Part shown: in pieces, positions 1-64,000 of the stretch
Position numbering within the stretch: position 1 is the first letter of the stretch
Layout of the letters: every line of letters begins with the position of its first letter
DNA from: Epithemia pelagica
Taxonomy: Eukaryota; Protista; Bacillariophyta
Assembly: GCA_946965045.2 (NCBI GenBank)
Contig: OX337231.1
Location: 124,001 to 188,000 of the forward strand
Direction: 5' to 3'
DNA: 64,000 nucleotides
The notes under the pieces: model-generated
The model's database searches: none
What the model was told of the DNA's origin: nothing
The model's input: the letters and a program-made list of their open reading frames with translations, nothing else
Made by a program: the position numbers and the translations under genes

Positions 1-3000
1 CTTGAACTCGGGTCCTGCCACAATATATAACTTCTCCCCAGTCAATGCTTCAAGATACGCATTCCCAATGTCTGCTCCCCATACTTCTAGATCGTTCAGA
101 GATCCAAGGAATAAAGCAATTCGTAGGTTGCGAATAGAAACAACTCCAGAGTAGATCGTTTCCACAGGTTCCTTTGTCAAGTGTCCATCTGCAACAAGTC
201 GTGCCTTGTGCCTACCATCATGTTTCACATCAAAAACGAGATGCACTCGAATCTTTTGATATCCCTCAGGTGCATTTGATACCTTGCCATTTGTGAAGAT
301 GGCCTTCCCATGGTCCTTGAATGTCTCATATGATTGTATCTGAGACAGTTCCAATTCAGTTGCGTCTTGCCACCTTGTGGTACCATTTTGTTTGTCAAGA
401 TTGACAGCCTCGGCGTAATCTCGAGGGACTTGGAATCCAAACTTATACTTGACTGATCGACGTACTTGTTTGATCCTTGATTGTTTTGCAGCACGTATCA
501 GGCGTTTACTCGTCTTGACGTAGCGTTTCAGGTGTTTCCATCCTGGTTCGTTGAGGAGCCCATGCTTCTTTCCATATATGGCAACAGTGATTGGGTCGTC
601 GTTGGCAATAAGGGAGAGTGGTTCATAGGTTGTCTCCCCAGTTTCCCAATCCACAAGCAAGTTATACTTACTCCCCTTATAATCCGGGTCGGTTGAAGAC
701 AGTGGGCCTTGATGTGCAATAACATCCCTGAAACGGAACAAATTATCTCCCGAGGTCTGCGCTTGATTGTCCCTCTCAATATACTCCATCAACTGGTTAT
801 AAGAGATCATTTCATCAACGTCAGAATTTGTCTTGCGGTAGATGTACTTGATGCGTTCTTCTTGCTTGAGTGATTCTTCATTAAGATCTACAACTCGTTT
901 GACAACGCGTGCTCGATGACGCTCCCCATTTTCTTCAGTGTCGCATAGGAAAGTGCGTCCTATCATGTCTTCGTAATCGATTGTAGGCATTGGTTTGGAT
1001 GGATCTTCACTTTTACTGCGAATGAAGACAGTGTCAGCCTGCTTATCAGTGTCATCTTTCGGAGACGTCTCCCCTGAAGGTCGATCCACACGAAGGTTGG
1101 GTGTAGTGGAAGCGACACGGCGAACAGCGGAACGGTAGAGGATATGGTTGTCAGCAGACAAAATCTTCCATGTAAAAGCATCACCAACGTTGTGAGCAAA
1201 ACCAACCCAATGGCCAAGTTTCTCATCGGTCGAAGAAGGGTAGGGACCAGACGACGGTTCGGAGGGGTCAACACGATAGTAGACATCATCCCAGAAGGGA
1301 AAGAACAGGAGGTGCGAAATGTCGGGAGGGTGACCGGTGAGAGCCTCAATAGGGGTACGTCCAGAGTGTGCATGTGAAGAAGAATGATTCAATAAGTCAC
1401 AGACATATTCAAGGCAAAGTAACCAAACATTGGCCGGGCATCCAGTTGCATTCATGATAGCGTTCGTCATTCGTTTAACGGTCTGATAACGATTCTCGGC
1501 TTTGTTCTGATGCTGGTGGTATGGTTCAGTATCGTACTCCCCGATGAGCAAGGTGCGAAGGATATCCTTAACCTTATGGGAAATGAGAGATGAACCTCCA
1601 TCACTAATGAGTGTCTCCATAACACCTCGCATGCGTATATTGTCTTGAAGAGTGTTCACAAATTGCTTGGTAGACTTGATACCGTAAATATCAGTGACAA
1701 GAGTATCGCGGCCAACAAAAATTTGAGCCACCTTTCCACCATGATCAACAGCAGGTGTATCAGAAAAGATCGAGTCGGTAGCAACGGGTTCATGACGACG
1801 TGGTAGATTCAGGATAGGGTTGCGTGCCTTGAAATGTTTCTTGAGAGTGTCACAGTCAAAAGTCACATTAGCATGTCGCGTAGTATGCTTGAAAGTATCG
1901 GCAATAACTTCCTCGGATTGCCAACCAAAGAAGGGACGAAATTGTTTCCAATCATGTTCTTCCACATAACGACGATGGACAGATGCATGTTGAAGGGTTG
2001 GGTCTTCACCATTAGCATCAGCATAGATAGAGAAATATGTGGTGTTGTCGGGTCCGTGGTCATAAGGAAGGTCAAGGAGAAGATTGAGATTGCAGACAAC
2101 ACGATCAGTATACTCCCCATACGTGTCATATGGATAATGTGCCATACTGCCGTCGGTCTCAACCTGATGCCATGTAGTAGAAGCATCATGCTGTGGATCT
2201 GAATGAGTATGGTCAAGAACAGAGGGGTCCCAAGTAGATGGCGAAGTAAAGATGATTTGCGGCAATCGGTCCATGTCATCATCAGAAGGGATACCTAATG
2301 AGTGGATAAAGGCGAGTCCATCCTTGATACATAGAGGTAAAGCACGTCCATCAAGGGTAGTGATACGTTGCTTTCCATCCACCTTGACAGAACGTTCATC
2401 CACAGATAGCCCATAATGTTCCAATTGACAAGGCGCATGTATAGACTGTCCTTTTCCATAGTATGCATATTCGTTGAAGATGCCAACGATTGGTCCATCA
2501 TTAGTTTCAAACTTGGCAGCACAAGTGACAATGGGGAGACCAGTAAGTTCGTGGTTGTCGATTCCCACAATCGTGATGTTGCGACCTGTCTTGGAAAGGA
2601 TACGCATATCAGCTCCGGCTAAACCACCATTGGCACCACGATCAATGAGTTGATTCCCAGTATAAGTCGACTTTCGAGAGAACATATATTGAGTCATGTG
2701 GATCTTCTGCTTGTGCTCATTCTGTTTGAAACTAATTTTCTTACTCGTCTTGGATGCGGCATTGGATAGAACATTAGACAAATCAGAAGCTGGGTGATTG
2801 ATGTCGGTTGACGTCATTGCTTGATGGATGAGTTGGGTGGCTGGATCGGAATCATCCTGCGGATATGTGGGGTTGTCCAGGTCATCGAAAACATCTTGAC
2901 CAGGGTCAGGATCAGGTTCAGGATCAATGTCAAGGGAGTGTTGCTGTACTTTTCTTGGACTCGGAGTAGAAGCTTGCACGTTCTTGTTATACTCAACAAT

Positions 3001-4356
3001 CATCTTGCGAGCATCCTCAGGAAGTTTAAACCATAGGTCACGAGGAAGACTGGCTTTTGGAGATGCCGTGTTATCATCTTGGACATTGGTATTGTTTATC
3101 TGATATGCATCGTCTTCCTGAAGGGATCCCTCAATATCATGTTGTGTTTCGTGTTGCTCGTGTTGCTTGACACTACGACGACGACCAGTTGCAGAAGATT
3201 GCGTGACTTGATCATGGTCATATGCTGCGTCCATCAAAATGGAGAAGTACGACTGATAACATAAAGACTTTGCTCCAGACTTCGTGTTGACAACGTTGTC
3301 CAAGATTTTAACTCTGCGAAGGTCAGGTACCTTCTCGACAGCTTGCATAAGAAACGTCATCCTGGTGTGATCAGGTATGCGATCAGAGAGATCAACGAGG
3401 TTATCGAGTAAACGTAGTTTGTCTTGGAAATGAAGCAAAAATTGACGTGATGATCCACGCCATGTATCATCGAGGCGAAGGTTGGAGATGTAATTGGTTA
3501 ATCGTAAGACCTCTCGTTTTGCTAAGTCTGACTTCGTATGCAATGTGTGAAGCTTCTGTAACACTGCTCGTGCGTCTTCATCATGTTCATGTTCGCGAAC
3601 ATAAGCTCTTCCTTGATCAGTCTGGATGATGCGCACAAGGACGGAGTATAGGAAGATTTGTTGCTCTTGGAAAAGTTCTGTTGCATACGTATCATTCGTC
3701 GGCGGCTTGTATCGGAAGTCAAGAACATTAGATAAACCTTGGGCTTTTGCTGTGGTCTTGAAAGTCCTCCAGAACGTGTCGTAGTATCGTTCATCCTTGA
3801 ATGTTTCATATGCCATAGCGTCACGCTTGGTTCCCTTCTTGAATGCGGTTAGGTCCAGTTGGGACTGTGATGCAGCAGAAGTAGTACTAAACGATTTGGG
3901 TGACGTCGAATGGGATGGAGATTTCATAGGTGATACTGGGTCATTGATAGGGCTTCCGGAGCGAAAGTCAGTGTTTATCCTCCATAGATCAAATTCTGCC
4001 TTGGTCAGATTCATCCAGGTTGCCTTGGAAGGTATACCCTGAATGTCGATACTCGTTTGTCGGAACCAATGGGCAAGCAACTTGATCTGCTGGCTTGTAT
4101 TGACATGTAGATCGTGCATTTGTTTTCCTGACTTGTATTTTGTCATACTATCCATGTTCTTCTCAGGGTCAATTGCCATATGTTCAATGATACTAAGGAT
4201 ATCATCAAAAGCATGATGGTGCATCCATTTCACGAGTACATCGACCCTTTCCTTGGAAAAGTTGAACAACACCTGAGTAATATGATCAAAGACTTCTTGA
4301 TCAGATATACTTTGATTGGTGTTGAACTCTGGTGTGGTCGGTGTAGTTGGTTCCAT
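1..4356 (-). CDS. Copia Gag-Pol polyprotein, single ORF of at least 1452 codons, 3'-partial
   Basis: I scanned the frame by hand and found no stop from 4464 down to position 1. The first ATG is at 4356 (MEPTTPTTPEFNTNQ...). The ORF is probably missing from the supplied track because it has no stop inside the window. Confidence 0.92.
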   Translation of the reverse strand, partial: MEPTTPTTPEFNTNQSISDQEVFDHITQVLFNFSKERVDVLVKWMHHHAFDDILSIIEHMAIDPEKNMDSMTKYKSGKQMHDLHVNTSQQIKLLAHWFRQTSIDIQGIPSKATWMNLTKAEFDLWRINTDFRSGSPINDPVSPMKSPSHSTSPKSFSTTSAASQSQLDLTAFKKGTKRDAMAYETFKDERYYDTFWRTFKTTAKAQGLSNVLDFRYKPPTNDTYATELFQEQQIFLYSVLVRIIQTDQGRAYVREHEHDEDARAVLQKLHTLHTKSDLAKREVLRLTNYISNLRLDDTWRGSSRQFLLHFQDKLRLLDNLVDLSDRIPDHTRMTFLMQAVEKVPDLRRVKILDNVVNTKSGAKSLCYQSYFSILMDAAYDHDQVTQSSATGRRRSVKQHEQHETQHDIEGSLQEDDAYQINNTNVQDDNTASPKASLPRDLWFKLPEDARKMIVEYNKNVQASTPSPRKVQQHSLDIDPEPDPDPGQDVFDDLDNPTYPQDDSDPATQLIHQAMTSTDINHPASDLSNVLSNAASKTSKKISFKQNEHKQKIHMTQYMFSRKSTYTGNQLIDRGANGGLAGADMRILSKTGRNITIVGIDNHELTGLPIVTCAAKFETNDGPIVGIFNEYAYYGKGQSIHAPCQLEHYGLSVDERSVKVDGKQRITTLDGRALPLCIKDGLAFIHSLGIPSDDDMDRLPQIIFTSPSTWDPSVLDHTHSDPQHDASTTWHQVETDGSMAHYPYDTYGEYTDRVVCNLNLLLDLPYDHGPDNTTYFSIYADANGEDPTLQHASVHRRYVEEHDWKQFRPFFGWQSEEVIADTFKHTTRHANVTFDCDTLKKHFKARNPILNLPRRHEPVATDSIFSDTPAVDHGGKVAQIFVGRDTLVTDIYGIKSTKQFVNTLQDNIRMRGVMETLISDGGSSLISHKVKDILRTLLIGEYDTEPYHQHQNKAENRYQTVKRMTNAIMNATGCPANVWLLCLEYVCDLLNHSSSHAHSGRTPIEALTGHPPDISHLLFFPFWDDVYYRVDPSEPSSGPYPSSTDEKLGHWVGFAHNVGDAFTWKILSADNHILYRSAVRRVASTTPNLRVDRPSGETSPKDDTDKQADTVFIRSKSEDPSKPMPTIDYEDMIGRTFLCDTEENGERHRARVVKRVVDLNEESLKQEERIKYIYRKTNSDVDEMISYNQLMEYIERDNQAQTSGDNLFRFRDVIAHQGPLSSTDPDYKGSKYNLLVDWETGETTYEPLSLIANDDPITVAIYGKKHGLLNEPGWKHLKRYVKTSKRLIRAAKQSRIKQVRRSVKYKFGFQVPRDYAEAVNLDKQNGTTRWQDATELELSQIQSYETFKDHGKAIFTNGKVSNAPEGYQKIRVHLVFDVKHDGRHKARLVADGHLTKEPVETIYSGVVSIRNLRIALFLGSLNDLEVWGADIGNAYLEALTGEKLYIVAGPEFK

Positions 4357-4447
4357 GATTGCTCGACTTGGTGATGAGATATGTTGATATGTGTCCTGCA
4401 ATGTCTTAGTCGAAAACTTTAGTAATGTCTTGTGCTTCGTGATGAGA

Positions 4448-4570
4448 ACCCGGATGTAAAAGTCTCAACCCGGATGTGTGGTGTGCCTTCTGAACCCGGA
4501 TGTGCCACGTGTGTGCCACGTATGAAGTACCCGGATGTGTGTTGTGATGTCCAAAAGGTAACCCGGATGT
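4448..4570. repeat. Five copies of ACCCGGATGT in the copia 5' leader
   Basis: Exact 10-mer at 4448, 4468, 4494, 4529 and 4561. Confidence 0.9.
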
Positions 4571-4957
4571 GCGGAACTTGGTTTTGTCTCCGGTTTGGTG
4601 TGAAAACTACTTAAAGTTACTTATTCTTGGTCACTTCCAGACTCGTTGCGGTGATCGAGTTGAACCGGAGATTCAGTAACAGAAGGCGGCTTGTTCGTCG
4701 TACTCGTAGTAGTCCTCAACAAAAGTGGTTCACTGGTTGGATGAGTATTGGGAAGGTAGTTGCACGGAGTCCTGGTGCAGCTTGAGGTCCTGGAATAGGA
4801 GAGGGTTGGTGACCCTAGCCTTAGCCAGGCTGGCCCTGTTGATGGGTTGAGTAGCTTTGTCCTCTAACTCTTGTTTGTTGTGGTAGCTCAATCTGTAACG
4901 GGTGTTGATGGGTAAGTGAGGTTTCAATTGCAACTGCAGGGAAATAAGCAGTGAGAC

Positions 4958-5777
4958 TGTTAATCTAGTAGAATTCCGTCAGTACACGCTCTAGAAGAGC
5001 CACAATCGATTACCAACTGATACCAAGGTTCTCCACGGGTCAGAGAACAAAGGAAACCCAAGGGTTCTATCGTAGGGATAGCCAGGACACTGAAGACGTG
5101 ATGATATGGTAATGTTAATGATTGTGAGCTTACTACTAGGTTTGGTGTGTGAGATTTCCATTCTTGTTGTCGATCGTGTGAAATAGGTTCTTGGCGGTGA
5201 TAGGTCTGGAATGGTTGGAGTTGATGTATGTGAGGTATATAACATGTATATGTGCTTGTATATCATATACAGCCTCAACGATTCTTGGCTAAAGTTGGTA
5301 TATGTAGTTTTGTTGGCGCGTCCTTGTTTGCAATCTTGAAATAGTGGGAACGATGATATGGTCTCGCGTGATCGTGATTCGTGCCTTGTGTACTTAGACC
5401 GTTGGGTCGGATACATGATCGCCACGCTCGGATAGTTCTTGCGCGCATCTTGACGAATTTGGGCGCGCACGCTTAGGGCATAGGTCAGGCTCGGATGTTC
5501 AACGGATGATCGTTCGTTGATAGGATATCAAGACCAAAGTTGAGTCTTGATAGCACGTTCGTCAATCTGTTCTCACTTTTTGGTATATGCGACCGAAATA
5601 TAGGTTGAGCTAGCGCGAAGCTAGGTATGTAGTGTGGATATAGGTGATGTAGGTGATGTTTGAATCCACGGGACTCGACTAACCGATGAGGTGCCGAACC
5701 TAACCGATGATTTTCGGTGAGAGTTCTACTAGGCGCGAAGCCCCTCTAACTAAAAATCATGGTCCAGAGATGTTACA
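4958..5777 (-). repeat. Probable 5' LTR of the copia element (inner boundary uncertain)
   Basis: Starts TGTAACA at 5777 and can end ...TTAACA at 4958. An alternative inner boundary is near 5026, because a 9-nt tRNA-iMet-like PBS (TGGTATCAG) occupies 5017-5025. The partner LTR is not in the window. Confidence 0.5.
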
Positions 5778-6580
5778 TGGATGATTGTTAGGTGGCGGTG
5801 GACCTCAACCTCCTTGAGGTGCGCAATGGCAATGGCCATTTCCACGAACGAGTGTCGCGTTCATCACGACTTTGGGAGTCAGATTCAGATGATGGTATTC
5901 TTTGTCCCCAAATCCCACAAACGTACGAATTTTTGATTTTTAGTTCGCGCTGCTCGCCTCAATCTACGAGTACTGATCCGAATTGTGCCTTATGCCCTTA
6001 CTTCCGACCACGAACAATAATAAAGTAGCTCTCTTAGTACAATAAAGTGGGCATAAGGCATAAGGCATGAGGTGAACGGTGAACATTTCAAATAATGACG
6101 TCCGAACCTAAGAGCGGGCATCACGCCCAACGTAGATCGCATTCTGGTTGGTAAGCTGGTCTTGTTCCTGACAATCAATATATGCCCACACACCCTCGGC
6201 TTAAATGGCTGTTTTTTTGTTCTTGGTTGGTCCTCAATAATTAGCAGCGAGTGAGGAACGGTGCACCGTTTGGAGATTTTTCATGGCAACCCAACCGACC
6301 TGGCCATGAAACAACACTCCGTCCTCTCCAAAGAGAGCCAACCGTGCCCTCCAAACAACAATGGAGCGACCCCTAAGTGGTTGACGATCTTCCTAAGCAG
6401 GGGAATGTCTCAACGCCGCTGACGCAACGGTAATTGCAAGCCCAACGCCCCAACATGGGCCAACAACTAGAGACTATGCTTCTAATTTTTCGACAAGAGC
6501 GTCCTTTTGGAAAGGTCCAAGAAACGAACTCGTTTCTCGTCGTCGCTTGTCCATTGAAACCATTGTTGAAAAGTAAAACC

Positions 6581-8046
6581 ATGATCAAGACTCTTGTTGT
6601 TCAAGGTAGTATTGCAGTCCTCCTGTTGCTCCTGTTCGGGACGGACGAGACGATGGCTGCTACTCCGGTTGCCGCCTCGCAAGTTGCTCCTCCGGCGGCC
6701 GCTCCCGTTGCTATTGGTGGCATCAACACGATTGAGACTGCCGTTGAACCACTCGCGGTCTGCAAGACTTTTGAGGTACTTGCGGACGAAAATTGCCAAA
6801 GTCAAGCGACCGCCCAAGCCTTTTACGGTGGACCTCGCGATCCAGATACATTGTTGTTTTCGGTTTCTCGCTCAGCCCCGTACGGTTTGGGCACCACTAC
6901 TGTCAGCTTGACCGTCGACGACAAAGCTGCAGGCATAGAAGAAGCATGCGACGATGCTTCTATCAAGGTGCTACCACTGGTACAGCCGATCTGTAACAAT
7001 GTGGTTGTGACGGCCAACTCGAGCTGCCTTGGTTCCGTCACAGACGTCAAAGAGTTATATGGTGGAACTTGTGTCGATGATAATTTACTGGCTTTTATCG
7101 TTTCCGAATCAGGGCCGTTCCCTGTTGGCACCAGTAATGTTCAGTTGACGATCATTGATGGTTGGGGGGAGCAGAAAGATGCAATGCTTCCATCACCGTG
7201 ACGAGTACTACACCCGAATGTTCGAATGGTGGTGGTTCTGGCAAGAGCCCCATCTTCTTGTTGGTCAAGTTATTGTTCCGATGGCTCAAGAATGGTGGGT
7301 TTGAGAAAATCATTGATTTAATCGGTGCGATTGGTGGAAACGGCAAAGGAGGAAAAGACAAAGGAAAGGATGGTAGTCGTCGCAACGGTCGTCGTCATCC
7401 TCGTGCGGCCGCAGCAGGACAATGCCAACTGTTTGAAAGCAAGGGAGTTCCGACTGCAGTCAATCCGAGCGCCACTCAACAGGATGTGCAAACGATTTTG
7501 GGCCACATGCAAGATGGCACGAGCGTTTCGGTCTCGACGCTCCGTTCCCTCTACCTTTCCTTGTTGTCCGGTTTGGACCTGGACGACACGACACAGATTG
7601 ATTTGGAGGTCTTGGTGGAAGATGCCTTGACTGCAATCGACCTCAATGGAGATGGATCGATTGATGCGAGCGAAATGGATCAAGTGCAGCTCCCACGCCA
7701 GATGGGAGACTTCCTCTTTGATGATGTCATGGCGTGCACGTCATCCAACTTTCAGACGTCGTCTGGAGAAACATGTGTGACACCCGATAATGTCGTGGAT
7801 TTTTTGAACCAGTTTTATGCTGGTACCGAGGTGGTGAGTGCTGACTTGGCTCGGGAGATTCGTGAGAAGAGTGGTTCCGATGCCTGTTACACCCGTGAAG
7901 AGTTTGAGGCAGCGTTTGGTGGCGCTGCTCCGACGCTTTTCGAGAAAGAAAATTTGTTGGCGGGTGTTGCGGCTCACCAGCAGCAGTCCACGGTTGCTGG
8001 GACGGCTGGCGTGGCTGGTGCAGTCGGAACCGCTGCTGGAATGTAA
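6581..8046 (+). CDS. Secreted protein with two HYR/Ig-like repeats and a C-terminal EF-hand region; split by a frameshift at a G6 run (7164-7169)
   Basis: Signal peptide MIKTLVVQGSIAVLLLLLFGTDETMA. The two repeats end PYGLGTTTVSLTVDD..C and PFPVGTSNVQLTIIDG|GAERCNASITV. The second ORF (7162-8046) continues repeat 2 in the -1 frame and contains the canonical EF loop DLNGDGSIDASE. Confidence 0.8.
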
Positions 8047-8439
8047 GAACAGGATTCGCTTTGTTGTGTTGTACACGACGATGAATGAGTACTATAACAC
8101 TACCTCCCTCTTAGCAATAATGAATGTGTATGTTTTCTGTATGCTTCTTCTCTACTAGGTAGACGACATTCTTGGCTTATATGATACGATACTTGTCATG
8201 GGTCGTTACTATGCTTCAGCGAATCTTGAAACTGTCTCATATGTGACCCTTGTTGCGACAACACACAAAAGTCTCGCGAACCAATCCGGACCCTCCCAAA
8301 TACCATTGGCCGAATATCCCCCACAAAACCAGCAGAAATCATCGTCCCTCTCAACTGTGGTTGGTCGAATATTCCCCCCAGCAAATGCCCAATTCCGAGA
8401 TCAGCAATCATCAGAGCTACAGGAGAATCATGAGGACCG

Positions 8440-9335
8440 AGACACTGGGATCCTCCGGCCATGCGGCACTGAACGCGTCGTCTGTGACACCCCAGTCTCT
8501 GGAGGACAACGAACAAGGCAAGACGCTCGCACTATACTGTCTGTCGTGTTGAACTTGTCGTCGTCGTTTCTCGTCCAAGAGGGTACAAAGCCCTTCACCA
8601 CAACCCACAGACACCAATGACAACCACCGAAGACATGATGGTTGTTGGTTGGTTGGATGGAGAGGCGTCTTGGGTTGACAAATGGCTGATACCCATAACA
8701 ACGAACCACTCTCCATAAGATCACATTCTGGTCGTGTTGTAGGGACACTTGTGTGTGTGTGTTTCAAGTTGGGAGGATTCAACTCGTGCACCACCCATGT
8801 CATGTTCGTTTGGCAACGCCTTGTTGGCGTGTCTACAAGACACGAGCGAATGGTTTCTTACCGCTGGGAATGTTGTTGTTGTTGCAATAGAGAGCCGCGA
8901 ATCCAGTCATACCGGTTGTCCTTGTGTCTCGCCACAACACACGAGAATCGTGACCCTGACGACATGTGTGTAGTAGGAAGACGACCACCCCCAACCATAC
9001 TCCAGGACCACCATTAGTGTCAGGAGAGCATTCGGATGTTCCCTCCTTCCTGGAGTGGTGTTGACAACCACAAAAACAACCCACAAGGAGAGAGCTTGAT
9101 TCGTGGGTCATTTGGAACCAGGACACTTGGTCCGACCACCAAGCCCACGACGGGTGCTGGACACAGGACCATTGTCACCTCTTCCTCCTCTTCCAGCTCT
9201 TGCAAACCAGTGGCACTGCTGGGACGACCCGTACGACGCCTTCAGACAGCCAAACACAGGACGGCAACGAGGAACGAGCGTGCACAGCAGACAACGCGGC
9301 CACCCTGTTCAGGTAGAAATGTATGACACGAATTT
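8440..9335. pseudogene. Degenerate duplicated segment, copy 1 (homologous to 12980-13800); product unknown
   Basis: Shares collinear blocks with copy 2, e.g. cagtctctgga, gtccaagagggtaca, gtgcaccacc, ttggcaacgc.ttgttggc and acttggtc.gacc. No long consistent ORF. Confidence 0.45.
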
Positions 9336-9466
9336 GGATTTGATGCGAGAGGAAATCGTTTGACAGCTCTGTTTTTGTGTAGGGTTGTTTTGTATGTCAA
9401 CTCAAAATCCAAGAAACGTCCGATAGCCGTCGTCACTTCTCCACACAAGGATATAATAGGACCCTT

Positions 9467-9467
<1 letters not shown>

Positions 9468-9562
<95 letters not shown>
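9468..9562. repeat. (GT)n microsatellite, about 47 units
   Basis: Directly visible perfect dinucleotide run. Confidence 0.98.
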
Positions 9563-9563
<1 letters not shown>

Positions 9564-10974
9564 TTGACGGTACGAACCTCCTGTACCATGGCCAATGCAC
9601 GGTTGATATTCGTGTCTGGTATACTGGCCGCGTTCTCCAAACAAGGGAACGTCGTCGTCCTCCATCTGCCGAATCCGGTCCATGGGCAGACAACGAAGAG
9701 GTGGATTTGGCACACACACCGAGTCCATGCCGTTTGCGACGTGACGTCTCCATCAAGTCACTGCCGCCGCCGCCGCCGCCATGAATGGTTGGGTGGGGAT
9801 GGGGATGTGCGCGACCCACCGTTCCACACACAACTGCAGTGTGGCTCTTGGGGTGTCGAGCCGAGTCGAACCTTCCGACCGGTCGTCCAGGGCGTTTCGG
9901 TTGGGTACACTTGTTGCAGCCTCTCGGAACCAGGTCCAGCCGTCCCCGCTCTGCCATCCAAGTGTGTACCGTACGGTCTACCCTCTTGGTCCAGGACCAC
10001 GACACGACCAGATCGATATAGTCGTAACCAAAACACTCTCCATTGTGGCCGTGTGTTGTGGACCGTAAAAGGTCTCTAGCAACGGGTCGTCATTCCTTTG
10101 GACTCTTGGTGCGTTGTGTGTTGTGTGTAGACGGCGCCCATTGAACGGAGGTCTTTGGTTCCTGTTGCTTCGTCCGAAAAAGAAAACGGTCACGAATCCT
10201 TGTGGATGGTCTCGTTCCACAGATCTCATGGTCGTGTATCAAAGACAATGACAAGGAGTCTCATCCTGTGTGGCAAGGGGCATGCCATGAACGACGATCT
10301 CTAGATAGATGTGTCGTGCCTTGTTGTTGGTGTGGCGTGTGGCTGCCGAGGCGCATGGGGGTCCCCCAAGTTTTGTTTGCGATGAACCTGTCATTTCTAG
10401 ATTTCAGAATGGAGACGGGCTAGGCTAGGTAGCCTCGAGGTAGCTCCAAAAGTGCTATAGGCTATAGCACAACAACTATTATTGGTCGGCTGTTATTGAA
10501 GCTGTCCTGAGAGAATACTGAAAAAGAAAGCCGAGAATAAGAAACAAGAGAGAAAGTGACGTACTCTCTTGAATATGGAAACAGGGATCAGTCGCCGGGT
10601 GCCGGTTGCCGCTCGTTTTCTGGTCATTTATCACCTTACTATTTACTATCCTGTATCCTGTCTCCACCAACTATCAATGCAAACTGCAACCCATACTGAA
10701 GCCAGATAGATTAGGGACAATTATTGTTTATAGTACTAGCCACTACATGAGAGGATCACTCTGGGATCTGGGATCTGGGATACCTCAAGCTGATTGTGCT
10801 TTCTAAAGATACTCTTGCTATCTCGATGAGTCCCGAATTCCTATCACTCCGTGTAGTTTTAATTGAAACTATCTAAATGTAAAGAGTAGAGAATCTTGTA
10901 ATCCAAAGTGATACGATAGGGCGTTCTATCAATATATTAGTAGTATGTAATTCCAGGCGGGGTTCTAATTCCTA

Positions 10975-11544
10975 CTCCCTCCTGAAAGAAAATACTTCAC
11001 GGTTTTTTTTTGTTATTTTAGTCGCATAAAAAGATTACGTAGGATCTGGTACAACTCTACAGGAGGACGGCCGGCTCATTCGGAGTATAAAAATTTTAGA
11101 ATAATATGGGGGAACATATTGGTTGACCTGCGCGAGTCTACACTATTATAGGAAAAGTACAACTTTTGTGTGCGACGAGTGAGCAGCACCATGGCCAAAG
11201 GTGCCGTCGTTGACCATGGAATTCAGCATGGAAATGGCACGAATCTTGTCAGTCGCACACATATTCCTACTCTTTGATGCCTCGAGGGGCCGCCCTGAAG
11301 AGGACGTGTTTGGAGCCGCCATAGAAGTGTCAACCGGTGGGCTCTGAAGACCAATGCTCAAAATCACGCCTTTTGAACAATCGTATCTCGTTCCAAAGCA
11401 AGAATCGAACATATAAATAATACACCAATATAGAGCTAATAAGTAGGGCTTTCTAACAAAAAAATTTTTTTGGAAAAAGGACGTTCGCTCGTGAAAATAT
11501 CGCTTTTTTGGTAAAATCGTGAAGTATTTTCTTTCAGGAGGGAG
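10975..11544. mobile_element. Stowaway-like (Tc1/mariner-derived) MITE, 570 bp
   Basis: Perfect 27-bp TIR CTCCCTCCTGAAAGAAAATACTTCACG (10975-11001) with its reverse complement ending at 11544. TA on both sides (10973-74 and 11545-46). Confidence 0.9.
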
Positions 11545-11936
11545 TAATTCTTTCTAATGTGTTGTTCTATAGGTGCTATCACGATTATAAATGTGAAATG
11601 ACTCTAGAGAGAAATCGACAGACACTGGAGACACCACGAAAGACAGCATGAACGATTGCATCTGCCCGGCCATTGTATTCGTATGTTCTATGCTTTCTGG
11701 AGCTTCGAAACTGAAGCAAATAATAGTACCTACGCCCTGCCCATGTTTTTGCCGAGTTGTGGAGGTACGACCAACAACCATACACCCCAAACACCAAACA
11801 CACATCATAGCGAAACGATAAACGATGTGCAACGATTTTCTGCAACTTGAGAGCTCATAAAACGGACACGCGTAGAAAAGACACAGAGAAACAGACCCCC
11901 ACATATAGCCTCCATTTCCTTGCTGCTTGTTTGACC

Positions 11937-12668
11937 ATGAAGCTTTCCATTGCTGCTCTGTTCTTTGTTTCCGTCCTGGGTGAGTGGTCGCTCTGTTGGT
12001 TGTCAAGAATTGTCCACGTCCATTGTCTCGGTTTTTCTAGAGTGGAAAGGTTTTCCTCCTGGTCCATTTGCTCACCCACAAAAATCACATTTCCTCTCAT
12101 GGCAGGTTTCGCGAGAGCTCGACTTGGCACAAGCACGGAGGACGAAGTCCATGTCCATCGTGAGCTGGCTTCTTTCCCCCTTCCCGAAGGTGCTCTGGGT
12201 CAAGTTCTCCTTTGTAACAATCCAGTAGCACGATCAGAACGCCCGCACATTTACTCCGCTGACACACCTTTCCCAACTTGCAAAACGGCCCCTGAAAATG
12301 GAAACGTACCGTATGGATTGGATTTTGATGCTCTTTTTGATGACAGACAGTCCTTCATTGTCCCAAAGTCTCCAGATGATGATTCCATTGATCTCTTATT
12401 CGATAACTCTGGTTTGAAGCTGTCGAACAATGCTGTTTACGCTCGTGTACGAAAGACAAAAGGCGTATCATTTGGAGTAGTCCGGTGTCCGCGTCAAATG
12501 AATGAATACAGTTCTAGTGCTGAAATCGGTTTCAGTTGGCTAAACTTGGACTTCCTCTGTATCCGGACCAAAAATGGAATGACTGTCAAGATCATGCCCG
12601 GTCCGAAGAGGTATCACTACGAGGATGATGAGAAGGCCATCAAGCTGGCCTATGCTGTAGAAAATTAG
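11937..12668 (+). CDS. Secreted hypothetical protein; join(11937..11979,12106..12668)
   Basis: Signal peptide MKLSIAALFFVSVLG|FARA interrupted by a GTGAGT...GGCAG intron (126 nt), followed by an RxL propeptide motif (HRELAS). Confidence 0.8.
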   Translation: MKLSIAALFFVSVLGEWSLCWLSRIVHVHCLGFSRVERFSSWSICSPTKITFPLMAGFARARLGTSTEDEVHVHRELASFPLPEGALGQVLLCNNPVARSERPHIYSADTPFPTCKTAPENGNVPYGLDFDALFDDRQSFIVPKSPDDDSIDLLFDNSGLKLSNNAVYARVRKTKGVSFGVVRCPRQMNEYSSSAEIGFSWLNLDFLCIRTKNGMTVKIMPGPKRYHYEDDEKAIKLAYAVEN

Positions 12669-12979
12669 TCGCGTGGTTGACCTGGTTCGGGCTTTGGGCT
12701 TTGGGGCGCCATTGACGTTCCTCCTATACAGGAGACTGGATAGGTCCGCTCCAACATTGCGCCAAGCAATGTATAAATATTATATAGAACGACCTAATCG
12801 GTAATCCTTCATGAGAAGTCTTCATTTTTGTGGTGTAGAGAATCTTGAAAACGCCCCCATGGAAGAATCTTGGCGTATGTGCACCAATCCGCAACCTCCC
12901 AAACACCGTTGGTCTAAAAATACCCAAAGCAGTGATCACTGTCCCTTCCTCCTAGAGAAACTAGAGGATCATGGTGACT

Positions 12980-13800
12980 GACTGGGACCCTTCTGACAAG
13001 TTACACGAAACACCTATTTTACGACACCACAGTCTCTGGATGACCACGACCAATTCGACACACTCGCAATACTGTTTGTCGTGTTGGAATTTCTTGTCCA
13101 AGAGGGTACAATCTCCTCCACCACAACCAACATACACGGATCATATTTGCCCCAAGACATGGTGATTGTTGGCTCGATTCGGAGGCATCTGGTTGGCAGG
13201 CTGACACCAACAACGAAACACTGTCATGGTTGTCGTCTTGTGGACTGTAGTGTCTCGGGCGTCGATTAGAACATGTGCACCACCATGGTCGTAACTCCTT
13301 TTGGCAACGCATTGTTGGCAAGCCAAGACAAGACGAGTGAATTGCGAGCGTCATGAACGTTAATGCAGTGTGGGTGGCGGCTGCTCGTCGTTGTCGTCGT
13401 TTCACCAAACACAAGAACAATCATTACAACGACATGTAGGAGACGACGAGAACCTCATCCAAACTCCAAGACCATTGTCTTGTGCGCATTCCGACAGTCA
13501 CCGTCGTCGTCACTCGACTCTTTCATCCAATTCCTTCCTTGTGTGCGTGTGACTTGCGCAGTTTCTTCAAGACGAGTTGCTGCTTCACAACCAAACAGAG
13601 AAGAGTACTTGGTCGACCTTGAAAACAGGTCACTCGTTCCAGAACCACCACCATGCTCATGACCGCTGGCCACTGTGGTCCAGTGTCAGATCGGTAGTCT
13701 CGTGGACGACGCATCCAGGACCCAAGAGCCGAACTGAAAAGGACGGGGAACGGAGCGAGGCATGCACACAGACGACACTGCAACCCTGTCATGGGGAGGC
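12980..13800. pseudogene. Degenerate duplicated segment, copy 2 (homologous to 8440-9335)
   Basis: Collinear nucleotide similarity to copy 1 as listed there. Coding strand cannot be determined. Confidence 0.45.
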
Positions 13801-14709
13801 TCCTCGATCAATTCGGGTAAGACGGGATCCACCAACAACCGCCACCACGAACCAAACCTTGAATCGTTGCCTGTGCATGGCGGGGTCGTTCTTGTACGCG
13901 ACAATGCAACGCAGCAATGACGTGAGAACTAGACACGACGAAGGAACAACCCAGTCGTCCCAATCCGTTTCTCTGGAAACGCTGTATCTGACACACACAT
14001 TTGTCGTCACAATCGAGTCGAGTCATTTCCCTTGCTGTTGTTGCGTGTGGGACAGGACACCCGCATTATTTGCTGGTGGCGTGTGTGATCATTTGGTGAA
14101 ACAGACCAGACGACGCAATGCCGGTCGTGTCATGATGGATGCGACTTGTTGGGAACCACGTCGTTCGTCCACACATGTTGTTGGCGTGGTTCACTTTCGT
14201 GCCGTTCTCGTGATCTGTTGCGTTCACATGCCTCCATTGTTGTCCCCGTACATGGATATCTCGACACGCCTGCAAACACAGTTCCTTTGTCGTCATTGGA
14301 GGCAACGCAACGACGTGCCCGATGCGCGCGCAATGCGATTCAACTATCCCTTTCCTTTAGAGAGAGGTAGGCTTCCGTAGAGTGGAAGACGGAGTACTCC
14401 TAAGCATGGCGTTCGGTCCGACCGATCTCCCATGTGCAGTTCCAATCGAAGAACCAACAGGAACAACGAGGAGAGATTGATCATGTAAACCAAATACACC
14501 CACACAAACAGGCACAAAGCAAACAACACTGTATTATTATTATTATTTCGCCTTTTCATGGCATGAAGCGTCAAATTGCGCTGGTTATCCCGCGGACACG
14601 AATGGTTTACGGGACAAGAGATATGCGTCAAATGCGAAACAGACATGAGATTTATCGTGTACTTTGGACGAAATAGAAGCTCCCGCGCATGAGCAGACCA
14701 CAGACTAAA

Positions 14710-15804
14710 CTAGAAGTTCGCAGGCATGGCCAGACTTGCGAGGAATTCCACAAATTCGACAAAGGACATTTGTCCATCTCGATTGTGATCAGCCTCGTTC
14801 AATATTACCACCATTTCTTCAATTTCTTTCTCGTCAGATTTGTTATCCTCGTTCCGTTCAAGCATGAAATGGATCCATTCGTCGTTGGACAAGAGGTAAT
14901 CGTCATTTTGATCCATTTGGTGAAAGGTTTCAACAACAAAGAGAAAAGTTGTGGGATCGCATTTCGACGAAGATGACGACAACGACGTCAAGACCATGGC
15001 CCAAAATTCGGGAAATTCCAGCATGTCATTGTTATTGACATCAAACTGAAGCAAAGAGATGGTTTAAAGCACACAGCGGCGACAGAAAAAAGAGGAAACG
15101 TTGTGTTAGTCTTATATGTTCCTTGACAAAGGGGATAATGCCAGTACCTGACATACCAATAGCATTTGTTCTGGATCCAACTCCACCACAACGTCGACTT
15201 GTTCCATTGTAGATGTGGTGTTTGATTCGTCTGGATCCAACCAATAGTGCGGCGAAACAACGACTGTCCTCCATTCGTCCATGATCAGAGAGCCTTTTTA
15301 TTGAGGAACAGACGCAATACGAGTGCAACCAAAATTTGTCAGAACAATACGTTTTCTCAAAATGGAAGGGAAGACCAACATCCCCACATAAGAACACGAC
15401 ATACCATTGCCATCTGTATCGTACTGACCAAAGGCTTCCTGTAGTTGCTTCCATTTGTCCTCTTTGACGTTGTCATCAGGAGTCGTCGCATTCGACTGAG
15501 TGGATGTTTGTTTGGGTCGATCGTTGTCCACTGGAATGTGAAGCCTCCTTTTGGGCTATGACTCTTGTCTCCCACGACCACCACGATATCGTCGTCGTCT
15601 TCGTCGTTTGCGATTTGTGGAGGTATTGGGAGTTACACTGGGATCTGTCTTGTTCGTGTGATGGTGGTCCACCAAACGAAGGCTGCTTTCATGATGCTCT
15701 CCCCCTTCTTGAGCACAGATAGCCTCCATATGCAACAGGACCATCCAAAACGAGAGCAACAATCGTTGTTGGGACCACATCGTTCTGTGATGTCTTCTCA
15801 CCAT
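14710..15804 (-). pseudogene. Secreted calmodulin-like gene copy A; exons 15804-15405, 15293-15157, 15045-14710; in-frame TAG at 15556-15558
   Basis: Signal peptide and four EF loops (DTDGNGSLIMDE, DVNNNDMLEFPE, DQNDDYLLSNDE, DHNRDGQMSFVE). Intron positions match copies C and D. The frame reads ...GRQES*PKRRLHIPVD. An LTR sits about 50 bp upstream of the ATG. Confidence 0.85.
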
Positions 15805-15853
15805 TGTGGAAGATCTATGGTATCTTTTTAGGTTGATGCACAAAAGAACCGCC

Positions 15854-16046
15854 TGTTGGATCACTAGATTGGCCCAAATGGGGTCTCCTGTGCACAGAAG
15901 TAATACGGTTGTAAACGTAGATGAATGGTTTGCAAAATGATCGATCTGAAAAGAGTGAGAGTTACGACTAGAGTAATGTCCAAGATGGGAGTTGTTGTTG
16001 TGCCAGTTGTGATCGTAATCATCCAAGATCTAGGTGAGCTATAACC
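15854..16046 (-). repeat. 3' LTR (about 193 bp) of the second copia element, with a polypurine tract immediately upstream
   Basis: On the minus strand the PPT-like GGGAGGC (about 16047-16053) is followed by GGTTATAG... and the LTR ends ...GATCCAACA at 15854. Homology between the upstream regions of genes A and B stops at about this point. Confidence 0.7.
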
Positions 16047-16443
16047 GCCTCCCATGCGGTTTCTATCCCAAAGATCATATGTGCGACCGACTCATGACAT
16101 GAAGAGCGATTCAATTCTTGATTCCAACACCCTGCCTAATTGTGTCGCTCGAATGTCATTGATGTCATAAATTTGAGATTCTCATGTTCGTCGTGTGTGG
16201 TGAAGATTTCATATTCTGTGAGTTGTGCCAATGTGAGAAGAAGATACCCTGCCTGATTTGGATGATGTTTGAATGCGATGTACGTGATTGATTGATGTTG
16301 TTGTTGTTGTTGATTTGTTTTGTTTCTTTGATTCTTGATATTCTGATGATTTGTTGTTCGTTGTTGATATGGGCATTATGGGTTCTGTCGTTTGTTTGAT
16401 GATGGCGGTTTCACTATGGTGTGGTGAGGATGATTGGGCTTGG

Positions 16444-19400
16444 TCAATTGGATGGTGCTTGTCGAAGAAAGCATTGAATCCAATAGGGAATTGGACCTTG
16501 GTGAGCGATCAGGGCGGTTTCGGATCCGACAATGGGTTCAACGTGAGCGCCTTGCTCGTTCATGGCCATCGAAGAAGGATCGTCGTCAGCGTTGGAACTG
16601 GGATCAATGTCAGAACAATAGACAAGGGAATGGCACTTGAAGTCAGGACCAGAAAGATTCTTGGTGAAGAGGTCTGCGCTATTGTCAGGTGAGTGAACCC
16701 AAATGGTGTGAATTAATCCATCTTCTTTCATCTCACGGAGAAAATGCCACTTGACGTCGATGTGGCGTGTGCGTCCTCCAACACTCCATGAATGTGTCAA
16801 AGCCAGTGCTCCTTTGCAGTCCATTTGGAGGATCATCGGTTTCTTCACGGTAAGGCCCATTTGTTCGATAACACGCATTCCAAAAAGCATTCGCTGACCC
16901 GTTTCCACTGCTGCTACGATTTCTGCTTCGCTGACTGACAACGTGACGCAATCCTGCATTCGACTCGATTCGGAGATTGGAGCGTCTTGGAGAAAGACGG
17001 AAATGTCAGACACGCTGTGCCGCTTCTCAGGATCCTTGGCAAAGTCAGAGTCGCTGACACCACAAATCTCGAATTCAAAACCATCGCGAGATCCATCCCA
17101 ACAACCAACCGGACGCAGAGTCTTGCTGCAAGTCGACGTGTCCATGCAGAAACGCATGACACGGTACATGGCCTTCAAATGATTCGTGGTAGCCTGCTTC
17201 ATAAACTTGGACAATTCACGGACGGAATTCAGAATGTCAGGCCTTGTCCACTTCATCAAATGCAACAATTTTCCAACTCCACTGCGATAGAGAGACTGTT
17301 TGGTACTGTCCAGATTGGGAGTGCCATCGTCCTTGCGAAGAACCTCACCAGGTGCTGCCGGTGTGGAATAGGGCTGCGGTGCATGAGGGACAGAGAACTC
17401 GTCGGTGAAACTACGGAGTAAGACCGGCTGAGTGAACTTGCACGAGCGGGCTTCACGGTCGATATCGACCTTGCATCCAATGTATTCGGTGAGTACACCA
17501 CAATCATAACAGTCAAAGTGTTCCTTCATGGCGGCCTTCGAATGTAACACGCCTGCCTCCGATCCACAGATCAAGAAATCGTCGACCCAAGACAACCAGA
17601 TGACGAGGCCATAAACGGTCCACGCAAAGTACAGACAGGGATCAGCACGGTTCCGAAGGAATCCAATCAACTGCATGACTTCCTGCACTTTGTTCCAAAA
17701 GGCACGAGCTGCCTGTTTGGTACCGTAGAGTGTCTTGCCTAAGAGAATCAACCAACCTGGTGGATACTTGGATTCCATTCCTTTGGGAATGGTCATCCAC
17801 ATCTTTCTGTCTTTTTCAAAATCACCCAACAAGAAAGCACCCTTGACATCCATCACATGGACGACCCAATTTGCGAGAATAATCAGCACAAAGATGATCA
17901 TGATGGTCATTTCAGATGCTACGGGAGCGAAAGTTGCGTGGCTGTCGTAATGCTCACCGTCAACTTGCTCGTAACCACGGGCATTCAATCGAGCACGAAA
18001 GGTCCCATTGGCCTTCTTTTTCATTGCCCAGACGTTGCTAAGGATCCTGGCGTCAGCAGGAACATCAACTGGAGAACAAGGGATGAAGACACCGTTGTCA
18101 ATCATCCGCTGATACTCCTTCTCAATAGACTCTAACCATTGGTCACGCTCAGGGCCATTAATAGCTTCCTCATACTTCAGAACGTGTAGTTCCTTGGTAT
18201 TCTGGATGCCACCTCCCAAACCGGCTCCAACCATAGCACATTCTTTGGCCAAGTCGGTGGAATTAGCGCTATAGCCTGATGGGACACTGTCGACAGGAAA
18301 CTTGGGAGCCACATAATCTGGATCAATGTCGGCTTGAATGAAGGCACCACTGATGTCAGAAAGGGGATAATCGACGGAAACTTCTTGAAATCCGGAGCGA
18401 ATGTCAGTGACTTGGGGTTCAGGGACGTTGTCTTGATCGTCATAGTGATGACTAGAGTCGCTAAAGTCAGAATCTTCGTGACCAAGAGAAGACATAGTAT
18501 GGTAGTAATTTTGTTCGGCGCGACTGAGAGATAATTGCTGGAAATTGATGCCAGCACATGCATATTCCTCGATCAATCGTCTTGGTGGTCGAATGTGTCG
18601 TCCTGTGCAAGTGACTTGCTCGCGACGAGGAGTTGCAGATGTGAGGACACTCACATTATCGTCGGCATCAGTCGCTTGATCGATTGTCTCCACGGTTGGA
18701 CGTATAATTTCCATGGGTTCATGTGCAGTTGCTTCGGGTTCGTCCTTGGAGTCTGGTTGGGGATTCTCCGGATTCTCGTCGGGGATCATTTCGATAAATG
18801 GAGCAGCGTTATCAATTAAGGGCAAGTCATTGCAATCTGCATAAGTACTTGGATCTACGACTGGGCTGACCATTAGATGAGGTACCGAAGGAGGAGGAAC
18901 AAAATACATGCGTCGAAGCCAAACGACATCACGAGTCAAATGGATCATTTTGGTTGTAGGATTGAACATGCGATAAACATCGCCAGCATGATCTTTACAA
19001 TAGCCCACGAATAGACAGTGAGCACCTCTATCGTTGAGCTTCTTCGAAGTGTCCATTGAAATCTTGACGGTTCCAGCTTCGCCCCATGTACGAAGGTGAT
19101 GGGCAAACTTCGGCAGTTGTCCACACCAATGCTCATACCGTGTCTGAGAGACACCATCAATCTTGATTACAATCAGACCGTCCAATAATGTTGCAGTGTC
19201 AAAGGCAGTCGTCCACAGAAGGTTGCGATACTCTAAAGGTAGGTTAGCTCGATGCATCATAGCTCGTCCTCGCATAGCAATGGTAGAGATGCTAACTTCC
19301 GCTAGGGAGTTTTGCTGGGGAGTATTACGCGCGGTGAATTCGAACTCGATTCCCAACTTCCATGCGACTGACTGTGCTCGTGATTGAAGTAAGATGTTCT

Positions 19401-20184
19401 CGCCGGCGTTGTCAAGGCGGACATGTGTTACACCTAATCCATTAGAGGCCCAACGTTGAAACAATTCGCAGACGGGTTCGACCATTGCATTCTTCGAGGA
19501 ATGGAAAGAGGAGAATTTTAGTTGGGTCTTTCCGTGCACAATCATGCACCATTGGTACTTCTTGGGATACGGCATCGATGGTGTGCGTTGAACCGAACTC
19601 ATGTCAAGATACACACGATTCATGGTGGACTCCTCGCTTGGATCGTATTCGTCGTCAAGTTTGGATTTGGATTTGGATCGAGGAAAGTTCTTGCGACGTG
19701 CTTTACCGGCTGCACAAGCAGCGCATTGATCCATGGTAGTGGTTTCGAGAGTCATGCCAAGGTGTTCAACTATCGATTTGAGTTGATGTTGGCCGATATG
19801 TCCGAGACGATCATGAGCTTGCTGTAGGGACAAAATGGGGCGTTTCTTCGGTTGCATGTTGGTGACAGCATCGACAATTTCGTGTGGAGAGCTTGAAGGT
19901 TGACGTCGTAAGTATAGGCAAAAGATCATTCCTTCTGGTGTGGGAATTACGATATCGAACGTGACACTGACATTGTCTTTGCTGATGACGATTGCTTCAG
20001 ATGAACCGGACAGATTCCAGCCTTGCTTAAGCATTTTAGAGATGCTGAAAAGGTTGAAAGCTGCTGACGGTAGCAGATTCACTCCTGTGAGTCTCGCTGG
20101 TCCGACTTCTTGTCCGTGCTTGTCGTAGCAGAGTCCGGGTAATTCACCAATCAACGAGGGAATCTCCGTCGTGTCATTAGCCAT
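16444..20184 (-). CDS. Copia Pol fragment, 1246 aa: partial protease, HHCC integrase, RT, RNase H
   Basis: AHDRLGHIG...CAACAAGK (Zn finger), RLDNAGEN and TPQQNSLAE (integrase), RARLNARGYEQ, MDVKGAFLLG, LYGTKQA and WVDD (RT), SDSDFAKD (RNase H). No internal stops. Confidence 0.95.
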   Translation of the reverse strand: MANDTTEIPSLIGELPGLCYDKHGQEVGPARLTGVNLLPSAAFNLFSISKMLKQGWNLSGSSEAIVISKDNVSVTFDIVIPTPEGMIFCLYLRRQPSSSPHEIVDAVTNMQPKKRPILSLQQAHDRLGHIGQHQLKSIVEHLGMTLETTTMDQCAACAAGKARRKNFPRSKSKSKLDDEYDPSEESTMNRVYLDMSSVQRTPSMPYPKKYQWCMIVHGKTQLKFSSFHSSKNAMVEPVCELFQRWASNGLGVTHVRLDNAGENILLQSRAQSVAWKLGIEFEFTARNTPQQNSLAEVSISTIAMRGRAMMHRANLPLEYRNLLWTTAFDTATLLDGLIVIKIDGVSQTRYEHWCGQLPKFAHHLRTWGEAGTVKISMDTSKKLNDRGAHCLFVGYCKDHAGDVYRMFNPTTKMIHLTRDVVWLRRMYFVPPPSVPHLMVSPVVDPSTYADCNDLPLIDNAAPFIEMIPDENPENPQPDSKDEPEATAHEPMEIIRPTVETIDQATDADDNVSVLTSATPRREQVTCTGRHIRPPRRLIEEYACAGINFQQLSLSRAEQNYYHTMSSLGHEDSDFSDSSHHYDDQDNVPEPQVTDIRSGFQEVSVDYPLSDISGAFIQADIDPDYVAPKFPVDSVPSGYSANSTDLAKECAMVGAGLGGGIQNTKELHVLKYEEAINGPERDQWLESIEKEYQRMIDNGVFIPCSPVDVPADARILSNVWAMKKKANGTFRARLNARGYEQVDGEHYDSHATFAPVASEMTIMIIFVLIILANWVVHVMDVKGAFLLGDFEKDRKMWMTIPKGMESKYPPGWLILLGKTLYGTKQAARAFWNKVQEVMQLIGFLRNRADPCLYFAWTVYGLVIWLSWVDDFLICGSEAGVLHSKAAMKEHFDCYDCGVLTEYIGCKVDIDREARSCKFTQPVLLRSFTDEFSVPHAPQPYSTPAAPGEVLRKDDGTPNLDSTKQSLYRSGVGKLLHLMKWTRPDILNSVRELSKFMKQATTNHLKAMYRVMRFCMDTSTCSKTLRPVGCWDGSRDGFEFEICGVSDSDFAKDPEKRHSVSDISVFLQDAPISESSRMQDCVTLSVSEAEIVAAVETGQRMLFGMRVIEQMGLTVKKPMILQMDCKGALALTHSWSVGGRTRHIDVKWHFLREMKEDGLIHTIWVHSPDNSADLFTKNLSGPDFKCHSLVYCSDIDPSSNADDDPSSMAMNEQGAHVEPIVGSETALIAHQGPIPYWIQCFLRQAPSN

Positions 20185-20341
20185 TGGGAGTTACACTGGG
20201 ATCTGTCTTGTTCGTGTGATGGTGGTCCACCAGACGAAGGCGGTTTTCATCGTGGTCTCGTCCTCCTCCTCCTTGAGCATGTACTATAGAACCAAACGAG
20301 AGCAGCAATCGCCACATAGTTCTGTTGTGCTTTCTCGCCAT
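20177..20341 (-). pseudogene. 5' fragment of calmodulin-like gene copy B (54-aa ORF) fused to copia Pol
   Basis: MARKHNRTMWRLLLSFGSIVHAQ...RLVDHHHTNKTDPSVTPNG* is homologous to exon 1 of copy A. The last 50 nt or so are near-identical to 15626-15680. Confidence 0.85.
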
Positions 20342-20964
20342 GCTGGAAGCATGTTCTATGGTATCTTTTGGATGACGCAGAAAAGAACCGTACCCCGAAC
20401 CCGTTCCTTGCTACCCATGCTATGTTTGCTAGCGAAGTCCGAACGGAAAGTTAGATTGTTTCGAACTACTCCAGGTCCTTTATTATGCCATTGCAGTCCT
20501 CACAAGGCATCCATTCGATTGCAACAAACAGTCTGTCTACTGGTAGTGGGAAGGATATCAAGAGTTGGGTTCCGGTCAACCTTGAGGATCCATCCGGAGC
20601 AGTGACCTTCTGCACGATCCTCACGTGTGCGTGTCACCTCCACATGACAAAACCAAGATTTCTGAACGACGCAACAAACTGTACACGAGATTCAGAATAT
20701 GCACAGACGAAACGTCGTGAAACGACAAAGTACAGTGAGGATTCAAACAGAGCAGCATATTGGATCCAAAGAATACTAACTTCAGAGAACTATCCTGCGT
20801 TTTCGTTTTCGTGTTTTTTTCTACAATGCCCATTTGGTACAGTCCTGTCATCTCAACTGTGAATGGTGGGCCACCAACCAACCTGCTTGATGGAGTTGGA
20901 ATCCTGTTTGCAAGTCTCGTGGAGGATCATATTTTTGTGGTACCAGTCCTTGCGTCATCAATGT

Positions 20965-21972
20965 CTACCTATAGCTATCGGGCTTGGACATGGTTGCCAC
21001 CAATTCCACAAATTCGGCAAAGGACAATTTTCCATCTCGATTGTCATCGGTCTCCATTAAAATTGTCTGGACAGTTTCATTGGCGACATCCGTGTCCTTA
21101 TTTCCAACCATGCCGGCAATCAACTCGCTAGCCGACAAGACAGCATCGTCATTTTGATCCATTTCATCAAAGGTTTGGAGTAATTTGTAAAAGACTGGTT
21201 GGCTGGAGGGATTGAGTTTTGATGAGGGTGACGACATCATTGCCGTCAACACCATGGCCCAAAATTCAGGAAATTCCAACGTTCCATTGCCATTCTCATC
21301 AAACTGTAGTCGGAGTTTAGTTGTTGTATTGGAGCCATTCGTATCCCCCGACAACAGTAAAAACCTCTGTGAGTGTCGTTTGCACTGGCACTAGCGACAT
21401 CATGATGCAACAAGCATTCAAGAGTAAATTGATAGAGATACACATACCAATGGCATTTCGTGGGGATACAACTCCACCACAACTTCGTCGTCTTGTCCCA
21501 ATGTTGATTCCTTTTTTCGACTACCAATCCAATACTGTGGCGAGACAACGACTTGTTTCGGCTCATTCATGCTCAAAGAGCCTGTCGACAAACAAGAGTT
21601 TCCCATGAAAAAATGATACAATGAGCAGTGCCACAAGCGAAATCAACACGTACCAGTGCCATCTTCATCGTATTTATCAAAGGCTTGCTCCAGTTGCTTC
21701 CATTTTTTGTACGCTTCTTCTTTCGGAGAAGAAGAAAAATCCAGTTCCTGGTCAGCGTTATGAACTGGAAAGTGAAGCTTTTCCATTTGTGTCTCTTCTT
21801 CCTGAAGACCCCGAAATCCTTGTCGTTGATTCCGATTCGTGGGCTCCTTTTCAGTCATGAGAGTCTCTGTCCTCTCAGCTCCATCAACACCACGACATAC
21901 AGATACAATCATCAGGACCATCCACGAAAGGAATGGCAGTTGTTGGTGCCACAATGCTCTGTTGTTCGTCAT
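20965..21972 (-). CDS. Secreted calmodulin-like protein copy C; exons 21972-21654, 21581-21448, 21303-20965
   Basis: Signal peptide (LPFLSWMVLMIVSVCRG) and RGLQE propeptide motif. EF loops DEDGTGSLSMNE, DENGNGTLEFPE, DQNDDAVLSASE and DDNRDGKLSFAE. GT-AG introns keep the frame. Confidence 0.9.
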
Positions 21973-22620
21973 GGTGCACACAGAAAAGTGAATCTTTTTC
22001 TGCATTCTCACAAGAAAAAAGATGTCATGAAACGCACACCAGTCGCTCCAAAATATTCAACAGCTATCCATGCTAGGAGAAGGAGTAGTTGCTATCCATG
22101 CTAGCTAGGGGCATACTTTGCCAATGTCTTTGGAGCGGTGCTCCAGGTCATTCCTCCTAGAAGGACAATACAATAATCACGCATTAGACCCAAAGCGAGA
22201 CCGGAACAATCCGCAGGTTTTGTCGCAGCAATCTACCTATCACCTAGGAGGATCCTCCTGACCACCATCCAGAAAAGTAATACAGTTGCAGACCGCCGCT
22301 CATCTTATCAGCGAGTCATAGCGCCACTGCTTGCACCACAAACTTGCCAGTACTGTCATCTCCTTACCCCATTTGTTTTCCGGACCACCAGATGATGAGA
22401 CAGGCGGCGACGACGACGACAACAACAACAAAGATTGGTGAATGATAGATACAAAAAGGATTGTTTGTTGCTATCAGGATCGTTGACCGTATTCTGTATT
22501 GTGTTGTAGTATTGCGAGTATACCATACCGAACATCATATGAGCTGGTCATCATTGTTGTTGTGTGACTTTATATTTCATGGACGTAGCAGAAGTAGCAG
22601 AAGTTGTTGTTGGGTTTTGT

Positions 22621-23533
22621 CTATGGTTGTTGTCCTGCCACAAATTGGATAAATTCCAAAAACGATACTTGTCCATCGCGATCCAAATCGGCCACGTTCA
22701 AAATTTTTTGAACGGCTTGCAACGGATTTGGTTCATCCGGAGCTATCGTATCGGCCAATTCAAATTCGGATAACATTCCATTGTGATTCAAATCCAATTC
22801 TTCAAAGGCTTGGACCATTTCTATATAAAAATCTTCTTGCGATCCATACGATGCGGTCAAGACCATGGCCCAAAACTCGGAAAATTCCAACGTTCCATTG
22901 CCATTGACATCAAACTATGGTGTCCTCATTTTGTTTTGACACAAAGTAGCAATGTAAGACCACGCAAGCAAAACCAAACACAAGAAAACCAAAAAAACTG
23001 TTGCTTGCAACCAACCTACCGTTTGGACTTGATCCATCAATTCGTCGAGAGTTGGTTCGTTCCCCAAGGAATGCGATACCACACTCAATTCGTCGATGGT
23101 AATGGATCCTGGATTCCGCAGACAAGAAGCGAGAATCAGTCATAGAGAAAGCAAATGGCAAACATCAACAGCAACACGGCCTACCATTGCCATCCATATC
23201 GTACTGTCGAAAGGCTTCCTCGAGATGTGTCCATTTATTCCTTCCTTCGGTGGGAGGGGGAGGAGGTCGTGGCTGCGGATTGTTCGGAACGTCAATGTGC
23301 AGCGTATCTTGTGACAATTGTCGACTCAGAAACCGTCGCCGCCGCCCTTGTCTTTCTGGAAAAAACCGTGTCGTTGCACTATCCTTCTTCTCGTTACGAA
23401 GCACCCTTCTTCTTGTTGTTGTTCTCGTCTCGGCGGAATCCACGCCTCCAGTACTCGCCGTTTTATTCGTGACGAGCAGCAACACTAACAGAAGCGACAA
23501 CCGTTGGTATAGTGGTGGTTCCTGCTGCCCCAT
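22621..23533 (-). CDS. Secreted calmodulin-like protein copy D; exons 23533-23185, 23108-23020, 22914-22621
   Basis: The spliced product EEAFRQYDMDGNGSITIDELSVVSHSLGNEPTLDELMDQVQTFDVNGNGTLEFSEFWAMV... aligns end to end with calmodulin. It has an N-terminal hydrophobic signal and an Arg-rich propeptide. Confidence 0.92.
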
Positions 23534-26515
23534 GATCCCGTTCGATTCATGCTCAATGAATTGTGATTCTGGATTCTGATGCCGATGAAATGGACGGTCA
23601 CAATTGAGAAGCTGAACGGTCGCTTTTTAGAAGCATACGCTGTTCCGCTGTTTTTCCTAACTCGCATCTCGCGCAACCCCAAAAAACGGATTCACGATTC
23701 ACGTGTATTCAGTCACGGCACAAGGGGGCGAATGGGCCCGAACATTGAACATTGAACATGACCTTGCGTGTGCGTTCTGGGTTCTGGTGCCTTAAGAACT
23801 TATTGAAGATCGCTGCTCTTGGTTTACCAAACATCACTAGATGGACATACTGAACGTTAGAGTGATCGCAATAGGAATGGACTTGAAGCTGGTCTAATTA
23901 CCTTAAGCCTGTCTAATCATCTCACGTGACATTCGCCTCATCGCGGCGATACTTGGTAGGTCGTCTATAAGTCGACGACCGGTCGCTGTATTTTTGGCTC
24001 TGTCGTCGGGTCTGGGTCCCTGCTCGCTCTGACGCCTGACCGGCGATAACTGGGAATGCTTGCAAGGGATTCTGTGTCAGTCGCCTGCACGTGAATAAAT
24101 ATTGTTGGAAAACTTCATTCTCCCTTCCTTTAACTGAGTCACGCAAGCGTACTGAAGACTCAGCGATTGACGATTGACCAAGTCAAGCAGAAATGGGCTG
24201 TTGGACAATGTCGACCACTATGAAAGTCCACATGCACAGGACTAGTCGCGGTAGTCTCCTCTCCAGAGGCCGCTTGAACCAGCCCCATCTCAAGCAGATG
24301 TGGTCCTCCGCAAAACGTTTGCTGCTTGTTCTATCACATTAAGCTCTATGTGGGCTACAACAGGATCGAGTGACATGCTCTACATGTAAAACATGCAGAC
24401 TCGAACCGACCGCCTACTGTGACTGATCTTAACAATCTTGGTGCAGCATTGACAAATGTGCCCAGTGTGACGTGCAGTGCAACATTCGTTAGGACTGGAA
24501 ACAAATACTTGTTTGTTACTGGTACCAAAAAAGAAATCAGAACCAAAAGGAGATTCTTGTTGCATACCACCTCGTTGACAATGGGTAATTCTTCATATGC
24601 TTTGCAAAGGAGATCACACCACCACGGGCGCTGAATCCTGGTCGATTGGTGGCGCCGGTTACGGAACCACCAGTCTGGGCCAAACCCCGCAAGGAGACTT
24701 GTTGGTGGATGGGAGTGGAACTAATTCTGTAATATCCTGATAGCATACCCTAACTCCGAGACAAACCCACGCAAGAAGAAACACCACGAATCATCACTCC
24801 AGACATCATCATGTCGACATTACAAACAGTAAAAAAGAACACCATTACATTAGATTAGTTTATTGGGACCGATGTTGCAACGAACGTCCAATATGCAGTC
24901 TCAACCTTCTTCCGCACTCAAAACAGACGTGTGTCTCACCCAAACCGTGGGTAGTTGTTGTGTCATCTCGAGTCTCACACCACACAAAACGTGACACTAG
25001 TCGTTTATTCATTTTAAGCACTTCTAGACACAGCACATAATTGGTTTTCTGGCAGCCGCGAAGTACGAATGGTAGAATTCCATGATATAGTAGTATGTGT
25101 GAAGGCCCACCAATCGGTTCCTGGTTGTGCTTTGCATAGGCCAAAAGAGCAACAAGAAGTGTTATGGTACATGATCTTGTATATATGGTTCGAACGTGGA
25201 TCCGTTGGAGGAGAATTGGACCAGCATGATGACAAACAGCTCCGCTCCGCCGCTCCATTCTTGTAAAATGCACTCTATTGGTAAAACTAGACATATGGAA
25301 TGAGATCAAATCACACTATGTAGACGACCTTATTTATCAGGTGCACATAGTAGCCTTGTCTGTACGATCGTCCTTCGGATTGGCCCCACGTAGGTGGGTG
25401 TGTCGTTTTCTTGGTTTTTTTGTTCTTATAGAAACAACCTCACGGTCCAAAAGAAAAGTCACTATGCAACAACTCTGATCATGACTCTGAACACGTCAAC
25501 GCAAGTTGCTCAAATGCTCCTTTTGTTGGTGGTACCGCAACAATCCTGATCCAGGCGGGGAATGCGGAGCGAGAGTTATCTACAAAGTCCGTTGACCGGA
25601 TACAATATTTGTCTAGAATCGAACTTTTCATCGCCAAAAATGGTCCAATCGATTTAGGTACTATTGGCCGGAACAATGTATCTCACGACAGGAGTACTCC
25701 ATGCTGGTTCACCAATGCCTTACAGCGTTGATATAAGAGGAAAAGATCAGCAGCGTACCCTTCACTGAAGTTTCGGACGTGCCAGTATCGATGTTATACA
25801 AAAATAATGGATTTTTTTTACGGAGTAAAAGACAACACAGGCGTTAATCCGGCGTCACGTATTTGTTGTACGAGGGGAATGGCAATCCCATTGCCATCAT
25901 TGATGCATGATGATTGGTATATTTCTTCTGACTGACACCAAATCTTTCACTTTAAATAAGAGTATAAGTTTTTTGTTGGAGCTACGAACACGAATGGAAA
26001 TGAAGATTTAGAGAAGGGCAACAAAACAACTTAGCAGGATTGAGTGGAATAATGTAGATGTACGACAAGCCGGATGAAAACAATCCAGTCCGTTCTGCGT
26101 TCGTTTGGACAGACCAGGTAAAACACTTGTAAGCACTGCAACACAATGTACCACACAACAGAAATAAATGGACAGGAAAAGGCATTTCTTTTGGCCTTTG
26201 GGCTAGATTAGGATGGGGTCATCGACCAGAACTCCTTGACCGTCCTGTTAGAAGAGGCTCCATCAGCAACGAGGTTGGTGAATCCTGCTGGTCGATTAGT
26301 GGCGCCGGTTGCTATACAGAATGAGATCAAATCGCACTATGTAGTTGGCCAAGTTATATTCTAGGATTCGTACCCCGTGGCTGATTTCCGCAAACGGTGG
26401 AACCAGCGAATATTCCCTCGTCTTCCTCCCAACTTGGGTAGTAATCACAATCTCCCAAGACACCAGCAAACCTTTGTGTTGGGATGGTTGGACCGATAAA
26501 GAGTATCGTGTTCTT

Positions 26516-29500
26516 CTAAGACGGTGGTGGTGGAGCTGTAGCGTGAGGAATTGGACCGTGAGTCATGCTGCCTCGTACATTCATGGGACGTGCCGGAGTG
26601 GCCATGGTATACCCACCCGATTCTCGTCGTTGTCGTCCCACCACGGGTGGAGGAGGAGGGGGTTGCTGCTGTGAGTGCGGTGGTGGTACTCGTTGTGGTG
26701 GTGGTGGACCACCATGTGTCATGCTCCCACGAACATTCATGGGCCGGGACGGTGTGGGCATGCTATAGCCACCCGACTCGCGTCGTTGACGCCCCACAAC
26801 AGGAGCCGGAGGAACAAAGGGTTGCTGCTGTTGCTGTTGTGGAGGAGCATGTGTCATGCTTCCTCGAATGTTCATGGGTTTCGACGGTGCTGCAGCTTGA
26901 TATCCCCCAGACACACGTCGCTGACGTCCCACAACCACTGGTGGTGGTGGACCACCCATGGGAAGATCATCGTGAGCCAAGTCGTACTTGTTTCCCATAT
27001 TGACACGGGTGCCATGGGCATTCAAGACGGGAGGAGGTGGTGGTGGCGGTCCAGTGCTGGCCCTTCTCATAGTGTAGGCACCCGATTCGCGACGTTGTCG
27101 ACCCACAACTCGTCGGACCGGAGACACGGGTGGATGGAGCGGATGACTTTCGGGCACATCGTACTTGCTCGTCGGAGGTGGTGGTGGTCCTCGAGTTCGA
27201 CCCGTGGCGACATTGGGAGGAGGAGCCTGTTGTGGTGGTGCATGTGGGTGTTGATGTTGCGCTGGTCCTCCTCCTCCTGATGGTGGTGGAGCCATGAGTC
27301 CGGCATTATAACTTTCCAAACTGGTCATGCTTCCATGAAGGTTGCTACGATGGCTATGAACGGGAGACATGGGCGGTGGCATGCCCTCCGGTCCGGCTTG
27401 AAAATTGCGCGATGGACGAGGAGGAGACAAGGTTGGTATACCATAAAGCTGCTGTTCTGGTTGTTTGGATTTGTTGTTGGAATCACCAAAGAGTCCCCGT
27501 GCCATGGAACCCAAGAGCGTTTTGCGAGGGGTATTGGGTGTTTCCGGAGGTGCTCCTTCCAGGGGTTGTTGCTGCTGAGGCGCGGACCACGACGGGGGAG
27601 GTGGTTTCAATGGTGGTCCACGACGAATTGGTGCTGCTTGTGGCTGGTTGTAGTAGGCACCACCGGCTGCTGCTGCAACAGGAGGACCAGCAGCCCGTGT
27701 TGGTCCATGCGGAGGTCCAGCATGAGGAGGCCGTTGTGGTGGTGGTGGCGATGGTCGGGCCGGTGGCTTGGAGTCTTCTTGCGAAAAGTAACTGACGGAA
27801 TCTACCGTATTGGTTTCTTCGGCCGTTGAATCCACTGAAACCGTTTCACAAACCGACACTCCATCTTCACCGCGACGACGGCGGCGCTTTTTCTTCTTCT
27901 TCTTCTTTTTGCGACGTTTCTTGTGCAGAGCCGTACTTTCTCCATCGTCACTCGAGGTTCCCGGCATGGGCAAGGCTCGTGTGGAGGCATAATTGTAATC
28001 GGCCAATCCCGCCATTTCTTCTTCTTCTTCGCCAGGCGAATCCTTGGCACGTCGTCCACGTCCCTTCTTGTTGTTGTTCTTGTTGGATCGACGGGAAGGT
28101 GGTGCCTGTTCGGGCAATTCTTGTTGTTGCTGTTCTGCGTGTCGTTGTCGTTTGCCGGGCGCATTGCACCAACACCGCACCAGCATCCACACGCCCAACA
28201 AGACGGCAATCAATCCAGCCCCGGCCGCGGCCAAAATCCACCAATCCAATCCTTGTGTCACAGAATCGACAAGGCTAGCACCTTCACCTTCACTGTTCCC
28301 TTCGGGATTGCCGGAATTGGTACCACCACCACCAGTGCCGCCCGTTCCACCAATGCCACCCGTACTTCCCCCCGTCCCCGAGGGTGGTTGGGTCACACTG
28401 CCATCGACAAAGGCCTCGAGCGAGTGCAACGAGGTAAAGAAATCGTGCCGATTCTGTTCCGCCATGGCACCGGGCAATTGCGCCTGGTATTGCAAGGATT
28501 GGACCAAATATTGAACGGCAGTGGGTTGTTCCTCCAAGACTTGATTTAATCGCGTGGCAAATTCTGCCACTTCCTCGACAACAATGTTGCCCCCCGTCAA
28601 CATGCCCGAAACTTGCAAGGAATCGGTATTGGCCAACTGACGGGGATCATTGTGATGCGTGTCCGTCAATTCTCGTTGTCGTCGATTGTTGACAAAAATT
28701 TGATTGTCCCACGCAATCTGAAAGACTTGAGAATAAATGGGTTCCAATTGCGCATTCCACCAGTCCACCAAGGCTTGACTCACAAAGGCTTGTTGGACGG
28801 CATCCAACTTGGTTCGGGCCGGCACGCCCTGCAACGTAATGTGCACGCGCGTTTGCACCGTCGTATAGCCCAAATAGGCGGCCCCAATATTGGCAGTGGC
28901 GGGCAAACTGGGCAAAATGGCCCCTTGCGAAAAGTCGGCCACGGCACTGGCGTAAATTTGCTCTTGAATCGTGCCCGAGGATAACGTCGTGTCATGCTGA
29001 AACACCAATTTGACAATGAGAAACTGACAGGCCGTCCAGCCCGGCACATTGCATTGCCCAACAAAGTTGCGAAACAGCGCCTTGCTCGAATCGGGCATGC
29101 GGAGATTGGCCGATTGGACATACGGTTGCAAGACGGCATTGGTTTGCAAAAATTGATCCACCTGAGCATTCACGGCTTGTTCAATGCGGCGATAATCGGG
29201 CGCGGCCAAGGTGGCATTGACAATGCTGGTCAATTCCAAGGCGGTTTCCGTCGTTAATGGAGGCGGCGGTTCCACTTGCCCTTGATTGTCGTCATTGGGA
29301 TTGCGATTGGTACAGACATCGCGTTCGTATTGCAAATGCCAGCGTCCCGAAAAGATGATGCGTAGACTGGTATCCAGTGTCGACGGAAAGGCTTGGCCCG
29401 CATCGTCAAATCCGCCTTTCATAGCGTCATTGGAGGGTAGGGCAAACGGATTGTCACCCGTGCCACCATTGTCGGGCATGGGATTGAACGGCAAGGGACT

Positions 29501-30298
29501 ACCGACAAACAGAGTCATGCGGGGACCACTCCGGCCTTGATCCTTGGGTTGTGCCATGGCATTGGTGGTATAGGTCAACCAGGGACCAGCGGCTCTTATG
29601 TAAAAGATGCGACGATCCAAGCGACCCAAGAGTACGCCACTTCCAGCTTTTGGGCCAAAGGCCGTCGTGGGAATCACGACGCGATCCCCGTCGGGATGCA
29701 AGACGGCCGTCGTATCGGCAATTTGGACAAAGGTACTTTGAATCGCGGCAAAGTCTTGTTCGTCGTACGTGGCATTGGAAATATAGATCCGAATGCGCCA
29801 ATCATAGTCCAAATCGGGAATTTGGGAATCGACGGCAATCTCCAACGTTTGCAAGTGAATCGGCTTGACCTTGCTGCCCAAATAAAAGACGAGCCCCGTC
29901 TTGCCCACGACGCGTTGCGTGTGATCCACATCGGTATCGGGATTATAAACCTCACTCCGCCAACAAGCGGGTTCGTCTTGAAAGGACGTCATTAATGTTC
30001 GCAAGGAGGAGGACGATTCGGAGGAGAATGGGATGCCGGCATTGCCGTTGCGCAAATGGAATGGCGATTTTGTTTTGGTAGGCACCAAGTGGATTGCATG
30101 CGAGTTTGGAAGTGTTGTGGTTGTGGTGGTTGGATCCAATCGTTGCAATTCCTCTAGTGGTTGCAATTCTTGTTGATGCTCTTGTTCAGTGAAAGCTACA
30201 ACACTTGCCGGATGCATCCGCATGACAACAATCAATAGAAGAAGAAGAGCCGCACAGGGCCAACCATCAGCTCCGCCTCGCACAACCCTTGCTGGCAT
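26516..30298 (-). CDS. Single-pass type I membrane protein (receptor/adhesin-like), 1260 aa, paralog 1
   Basis: Signal peptide and an ectodomain shared with 34441-38661 (ACWRSEVYNP...GLVFYLGSKVKPIHLQTLEIAVD). TM segment WWILAAAGAGLIAVLLGVWMLV, then a Pro/Gln-rich tail with repeated VVGRQRR[EV]SG[AG]Y motifs. Confidence 0.9.
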   Translation of the reverse strand: MPARVVRGGADGWPCAALLLLLIVVMRMHPASVVAFTEQEHQQELQPLEELQRLDPTTTTTTLPNSHAIHLVPTKTKSPFHLRNGNAGIPFSSESSSSLRTLMTSFQDEPACWRSEVYNPDTDVDHTQRVVGKTGLVFYLGSKVKPIHLQTLEIAVDSQIPDLDYDWRIRIYISNATYDEQDFAAIQSTFVQIADTTAVLHPDGDRVVIPTTAFGPKAGSGVLLGRLDRRIFYIRAAGPWLTYTTNAMAQPKDQGRSGPRMTLFVGSPLPFNPMPDNGGTGDNPFALPSNDAMKGGFDDAGQAFPSTLDTSLRIIFSGRWHLQYERDVCTNRNPNDDNQGQVEPPPPLTTETALELTSIVNATLAAPDYRRIEQAVNAQVDQFLQTNAVLQPYVQSANLRMPDSSKALFRNFVGQCNVPGWTACQFLIVKLVFQHDTTLSSGTIQEQIYASAVADFSQGAILPSLPATANIGAAYLGYTTVQTRVHITLQGVPARTKLDAVQQAFVSQALVDWWNAQLEPIYSQVFQIAWDNQIFVNNRRQRELTDTHHNDPRQLANTDSLQVSGMLTGGNIVVEEVAEFATRLNQVLEEQPTAVQYLVQSLQYQAQLPGAMAEQNRHDFFTSLHSLEAFVDGSVTQPPSGTGGSTGGIGGTGGTGGGGTNSGNPEGNSEGEGASLVDSVTQGLDWWILAAAGAGLIAVLLGVWMLVRCWCNAPGKRQRHAEQQQQELPEQAPPSRRSNKNNNKKGRGRRAKDSPGEEEEEMAGLADYNYASTRALPMPGTSSDDGESTALHKKRRKKKKKKKKRRRRRGEDGVSVCETVSVDSTAEETNTVDSVSYFSQEDSKPPARPSPPPPQRPPHAGPPHGPTRAAGPPVAAAAGGAYYNQPQAAPIRRGPPLKPPPPSWSAPQQQQPLEGAPPETPNTPRKTLLGSMARGLFGDSNNKSKQPEQQLYGIPTLSPPRPSRNFQAGPEGMPPPMSPVHSHRSNLHGSMTSLESYNAGLMAPPPSGGGGPAQHQHPHAPPQQAPPPNVATGRTRGPPPPPTSKYDVPESHPLHPPVSPVRRVVGRQRRESGAYTMRRASTGPPPPPPPVLNAHGTRVNMGNKYDLAHDDLPMGGPPPPVVVGRQRRVSGGYQAAAPSKPMNIRGSMTHAPPQQQQQQPFVPPAPVVGRQRRESGGYSMPTPSRPMNVRGSMTHGGPPPPQRVPPPHSQQQPPPPPPVVGRQRRESGGYTMATPARPMNVRGSMTHGPIPHATAPPPPS

Positions 30299-30555
30299 GG
30301 TAGAGTAGAGAATGTTGTTGTTGTTGTTGAGTCGTTCCTCTCTCCTGCCGGATCCTCTTTCACACAAGCGAACAATACTACTACCCAAACACAAGATGGA
30401 ATGAAAAAAATAAAACGAAACAATGATTGTTGTCACAGTGTGAAAGACATTGCACCGTTTCTTGGTTGTTGTTCGTAACCACACCGAAACATCCACCAAA
30501 CAGTCGGGACCCTATCAGTGTACAATCCGCGACTCGTTAGTTCCGTCACGGGTCA

Positions 30556-31045
30556 TTTACGTACATTACCCCCCTTCTTCAATACTGGTATCTGGTTGGG
30601 CTCATTCATCCCAGCAACATATCAGCCAAATAATCAAATTTACGTACATTACCCCTCTTCTTCAATGCTGGAATCTGATTGGGCTCATTCATCCCAGCAA
30701 CATATCAGCCAAAATATCACATTTACGTTTATTACCCCTCTTCTTCAATTCTGGAATCTGATTGGGCTCATTCATCCCAGCAACATATCAGCCATAATAT
30801 CACATTTACGTACATTGCCCCCCTTCTTCAATGCTGGAATCTGGTTGGGCTCAATCATCCCAGCAACATATCAGCCAAAAATCACACTTATGTACATTAC
30901 CCCCCTTCTTCAATGCTGGAATCTGGTTGGGCTCATTCATCCCAGCAACATATCAGCCAAAAATCACACTTATGTACATTACCCCCCTTCTTCAATGCTG
31001 GAATCTGGTTGGGCTCATTCATCCCAGCAACATATCAGCCAAAAT
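30556..31045. repeat. Tandem array of six 82-83-bp units
   Basis: Unit TTTACGTACATTACCCC(C)CTTCTTCAATGCTGGAATCTGGTTGGGCTCATTCATCCCAGCAACATATCAGCCAAAATATCACA, with periods 83, 83, 83, 82, 82. Confidence 0.97.
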
Positions 31046-32445
31046 CCCTCGGTATCAGTGTCAACTGCTTAGCTGTTTTTTGTCTGTGCCACCTTCATAG
31101 GTTCCCAAGTGGACACAGACAGAAAATTTCCTTTTTGACGCAAATGGAAATGACTAAATTGCAAATTGGCACGCATACCCAGCTGGAGTTTTCGCAGTTC
31201 ATGAAACAGACGCATGCCCAGCAAGCGGCCCTGCGTGGATGACGGTTGCAGAATGCGCCATCCAAATTCCAAATCCCCCATAAAACCACACAGAGGCCAT
31301 CACCCACAATGGCATGGCATGAATTGTCGCCTTTCATGCAGTTGAGGTAAGTTTGAACGTACAAAAATGTCTCCATGACAACAACAGCTTTTGAACTGTC
31401 ATTCTAACTTCTCCCTCACACTTGTATTCGTTTTTCTCTTCTGATATTCAACATTCGACAACTGTCTCTCTCTCTGTCCACTTCATTGAGAGTGAATGTT
31501 TGTGCCTATGGAATGTCAAGTCTCCATTCAAGCCTCGGCTTAAAATTGGAGACCACATAGAGCTTCTTTCTTTGTATACTACTCCTAGGAGTTTCTATCA
31601 GAAGTTTATTTCCTATCTTATTGATTTTGTAAGATCGTGCGTGTTATTGCCGTGCTTTCAACCACCATGACACTCTGGTGAAGGTTTGGGGCCATCTTGA
31701 AGCAACTGATCGACTCTGTGATCTACGAAGACTAGTTTGAGTAGGCCTAGTGGCAACAAGCTGCCTTAGTTTGTTGTCATCTCTAGGTCTATGTACTTGA
31801 GTATCCGACACACAAAGAAAGGTTCTTGATCTGTGATCGACATGGAGATGGACTAGGCGAAGCACAATGATGAGAGTAAAAATCCATGCTACAAAGATAA
31901 GAACACAACCAACAATCAAGGAGCACTACGATTAGAGCAAGGAAAAGTTGTGGCAAACGGCCTACAATGACTTGTCCTCCGTTTGATTGCGACAAAATCA
32001 AAGGAGCACCAACCATCAGCATTAACAGGGACAAAGATTAATGAGATAACGTGTGAGATAACTACGCAGGACATGAAAGAAGCTAAGAGACAAACAACAA
32101 GCAACAAGAGAGAAAAACCAACCAAAATACTACTTCAGGTCGCAAGGATTCATAAAGAGCTCGCTTCATGGTCAATGTCGACTGTCGATGCTTTTGACAT
32201 CGCGTGAGATTTTTGTGACGAGACGAGAGTCGTGTGAAAGGATTCCAAATTTGAATCGTGGTCACGGTCACAGGAAGATGCTAACCGCCAACTGTCACTT
32301 GCACGCCGGCATTTCCACCAGCACGAGGAACCATATTGGTGAAAAGGACAGACGAAAAGTGAAATTTTCTGTCTGTGTCCACTTGGGAACCTATGAAGCT
32401 GGCACAGACAAAAAACAGCTAAGCAGTGGACACTGATACCGAGGG
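31046..32445. mobile_element. Non-autonomous TIR element E1 (1400 bp, about 85-bp TIRs starting CCCTCGGTATCAGTG)
   Basis: The left end from 31046 and the reverse complement of the right end at 32445 match over 85 bp with 2 mismatches. No transposase ORF and no TSD. Confidence 0.85.
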
Positions 32446-32605
32446 TTTACGTACATTACCCTCCTTCTTCAATACTGGAATCTGGTTGGGCTCATTCATC
32501 CCAGCAACATATCAGCCAAAATATCATATTTAGGTACATTACCCCCCTTCTTCAATGCTGGAATCTGATTGGGCTCATTCATCCCAGCAACATATCAGCC
32601 AAAAT
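32446..32605. repeat. Two more copies of the 83-bp unit between E1 and E2
   Basis: Units at 32446-32528 and 32529-32605. Confidence 0.97.
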
Positions 32606-33970
32606 CCCTCGGTATCAGTGTCCACTGCTTAGCTGTTTTTTGTCTGTGCCATCCTTACAGGTTCCCAGGTGGACACAGACATCATTTTTTGCTTTTGAGA
32701 CAAATAGAAATGATCAAATGGCAAATTGGCACGCATACCCAGCTGGAGTTTTCACAGTTTGAAACAGACGCATGCCCAGCAAGCGGCCGTGCGTGGATAA
32801 CTGCTGGTTGCTCCATAATTCATAATGACAAGTACACAATTCTTTTCTCTTGTTGCCGAAGCACATCGTACGAATTACGAATGGCATTCCAGGTGAGTGT
32901 GATCCGTTGCCAATTGCCATGACAATTACATAGCTCATGCTCACTGATCACTGACACTTGTCACTTTTGTTTGCTCTGCTCATGGGAAGAGAGGCGATCA
33001 TCTGTTGTGTCTCTGGGTAGCTCATTACGTGCCATTCTACATGTCGAAATGACGGATTTTTGATAACTTTCATTCAATTCATAAACAGACTGCAGACATT
33101 GTTTTCTTTATATACTAGGAGTAGAAATAGAACTCAAGTGCTATTCATTCGTAGAGTTCAGTGCATTCTGAATTCGTTGCAGATCTCTTTTCTGTTTTGA
33201 GCATGGCAATGACTCTCAGTTTCACCATGAACACAAGCAGCTCTCACACGCTACAGCTACATCTTTTGACTCTATGAACTGATAGACATGGAAAGTAGGG
33301 TGTGGCAAGAGCAAGAGGGCTTCCCATCTATTTGAAGCAAAAACAACAAAGTGTTCGGTCATTGAGAAATGAGATGATGCTACGACCTATGACGATAGTG
33401 AATCATCTATCCTACAGAAGACATGAAAGCAACCAACCAACAATCAAACAACAAAACAATTACTCCTACATCAACAAATGAGACGGGTAAGATACTCCAG
33501 TTGACATCAAGCGGCTTGTTCCTAGTCTACTCGTTCAACAAGAGACAAGCCAAAGGATCATGCATGAACAAGAGGAAAGATTGCAGCAGTGATGAGTGAG
33601 AAGAAAGAAAAAGAAACAAGAAGATTAGAAATAAGCCACAGTAGTGAGAAGTGAGAAGCAGTTCAGGTTCAGCCCAGCATGTTGCATCCATTGTTCTCAC
33701 CTCACGTCATGGTCAAGCATTTGGCTCGGTTTTTGGTGTTTTGTGACAGACGAGGACGGGAGGGTTGCCCAAAAAATTTGAATCGTGGTGACCAGAGGAC
33801 AACCACCAACCGTCAACTGTCACATGCACGCTGGCCTTGCTCCAACCCTGAGGAATTTTATTGGGTAGACAGACAGACGAAAAACATAAAATGCTGGCTG
33901 TGTCCACTTGGGAACCTGTGAAGGTGGCACAGACAAAAAACAGCTAAGCAGTGGACACTGATAACGAGGG
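32606..33970. mobile_element. Non-autonomous TIR element E2 (1365 bp), diverged relative of E1
   Basis: Same TIRs (CCCTCGGTATCAGTGTCCACTGCTTAGC... / ...GCAGTGGACACTGATAACGAGGG). About 200 bp of subterminal sequence is shared with E1, while the core is strongly diverged. Confidence 0.85.
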
Positions 33971-34050
33971 TTTACGTACATTACCCCCCTTCTTCAATGC
34001 TGGAATCTGGTTGGGCTCATTCATCCCAGCAACATATCAGCCACAATATC
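33971..34050. repeat. Single terminal copy of the 83-bp unit
   Basis: TTTACGTACATTACCCCCCTTCTTCAATGCTGG...ATCAGCCACAATATC directly after E2. Confidence 0.95.
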
Positions 34051-34440
34051 AGTGACCTGAAAGTTGGTGGGGCCTGGGGGAGCTTCCGTTGGTCAGTCAG
34101 TCCGTGTCATTCGTCGATCTGTCAATCTGTCATTCGGTCTGCTTGTCATTTTCCGTCCGTCTGTCTACCCGATGGGGCAAAAAGACCAGACTCCGCCCCT
34201 CCTACGTTCGGGACTCGGGAGTCTTGCGACTCGTTGGCCCCTCTCGTCACAATCTACGACCATGGAAACTCCCCCAACCAGAACCAGGACACATCCCGAC
34301 CACACCCAACAATTCCTTTGGGGGCTTGCTCCTCTTGTTTATTTCATTTTCTATAGTATCTTCAATAAAGAGAGTCGTTGTGGTTGTTGTCGGAAACACC
34401 AACAACAACAACAACAACAACACGAAACCAAACGCGAAAC

Positions 34441-37400
34441 ATGGCGGCTGCCACCCAAAAATACGGCAATTTGTTGCGGCTGCTGCTCTTGTGGCTCGTC
34501 GTGTCGACTTGCATACAAGCAACAACCACAACCACCACAACAATCACAACCACACCAATCACAAGTCGCAGACCTCACCACCAAGGATTGTTGTTGAATC
34601 GTCACTTGACCACAAACGACAAGAATAATCAAGATCCAGCCTGTTGGCGGAGTGAAGTGTACAATCCCAACGCCGACGCGGATCACAAACAACGGGTCGT
34701 CGGCAAGCATGGACTCGTCTTTTATCTCGGCAGCAAAGTGAAACCCATTCACTTGCAAACGTTGGAAATTGCCGTCGATTCCAACATTCCTGACTTCGAC
34801 TACGATTGGCGCATTCGCATTTACAGTTCCAATGCTACATATTACGACGAACAAAACTTTACATCGATTCAAAGTACCTTTGTGAAACTTGCCGATACCA
34901 CGGCCGTCTTGCATCCCGATGGCGATCGGGTCGTGATTCCCACCACGGCCTTTGGTGAAACGACTGGCCATGGCATTCAATTGGGTCGCTTGGATCGTCG
35001 CATTTTCTATCTCCGAGCCGCCGGTCCCTGGTTGACCTATGCCACCAATGCCTTGCAACAAGCCAAGGATCAAGGGGCCAGTGGTCCTCGCATGACATTG
35101 TTTGTCGGAAGTCCGATTGTGGTGGAACCGACCGATACAAACACGGGCGATAATCCCTTTGCCCTACCCTCCAATGACAATGACAATGACAATGACAGCA
35201 AGGGCGGCTTTGACGACCCCACTCAAGCCTTTCCCACGACATTGGATACCAGCATTTCCATTGTCTTTTCGGGACGCGTGCATTTGCAATACGAACGCGA
35301 CGTTTGTCTCAATCGCAATGACGACAATAATGACAATGCACCAGTCGAACCTCCGCCACCCCTCACCACCACGACGAGCCTCGAACTGGTCAGTCTCGTC
35401 AATGCCACCTTGGCCGCGGCCGATTATCGACGCGTTGAACAAGCCGTCAATGAAAAAGTCGATGAGTGGTTGGCCTCCAATTCCATTTTGCAACCCTACA
35501 TTCAATCCTTCCGGCTTAACATGCCCGAGTCGAGCAAGGCCCTGTTTCGCCCGTTTGTGGGCCAATGTCGAGGATGGACGGCCTGTCAGTTTCTCATTGT
35601 CAAACTGGTTTTGGAACATGACGAGACCCTTCCCCCAGGAATGGTCGAATCGCAATTCTTTGCCTCGCCGTCTCAATGGTTTGAGGAAGCCATTCGACCC
35701 AGTCTACCGGCCACGGTTGAGGCGGTCGATGCGAGTTATCAAACCGTGCAAGCACAATTCCAGGTCACCTTGCACGGCGTACCATCTCAACTCGACTCGA
35801 TGCAACAAGACTTTTTACAGCATCACCTGGTTCGCTTTTGGAATGCCCGGCTCCCGGCCTTGTATTCTAAAGTCTTTTGGATGTCGGTCGACACGCAACT
35901 CGTTGTGACCAATCACAACAACAATAATAATGCCTTGCAAGTGTCGGGTGTGGTCACGGGCGGTCACAGTGTCCTGCAAGAACTGGCCGAATTCGACAAG
36001 GGCCTGACGGCCCTGTTTTCCAACACTGCCAATTCCCGGTATTTGGTGCAATCCTTGCACTACGACTCGCTCTTGCCCGGTCCCATGGCCCAAGACAATC
36101 GTGCAGACGTGTTTGCCTCGTTGCACTCGATCCAAGCCCTGGTCGAGGGAACCACCACCCTCGCTGGTAATGGTAACAGTGGTAACCCTGCATCTCCCAA
36201 CACGGACGGATCCACCAGTCCCTCCTCCGAGGACTCTACGAAAAGTGGTATTCTGGACACGTTCGAGTGGTGGATGTGGGTCCTTTGCGGAGGGGGATTG
36301 GCTTTGGTACTGTTGGCCGTTTGGCTTGTCCTTTATTGTTGTTGGTGGAACAATGCTCCAGGCAAACGACCCTCTGCGGCAGCGCGAGGAACAGGACATG
36401 CACCACACGAACAACCATTGGGCGGGAACAATGCTACCAAACACAATCAGAGCCAACAACGCCTAAAGCGAGGATTGACCACGGCCTCTTCGACCACGAT
36501 TCCAGACAGTACTCCTTCGGCCGAAAACAATTTTGCCTCCACCTTGGCCTTGCCCCTGCCCGTCAAACAGCGCGAGGAGTCGGATCATGCCTTGAATCAA
36601 TTTGTGCAGGACCAACAAGCACAACAATCAATGTCTATGGTGCCCGTCTCGGCCATTGCCGTCACGGCGCCCTTTGGCCACACCAGGCCACAACCGGCTC
36701 GTAATGGAGTATACGACACGGAAGTGCCTTCGAATCAACCAACAGCATCACCACCAGGACAGTTCAGCAACAACAACAGGGCTACTCCAATGAATTCACC
36801 TTCTCCTCTTCCTGGTGTTGCTTTGGCCCCCGGCAGTACCATGACAACGACATTCGGGGATCATGGTCTTTCTCCACAAGGACCGCAACTACAATCACCA
36901 CAGGGTGCACCTGTCCGGAACAGCCGACCGCCATTGCAACAACAACAATCCATACCGGTTCCCCCACTACTACGACAACAAACGAGTAGTATGAGCCAAG
37001 GCCCCTGCGTTCAACCCCAAGCACCAACAACCACACAGTCTTGGATCGTGAACCATTCACCCAACACGGGCAATCCGCCACAGCAACCAACACCATCCGA
37101 CCAAACAACACCCACTAATACATCACCTCGCAAGAAATTTCCAACCTGGCTGACCACTGGTGTGTTTGGTAGTAATGCTCCGTCGTCCTCCTCTCCAACG
37201 AGACCAACAGCAGCAGTACAAACGCCATCTCCGCAGTCCCCTGTGCGTCACAATGCTCCTTTACCAGCCTCAACGGTCATGCCACCACCGCCCTTGTCGT
37301 CGTCATATACTCCTCGCACGAATCCCATGACAGGGCCACAAGCACCACAATCCTCCGCAGCCTCTTCACCCCGCCAACAACAACAACAACAATCTGTCCG

Positions 37401-38661
37401 GAATCCACAACAACCACAAGGCATTCGTCCTGTGGGAGCTCCACTATCGACGACAACTACACCATTTTCTCCAACCAATCCACCACCACACCCCGCGGTG
37501 ACGCCCGACAGTCCCGAACTAGCAGCACAAGGAGGAGGAGGGTCTCCCCGGTCTCCCGTTTCCGCCGGCCGACGACTTCGACCCCTGGCATCGTACCACT
37601 TGGGGAGTATTAGTGCGGTTGGTGGTCAATCGCAATCGCCACAAGTAATACCACTATCGCCACAACCAGCCTCCCCACGAATGACTCTCACGGCAAGTCC
37701 TGTACCCCCGACGGATAAAACAGACCCTTCTTCCCAGCAGCGCCAGTCAGGGACGCCTCCCAACACTACTACGGTTCCTCCCACGCAACTCTCACCGTCA
37801 CGGTCTTCTCCCCCGGTTGTCGTGGGAAGTCAGCGACGTAGTTCGGGAGTGTACGAAAACACGCTGCCGTCGAAACCAATCATGAATATTCGAGGAAGCA
37901 TGGTACAACAAGCTCGACCTGTACCACAACAACAGCCACCAGCAATGCAACACCAACCCGGACAACAACAACCGTCACCTTCTCGTAGTCCACCCGTCGT
38001 GGTGGTGAATCAACGCCGCGTATCAGGTGTTTACGAAACGACCACGCCCAGCAAACCAATCATGAATATCCGAGGAAGCATGGTACAACCAGCTGCACCA
38101 CCTGTACAATCCGCACCGCCAGTAGCTGGTGCACCATCCGTCGTGGTGGGGAGTCAGCGCCGCGTTTCCGGTGTTTATGAAACGACCGCACCATCCAAAC
38201 CCATGAATATTCGAGAGAGCATGGTACAACAAGCAGCTCCACCCCTACAACCGTCACGAGCAACTGATCCACCACCCGTTGTCGTAGGAAGTCAACGCCG
38301 TGTTTCTGGTGTTTACGAAACGACCACACCCACCAAATCAATCCTGAATATTCGAGGGAGCCTGGTACAACAACAACAACAACAAGTTGCTCCACCCATG
38401 CAACATTCACCAGCCGCTGATCCACCACCCGTTGTCGTAAGGAGTCAACGACAAGTGTCGGGCGTTTACGCAACGACCACACCCAGCAAACCAATTCTGA
38501 ATATTCGAGAAAGCATGGTACCACCAGCTCCGCCAGCCGCACCAGAACAAGAACAACCACAACCAGCACCACAAAAAGTGGCAGGGAATCCATCACCTTC
38601 CATCACGGTCGACAGGGAACCAAGGGCACCCTTTAAGGAACCCCATTCGCAACAGATGTAA
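34441..38661 (+). CDS. Single-pass type I membrane protein (receptor/adhesin-like), paralog 2
   Basis: Signal peptide MAAATQKYGNLLRLLLLWLVVSTCIQA and an ectodomain homologous to paralog 1. TM segment WWMWVLCGGGLALVLLAVWLVLYCCWW, then a P/Q/S/T-rich tail with five VVV.SQRR.SGVY...NIRGSM repeats. Confidence 0.9.
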   Translation: MAAATQKYGNLLRLLLLWLVVSTCIQATTTTTTTITTTPITSRRPHHQGLLLNRHLTTNDKNNQDPACWRSEVYNPNADADHKQRVVGKHGLVFYLGSKVKPIHLQTLEIAVDSNIPDFDYDWRIRIYSSNATYYDEQNFTSIQSTFVKLADTTAVLHPDGDRVVIPTTAFGETTGHGIQLGRLDRRIFYLRAAGPWLTYATNALQQAKDQGASGPRMTLFVGSPIVVEPTDTNTGDNPFALPSNDNDNDNDSKGGFDDPTQAFPTTLDTSISIVFSGRVHLQYERDVCLNRNDDNNDNAPVEPPPPLTTTTSLELVSLVNATLAAADYRRVEQAVNEKVDEWLASNSILQPYIQSFRLNMPESSKALFRPFVGQCRGWTACQFLIVKLVLEHDETLPPGMVESQFFASPSQWFEEAIRPSLPATVEAVDASYQTVQAQFQVTLHGVPSQLDSMQQDFLQHHLVRFWNARLPALYSKVFWMSVDTQLVVTNHNNNNNALQVSGVVTGGHSVLQELAEFDKGLTALFSNTANSRYLVQSLHYDSLLPGPMAQDNRADVFASLHSIQALVEGTTTLAGNGNSGNPASPNTDGSTSPSSEDSTKSGILDTFEWWMWVLCGGGLALVLLAVWLVLYCCWWNNAPGKRPSAAARGTGHAPHEQPLGGNNATKHNQSQQRLKRGLTTASSTTIPDSTPSAENNFASTLALPLPVKQREESDHALNQFVQDQQAQQSMSMVPVSAIAVTAPFGHTRPQPARNGVYDTEVPSNQPTASPPGQFSNNNRATPMNSPSPLPGVALAPGSTMTTTFGDHGLSPQGPQLQSPQGAPVRNSRPPLQQQQSIPVPPLLRQQTSSMSQGPCVQPQAPTTTQSWIVNHSPNTGNPPQQPTPSDQTTPTNTSPRKKFPTWLTTGVFGSNAPSSSSPTRPTAAVQTPSPQSPVRHNAPLPASTVMPPPPLSSSYTPRTNPMTGPQAPQSSAASSPRQQQQQQSVRNPQQPQGIRPVGAPLSTTTTPFSPTNPPPHPAVTPDSPELAAQGGGGSPRSPVSAGRRLRPLASYHLGSISAVGGQSQSPQVIPLSPQPASPRMTLTASPVPPTDKTDPSSQQRQSGTPPNTTTVPPTQLSPSRSSPPVVVGSQRRSSGVYENTLPSKPIMNIRGSMVQQARPVPQQQPPAMQHQPGQQQPSPSRSPPVVVVNQRRVSGVYETTTPSKPIMNIRGSMVQPAAPPVQSAPPVAGAPSVVVGSQRRVSGVYETTAPSKPMNIRESMVQQAAPPLQPSRATDPPPVVVGSQRRVSGVYETTTPTKSILNIRGSLVQQQQQQVAPPMQHSPAADPPPVVVRSQRQVSGVYATTTPSKPILNIRESMVPPAPPAAPEQEQPQPAPQKVAGNPSPSITVDREPRAPFKEPHSQQM

Positions 38662-39701
38662 ACGCACGGCACTACAACCATTCGCTGGACCATCCCCATA
38701 CGTAGCATTGTTACCACCAGCCCCAGAACTGATAGCTACTCGAGAAGTAGAGACCAAACGAACCTGTCTCGTCTCTTTTGCGGGGGTGTGTGCGCTTTTG
38801 GGGGTGTATCGTTGTGTACAATGTCTCTCATCGCCTTCTTTTATATCTCTGGAAGAGTCATAGTGCTCTAAAACTCTAGCAACATGCTGGCCAGTTGGTT
38901 CCTTTTGTGGGTAACGAAAAAAGTCTAGGAGTAGATTTTAACTATCCGCTAGGATACTGCCGACCGACGCGCCGGGAGCACTAACTGTGGGGCAAAACCA
39001 GGTACTCCTAGCAAATTAAGTGTGGTTGGCAGAGTGTAAGATGACAGGTCTCCAAGTATTGAGCCATGAACGGAGAGCAACAGAAGTCGTATCGATTGAA
39101 AAGTGAGTGTCAAGAGAATCGTAGAAAAAGTGATTGGTCGCGGGTTATAGAACAATGTGGCGGATAGAATAATATAAGGCAGCAACTTCACGTTGGGCCT
39201 GTGCAAAACTGCAGTTTCACGAAGGAGAACAAAAGGAATATCCGTATTGTAGGTAGCTCTTTCTGCGACCTCCCTCTGTTGGTTGGCTCGTCCTGCTCGT
39301 GAGTCACGGTGGTTTCGTGTGGGATTGACTCGGAACCACTCATGCGTGCGCTCGTGTACAATACAATACGAGTAAGAGCTTTATCGTTATCGTTCGTAGT
39401 TAGTACAATACATATTCGTACCTTATTGTAGCTCGACCTCGACGACTTTGGGCATTGCCGGCGCACCAAAAATCCCATCATTTGGTCTTGGTAGGTTCCA
39501 GATGCACGACTTTGGCACGGCCGGTGCACCAGTGTGGTTCGCATTTCCTCACACAATTCTCATTTGATCCGTGGAGGAGCAAATCCACCATCCACCCTAT
39601 CCGATGATCATGGCGGCAACCAGAGGCAGAGGCTACCTCTCTCGAGTAAAGTGTCAACAGCAGGTGTCATAAAAAACAGAATCCGGATTCGTTAACATCC
39701 C

Positions 39702-41446
39702 TTGCCAACCAACGACAATAATCCTGGTTCCAAGCCTATCATCCTCATGACTCCTGGTTCCCCCCAAACCAAGCCACTCCTCCTCTTCTTCCTCCTTGCC
39801 CTCTGGTTCCGTGTGGCAGCAGCTTCGTCGTCGTCGACTCCTCTCGTGGCAAGTGTGGAACAACAAGAAGTGGAAACGGGACATTCGCGATACCATCCTG
39901 GACTCGACCTTGTTGACCATGACCCATCCGCACAAGAAGAACCCGACGCCGTGAACAACAATCGTCATTTGCAAACTTGGGGGGCCGCCCAACTGCAACA
40001 CTTGCAACAAGCCTGTCGTGCGACGCCCACTTGGAAAACAACGACAACAATGACCAGCAGCCACAGTCCTCGTTCCGTCGTTGGGAGCAATGACACCACC
40101 ACGAGCAGGCAGCCGCCATTGGTCGAATTGGATCCCGTTACATGTCGTCATGTGTGGGGCGCCCAAGCGTGGATGCCCTTGACCCAAGACGACGAGTGGG
40201 TTCCCAACAAGAACCAGGACGACGAGGACAACCCGGACCCTTCACAACCACACGAAGAACAAGAAGAAACTGTACCATTTGGCAGTTTGGAATGGTGGAA
40301 ACGACATGACATGGATACGAAAATGACGCAGTGTTTGCAACGACGTCAACAAGACCCGGATTCCATGATTCCGCACCATTGCAACAACAACAACACGAAT
40401 GGACACGAATCGCTTCCACAAGCCGTGAGTATTTATTCGCATGCGACCGAAGGTACGTCGTTTGGATCGATACTCTATTATACGAGTAGTATAAACCAAC
40501 GAGGAGCGGCGGCATTCTCTCTTGTTTGTCTCTCCTTTTTCTCTCTCTCTCTCTCACCCACAGTTTGCTCTCTTGGTATCGTTTCTTTTTTTGGCTCTTG
40601 TGTGTGTTGACAAACAACCACCACACCACCACAATAGGCGATTTGGTCACGGTCCAAAATGCCGTGACCGACTGTGAAGCGGCATATGTCCAAGCCTTGG
40701 TGGACTGTTTGAATACGGATTTGGAACACGAGGTGCGTCATCAATTGCCCTTTTATCAAGAACGAGCCTTTGGACAAGACGAAACGGCACCGGCCTATGG
40801 CTTGTATCAAGCCCAAGGCGGCAATCACGTTTACTTTTTGGCCGGTTTGATGCAACGATACTTGCCCGGGGTCGTGCATTCCCTGTACCGGGCCTTTGAC
40901 GCGGCCTACACCTATGCCGAATGGGGACAGGCCGCCACCTTTGCCCGGCACAAGAACATGTACGATCATCCCCCCGAGGAAGATGCGTCGTCCAATACAA
41001 CGACGACCACAACGACAGCCTTGCCGCATCCCACCACCTTGGGCATTCGGACCATGGAATATTTGCACTTCAAGACCTTGGGTCGTCTCGGTCATCATCC
41101 CGATGGCGAATCGCTCTTTACCATGAGCATTGCCTGGTCGGAACCCGATTCGTACGAGGGGGGATGGTTTCAATTGTTGTCCAGCAGTGCGCAATTCAAG
41201 GTCCCCCGCTTATCGGCCGTCGTGTTTTATTCCGAAGCCTTGCATGCCATTACGCGATTGGAACGAGGTACCCGTACCGTTTTGGTGACGGAATTGTGGG
41301 AGTATGATGCCGTCCCCCTCGGATCGGCTCGACCCAGTGTCGCACAATTTTTGCAACAACAACAGCAAGAGGGAGATGACGACGACTATGAATACGACGA
41401 CGACGACGACGACTATGAATACGAGGATGAAGAGGAACAAGGGTAG
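39702..41446 (+). CDS. Secreted 2-oxoglutarate/Fe(II)-dependent oxygenase (prolyl-hydroxylase-like); join(39702..40452,40638..41446)
   Basis: Signal-like LLLFFLLALWFRVAAA and a GTACGT...AATAG intron that keeps the frame. HxD...H...R motif (GHHPD...YEGG...ALHAITRLERGTR) and an acidic tail. Confidence 0.85.
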
Positions 41447-42191
41447 TAAATGTGCACACACACACACACAAGACACTTCTATATTCAGGTTTCCTCGTGG
41501 GTCATGGTGGAGACTCGCTGTGCTGTTTGGAATGCCGACAGACACCGTCTTGTGTGTGTGTGTTCCACCTCAGACCGAAACTCTATATTTCTAGGATACA
41601 GAATTCATGTACTAGTACTAGAACAAACAGTATGTTGCTTCCCCATTGTCTTGTGGTGGGTTGTGGATGGCTCTCTACCTAGTCCTTGTGGCACTCTGCG
41701 GTAAGGCTAGAGAGACTGTCAAGGCCTCGATTGGGTCTTCGAAACGACACCATCAACATCATAGATGTTGTTGGTGTTGCTTCTTGGTGGATCCAAAGAT
41801 GGATGGGTCGTGGAGCTATCATAGGAATACAAGGAGGATGATCATCAAAAGAGCAAGAGCATACACAAGACGCCCAAGTCAACCACGCAACGTCATGTGG
41901 TTCTGTTTTGAGAAAGGAGAATGGATTGTATTGTAGAATAGGCCGGTATGATCGGGTCTCCTATGTTACACGTTCTATAGGTAGTTTGTTTGGTGACAGG
42001 TAATGGCTCTTCCCAAACTGCAGAGCTATTTTTTTTCTCTCACGACCACACGTGGCGTGGAGAGACGCTACAGTAGTTCTAGTTCTTTCCTTTCGAAACA
42101 ACCAATATGTGGAATCGCCATGAACTTGTTCTTGTTGGAGTAGATGGTTGTCGTTTGTGATTGGGACTCGGCTTTGTTGCTATTGTTGTCG

Positions 42192-44485
42192 TTATTGTTG
42201 TTGGGAGGTTTGTTGATACTGCGCCACCAAGCGTTCCAAGGCCTCGAGTCGTTCTTCCATGTCACCATAGTGTGGTTGTGGTTGTTGCTGTTGCGTACGA
42301 ATGGCAGTCTCCAATTGCGTCTGTTGGTCTTGTACCTTGCGTGCCTGGGCTTGTACCACGTCGAGGCGGTAATGTTGTTGGTCTTGGAACGGTGGCGTCC
42401 CATCTTCCTCCAACAATCGTCGTCGTCCTGGTCCTCCTTCTCCTCCTCCTCTCGAATTGGCTTGTTGTTGGCTGGGTGGTACATCAATGGACAGCCAATA
42501 TCCTCGGACCGAATCAAAGGTACACGTGCCATCTTCATTTTGTACCGTCAAGAGAGTACGGTCGTCCTTGTCGTCTTGTGAGGAGCGTGGTTCCACAGTC
42601 ATGGATCCTTGCACCTGCAACGAGACGGGGTGTGTGGGCACCGTATGAGTAGAACTCGTAGAAGAGGATGAAGATGCCTTGTCTTCTTCTTCTTCTTCTT
42701 CTTGCGACGTCGTTGTGTCCTGGACAGGTGGCAAGTCATCTTGCGGATCCTCCCGGTCTTGTTTGGGTGGATGCAATTCATCCGACACCACAATTGCCGA
42801 ATCTCCCAATCGAACCGTGCCATTGGCTTCCAGAACCATGGTACCCGAAGGCGTGTGCGGTTGAATGAAAAAGGCCGACCGCGTCAAGACCGAATCGTCG
42901 TCGTTGTTTTGGTTCTTGTTGTTGTTTTTCTTGTTTCGCTTCTTCTTTTTCTCCTTTTTTTGTTGTTCCTTGGAGTTGGACGAGACGCGCAAGGAGGAAA
43001 TGCCAAAGCCATTCCAATTGGCTATAGTTTACCAACACCCACGAAAAACACGACAATAAAAAAAAACGTGTGTGAGACGAGAGATATCCTGGCACTGTGA
43101 TTCGTTCACACACACACAGTTCTCCACACCCACAATCGTCCTACAATAGTAGAGCCAAAGGAACCCAAACAACGCACGGGCCATCAACCAACTAGTATCA
43201 AAATCAAACATACACACAAGAAGAACGTACCGGCCAAATCCCACACAATTCGATCCTTTGTACTAGATGAAGATTCGTGCTTCTTGTTTGGATTGTTGTT
43301 GTTGTTGTTGTTGTTGTGGTTGTCAGCGTCATCCTTGGGGATGCGCAAGCTCGAACTGGACATGGTCCATTGCTTTTGGTTGCTCTTGTTGGTTTTGGAA
43401 CTGGTCAAGGTCCATTGTTTCTTGTCCTTGTGGTTGTCGATACGGTCCTTGGGTGCTTGCTCTAGTGGCTGTGGTTGCTGCTCGTCGTCGTCCGTCGCTT
43501 CCAATCGAATCTGGGCCGTGACGGGGTTGCGCTTGCGATTCGTCGTGTATTGGACAATGTGCAAGGACGCCTGGGGAAATTGCGTTCCCAATCCGACGCG
43601 GCCCTCTTCGTGTTGCCGGTCCAGTGCCACAAAGACACTGGCACTGGGCGCGCCCCGTTGTAAGACCAAGGGCGCTGTGCCATGAGTGACATCGACCATG
43701 GCCACAAAGGGTGTCAACGTATTGTCGTTGTCCTTGGACGACGATTGGTCCTTGTCGTTCTTGTTCTTTTGGTTGTCGTTGGAGGATCGTGCCAGGAGGG
43801 GTGTCAAGGCCCACGTGGCCGTGTTGCTGCTACTACTGCTGCTGCCAGCACCACCAATGGTGATATCTTGGTCGGTTGCGGGTGGTTTGGTCCACGTTCG
43901 ACTCTTACCAGGCGGTGCCTTGCCATGATCGGTCCCCGATGCCATGGCCAAGAGCATGGACGACGACGAGTCGTCCTTCTCCTTGGTCACCAAAGTGGAC
44001 GTGCGGGTTTCTCCCTTTTTGGGTGGCACGCGATTGGCTTGTTTCGCATTGTCTGGTTGTTGTTGTTGTGGTTGTTGTTCCGGACCAGCATTTGTCTGCT
44101 GGGATTTGCTGGGAATTTTGAGTGTGGGGCCCTGGCGACGACGACCACCCTGGTTGGAAGAGGCCATGAGCATGAAATCCGAAGTGGTATACTCGTGAGT
44201 TTCCAGGATCCAATCATGATTCAAGTGGCGACTTGTAGTAGTAGTAGTGGCGAATGATTCGTGTGCCTCTGGTGGTTGTTGTGGTTGTTGTTGTGAAGGA
44301 TGACGGTAGGTGGCTACAAATACTACAAAGAGGACTACAAACACCAACACGACGAGTGGCAGCATCAAGAATCCTCCCATTCGTGTGTTCCTCCGCCGCT
44401 TGGGTTCCATCCGAGGCTTGTCGTCGTCGTTGTTGTTGTTGTTGTTGTCATCACCATCGTGAAACGCCGCTGGCAGTCTCATCAT
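42192..44485 (-). CDS. Type II membrane-anchored protein with bacterial tail-fibre-like repeats and a C-terminal coiled coil; join(complement(43231..44485),complement(42192..43021))
   Basis: N-terminal TM segment (FLMLPLVVLVFVVLFVVFVA). Motifs APLVLQRGAPSASVFV...GRVGLGTQFPQASLHIV...QIRLE...WDLA|ANWNGF...FFIQPHTPSGTMVLEANGTVRLG. The GTACGT...TATAG intron joins the two ORFs in frame. Confidence 0.8.
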
Positions 44486-44995
44486 TCTTCTTCTCTGATT
44501 GTGCTTGTTGTTGCTTCTTTGTAGTATTGGAAGCAGATGTTGCTGTGGTCGTCATGAGGAGTGAGGGAAAGAGAATCGCAACAACGCCCCCATATGTAGG
44601 TAGTATGGCTCGTATCATTGGATCGTATCATCTGACATGTTGTTGTGTTGGATGAGAATGACACTGCTCTGTTGGTGTGTCTCGTCCGGAAGCAGCCGGT
44701 TGCGGCAGCTGCGGACTGATGCAACGACGACAACAACCAAAGAACAGATGGACGAGTGACAAAACCAGCTGCGGCGGCTGCTTCGCTTCATGGTGGGGGA
44801 GGGTCACAGCATGCACGTGCAAATAATAGAATGAGAGAAAGAGGGGGAATCCAAAATTAAAGGGGCAAAAACGGAAGGGGCCAAAGGGAGCTATGGGATC
44901 TACCCTATCCTAGATATCTCTGCATGATAGACATGGCATCGATCTCTCTACCTACAGAGAGAGAGAATCCTGGCATGTCGATTCGGCTCTCCTTG

Positions 44996-45021
44996 TCTCT
45001 CTCTCTCTCTCTCTCTCTCTC
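44996..45021. repeat. (TC)13 microsatellite
   Basis: Directly visible. Confidence 0.9.
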
Positions 45022-45323
45022 CAGTCTTTCGTAAGTCATTTCAATGTGTAGGATAATTCCTTTTTTTGTTACTGGTTGTTCTTCTTTTTCTTAAAGTAGA
45101 GGAGACCCCTGCGTCTCGTGTCGTCGTCGTCTGGACTTGAAACTATATATATAAATAGGATACGAATACTACTGTTACGGTACTAGAAGTGTCTTGCTTG
45201 TAACCACCCACCCACAAGACCACTCCCAACCAGAGTCGTGTTTTGTTTCACTTTTTTCTTCTTCATCTTGTTTGGGACTGCTGGTGTTCCTTCCTTGGTT
45301 CCGATTTTTCATTCGTGTTGTGA

Positions 45324-46359
45324 TTAGGCAAACCATCCGACCATGTCATTGAGAATGACCGAGAGCAAAATGGTCATGCCGACATCGGCGCCGGGCGCCA
45401 CGACACAATCCCATCCGGCCCGCGACGAATTGAAAATGCGACCCGCCTTTTTGCTGAGCAAGGCGTAAACGACATCCAAATCCTTGGGGTCCACCAACAG
45501 CACATCGTTTTTGCGCGGCGGCACCAACTTGCCCGTGGGCGTATCGGGCAAATTGCGGGCCGGCACAAGATGGAGATAGGGCTGATAATTGTGGCCATTC
45601 CAAATCAACAAGCTGCGATATTCCACGTGATTGTCGTCAATGTCCCGGACCTTGAACATGGGATAAAAGGCCACGCCGCCTTCGGTTTCGGCTTGGGCAT
45701 CGTCTTGAAAGAGCGGCGACGTGCTGTACAAAAAGTAGGCCTTGTTAATCTTGAGTGTCTCCTCGACGGCCAACATGATCTGATACAAACGACAAGAATT
45801 AAAGAAGAACGAGAGAGTGAGAGGTCGGAGGCACCACCACCATCACACAAGTGCGACAAGGAAACAAGCCACCGCAACTGAATCTATTGAATGCAGCCTT
45901 GTCGTCGGTTTGGCGTTTCCGACTCGATAATCGCCACACCTTTCGTGTGCCATCCACATTCAAACAAGAACCACACACACACAACCACACTCGTGTCGTC
46001 CACCACACACGACACTCGATACGTACCGGCTTTTCGTCCTTGTCTTGAACGACAATGCGCGTTTTGCCAATGATATTGGAATGTTCCACCACGACCAAAT
46101 CGTCAAAGGGTTCGCCTTCATAATCCAAGACGGAAAAGGTATCGCGACGACTGAACCATTTGCCCTTGCCATGTTCGACGGCAAACTTGACGAGTTTGCC
46201 GGCTTCGGTCGAGCGCGACACGGCATCGCACAAGACCTTGCCTTGGGTCAAGGCGGGCAAGTCCAACACCTTGCTGGCCAAGGTGGCTTCGGTCGGAAAC
46301 CCAGCCACATTGCGAAAGGTTTCCTCCGTCGCCAAGACTTGTCCAGTCACACTGCTCAT
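45324..46359 (-). CDS. LURP-one-related / tubby C-terminal-like protein; join(complement(46027..46359),complement(45324..45779))
   Basis: The in-frame splice (EKP|IML) gives 262 aa. The C-terminal WDCVVAPGADVGMTILLSVILND matches the LURP-one/Tub_2 terminal pattern, and the N-terminus has KWFSRRDTFSVLDYEG. Confidence 0.75.
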
Positions 46360-47698
46360 GATGCTATGGTTGTTGGTTGATGTTGTGGAGAACGAGACTT
46401 GGATTGCAACAAAGCCGTGAGAGTGCTTCGTTCGTTCGTTCGTTCGTTGTTTTGGATCTTTTTGGGCCGTCGGTCTTTTTCGGAGGAGTCGGAATATCCC
46501 CCGTTTCCACACGAGACGACAAGATACGACGACGACGACGACCACCACCAAACAACGAGAGAGAGAGAGAGAGAGACCGAAATTTTTGGGACGACGAAAC
46601 CTGTTGTGGAGAAATCTCCAAGATTCGTCCACCACCACGACGAGATTTCACTCGGGCCTACTGTCTACCACCGTAGGCTAGCCTACACTATCTACAGAGT
46701 ATAGGAAGTACCAGTACCAATGTCCGCGACAGAGTATTGCGGTTCGCTTCGGTACACAGTCGCGGAAAAGTTGTCATGGATCACAATGGGTCGCGGAAAA
46801 GTGGTGGGGCTTGGGTGGGGCGACGTGGATTCGGAGGGGGTTCGGTCCAAGAAGAGAAGTCCGAACGGCACCCCCAAGTGCAACGTGTGCAATTCTCTCT
46901 CACAACATGGTGCAGATGGTGTCGGCCTTCTGCCTTTCGTTCCGACCCACAAAAAACAGATTGCCAATGGCCACTGCGACGACACACAGTAGTCGTTGTC
47001 GTTGTTTTGTCGTGACAAGAAGAATGCGCAGAACAAGGAAACACCTGTTGTTGTGTGGAACAGAAGTCCCCATCATCTGTTCGGTGTTCCAAAATGTGGA
47101 TGCCCAAAAGATTCTCGTGTGTGTGTGTGGTTTCTCTCGTGGACAGGAATTGAATGACAAGCACCGCATCATCGTCCAAGAGAAATTGTCGTTTCTGAGA
47201 TTGGGGTGACGACGACAAGACAAAGGTTTGCACCTTTTTTCGGAAAAGGAAAAAGACAAGAGCGGCGGCAGCGGCAGCGAGAGAGAGAGAGAGTGCAACG
47301 AGAGAAACAGAGACACCAATCACAGCAGGTATTCGAAACAGACAAACCAAACGAGAGGGGGGCCCAACACAAAGTGTCCCTTGTGCGTGTGTGTCTTGTG
47401 TGTGGACCAACCAGGAACACCCACCAGCAACAACAGAGGTACGGTCGTTTTCGAATGGTGGTTCTGGTCGTTGTCGTCGTCGTTGTGGTCCCTTTTTTCT
47501 TCTCACAGTGTAGTACGCCCTTCTCCCCCTGACAGCAGCAGCATCCTTGGTCCACAACCGAGTGTGTGTGTGTGTGTGTGTGGCAGCCCCAAAAGTGCAC
47601 GACGACGACGAAAAAGAGTTGAACGAGAGAAAGTGTGTGTCATTATAATTGTGGAGAAACAGCGCATCGACGAGAACGACAACGATCTATCCACCAGA

Positions 47699-50600
47699 AT
47701 GGTCATGGTGCGACAACAACGACAACAACAACGACAACAAGAGGTTCCCTACAGTCGTTCCGACGATGTCGACGATTACAATTACAATGGACGACGCTAC
47801 TTGTTTGGGGCCAACGACGATTACGACAATGACGACGACGACAACGACCAAGAAAAGGCCGAGGAAGACAATGACACCAATGACGATACCACCAATGACA
47901 AGGACGATACCATGAATGATTGGTGGAAGTTGGATGATGACGAGGAGGTAGCAACCAATCAAGAAAGCCTGGATGAACCAGGGCAGTGGTGGAAGACGTT
48001 GTCGTCGTTGTCGTTGACGTCGTTTCCCAGTCTTGACTCGCATTTTGTCTCCTTTTTGGACCAGCAGCGGCAACCGAAACCATTTCATCATCGTTATCAT
48101 CATCATCGTGGTCGATTGTTGACTAATACGGACGATGGTTGGAATGCCTTGGATTGGACCTGGTCCTATCACGACTTGTTTCACTCCGTGGTCTTTTTAG
48201 TGGCCGTCTATGTCGGGGGCAAACTGGTTGGTGGGACCAGCCGTGGTCGACGTCGACGACAAGGTTCCCGAGGAGTCACCTCTTCGAACAGCAAATCCTT
48301 TGTGTGCCGCGATTGGATTCCAGCCATTCCGTCCTGGGTCGGACACGTGCTCGTCGGTCTCGTTCTGGGACCACCTCTGGCCAATTGGGTACGTATCTCG
48401 TATATATTCTAGAGTGCGAGAGCGAGCCTCTCGGTTTGTCGCAATGATTGGGAAAGGAAGCAGGCCTTGTCACTCACTCCTACTGGTTTCTTCCATTCTC
48501 CTATTTGCCCTAATACAGGTTCCATCCCCCGAAAGCTTTGTCTTGTTGGGAGAAATTGGGTACGTGATGCTTCTGCTCTCATCGAATGTGTCGAGCGTGT
48601 GCGTGCAGAGAGAGAGAGAGAGAGGAAAAGAGACAGAGAGATGCATTCATGCTTTTTTTATTGCCAAAGGGACCGTGATTGCTCATGAAATATTTTTGTA
48701 CTGTTTTCTTTTGGTCTTCTTGTTTCTTTTGCTCCACATTGCTACTACGACTGCTACGGTTTGGACGTTGTGCTCTCCTTACACTTGTGTACACACACAA
48801 ACACACGGCTACTACTGTTACGACAGTTTGATTCTCATGATGATTGAAGCGGGCATGAATGTCGATATTTCCTTGTTTCGCTTTGTGGGAACGCGTGGCA
48901 TTTTATTGGCCTGGGTCGGTGCCATGATTCCCATGGCCTTGGGCATTGTCTTGGCCACCATTGTCTTGGGGAGTAGTGGCGGCGATCGTGCCGTGGCGGC
49001 AATTGCAGCCGGAGCCGCCTTTGGTCCCACGTCGGTCCGACTTGTGCAACAATCCTTGCAGCAAGCCCAGTTTGCCAATACGCCCGTGGGACACTTGATT
49101 GTCACGGCCGCCGTCCTGCAAGAACTCATGGCACTGGTGCTCTTGTCGGAATTGCCCGCCTTTGCCCGTGCCACGGCCGATACGGATGGTTCATGGAGTG
49201 TGTGGTCCCTCTTGTTTCCCATGATTACCTCGCGACTCTTTTTGGTCTTGGGCATGTGTTTGGTCGTCTTGTACATTCCTCCCATTTTGCAAACTCGCGT
49301 CTATCCCCACTTGACCACCACGTCGTCGAGGATGGGGAGGAATCATCGGACCACGCCCACCACTCGGTCCGGCACACCCCAAACGACGACTTCCTCGGCC
49401 CATGTGGGCAAATTGGAATTGGCCCTCGTCTTGGGATTGGCCCTCTTATTGATGGAAGGGGCGCATTATTTTCATGTGTCGCATCTCATGGCCTGTTATT
49501 TGGCTGGTCTGGCCTTTTGTACCAGTCCCACCCTGCAAGTCGAATGGATGCGACAATTGCAACGCGTCTTGCAATGGCTGTCACGACTCTTGTTTGCCGC
49601 CACCATTGCCTTTCCCCTCGGACCCTTTGTCTCGTCGCCTGACAACGCTGGGACATCGGCCACTCAAGTCTTGTTTCAAGGATTGATTCTCTCCTTTGCC
49701 TGGACCGGCAAGGTGGCCGTGGCCTTTTTGGTCCTGCCCAATTCCTTGTCCCATACCTCTCCGACCTTACCCCCCTATACCGGCTTGCATTTGCGCGATT
49801 GTTTAGTCACGGGCTGGTCCCTGGCCTGTCAAGGCGAACTCGCCTTGATTGTCGCCGTGACGGCCCGTGCGCATGACTTGGTGGATGGGACCTTGTATGC
49901 GTCCATTGTCGTGGCGGTCGTCTTGGCCAGTATTGTCCCACCCCTGGTCTTGAATCGCATTTTGCGCTATTACAATCACACCACGCACAAGGAATTGGTC
50001 CAGTTACTCGCCCAAGCCGAGTTGGAACGACGTCATGATTTGGATCATCCCCTCTTGTATCCCTCCAGTGCTAGTACGGGTGGTGGTCGAGCACGACGAG
50101 CTCAACGCATGGCCGCTCTGCATGGACAACACCCACAGTCGCAACAGCAACGACGAGCGGGTGGTGGTGCTGGCGGCATGACCCATTCTCCGCAAGAAGA
50201 AGACATTGCCGTCTTGATTGATTTATTGTCCATTTCGCAACGAGACAATCCCATTGCCAATACGGGTAGTGGTGTTGGTGGAGGAGGAGGTCCCGATTGG
50301 ATGTCCACCACCTCGTCTTCGGTTCCGTCTCATGGAGGCCCAGGTGTTTCACCACAAACGACGACCAGTTTGCGTCAACAATCCATTGTGTTCTTGGTCA
50401 TTCAAACCCAAGTAGAAGGCCAATGGGGATTGTTGCAATTGCAAATGTTGGCCTTGGCCAAACAGGGATTGGATGTCATTGATCATCGATTGTGGCATTG
50501 TCCTCCCCGACAACGACATCGCTGTGAACAAGCGGGATTGTTGACGATTCGGCAAAGTGGTGCCGTGGATGCCACCAAATGGATGAGTGAAGTCTATGTC

Positions 50601-52328
50601 AAGGCCATTTTGACCAAATCTCCCCACGATGGATTGACGGCCATGGAAGCCTTGGAACAACGCATTTTGGAAATTCGAGAAGCCCTCACGGCCTCCCTGT
50701 CCCAACCCGAAGAGGAAGGGGGTGTCCCGGCCAAGGTTCATGTCCAGCGGTGGTATCCCGGCATTGTGGAAGAAGTCTTGGAAACCACCCATGCCGACAA
50801 TACTAGCAATACGTTGGTCGAAGGTGGCAGTGGAAGTGACTTTGTGGGACTGTCGCAGAAAAAACAAAAGATGAAATCCAATACTACTGCTGATATCAAG
50901 TGGTACTTGACCTTGGACGAATCGGTCCACAAGCAAGTGCTGGCCAATGGCGTATTGAATGAACGGCAAATTCAAGAAATTCTCGAAAGTTTGCCAGCCC
51001 TCCATCCCGACACTTCGGAACAACGGACACCCAATGTGCCAGATGGACCACCACCGACCACGACGACAACTACAAGTCCGTCCGAAGATCCCGGTAGGGC
51101 GAGCAGCAGCGAGACGGATTCTGCGTTGGGACAACCACCCGCACCCGCACCAGCCAGTGCTTCTTCTTCTGCTTCTTCCTTGCCCCAACCGTCGCAACCT
51201 GTTCAAGAATATGACGACGACATGGCTCCCTCCTCCTCCGCGCCGTATTCTCAACCGCCACAACAGCAACGACGACAACGCTCACCAGTCATTGGGGGTG
51301 GATTGTTTCGGGGAGAAACTGTCACACAACAACGAATGGGCAGTGGAGGCAGTATTGGGAGCAGTGGACAACAACGACTCCAACAAATCATGGGACATCG
51401 CATTGCCATTTCGGTTGAAAACAATACCGAAACCTTTCATGGTCGCATGGCGACCAAGGATTGGAGAAAACTCCAAAACGCGTACAATACCAATCCCCGA
51501 GTCATGGACCAAGACCATGGCAGTGAAAATGACACTGGCAATGGGGACGACGACGATGATTCGGATAACAATTACAACATTTCGTACGGTGGTGGTGGTT
51601 TGAATCAAGATGTTGTGGATCTCTACATGCAACCCAACCTTCCCGATGTCACCGAACTCTTGTGTGGCTATGTGCGGGTCGATACTCCAGTCTTGTCCAT
51701 GCCGTATCCAGAATATGACCAGTCACCAACAACGCAGCAGCCACATCATCAACCATATTCGGACGGATTGACAGCGTCGCAGTTATCCTCAGCAGCGGCA
51801 GCTGGAGCCAATGCGGTGCTGTCATGGGGTGGACGGGGCCGGAATCGCGATGGCACATTGTCGGAGAACAACAACAATGCCTCGGGGCAATCCTGGGGTG
51901 ATGCCGTCCGAAACAAGGCACGTCAGCTTCGTCAAGGAGGTGCCAGAGCCATGGGAATGGCCGGTGCGGGGGGTGGCAACTATTCACCGGTTGGTCAACA
52001 AGATCCCATGTCCATGCTACCACAACCACCCCAGCGGCTCGATTCGGGGGGCGATGACATTGTCGAACAAGCCATGGAATTGCTTCATGTTCCCCCGGAT
52101 GCCCGGCGTGGTGTTCATAGTACTAGTCCCATGCCCACCAAAATGCCCGAAGATGCCTATTCGACCCATTTTGAAATTGGTGATGTGGAAGATCCCAATG
52201 CACCCGTACCGTCTCAACCACAGCCATCACCGTATCATTCCTATCCTCCCACTAATACAACCAAGACCACCAAGATACACTCGTCTCGTCATCCCGAAGA
52301 AGAGATTGAGTTTACTTCGTCGTCGTAA
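47699..52328 (+). CDS. CPA2-family cation/H+ antiporter-like protein with ACT-like domain and long low-complexity tail; join(47699..48388,48519..48559,48827..52328)
   Basis: VGLVLGPPL, LLGEIG, IEAGMNVD, FGPTSV, GKVAV and QGELA motifs, multiple TM helices, and WGLL...LAKQGLDVIDHR (ACT-like). The DD site reads QE. Confidence 0.9.
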
Positions 52329-52589
52329 AAATGAACTGCTCAACTGTGTATTGCTTGTTTACACTACTACTACTACATTTGCATGGACTATACTACCCGC
52401 TTCTTTGTGCTGACTGACACGGCCATTACCAATGGCTTTTTGTGGGGAAGGAATCTCACAAACGCTATGCCATTTGTGGCATGGCAGAGAAATGAAACTG
52501 GAATCATCCGGACAAAAGATGGCTTCTTCCACATATCGAGAAGAGACTTTGCACATGAATCACATAATATAGCTATGACCTTTCCATCT

Positions 52590-53090
52590 TACAGCCTTTG
52601 TATTCCGTTCTGTGATCAAACGAAATAGTGAAGTGGATTATATATCCTGCCTTACTTTCTGGTCCTAGAGTATGGTTAATGGTATGCTGTCACAGCCCTT
52701 GTCTGTTCCATTCTTTGATAAGTGAAGTGCATCTGAAATGCTGCCTTAGTTCCAAGTCCTAGAGTATGGATAACGGTTTGCTGTTACAGCCCTTGTCTGT
52801 ACCATTCTTTGATCAAACGAAAAAGTGAAGTCGATGATATATGCTGCCTGTTTCAAGTCCTTGAGTATGGTTAACGGTTTGCTGTCACAGCCCTTGTCTG
52901 TTCTATTCTTTGATCAAACGAAAAGTGAAGTGGATGATATATGCTACCGTATTTTCAAGTCCTAGAGTATGGTTAACGGTTTGCTGTTGCGTCTATTATC
53001 ATTCTTGGTAATTGCGAGGGTGGTGATAGAGAGTATATGGTTAACGGTTTGCTGTTGCGTCTATTATCAATGATGGTAATTGCGTAGATG
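52590..53090. repeat. Imperfect tandem repeat of about 94-102-bp units followed by a shorter duplicated sub-unit
   Basis: GTCC(T/C)(A/T)GAGTATGG(T/A)TAA-type anchors at 52662, 52756, 52857 and 52959. ATGGTTAACGGTTTGCTGTTGCGTCTATTATCA is repeated near 52970 and 53037. Confidence 0.9.
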
Positions 53091-53303
53091 GTGAAAGTAA
53101 CTCTTTTCATTTTTTATTGGAGTGTGCATTGTCTGGACCACAAAACACAAGAAACGGTACGGAAACAAGTGAATCATGGACTCTTCTTACCACAGGAAGT
53201 TGATGTGTAGTTTGTGCATAGTTTCGTGGTAATTGTGTATGTTTGTATCCATCCTCTAGAGAGAGGCAATCTACCATTTACATGTTTCTTTCGGCAAGTT
53301 GCC

Positions 53304-56300
53304 TCAAAACATGTTTTCTTCCCCTGTATGTACATCGTGAAATTCCATTTCTTCTTCGTCGTCGCCCTTTTTGAACTGTCGAGGTTGCTGCGTCAAAGGA
53401 GCATACGGTTGTGATGACGATGAGGAGGACTGGAGTAATTCCAAAGATTTTTGCAGCATACCAGGAGACGTCTGGTTCGGTTCCAACATGGGGGTGGTAT
53501 CGGACGACGACCGTTGATGCCGTGAACGCTGTTGTTGTTGTTGTTGTCGTTCGCTCGAGGGATCTTCTTCCTCTTCAATGATTCGAAATTCGTCCTTGGT
53601 TTCGGTAATTTGTGTCAAGGGTGGTGCATGGCCTCCATGACGAATGTATCCGTGCAACATGTCCGTGACATCGTCCGTGGTGGGTTGAATGTGAAGATCC
53701 ACGACATCTTCGGTATTGCTCCCGAGACCTTGAAAGTTTCCATAACGACTGTTGCCACTCCGACGATTGCCTTGATACCGTTGATGATAGGCTCCCCGCA
53801 ACTTTTTGAGCGTTCCGGTACTGACACGAACATCGTAGGTTTCATTGTCAATGGAGATTTCGGCTCGTCCGCTGGCCAGCGATACCGGTGTGGCATGATT
53901 GGGCAACAATTCGGCCGGTCCACCCCGACGATACTGCCATTTCCGCGGTGCCGACAGTGACGACGTTGACGAGGCTCGCTCGAGGGACGACGGCATGTGG
54001 ACTGCTGGTTCGTCGCCACCTCCTACCAAGGCACCAAAACTGTGATTGGTAATGCCTCGTCGAGGTGGCAATCCCATGGTGGGTAGAACCGTTTCTCCAA
54101 AGAGACCACCACCCACGACTGGTGAACTTCGGACTTTTCGACGACCTCGTCGACCATGGGAGTGATGTGTCGTATTGGTGGGATCGTCCATTCGCCAGAG
54201 CGAGTCGGGTTCCTCGTCATAATCATTGGAACTACTGACACCACCACCATCGCCACCGTCTCCTCCTCCTCCCCCGCCTCCCGAAGTGGGCAAATCGGGC
54301 AATCCTTCGAGAATTTCTTCGACCGACTTTTCTCGCGTCGCATTGGTTTGGACCGATTGTTTGCGAGTCAATCGTGCCGTGGCTTCCTGGAGCAAGGAAG
54401 CTTCCAAGGAAATGTGTCGTCTCAAGGGTCCATGATTGGATTCTTCGACAATTTGTTCCACGACACCGGGATACCATCGTTGGACCTTGACTCGTGCCAC
54501 GTCGGGTTGATTAATGGTCCGTTCCAAGGCTTGTTTAATTTCGTCCAAGCGATGTTCGAGGGCTTGTTGCGTGGAGGTAAAGCCATCTTCGGCATCGCCA
54601 GTCGAATTGTTGACGAGCCGTTGCAAGACATCCTTGGCATAAATTTCACTCACCAAGGTGGTATCAATGCCGCGGGGATGCCAGGCGCGATGATCAATCA
54701 CCTCCAAACCCAACTTGGCCAAGGTGGACATGAGCGCATGCATGAGTCCCCATCGTCCTTCGGAATGCGATTGAATGCACAAAAAGACGGCCGTCTGGTC
54801 CACAATGGATCCCACCAAATCTTGTTCGCGACGTTGCGATGACGTCAAGCCATCACTCCCCGTACTTCCCACCGTCACAACGCCGCCAGCACCACCCTGT
54901 GACCCATCGCCACCGCCACTACTGGTGTTTGTCGTATTGGCAGTCGTCCCACCACCACCCGTAGTACTACCATCCAATATCAGTGTATTGCGTTCCAATT
55001 CTTGATTGGCCAAATCCTTTAATTGTTCTTGCGCCTTGGTATTGTAATAGGCAATGGTGGCGCGCAAACAAAAGGGGGGAATAATGGTGGACAGTAAGAC
55101 AGCCAAGACGACACTGGCATACAACTCCTTGCCAATCAAGCCTTGTCCGACCGAAAAGACGGCAATGACAAAGGCAAATTCGCCTTCACTGGCCATGGAA
55201 AAACCCGTCAATAGACAATCGCGCAAATGCTTGTCGGTAAAGGCCGGTGATTGGGTAAAGTTGGGCACGAGAAAGCCCACGGCCAATTTGCCCACGAGGG
55301 CAAAACAAAAGATTAATCCCTTCCACAAGACTTGAGCTTGAATAAAATCCTTGATTGGGACTTGAAAGCCAATCGAGGCGGCAAAGAAAATGCGCAGCAG
55401 CCATTGCAAAATGCGTTTGAATTGTCGCACAAATTCCGAATGCAAGGTGGAACTGGTACAAAAGGCCAAGCCGGCCAAAAAGGTACCCATCAAATAACTG
55501 GCCTTGACGACATGGGTGGCCGGCATTAATGCCAGGACAAGGGCAAACAAGCAGGCCAATTCGGCCTTGCCCAAATGTTCGGGTGGCACGGCGGGATGCA
55601 ACCACGTTTGAATCAAGGGCGGCACACAAAAGAGGGCCAACCAACCACCCACGACCAAAAAGAGCGTCGCCGAGACGATTGGACTCAGAACGGTCCAGGC
55701 ATTGGTCGTGGCATCGTCATTGTTGAGGGATTCCAATTGCGACAGAACAATCAAGGCAATCATGTCATCAATGACGGCCGCGGCAATAATCAATTGTCCG
55801 ACGGGCGTATTGAGCAAACCACCCGATCTTAAGAGGGACAGTGCCACACCCACGGACGTGGGACCAAAGGTGGCACCCGCCGCCAAGCATTCGACGGGAT
55901 TGCGAACCGTGCCATCTCCAGTCTGAATGACAGTCGCCAACAAGATTCCCAAGGCAATGGGCAACAAACTGCCCACCACGGCAATCAACACACCTCGTGT
56001 TCCAATCAAGCGCAAGGACGAAACATCGACATCAATGCCGGCTTCCACTACCAATAAAATCAAACTGTGTGTCGTCGTGTTGTTGTGGTAGGTTGTGATT
56101 GTACAACCAAAACCAAACCAAGAAACAAGAAAACCAAAACCAAGAACAACAACAAGATGACAGAACCAAACAAAGAAACACAAAGTCGTTGTTGTTTCGG
56201 GGTCAGAAAAAACCAAACAAACAAACAAACAAGCGAGGCACAACCACAATTGCTCCACAACCACCCTGCAACACTGCGCAAAAGTGTGTGCTTGGACCAC

Positions 56301-56665
56301 AATACGTACCCAATTTCGCCGAGCAAGACAAAGGCTTCGGGATTGGGGACAAAATCCAAGAGGGGTGGTCCGAGGACAATGCCCACAACAATTTCGCCCA
56401 CCAACGCTGGCATTTTGAGCAGGACGCCCACCTTGCCCCCGAGGTAAATGGCGGCAAAAAAGACCATGGCATGATACAATTCTTGATAGGTAATGTGCAC
56501 CCCCATGACTTCTTCGGCATCGTCCTCATCGTCCGCCAAGACGTGACGGCGATACTGTGCAGTGGCAGTATGGTTCATTCTGGTGGTTTGGTTGTGGTAA
56601 TGGTGAAATTCCTCCTCCCACACGGACGTCGTCATGTAGGGTGGAGGAGGATTGGCATGCCACAT
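53304..56665 (-). CDS. CPA2-family Na+(K+)/H+ antiporter with ACT-like domain; join(complement(56310..56665),complement(53304..56064))
   Basis: PALVGEIVVGIVLGP, VEAGIDVD, FGPTSVG, AAVIDDMIAL (canonical DD at 55764-55769), VGKL and SEGEFAF. Its intron lies at the same GEIG|LIL position as in the paralog. Confidence 0.93.
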
Positions 56666-57597
56666 TGTGTTACTTGTGCCTGTACTGCTGGTGGTGGATG
56701 ATCTTCTTCTTCTTCTGCTTCGTTTCTCACCCCAGAACCAGACACTCCAAGAATGATTCAATCACACGCGCGCCACCGATTGTTGCGTCGGGTTGCTGTG
56801 GTTGTTGTTGCTGTTTGGCGCAAAAAAAAAAAGACGAGAGATTCCACACGAGAGAGAGAAAAGTGGTGCCGATGGGGCTTTGTCGTCGTTGTGGTTGACC
56901 AGGTGATGGTTGCCCCAGAATCACACGAGAGATGGTTCTCCTACAAATGATTGGTGATTCTGTCACTGGTTCGGGATACAATGATGATGATGATGATGGC
57001 ACTATACCTGATGGTGTTCTTCTTCTTCTTCTTCTTCGTTTGGTTGCGGTCGGACCACGACGACGGCACTTTTGGCTTCGGCCGGATGACTTCCGACGTT
57101 CGACCGAACCTTCTGTTGTGCGACCGGAAAATTATGTGCGACTGTTTAGGTGCGACCCCTTTTAAGCGACCTCAATATACGCGACCAGCAATGTGCGACC
57201 AACATAGATGCGACCACGGATGTGGCACAGACCCGATGAGGCTGGGACCGTCCAAAGATTCAACCAGTTCCGAATGGGGGGATCAGAATGACGACACACT
57301 TCGGCCATGGTGTCATGGTGGTTGCAACAGGGGGACCATAGGATACCACCACAAAGAGAGTGAGCGAGAGCGAACAACGTAGTACCAAGCAGCAACACGA
57401 ACAAGAGAGAGACGACACCGAACCACAAGAGATTGGATCGTCAGCATGGAGTAGAGTGTGTGTGTCGCTGCAATCATTCCAACAACCCCCGTTTCTCCTC
57501 TTCTTTGTGCTCCATTCACAAACGAACAAGAAGAAGAAGAAGAACACCCACAAACGACAGCCAGAATACCAACACTACTCCCAAGAGTCCAATCATC

Positions 57598-59514
57598 ATG
57601 ATGATGATGCGGATGAGTTGGCACCGAATTCTGGTACTCCAACTGCTGCTCTGTCTGGGACGGTTGCCAGGGTCCGTCTCGGAACCTAGTAGTAGTACTA
57701 GCCATGAGGAGGAATCACAACCACAAGACGTGCCGCCGAACCAGGACTTGGAACCAGACGACGACAAGGACGACGAAGATATCGTCTTGTGGATTTCCAA
57801 TACCTGGGCCGACTCGGTCGTACAATTGTCCAACCTTTCGGCACCCCTCTTTTCCCCATTGTTCGGCCGCAATACCACCACGATGAACAACAACAGCCAC
57901 ACCGTGTCGTCGTCGTCCCATAAGGTTCACATTCGTCATCGTTCGGGTGTAGTACCACCACTCCCTACTACCACACGACAGTCCAATCACAACAACAACA
58001 ACACATCCAGGATGAACGTTCCACACGCCACGGTCCAAACCCTCCTTTCGTCCTTGCCGGCACCGGGACACTTGCACTGGGAGACGTTTGCCACGACCAA
58101 CAACGACACGAATACGAATACGACAAGGACCACCACGACGAAGGCCGGTTGTGACTGTCAAGGAGGATACTTGTACGTGTCCGTCGGAGACACGGCCGAA
58201 ACCTCCAATATTGTCCGAGCCAAGGTCGAACTCACGCGACCCAACAACAACACCCGGTCTGTCGTGGTTGTGGTTTCGGAGCCACACTACCTGTTGCAAA
58301 CACACCCCACCACCACGGAACAATCTTCACCGCCGCCACCACCACCCCGATTGCGCATTCCCTCTCCCCAGGAGCGACGACAACCATCGTCCTTGGGTCG
58401 TCATTCTTCCAAGAAAGGGTCCAATGCGTTACCACCACAACCCGTCTTGATTCGGCCCTACGGCTTTGCCATTGATACGGTTCGACAGTGGTTGATTGTG
58501 GCCAGCTTTGTGACGGATCAACTCTTGGTCTATCACGTGGAGACGGGAGAATTTCTCCATGTCTTGGCCCAAGGCAATGGCACGGCCGCCGGCTTGCTCA
58601 ATGGACCCAATCATGTCGCCTTGCATCAACAAGACTTGTTGTATGTCACGACCCAAGGCAGTGCCTCGAGTCACACTGCCACACGAGTTCAGGGATCGAG
58701 TACCACTACTACTACTACCACACATTCCACCTTGTCGTGGGACCACAACAGTCAAATTCTCGTCTACAACCTGTCGACGGGAGAAGGACGGGTCTTTGCC
58801 ACACCGCAACCCTTGAAGGAGGACCGACCATGCTTGTCGTCGTCGTCGTCACCCAATTGCGACGACACCAACACCAACAACAAAACCAAGAACAAGAACA
58901 ACAACAACAACACGACGACGACAACTCCCCAGGACCGTAGCAAGAACAACACCAACAACACCAACAACCACGGCGTCAGCATGCTGGGCCTTCAAGTGGA
59001 TTGTAGCCTTTGGCTGCCGCCCCCTTCCAATCACACCACCACCATCGTGTCGACCTGGTTCCGTCGCCATGAACCAACCATCACCCCCAATAACAAGGCC
59101 GAATGGAGTCGACGGTGTCGGTTGTACACGACGGATTATTATGGAGTCTTGCGTGCCTACAATTTGACCACGGCGCAGTTGGACTATGCCGTTTCGACGC
59201 AATGGGCCCACGACTTTTGTGGGCCCCAGACCATGGTCGCAGGAGACTTGTCGATTGTGAACGAGGCCATTTATATTTCCGGATTTGATGCCAACACTCC
59301 GTCCCAACCGGGGTTTGTCCAACGATTTGCCGCATTGGATGGACGACCCCTGCCCTTACGGCACTCGTTACCACCATGCCAAGAACCACCCGCTTGGAAA
59401 TTGCATCCCAGCTTTGTGGTACCACCGCATCCGCAATTGGTACGACCCATTGGCATTGTGGCCTGGAGTCTCCCAAAACAAACGTTATCCTCATCCTCAT
59501 TACCACCCGAGTAG
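57598..59514 (+). CDS. Secreted NHL-repeat-like beta-propeller protein
   Basis: Signal peptide MSWHRILVLQLLLCLGRLPGSVS. Blade motifs YLYVSVGD, RPYGFAID, SFVTDQLLVY, LNGPNHVAL, LYVTTQGS, SQILVYNL, VSMLGLQV and LVRPIGI, with N/T-rich inserts between blades. Confidence 0.8.
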   Translation: MMMMRMSWHRILVLQLLLCLGRLPGSVSEPSSSTSHEEESQPQDVPPNQDLEPDDDKDDEDIVLWISNTWADSVVQLSNLSAPLFSPLFGRNTTTMNNNSHTVSSSSHKVHIRHRSGVVPPLPTTTRQSNHNNNNTSRMNVPHATVQTLLSSLPAPGHLHWETFATTNNDTNTNTTRTTTTKAGCDCQGGYLYVSVGDTAETSNIVRAKVELTRPNNNTRSVVVVVSEPHYLLQTHPTTTEQSSPPPPPPRLRIPSPQERRQPSSLGRHSSKKGSNALPPQPVLIRPYGFAIDTVRQWLIVASFVTDQLLVYHVETGEFLHVLAQGNGTAAGLLNGPNHVALHQQDLLYVTTQGSASSHTATRVQGSSTTTTTTTHSTLSWDHNSQILVYNLSTGEGRVFATPQPLKEDRPCLSSSSSPNCDDTNTNNKTKNKNNNNNTTTTTPQDRSKNNTNNTNNHGVSMLGLQVDCSLWLPPPSNHTTTIVSTWFRRHEPTITPNNKAEWSRRCRLYTTDYYGVLRAYNLTTAQLDYAVSTQWAHDFCGPQTMVAGDLSIVNEAIYISGFDANTPSQPGFVQRFAALDGRPLPLRHSLPPCQEPPAWKLHPSFVVPPHPQLVRPIGIVAWSLPKQTLSSSSLPPE

Positions 59515-60125
59515 TACCTACTCGCACCCGAGTAGTACCTACTCGAACAACAACAACAACAACTGCGGCAGCTTATAGCAAGTAGAGGCATTGGCAAACA
59601 CCACACATGGCAGCAACTGTCCCGAGTGTTGGAGAGTATGTGTGTGTGTGTGTATGTGTCGCACTTTTATTCTTGTCACCAAGGTTGTCTTTCTCTCGCT
59701 CGTTCCAGGAATCCAAATGTATCCCATCTCCCTCTAAACTAAAAAAACTCTTATTATTCTAGCTACCTTGACCATTCCATGCTTGTGTGGTATACTGCTA
59801 CCTTTATCACTCGTCGTCCTACCCTTCCCCACTCACTGAGCACTCACTGAGGAGTAAGTCACTCCCCACACTCCCACTACCTAAGCCCCAAAAATTACTC
59901 TACTTCGATTTTTTATTCTAGTGTTGTGTAGGAGTTCCCATTGTGTTGGTGCATGCTGCTGTGTTATGTGTTGTCTTGTGTCGCTCGTGGTCGGGTCGCG
60001 AGAGGAGTGGGGGATGGAAGATCTAAGTATTCTGTCACACTATTTATGCAACAAGCACGCCTCGGAGTTTGATTGGAATCCCATAATTGTGAGACAAATG
60101 ATACTTAGACATAAAGCGTTATAAA

Positions 60126-60532
60126 TCATCCGATATAATCGGATGAGGTCACTTAAGTGACGCGGTTATTTTAAAACAATTAAGATTACCTAGTGCCCTA
60201 TCGAAAGTAGGGCACGCTCAATTGTATAAAACTAATTAGGCTCACGACTACTAAGTATCCATTCAGAGAACCGATCACTTAGGAAGACGAAAATTACCTA
60301 AGGTAAGCTGGCACAACTCCTCGTGACAAAGGAAGCTAACATACTCTAATAGCCCCGGGGGACTCCTCGTCGCAGGGCGCTCCTCGTGGCTTAGCTCCTC
60401 GTCGGGCAATAGCTTCTCGTTGTGGACTGCCCCCTCGATCCGCTTATGCGGATCTCACAGGGGCATTCCACTCCTCGTCGCTTTTGCCCTTCTCGGAGTC
60501 TTGCCACTCCTCACACCCTAGCTCCTCCTCGT
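60126..60532. other. Non-coding segment dense in hairpins/palindromes and CTCCTCGT repeats
   Basis: Stems at 60126-60146, 60148-60161, 60193-60215, 60294-60306 and 60428-60465. CTCCTCGT at 60317, 60363, 60380, 60395, 60471 and 60525, plus a one-mismatch copy at 60413. Confidence 0.6.
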
Positions 60533-61318
60533 CCACCCTCAGCTATTAAAGTAGACTTACGACTTGTCCAACAGTTTTTCTCGACACGTCGCAATCGCTC
60601 CGTGAGACAAGTCTTGTCCTGAGGCAAGCCGCACGCTCCAAAAGGCCCCATCCTGCACTACCAAAGACACACACTGGAAGCTGTGTCTGGTGCTGGTTGT
60701 GGTTCGGATGGCGCACACACGCTTTTTGGTGAGAAGAACACGAAGAAGCAATGGAGCGTGCTCCAAACCGTGACAGCGTTTGAATTTTGAACTTGAAAGA
60801 CAGCCGACTGGCGTTGCTTCTCCGCTGCAAAAGTCCTGCAAACGCCGGACGAGCCAAAAGACTTCTCCGAAACGAGGAACGGACACAATTTTGGGCCCGT
60901 TGGAAACGACATTGCAAAATTTGGTTCCTCCCTCTTTATTCTTCGGAGACCACTTGATTTGACCTAGGAGGAGAACTCGAGAGTATGATTTTGGCTCATT
61001 GCCGTTGCGGTGAGAGTCCGTTCGGATCCCAAAAAGACCCCAAAAATGGCCGTGCGGACGCGAGAGTGCTCTCCGTTATCTCTATCGAGCACACTCTAGA
61101 GCAAACGAGAAATAGCTGCCAATCTTCTTCTCGATACCTCTAGTAGACACAGCCCTTTCATTCTTTCTTTACTTTGGGAAGCGCATCCGGTAGAGTTTCC
61201 ATTGGATTCTCTCATTCTCTCTCTCTCTCTCTCTAGCAGAAGGAATCAGAAGACGACCCGAACCAACACAGGAACGGTTCGTCCTACATTACTCCTCTAG
61301 TAGATTGTTGGATTCAGC

Positions 61319-62766
61319 ATGACTCGCATCCGTTCCTGGTCCTCCTTCTTGTTGGCACTGAGCTGGGCCGTGACACCCACCGTGGCTTCGTATTACGACT
61401 ATGAACAAGATTTGGCCTTGTTGATTGGCAACACACGAGGAGGAATGTCGTCGGATTCTTTGCCAATGATTATGATGGCAGTGGCAAAAAGGACGGCAAA
61501 AAAGAAAAACAGGAACATCCGGCCATGCCCCTGTTGGAACAAGTTGTGGGCGGCTTGGATGGTCCCGACAAGATTGTGGTGAATGGCCAGTACCTGTACA
61601 TTTCCGTGGGCGATGAACCAGAAACCTCCACCATTGTCCGAGTCTGTTTGGAAACGGGGGAGGTGGACAAGGACTTTTTGAAACCCCGAACCGATGGCAA
61701 ACCTCCCATGCATCGTCCCTATGGTTTTGCTCTGTACCGCGTTACCTACATTTTTGGTATCGAGTTTTCGCACCGATGAAATATTCTCGTCTACGACCTG
61801 CAGACCGGAGACTTTTAAGTCTTTGATTATACGGCGACGGGACCGAAGATGGCTTGGTCCATGGTCCCAATCACATGGACATTGACAATGACATGTTGTA
61901 CGTGTCGACCCAGGGCAGTGTCGCGCAACCCAATGGATCCGTCGAATATATGGCTTGGCCAGTCAAGCGATTGCCTAGGATTTGAGTTTGTGACAAAAAG
62001 CGGACGAAAATGGCTACGTCTTTGTGCCCCAACCCACTCCCGATCCCATGGGCATGGGCTTTATCAGCATGCTCGGGGTCCAAGTGTATTTTGTTTGGGT
62101 CAAGATGAAGGCGCCGACTACAATTATTATTATTACCACAATCAAGAATATTGTTTCTTGTACACGTCCGACTTTGCCGGCGGGTTGCGCGTCTATAATT
62201 TGGACAATGGCAGTTTGGTCTTTGACGTGCCCACCACGTATGACGATGGATCGGCCACGGGCGAACTGAGTGTGTACCGGGATGCCATTCATGTCACGGG
62301 CTTTACCAATGAAGAGCCGGGCAATGCCGTTGTGCAACGCTTTTCCGCCCTCGATGGAAGTCCCTTGCCCTCCCTGCAATTCAATGCCCACGACGAGGAT
62401 ACCGCCTTTTTTCTCCCGCCCAATCCCGCCTTGGTTCGACCCATTGGCATTTTGGCCGTGAATCAAAATCGTTTGAGTGCTGGAACCAAGGGCAAAAAGA
62501 GCGGCAAGGGAATGGACGATGAGTCGGGCAAAAAGAAGGGCAAAAAGGATGATAAGGACAGTGATTACGACAGTGACAAGAAAATGAGCAAAAAGAAAGG
62601 CAAAGGCAAGGGCAGCATGGACAAGAGCAAGGGCAAAAAAGAGTACGACGACGACGATGAAATGAGCAAAAAAGGCACGGGCAAAATGAACAAGATCCAA
62701 GGAAAGGGAGGAAAGGGCAATGACAAAGAGTCCAAGAAATCCAAGGGCTCCATGCCTTACCATTAA
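61319..62766 (+). pseudogene. Disrupted paralog of the NHL beta-propeller gene with a Lys/Gly/Asp-rich C-terminal tail
   Basis: The same motifs (YLYISVGD, RPYGFAL, SSFRTDE, HGPNHM, LYVSTQGS, ISMLGVQV, LVRPIGI) are spread over several frames. About six frameshifts and in-frame TAA/TAG/TGA lie between about 61460 and 62100, and the last 220 codons or so are open. Confidence 0.85.
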
Positions 62767-63101
62767 CACGAGTCGGCACCAATCGTATAGTTGTAAGGAG
62801 AGCCACACTGGCTCGAGACACGGATCCTAGGCTTGAGCAACTTATCGTACTATAAGTACAAGACTCTCGGTTCTTGTGTGCAAAATTGAAACATTAGAAA
62901 AACAAGTTAAGTTCTGTTAGCTAGCATACCTTCCCGGTTCCAAAGCAACTCTGTTGATAGGGGATTTGATACATGACATGCCCGACTGGACGCTGTCATA
63001 CCTGTGTATTCTTTATATTTATCCCGTCATGAAGGGCGACAATCAGTCGACCCAGATGATCCGTTTTCCCTTGATTGCATCCGTATGCAACACGATGCAA
63101 C

Positions 63102-64000
63102 CTATGACGGATTGCTCGTAAACGGAGGTTGGAGCGTGTTGGGGAGTCCATAGTCTTGCAAAAGGTCGGTGTGTGTTTCGTACAAGACTTGGACCTTGCG
63201 AGTGGCCCCCCATTCCGCATAGTACTTCATGGCTTCGTTCATAAAAAAGGACGCATCGGAAAGGGCATGGACGGATCGCAAGAAGGTGGCATAACGTTCA
63301 TTGGCGAGGCCGGCATCTTGCAGAAATCCGCCCCGAACCGACGCGGCAATGGCCTGTTTGTACGCCTGTTTCGCTTGCTTGTCATTCCGTCTCAAAGCCG
63401 CTTCTTCTGCATCCAACAGAAACAGTTCGTGAACCAAGTTCAAAGCTCCAGACCTGACCCATTGTGCGATGCGGGAACGAGCCTTGCGAGCGGCGTTTCT
63501 GTACTTGGCTTGACCAGTTTCTGCGGCACGGACATACAGACAGAGCGCCCGCGAAAAGGGTTCAAAACCATAATAGGCCGCGCCTGACCATGTCTTATAG
63601 AAAACATCGCCCATCTCCAAGGCTATTTCAGCGCCCTTCTCGTACTCGGCAAAGTAGGCACACAAGTTGCAAATGTGATGACGGCCAACCGTATTGAAAA
63701 TAAAGGGATGTCGTTCAATGTCAATTCCGTGCATAGCCGTGCCCGTTAATCCTGTTGTTTGAGGATTATAGGGAGCACCCATCAAATTTAACACCTTTTG
63801 CCACAGCAGGCGCAATCCCAAAACATAGGTGTGAAGTTGAAGCTTCTCCAGTTGAGGGATATAGTTCCGCAAATCTTGTTCCAAACCAACCAATTTGTTC
63901 CCCCCTGAAAAGAATTCGCAAATCAAAAAGAACAAAATCGCCATGCCGACAGCTCCGATGTTCCCAGATAACATTCCAACACGATATGCTTCCAAGTAGT
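63102..64000 (-). CDS. 3' end of a TPR-like helical protein of the AAA-ATPase/STAND-associated type (5'-partial)
   Basis: The open frame enters from the right edge. C-terminal AYKQAIAASVRGGFLQDAGLANERYATFL...AMKYYAEWGATRKVQVL resembles the terminal TPR region of cyanobacterial Ser/Thr kinase-AAA ATPase sensors and their diatom homologs. Confidence 0.8.
   Translation of the reverse strand, partial: YLEAYRVGMLSGNIGAVGMAILFFLICEFFSGGNKLVGLEQDLRNYIPQLEKLQLHTYVLGLRLLWQKVLNLMGAPYNPQTTGLTGTAMHGIDIERHPFIFNTVGRHHICNLCAYFAEYEKGAEIALEMGDVFYKTWSGAAYYGFEPFSRALCLYVRAAETGQAKYRNAARKARSRIAQWVRSGALNLVHELFLLDAEEAALRRNDKQAKQAYKQAIAASVRGGFLQDAGLANERYATFLRSVHALSDASFFMNEAMKYYAEWGATRKVQVLYETHTDLLQDYGLPNTLQPPFTSNPS

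Follow-up and report, generated by a model that had tools for sequence, protein, structure and literature searches.

Three subfamilies of one inverted-repeat element family at a single junction of an 83-bp repeat array in the diatom Epithemia pelagica

Three separately mobile subfamilies of transposable elements, here termed E1, E2 and E3, occupy the same junction of an 83-bp tandem repeat array in two haplotypes of the diatom Epithemia pelagica. They are subfamilies of one dispersed, non-autonomous cut-and-paste family with a length of ~1.3–1.4 kb, terminal inverted repeats (TIRs) of ~91 bp and conserved ends of ~200 bp. E1 and E2 lie in the window, which is the whole 64,000-nucleotide stretch that was analysed (contig OX337231.1, positions 124,001 to 188,000), and E3 lies on the other haplotype. 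The best explanation, to which we give a probability of about 0.55, is an old insertion and its duplication, followed by whole-element replacement through break repair that copied an ectopic family member.

The array (window 30556–34051) is laid out as six units, E1, two units, E2 and one unit. Units start at 30556, 30639, 30722, 30805, 30887 and 30969 upstream of E1, at 32446 and 32529 between the elements and at 33971 after E2, and their pairwise identity is 92–97%. The upstream block W1–W6 (30556–31045, plus strand) contains six 82–83-bp units, of which the last is cut to 77 bp and lacks ATCACA; W7–W8 (32446–32605, plus strand) measure 83 and 77 bp, and the last unit, W9, spans 33971–34051 on the plus strand. 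An element-free unit junction reads AAAAT-ATCACA-TTTACG, with ATCATA and ATCAAA as variants of the 6-bp motif, and is the AT-richest part of the unit. At E1 and at E2 it reads CAAAAT|CCCT...AGGG|TTTACG, with the 6 bp gone and no duplication present. Coordinates and junction reads thus agree with a sequence-only reading of this DNA, which had described the layout, the identical junctions and the loss of ATCACA without a target-site duplication (TSD). The window is identical base for base with contig ctg1200l of ENA ERZ21939226 over 24441–48661, although that contig probably comes from the same read set and so is not independent.

Best named hits, to Amphiprora (72%) and Seminavis (67%), likewise point to a diatom host. 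The array occupies the upstream region shared by two divergently oriented, paralogous host genes. Gene 1 (26516–30298, minus strand) encodes 1260 aa and gene 2 (34441–38661, plus strand), its inverted paralogue, 1406 aa; their N-terminal regions are 68% identical, each protein has one predicted membrane span, and neither has a Pfam domain on record. A protein search with the two gave four hits only, all apparently from the same assembly, with the allele 89% identical. Elsewhere in the window, a small tandem array with 101-bp and 68-bp periods lies between two antiporter genes (52603–53094), and in the interval 1–11700 inversions distinguish the haplotypes (window and locus L004), as does a 6.8-kb insertion that contains a hAT-like open reading frame (ORF). 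At 30507–30520, ~30 bp are deleted relative to the allele and the filler CTATCAG gives a 9-base match to the TIR, a weak sign of what may be TIR-templated repair.

E1 (31046–32445, plus strand; 1400 bp) is a young non-autonomous TIR element with dispersed copies that are 98.5–98.7% identical to it. Its left TIR (31046–31135, plus strand) begins CCCTCGG and its right TIR occupies 32355–32445 on the minus strand. E2 (32606–33970, plus strand; 1365 bp) is an older subfamily member, and on the other haplotype E3 occupies its place. The E2 TIRs lie at 32606–32696 (plus strand) and 33880–33970 (minus strand), with the terminus of the right one mutated to CCCTCGT. Left and right TIRs (~91 bp) are 96.7% identical in E1 and 90% in E2, which has seven mismatches per 77 nt compared to zero to two in ten other copies. 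From these most decayed TIRs, E2 is probably the oldest occupant; no second copy of it was found in the DNA sampled. The outer ~200 bp of E1 and E2 are 76–89% alike, and the outer ~50 bp of the TIR is common to all subfamilies. The cores share ~51% identity, which upholds the earlier description of diverged cores between near-identical TIRs; they are nonetheless related, being collinear and homologous, with a score of 76 versus 29 ± 3.4 in shuffles. No conserved ORF was found between subfamily cores, and indels do not keep frame. TIRs, absent coding capacity and dispersed near-identical copies with sharp ends are all present, as in MITE-like elements. A scan of viral and prokaryote genomes gave no exact TIR match, and one exact match in metagenomes is bacterial-type and was attributed to chance.

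The allele (locus L010, contig ctg1223l), reached through the right-hand gene, consists of five units, E3 and one unit, and between the two haplotypes the flanking DNA is 96–98% identical. E3 stands at the same junction and in the same orientation as E1 and E2, and its core is 77% identical to that of E2 and 52% to that of E1, so that the three cores span 51–77%. Window E1 differs from dispersed E1 by 1.3% (98.7% identical) and is of the E1 type at 278 of the 280 columns that are diagnostic, between nt 53 and nt 1348; allelic E3 is E3-type throughout and differs from dispersed E3 by 3.5% (96.5% identical). As dispersed copies match both E1 and E3, divergence in place is excluded. Identical junctions and homologous cores are what would be seen if a single insertion had been copied locally and the copies had diverged where they stood, or if the assembly had joined two alleles, but such an origin is very improbable: E1 and E3 are each far nearer to dispersed copies than to E2, and the second haplotype is assembled separately with a different element inside. 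The earlier view had disfavoured a simple recent duplication, and a local one is indeed excluded; it had also seen the junction as re-used by different elements, which the third subfamily on the other haplotype bears out.

Other copies were located with a spurious 70-codon gene call on the E1 left end as a probe, through its protein cluster, which lists at least ~20 family placements across both haplotypes of the same assembly. Eight independent insertion sites besides the array locus were examined, which makes nine sites with the array junction. Five of the eight hold full-length copies at the E1 identity given above, two hold diverged E1 relatives (~93% and ~84%) and one holds E3; independent mobility, as had been suggested, is therefore borne out. 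No 83-bp unit lies within 10 kb of any of the eight, which refutes the suggestion that the family targets or co-propagates with the repeat. The related notion of a cassette array would account for three occupants at one junction, but it is largely refuted and hardly credible: no recombinase lies near the array, where the flanks hold host genes only, no cassette at the eight other sites abuts the repeat, the unit folds no better than shuffles (z −0.4 to +1.1), and no Rfam match reaches the gathering score. A hit to Wolbachia sRNA 46 in Rfam scored below gathering and reflects the facing TIRs. Within the sampled DNA, the unit occurred only at the window locus and the allelic one, viral contigs gave no match to it, and no outer TIR pair encloses the array. 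The array is a local tandem repeat of the host, and the family would be moved in trans by a transposase that is probably PHIS/Spy-like.

No transposase gene or autonomous copy of the family was found in the DNA sampled. A Harbinger element (DDE_Tnp_4 plus DUF6818) beside an E1 copy was considered as an autonomous partner, but its TIRs are different ones and it is no more than the host of that copy, so it was rejected; a search with its transposase found no second copy. This two-gene element occupies L014:8290–12890 and is adjoined at L014:13183–18263 by a multi-ORF DDE_Tnp_4 element with 31-bp TIRs; both are PHIS elements. At L005:11889–14942, a 1017-aa ORF without a convincing Pfam match belongs to a 51-member family with 95–99% identity, which is likely an unannotated transposon. 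At L007:8837–13308, E1 and E3 stand head to head, 127 bp apart, in a region with a 1590-bp duplication (99.6% identical); the breakpoints of this duplication fall within the two cores, and ~60 bp are deleted at the same point. This rearranged pair indicates that family elements do undergo internal breaks.

Flanks at the nine sites are AT|AT (three), AT|TT (two), AA|TT (two), AA|AT (one) and TA|TT (one). Of the 18 half-sites, 17 have A at position −2 (p ~2e-9), all have A or T at −1, and 11 have C at −6 (p ~8e-4, uncorrected for the 12 positions looked at). Direct duplications span 0–2 bp only, with none at three sites, and the filled sites have no consistent duplication but a flank pattern of A[A/T]|[A/T]T (AW|WT). 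Judged from these flanks, the simplest reading is that insertion may be blunt into this pattern. The only empty paralogues at hand are the normal unit junctions, which are 6 bp longer; for the dispersed copies, the search yielded no empty allele (L012 is also filled and L013 is not syntenic), nor was a paralogous empty site found in the sampled DNA. The sequence-only reading had held that copies at random sites with ordinary TSDs would speak against it. The copies do lie away from the unit, but the nine filled sites show no consistent duplication.

The family resembles Spy elements of the PHIS group, which have TIRs, lie at AT-rich, roughly palindromic sites, typically have non-autonomous copies of 1–1.5 kb and lack a TSD (PMC4122938), as the family here may do. 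Blunt insertion has been proposed for Spy, which Han et al. (2014) described as the only eukaryotic cut-and-paste group without TSDs and found only in invertebrates (PMC4122938). In contrast, the present host is a diatom, the family ends are CCCTCGGT compared to the Spy terminal motif GGANNNNG, and the target is AW|WT, with the Spy target AAA|TTT at one of nine sites. The diatom family seems to work in the manner of Spy but cannot be filed as Spy. All of its copies bar one mutated end have CCCT...AGGG termini, which are the piggyBac motif, but TTAA, CTAG or any other 4-bp duplication occurs at none of the nine sites; the earlier judgement that neither the Spy nor the piggyBac rule fits was sound. 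PIF/Harbinger elements differ by their 3-bp TWA duplication (zero of nine sites here), and the neighbouring Harbinger in L012 and L014 has TIRs unlike those of the diatom family. Helentrons and HINEs insert between T and T and have subterminal rather than terminal repeats, whereas the repeats here are long and terminal and T|T occurs at two of nine sites. ISL2EU elements (PHIS; PMC4482050) share an AT-centred target, and AT|AT flanks occur at three of nine sites, but six sites have no AT duplication and none has the full A|AT|T context. No diatom case of TSD-less cut-and-paste transposons was found in the literature, and a diatom TIR family without a consistent TSD is apparently undescribed.

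A divergent piggyBac- or ISL2EU-type transposase could make a 2-bp AT duplication that is masked by differing repair of mismatched overhangs, which would suit the piggyBac-like CCCT ends, the AT|AT sites and, weakly, a local repeat motif at L008 that fits a single AT slightly better. It is quite unlikely, given that the six sites without an AT duplication involve copies that are mostly 1–2% diverged, that one site is TA|TT, and that left and right classes fit independent halves with no 4-bp pattern. A masked AT duplication would change the target rule and not the swap of elements at the junction.

The replacement history that we favour begins with one old insertion, probably E2, that would have created the 6-bp-short junction. 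The two element ends may have joined at permissible cut points separated by 6 bp, which read AT|AT at the left and, depending on the junction variant, AA|TT or TA|TT at the right. A single uncoordinated insertion, or else a deletion next to it, could have produced such a scar once. Three of the four AWWT sites in the unit are grouped at the junction, which would explain the position of this first insertion. Unequal exchange may then have copied a unit-unit-element block in the window haplotype, or fused two alleles, as unit markers suggest: W7 bears the first-unit marker, and W7–W8 are nearest to W1–W2, with seven differences per 160 positions compared to 9–13 for other units. This marker argument depends on few bases. 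The 4.4% divergence of W7–W8 from W1–W2 exceeds the 1.3% of E1 from its relatives, so E1 would have arrived after the duplication. The resident would have been replaced whole at least twice, by E1 in the window and by E3 on the other haplotype, and the likeliest route is homology-directed break repair anchored in the shared outer ~50 bp of the TIR. The E1-type columns (nt 53 to nt 1348) imply that the swap covers everything inside this shared outer part.

Replacement of this kind has been observed or proposed elsewhere. In Drosophila, one P element can precisely replace another at an occupied site via their shared ends (PMC3887531). That is a laboratory result with P transposase, whereas the present case involves natural alleles with cores 51–77% alike and a route that we infer. 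Among Alu elements, a different subfamily at the same locus has led to the same two rival explanations, full replacement by gene conversion and near-parallel insertion (PMC554112), although these are 300-bp retroelements compared across species and here a 1.4-kb DNA element has three occupants in two haplotypes.

Independent hits on one site are rarely expected by chance, with 4e-5 to 0.015 triple-hit sites for 1000 insertions in a genome assumed, from 986 windows, to measure ~63 Mb. Several observations count against replacement: triple hits by chance are expected if 10,000 insertions have occurred historically and the target is narrow; no chimeric element was seen, although conversion sometimes leaves one; and the ~550 bp downstream of the array hold two more elements on the allele, which marks the region as an insertion hot area. 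The main rival, tentative and distinctly less probable than replacement, builds on such points. Blunt excision would let the ends reseal to CCAAAAT|TTTACG. The resealed site would be an almost ideal target, lying in open chromatin between two promoters, and other subfamilies would transpose into it afresh, or a freed element would be captured at the open break. Both half-sites match the family pattern, including C at −6; the left half-site CCAAAAT (31039–31045, plus strand) is identical in all seven bases to that beside an unrelated insertion (L006); and absent chimerism and the crowding of the allele are as re-insertion would have them. However, ~1 million AWWT sites compete, or ~50,000 with C at −6, and the short form occurs at none of the element-free junctions in the arrays of the two haplotypes. 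All three elements also share a single orientation, for which chance alone gives p = 0.25.

One of the two additional allelic elements bears on a further alternative. Element F (L010:8604–9859; window 34296/34303) has 42-bp TIRs starting ATTCGCC and an interior 82% like the E2 core, so that one core occurs in two TIR families. In its place the window has six extra bases, CGACCA, which also occur at 34257–34262 and are possibly repair filler. If the transposase deleted 6 target bases at each insertion (target AW-N6-WT), a normal junction would be an empty site and the three insertions would be independent. The normal junctions, as the sole true empty paralogues, are indeed 6 bp longer, and F, with its shared core, likewise occupies a place at which the window is 6 bases longer. 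This alternative is nonetheless unlikely: three hits on one locus are still required, the TIRs of F differ from those of the family and its flanks are not AW, and the recurrence of CGACCA 40 bp upstream is what repair filler would produce. To our knowledge, no DDE transposase systematically removes target bases. Undescribed transposase chemistry as a whole, whether a regular exchange of members at an occupied site or 6-bp target removal with each insertion, is doubtful; if true, each of these reactions would be a first among eukaryotic TIR transposons. The other additional element (L010:8224–8436; window ~34130) is a palindromic MITE of 200 bp whose ends are GG...CC and which is flanked by a TCA duplication; the window haplotype lacks this MITE. 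The cores of E1, E2, E3 and F alike have a T-rich first half and an A-rich second half, are CpG depleted (0.5–0.7) and have a conserved donor-like motif, GGT(A/G)AG, near nt 305; they are possibly a decayed gene or a foldback.

An apparently TSD-less family and the replacement of one element by another both have precedents in kind, in Spy and in P and Alu elements, respectively. With its different ends and looser AW|WT target, the diatom family would be a second TSD-less instance beside Spy and, if this reading is true, a route to a blunt-inserting transposase. With three subfamilies at one junction in two haplotypes, the same insertion site need not mean the same element, which calls for caution in presence/absence genotyping from shared sites. 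The locus is a rare natural test case of whole-element replacement versus re-insertion. Judging from gene positions, swaps of elements in the shared upstream region could alter expression of the two divergent genes.
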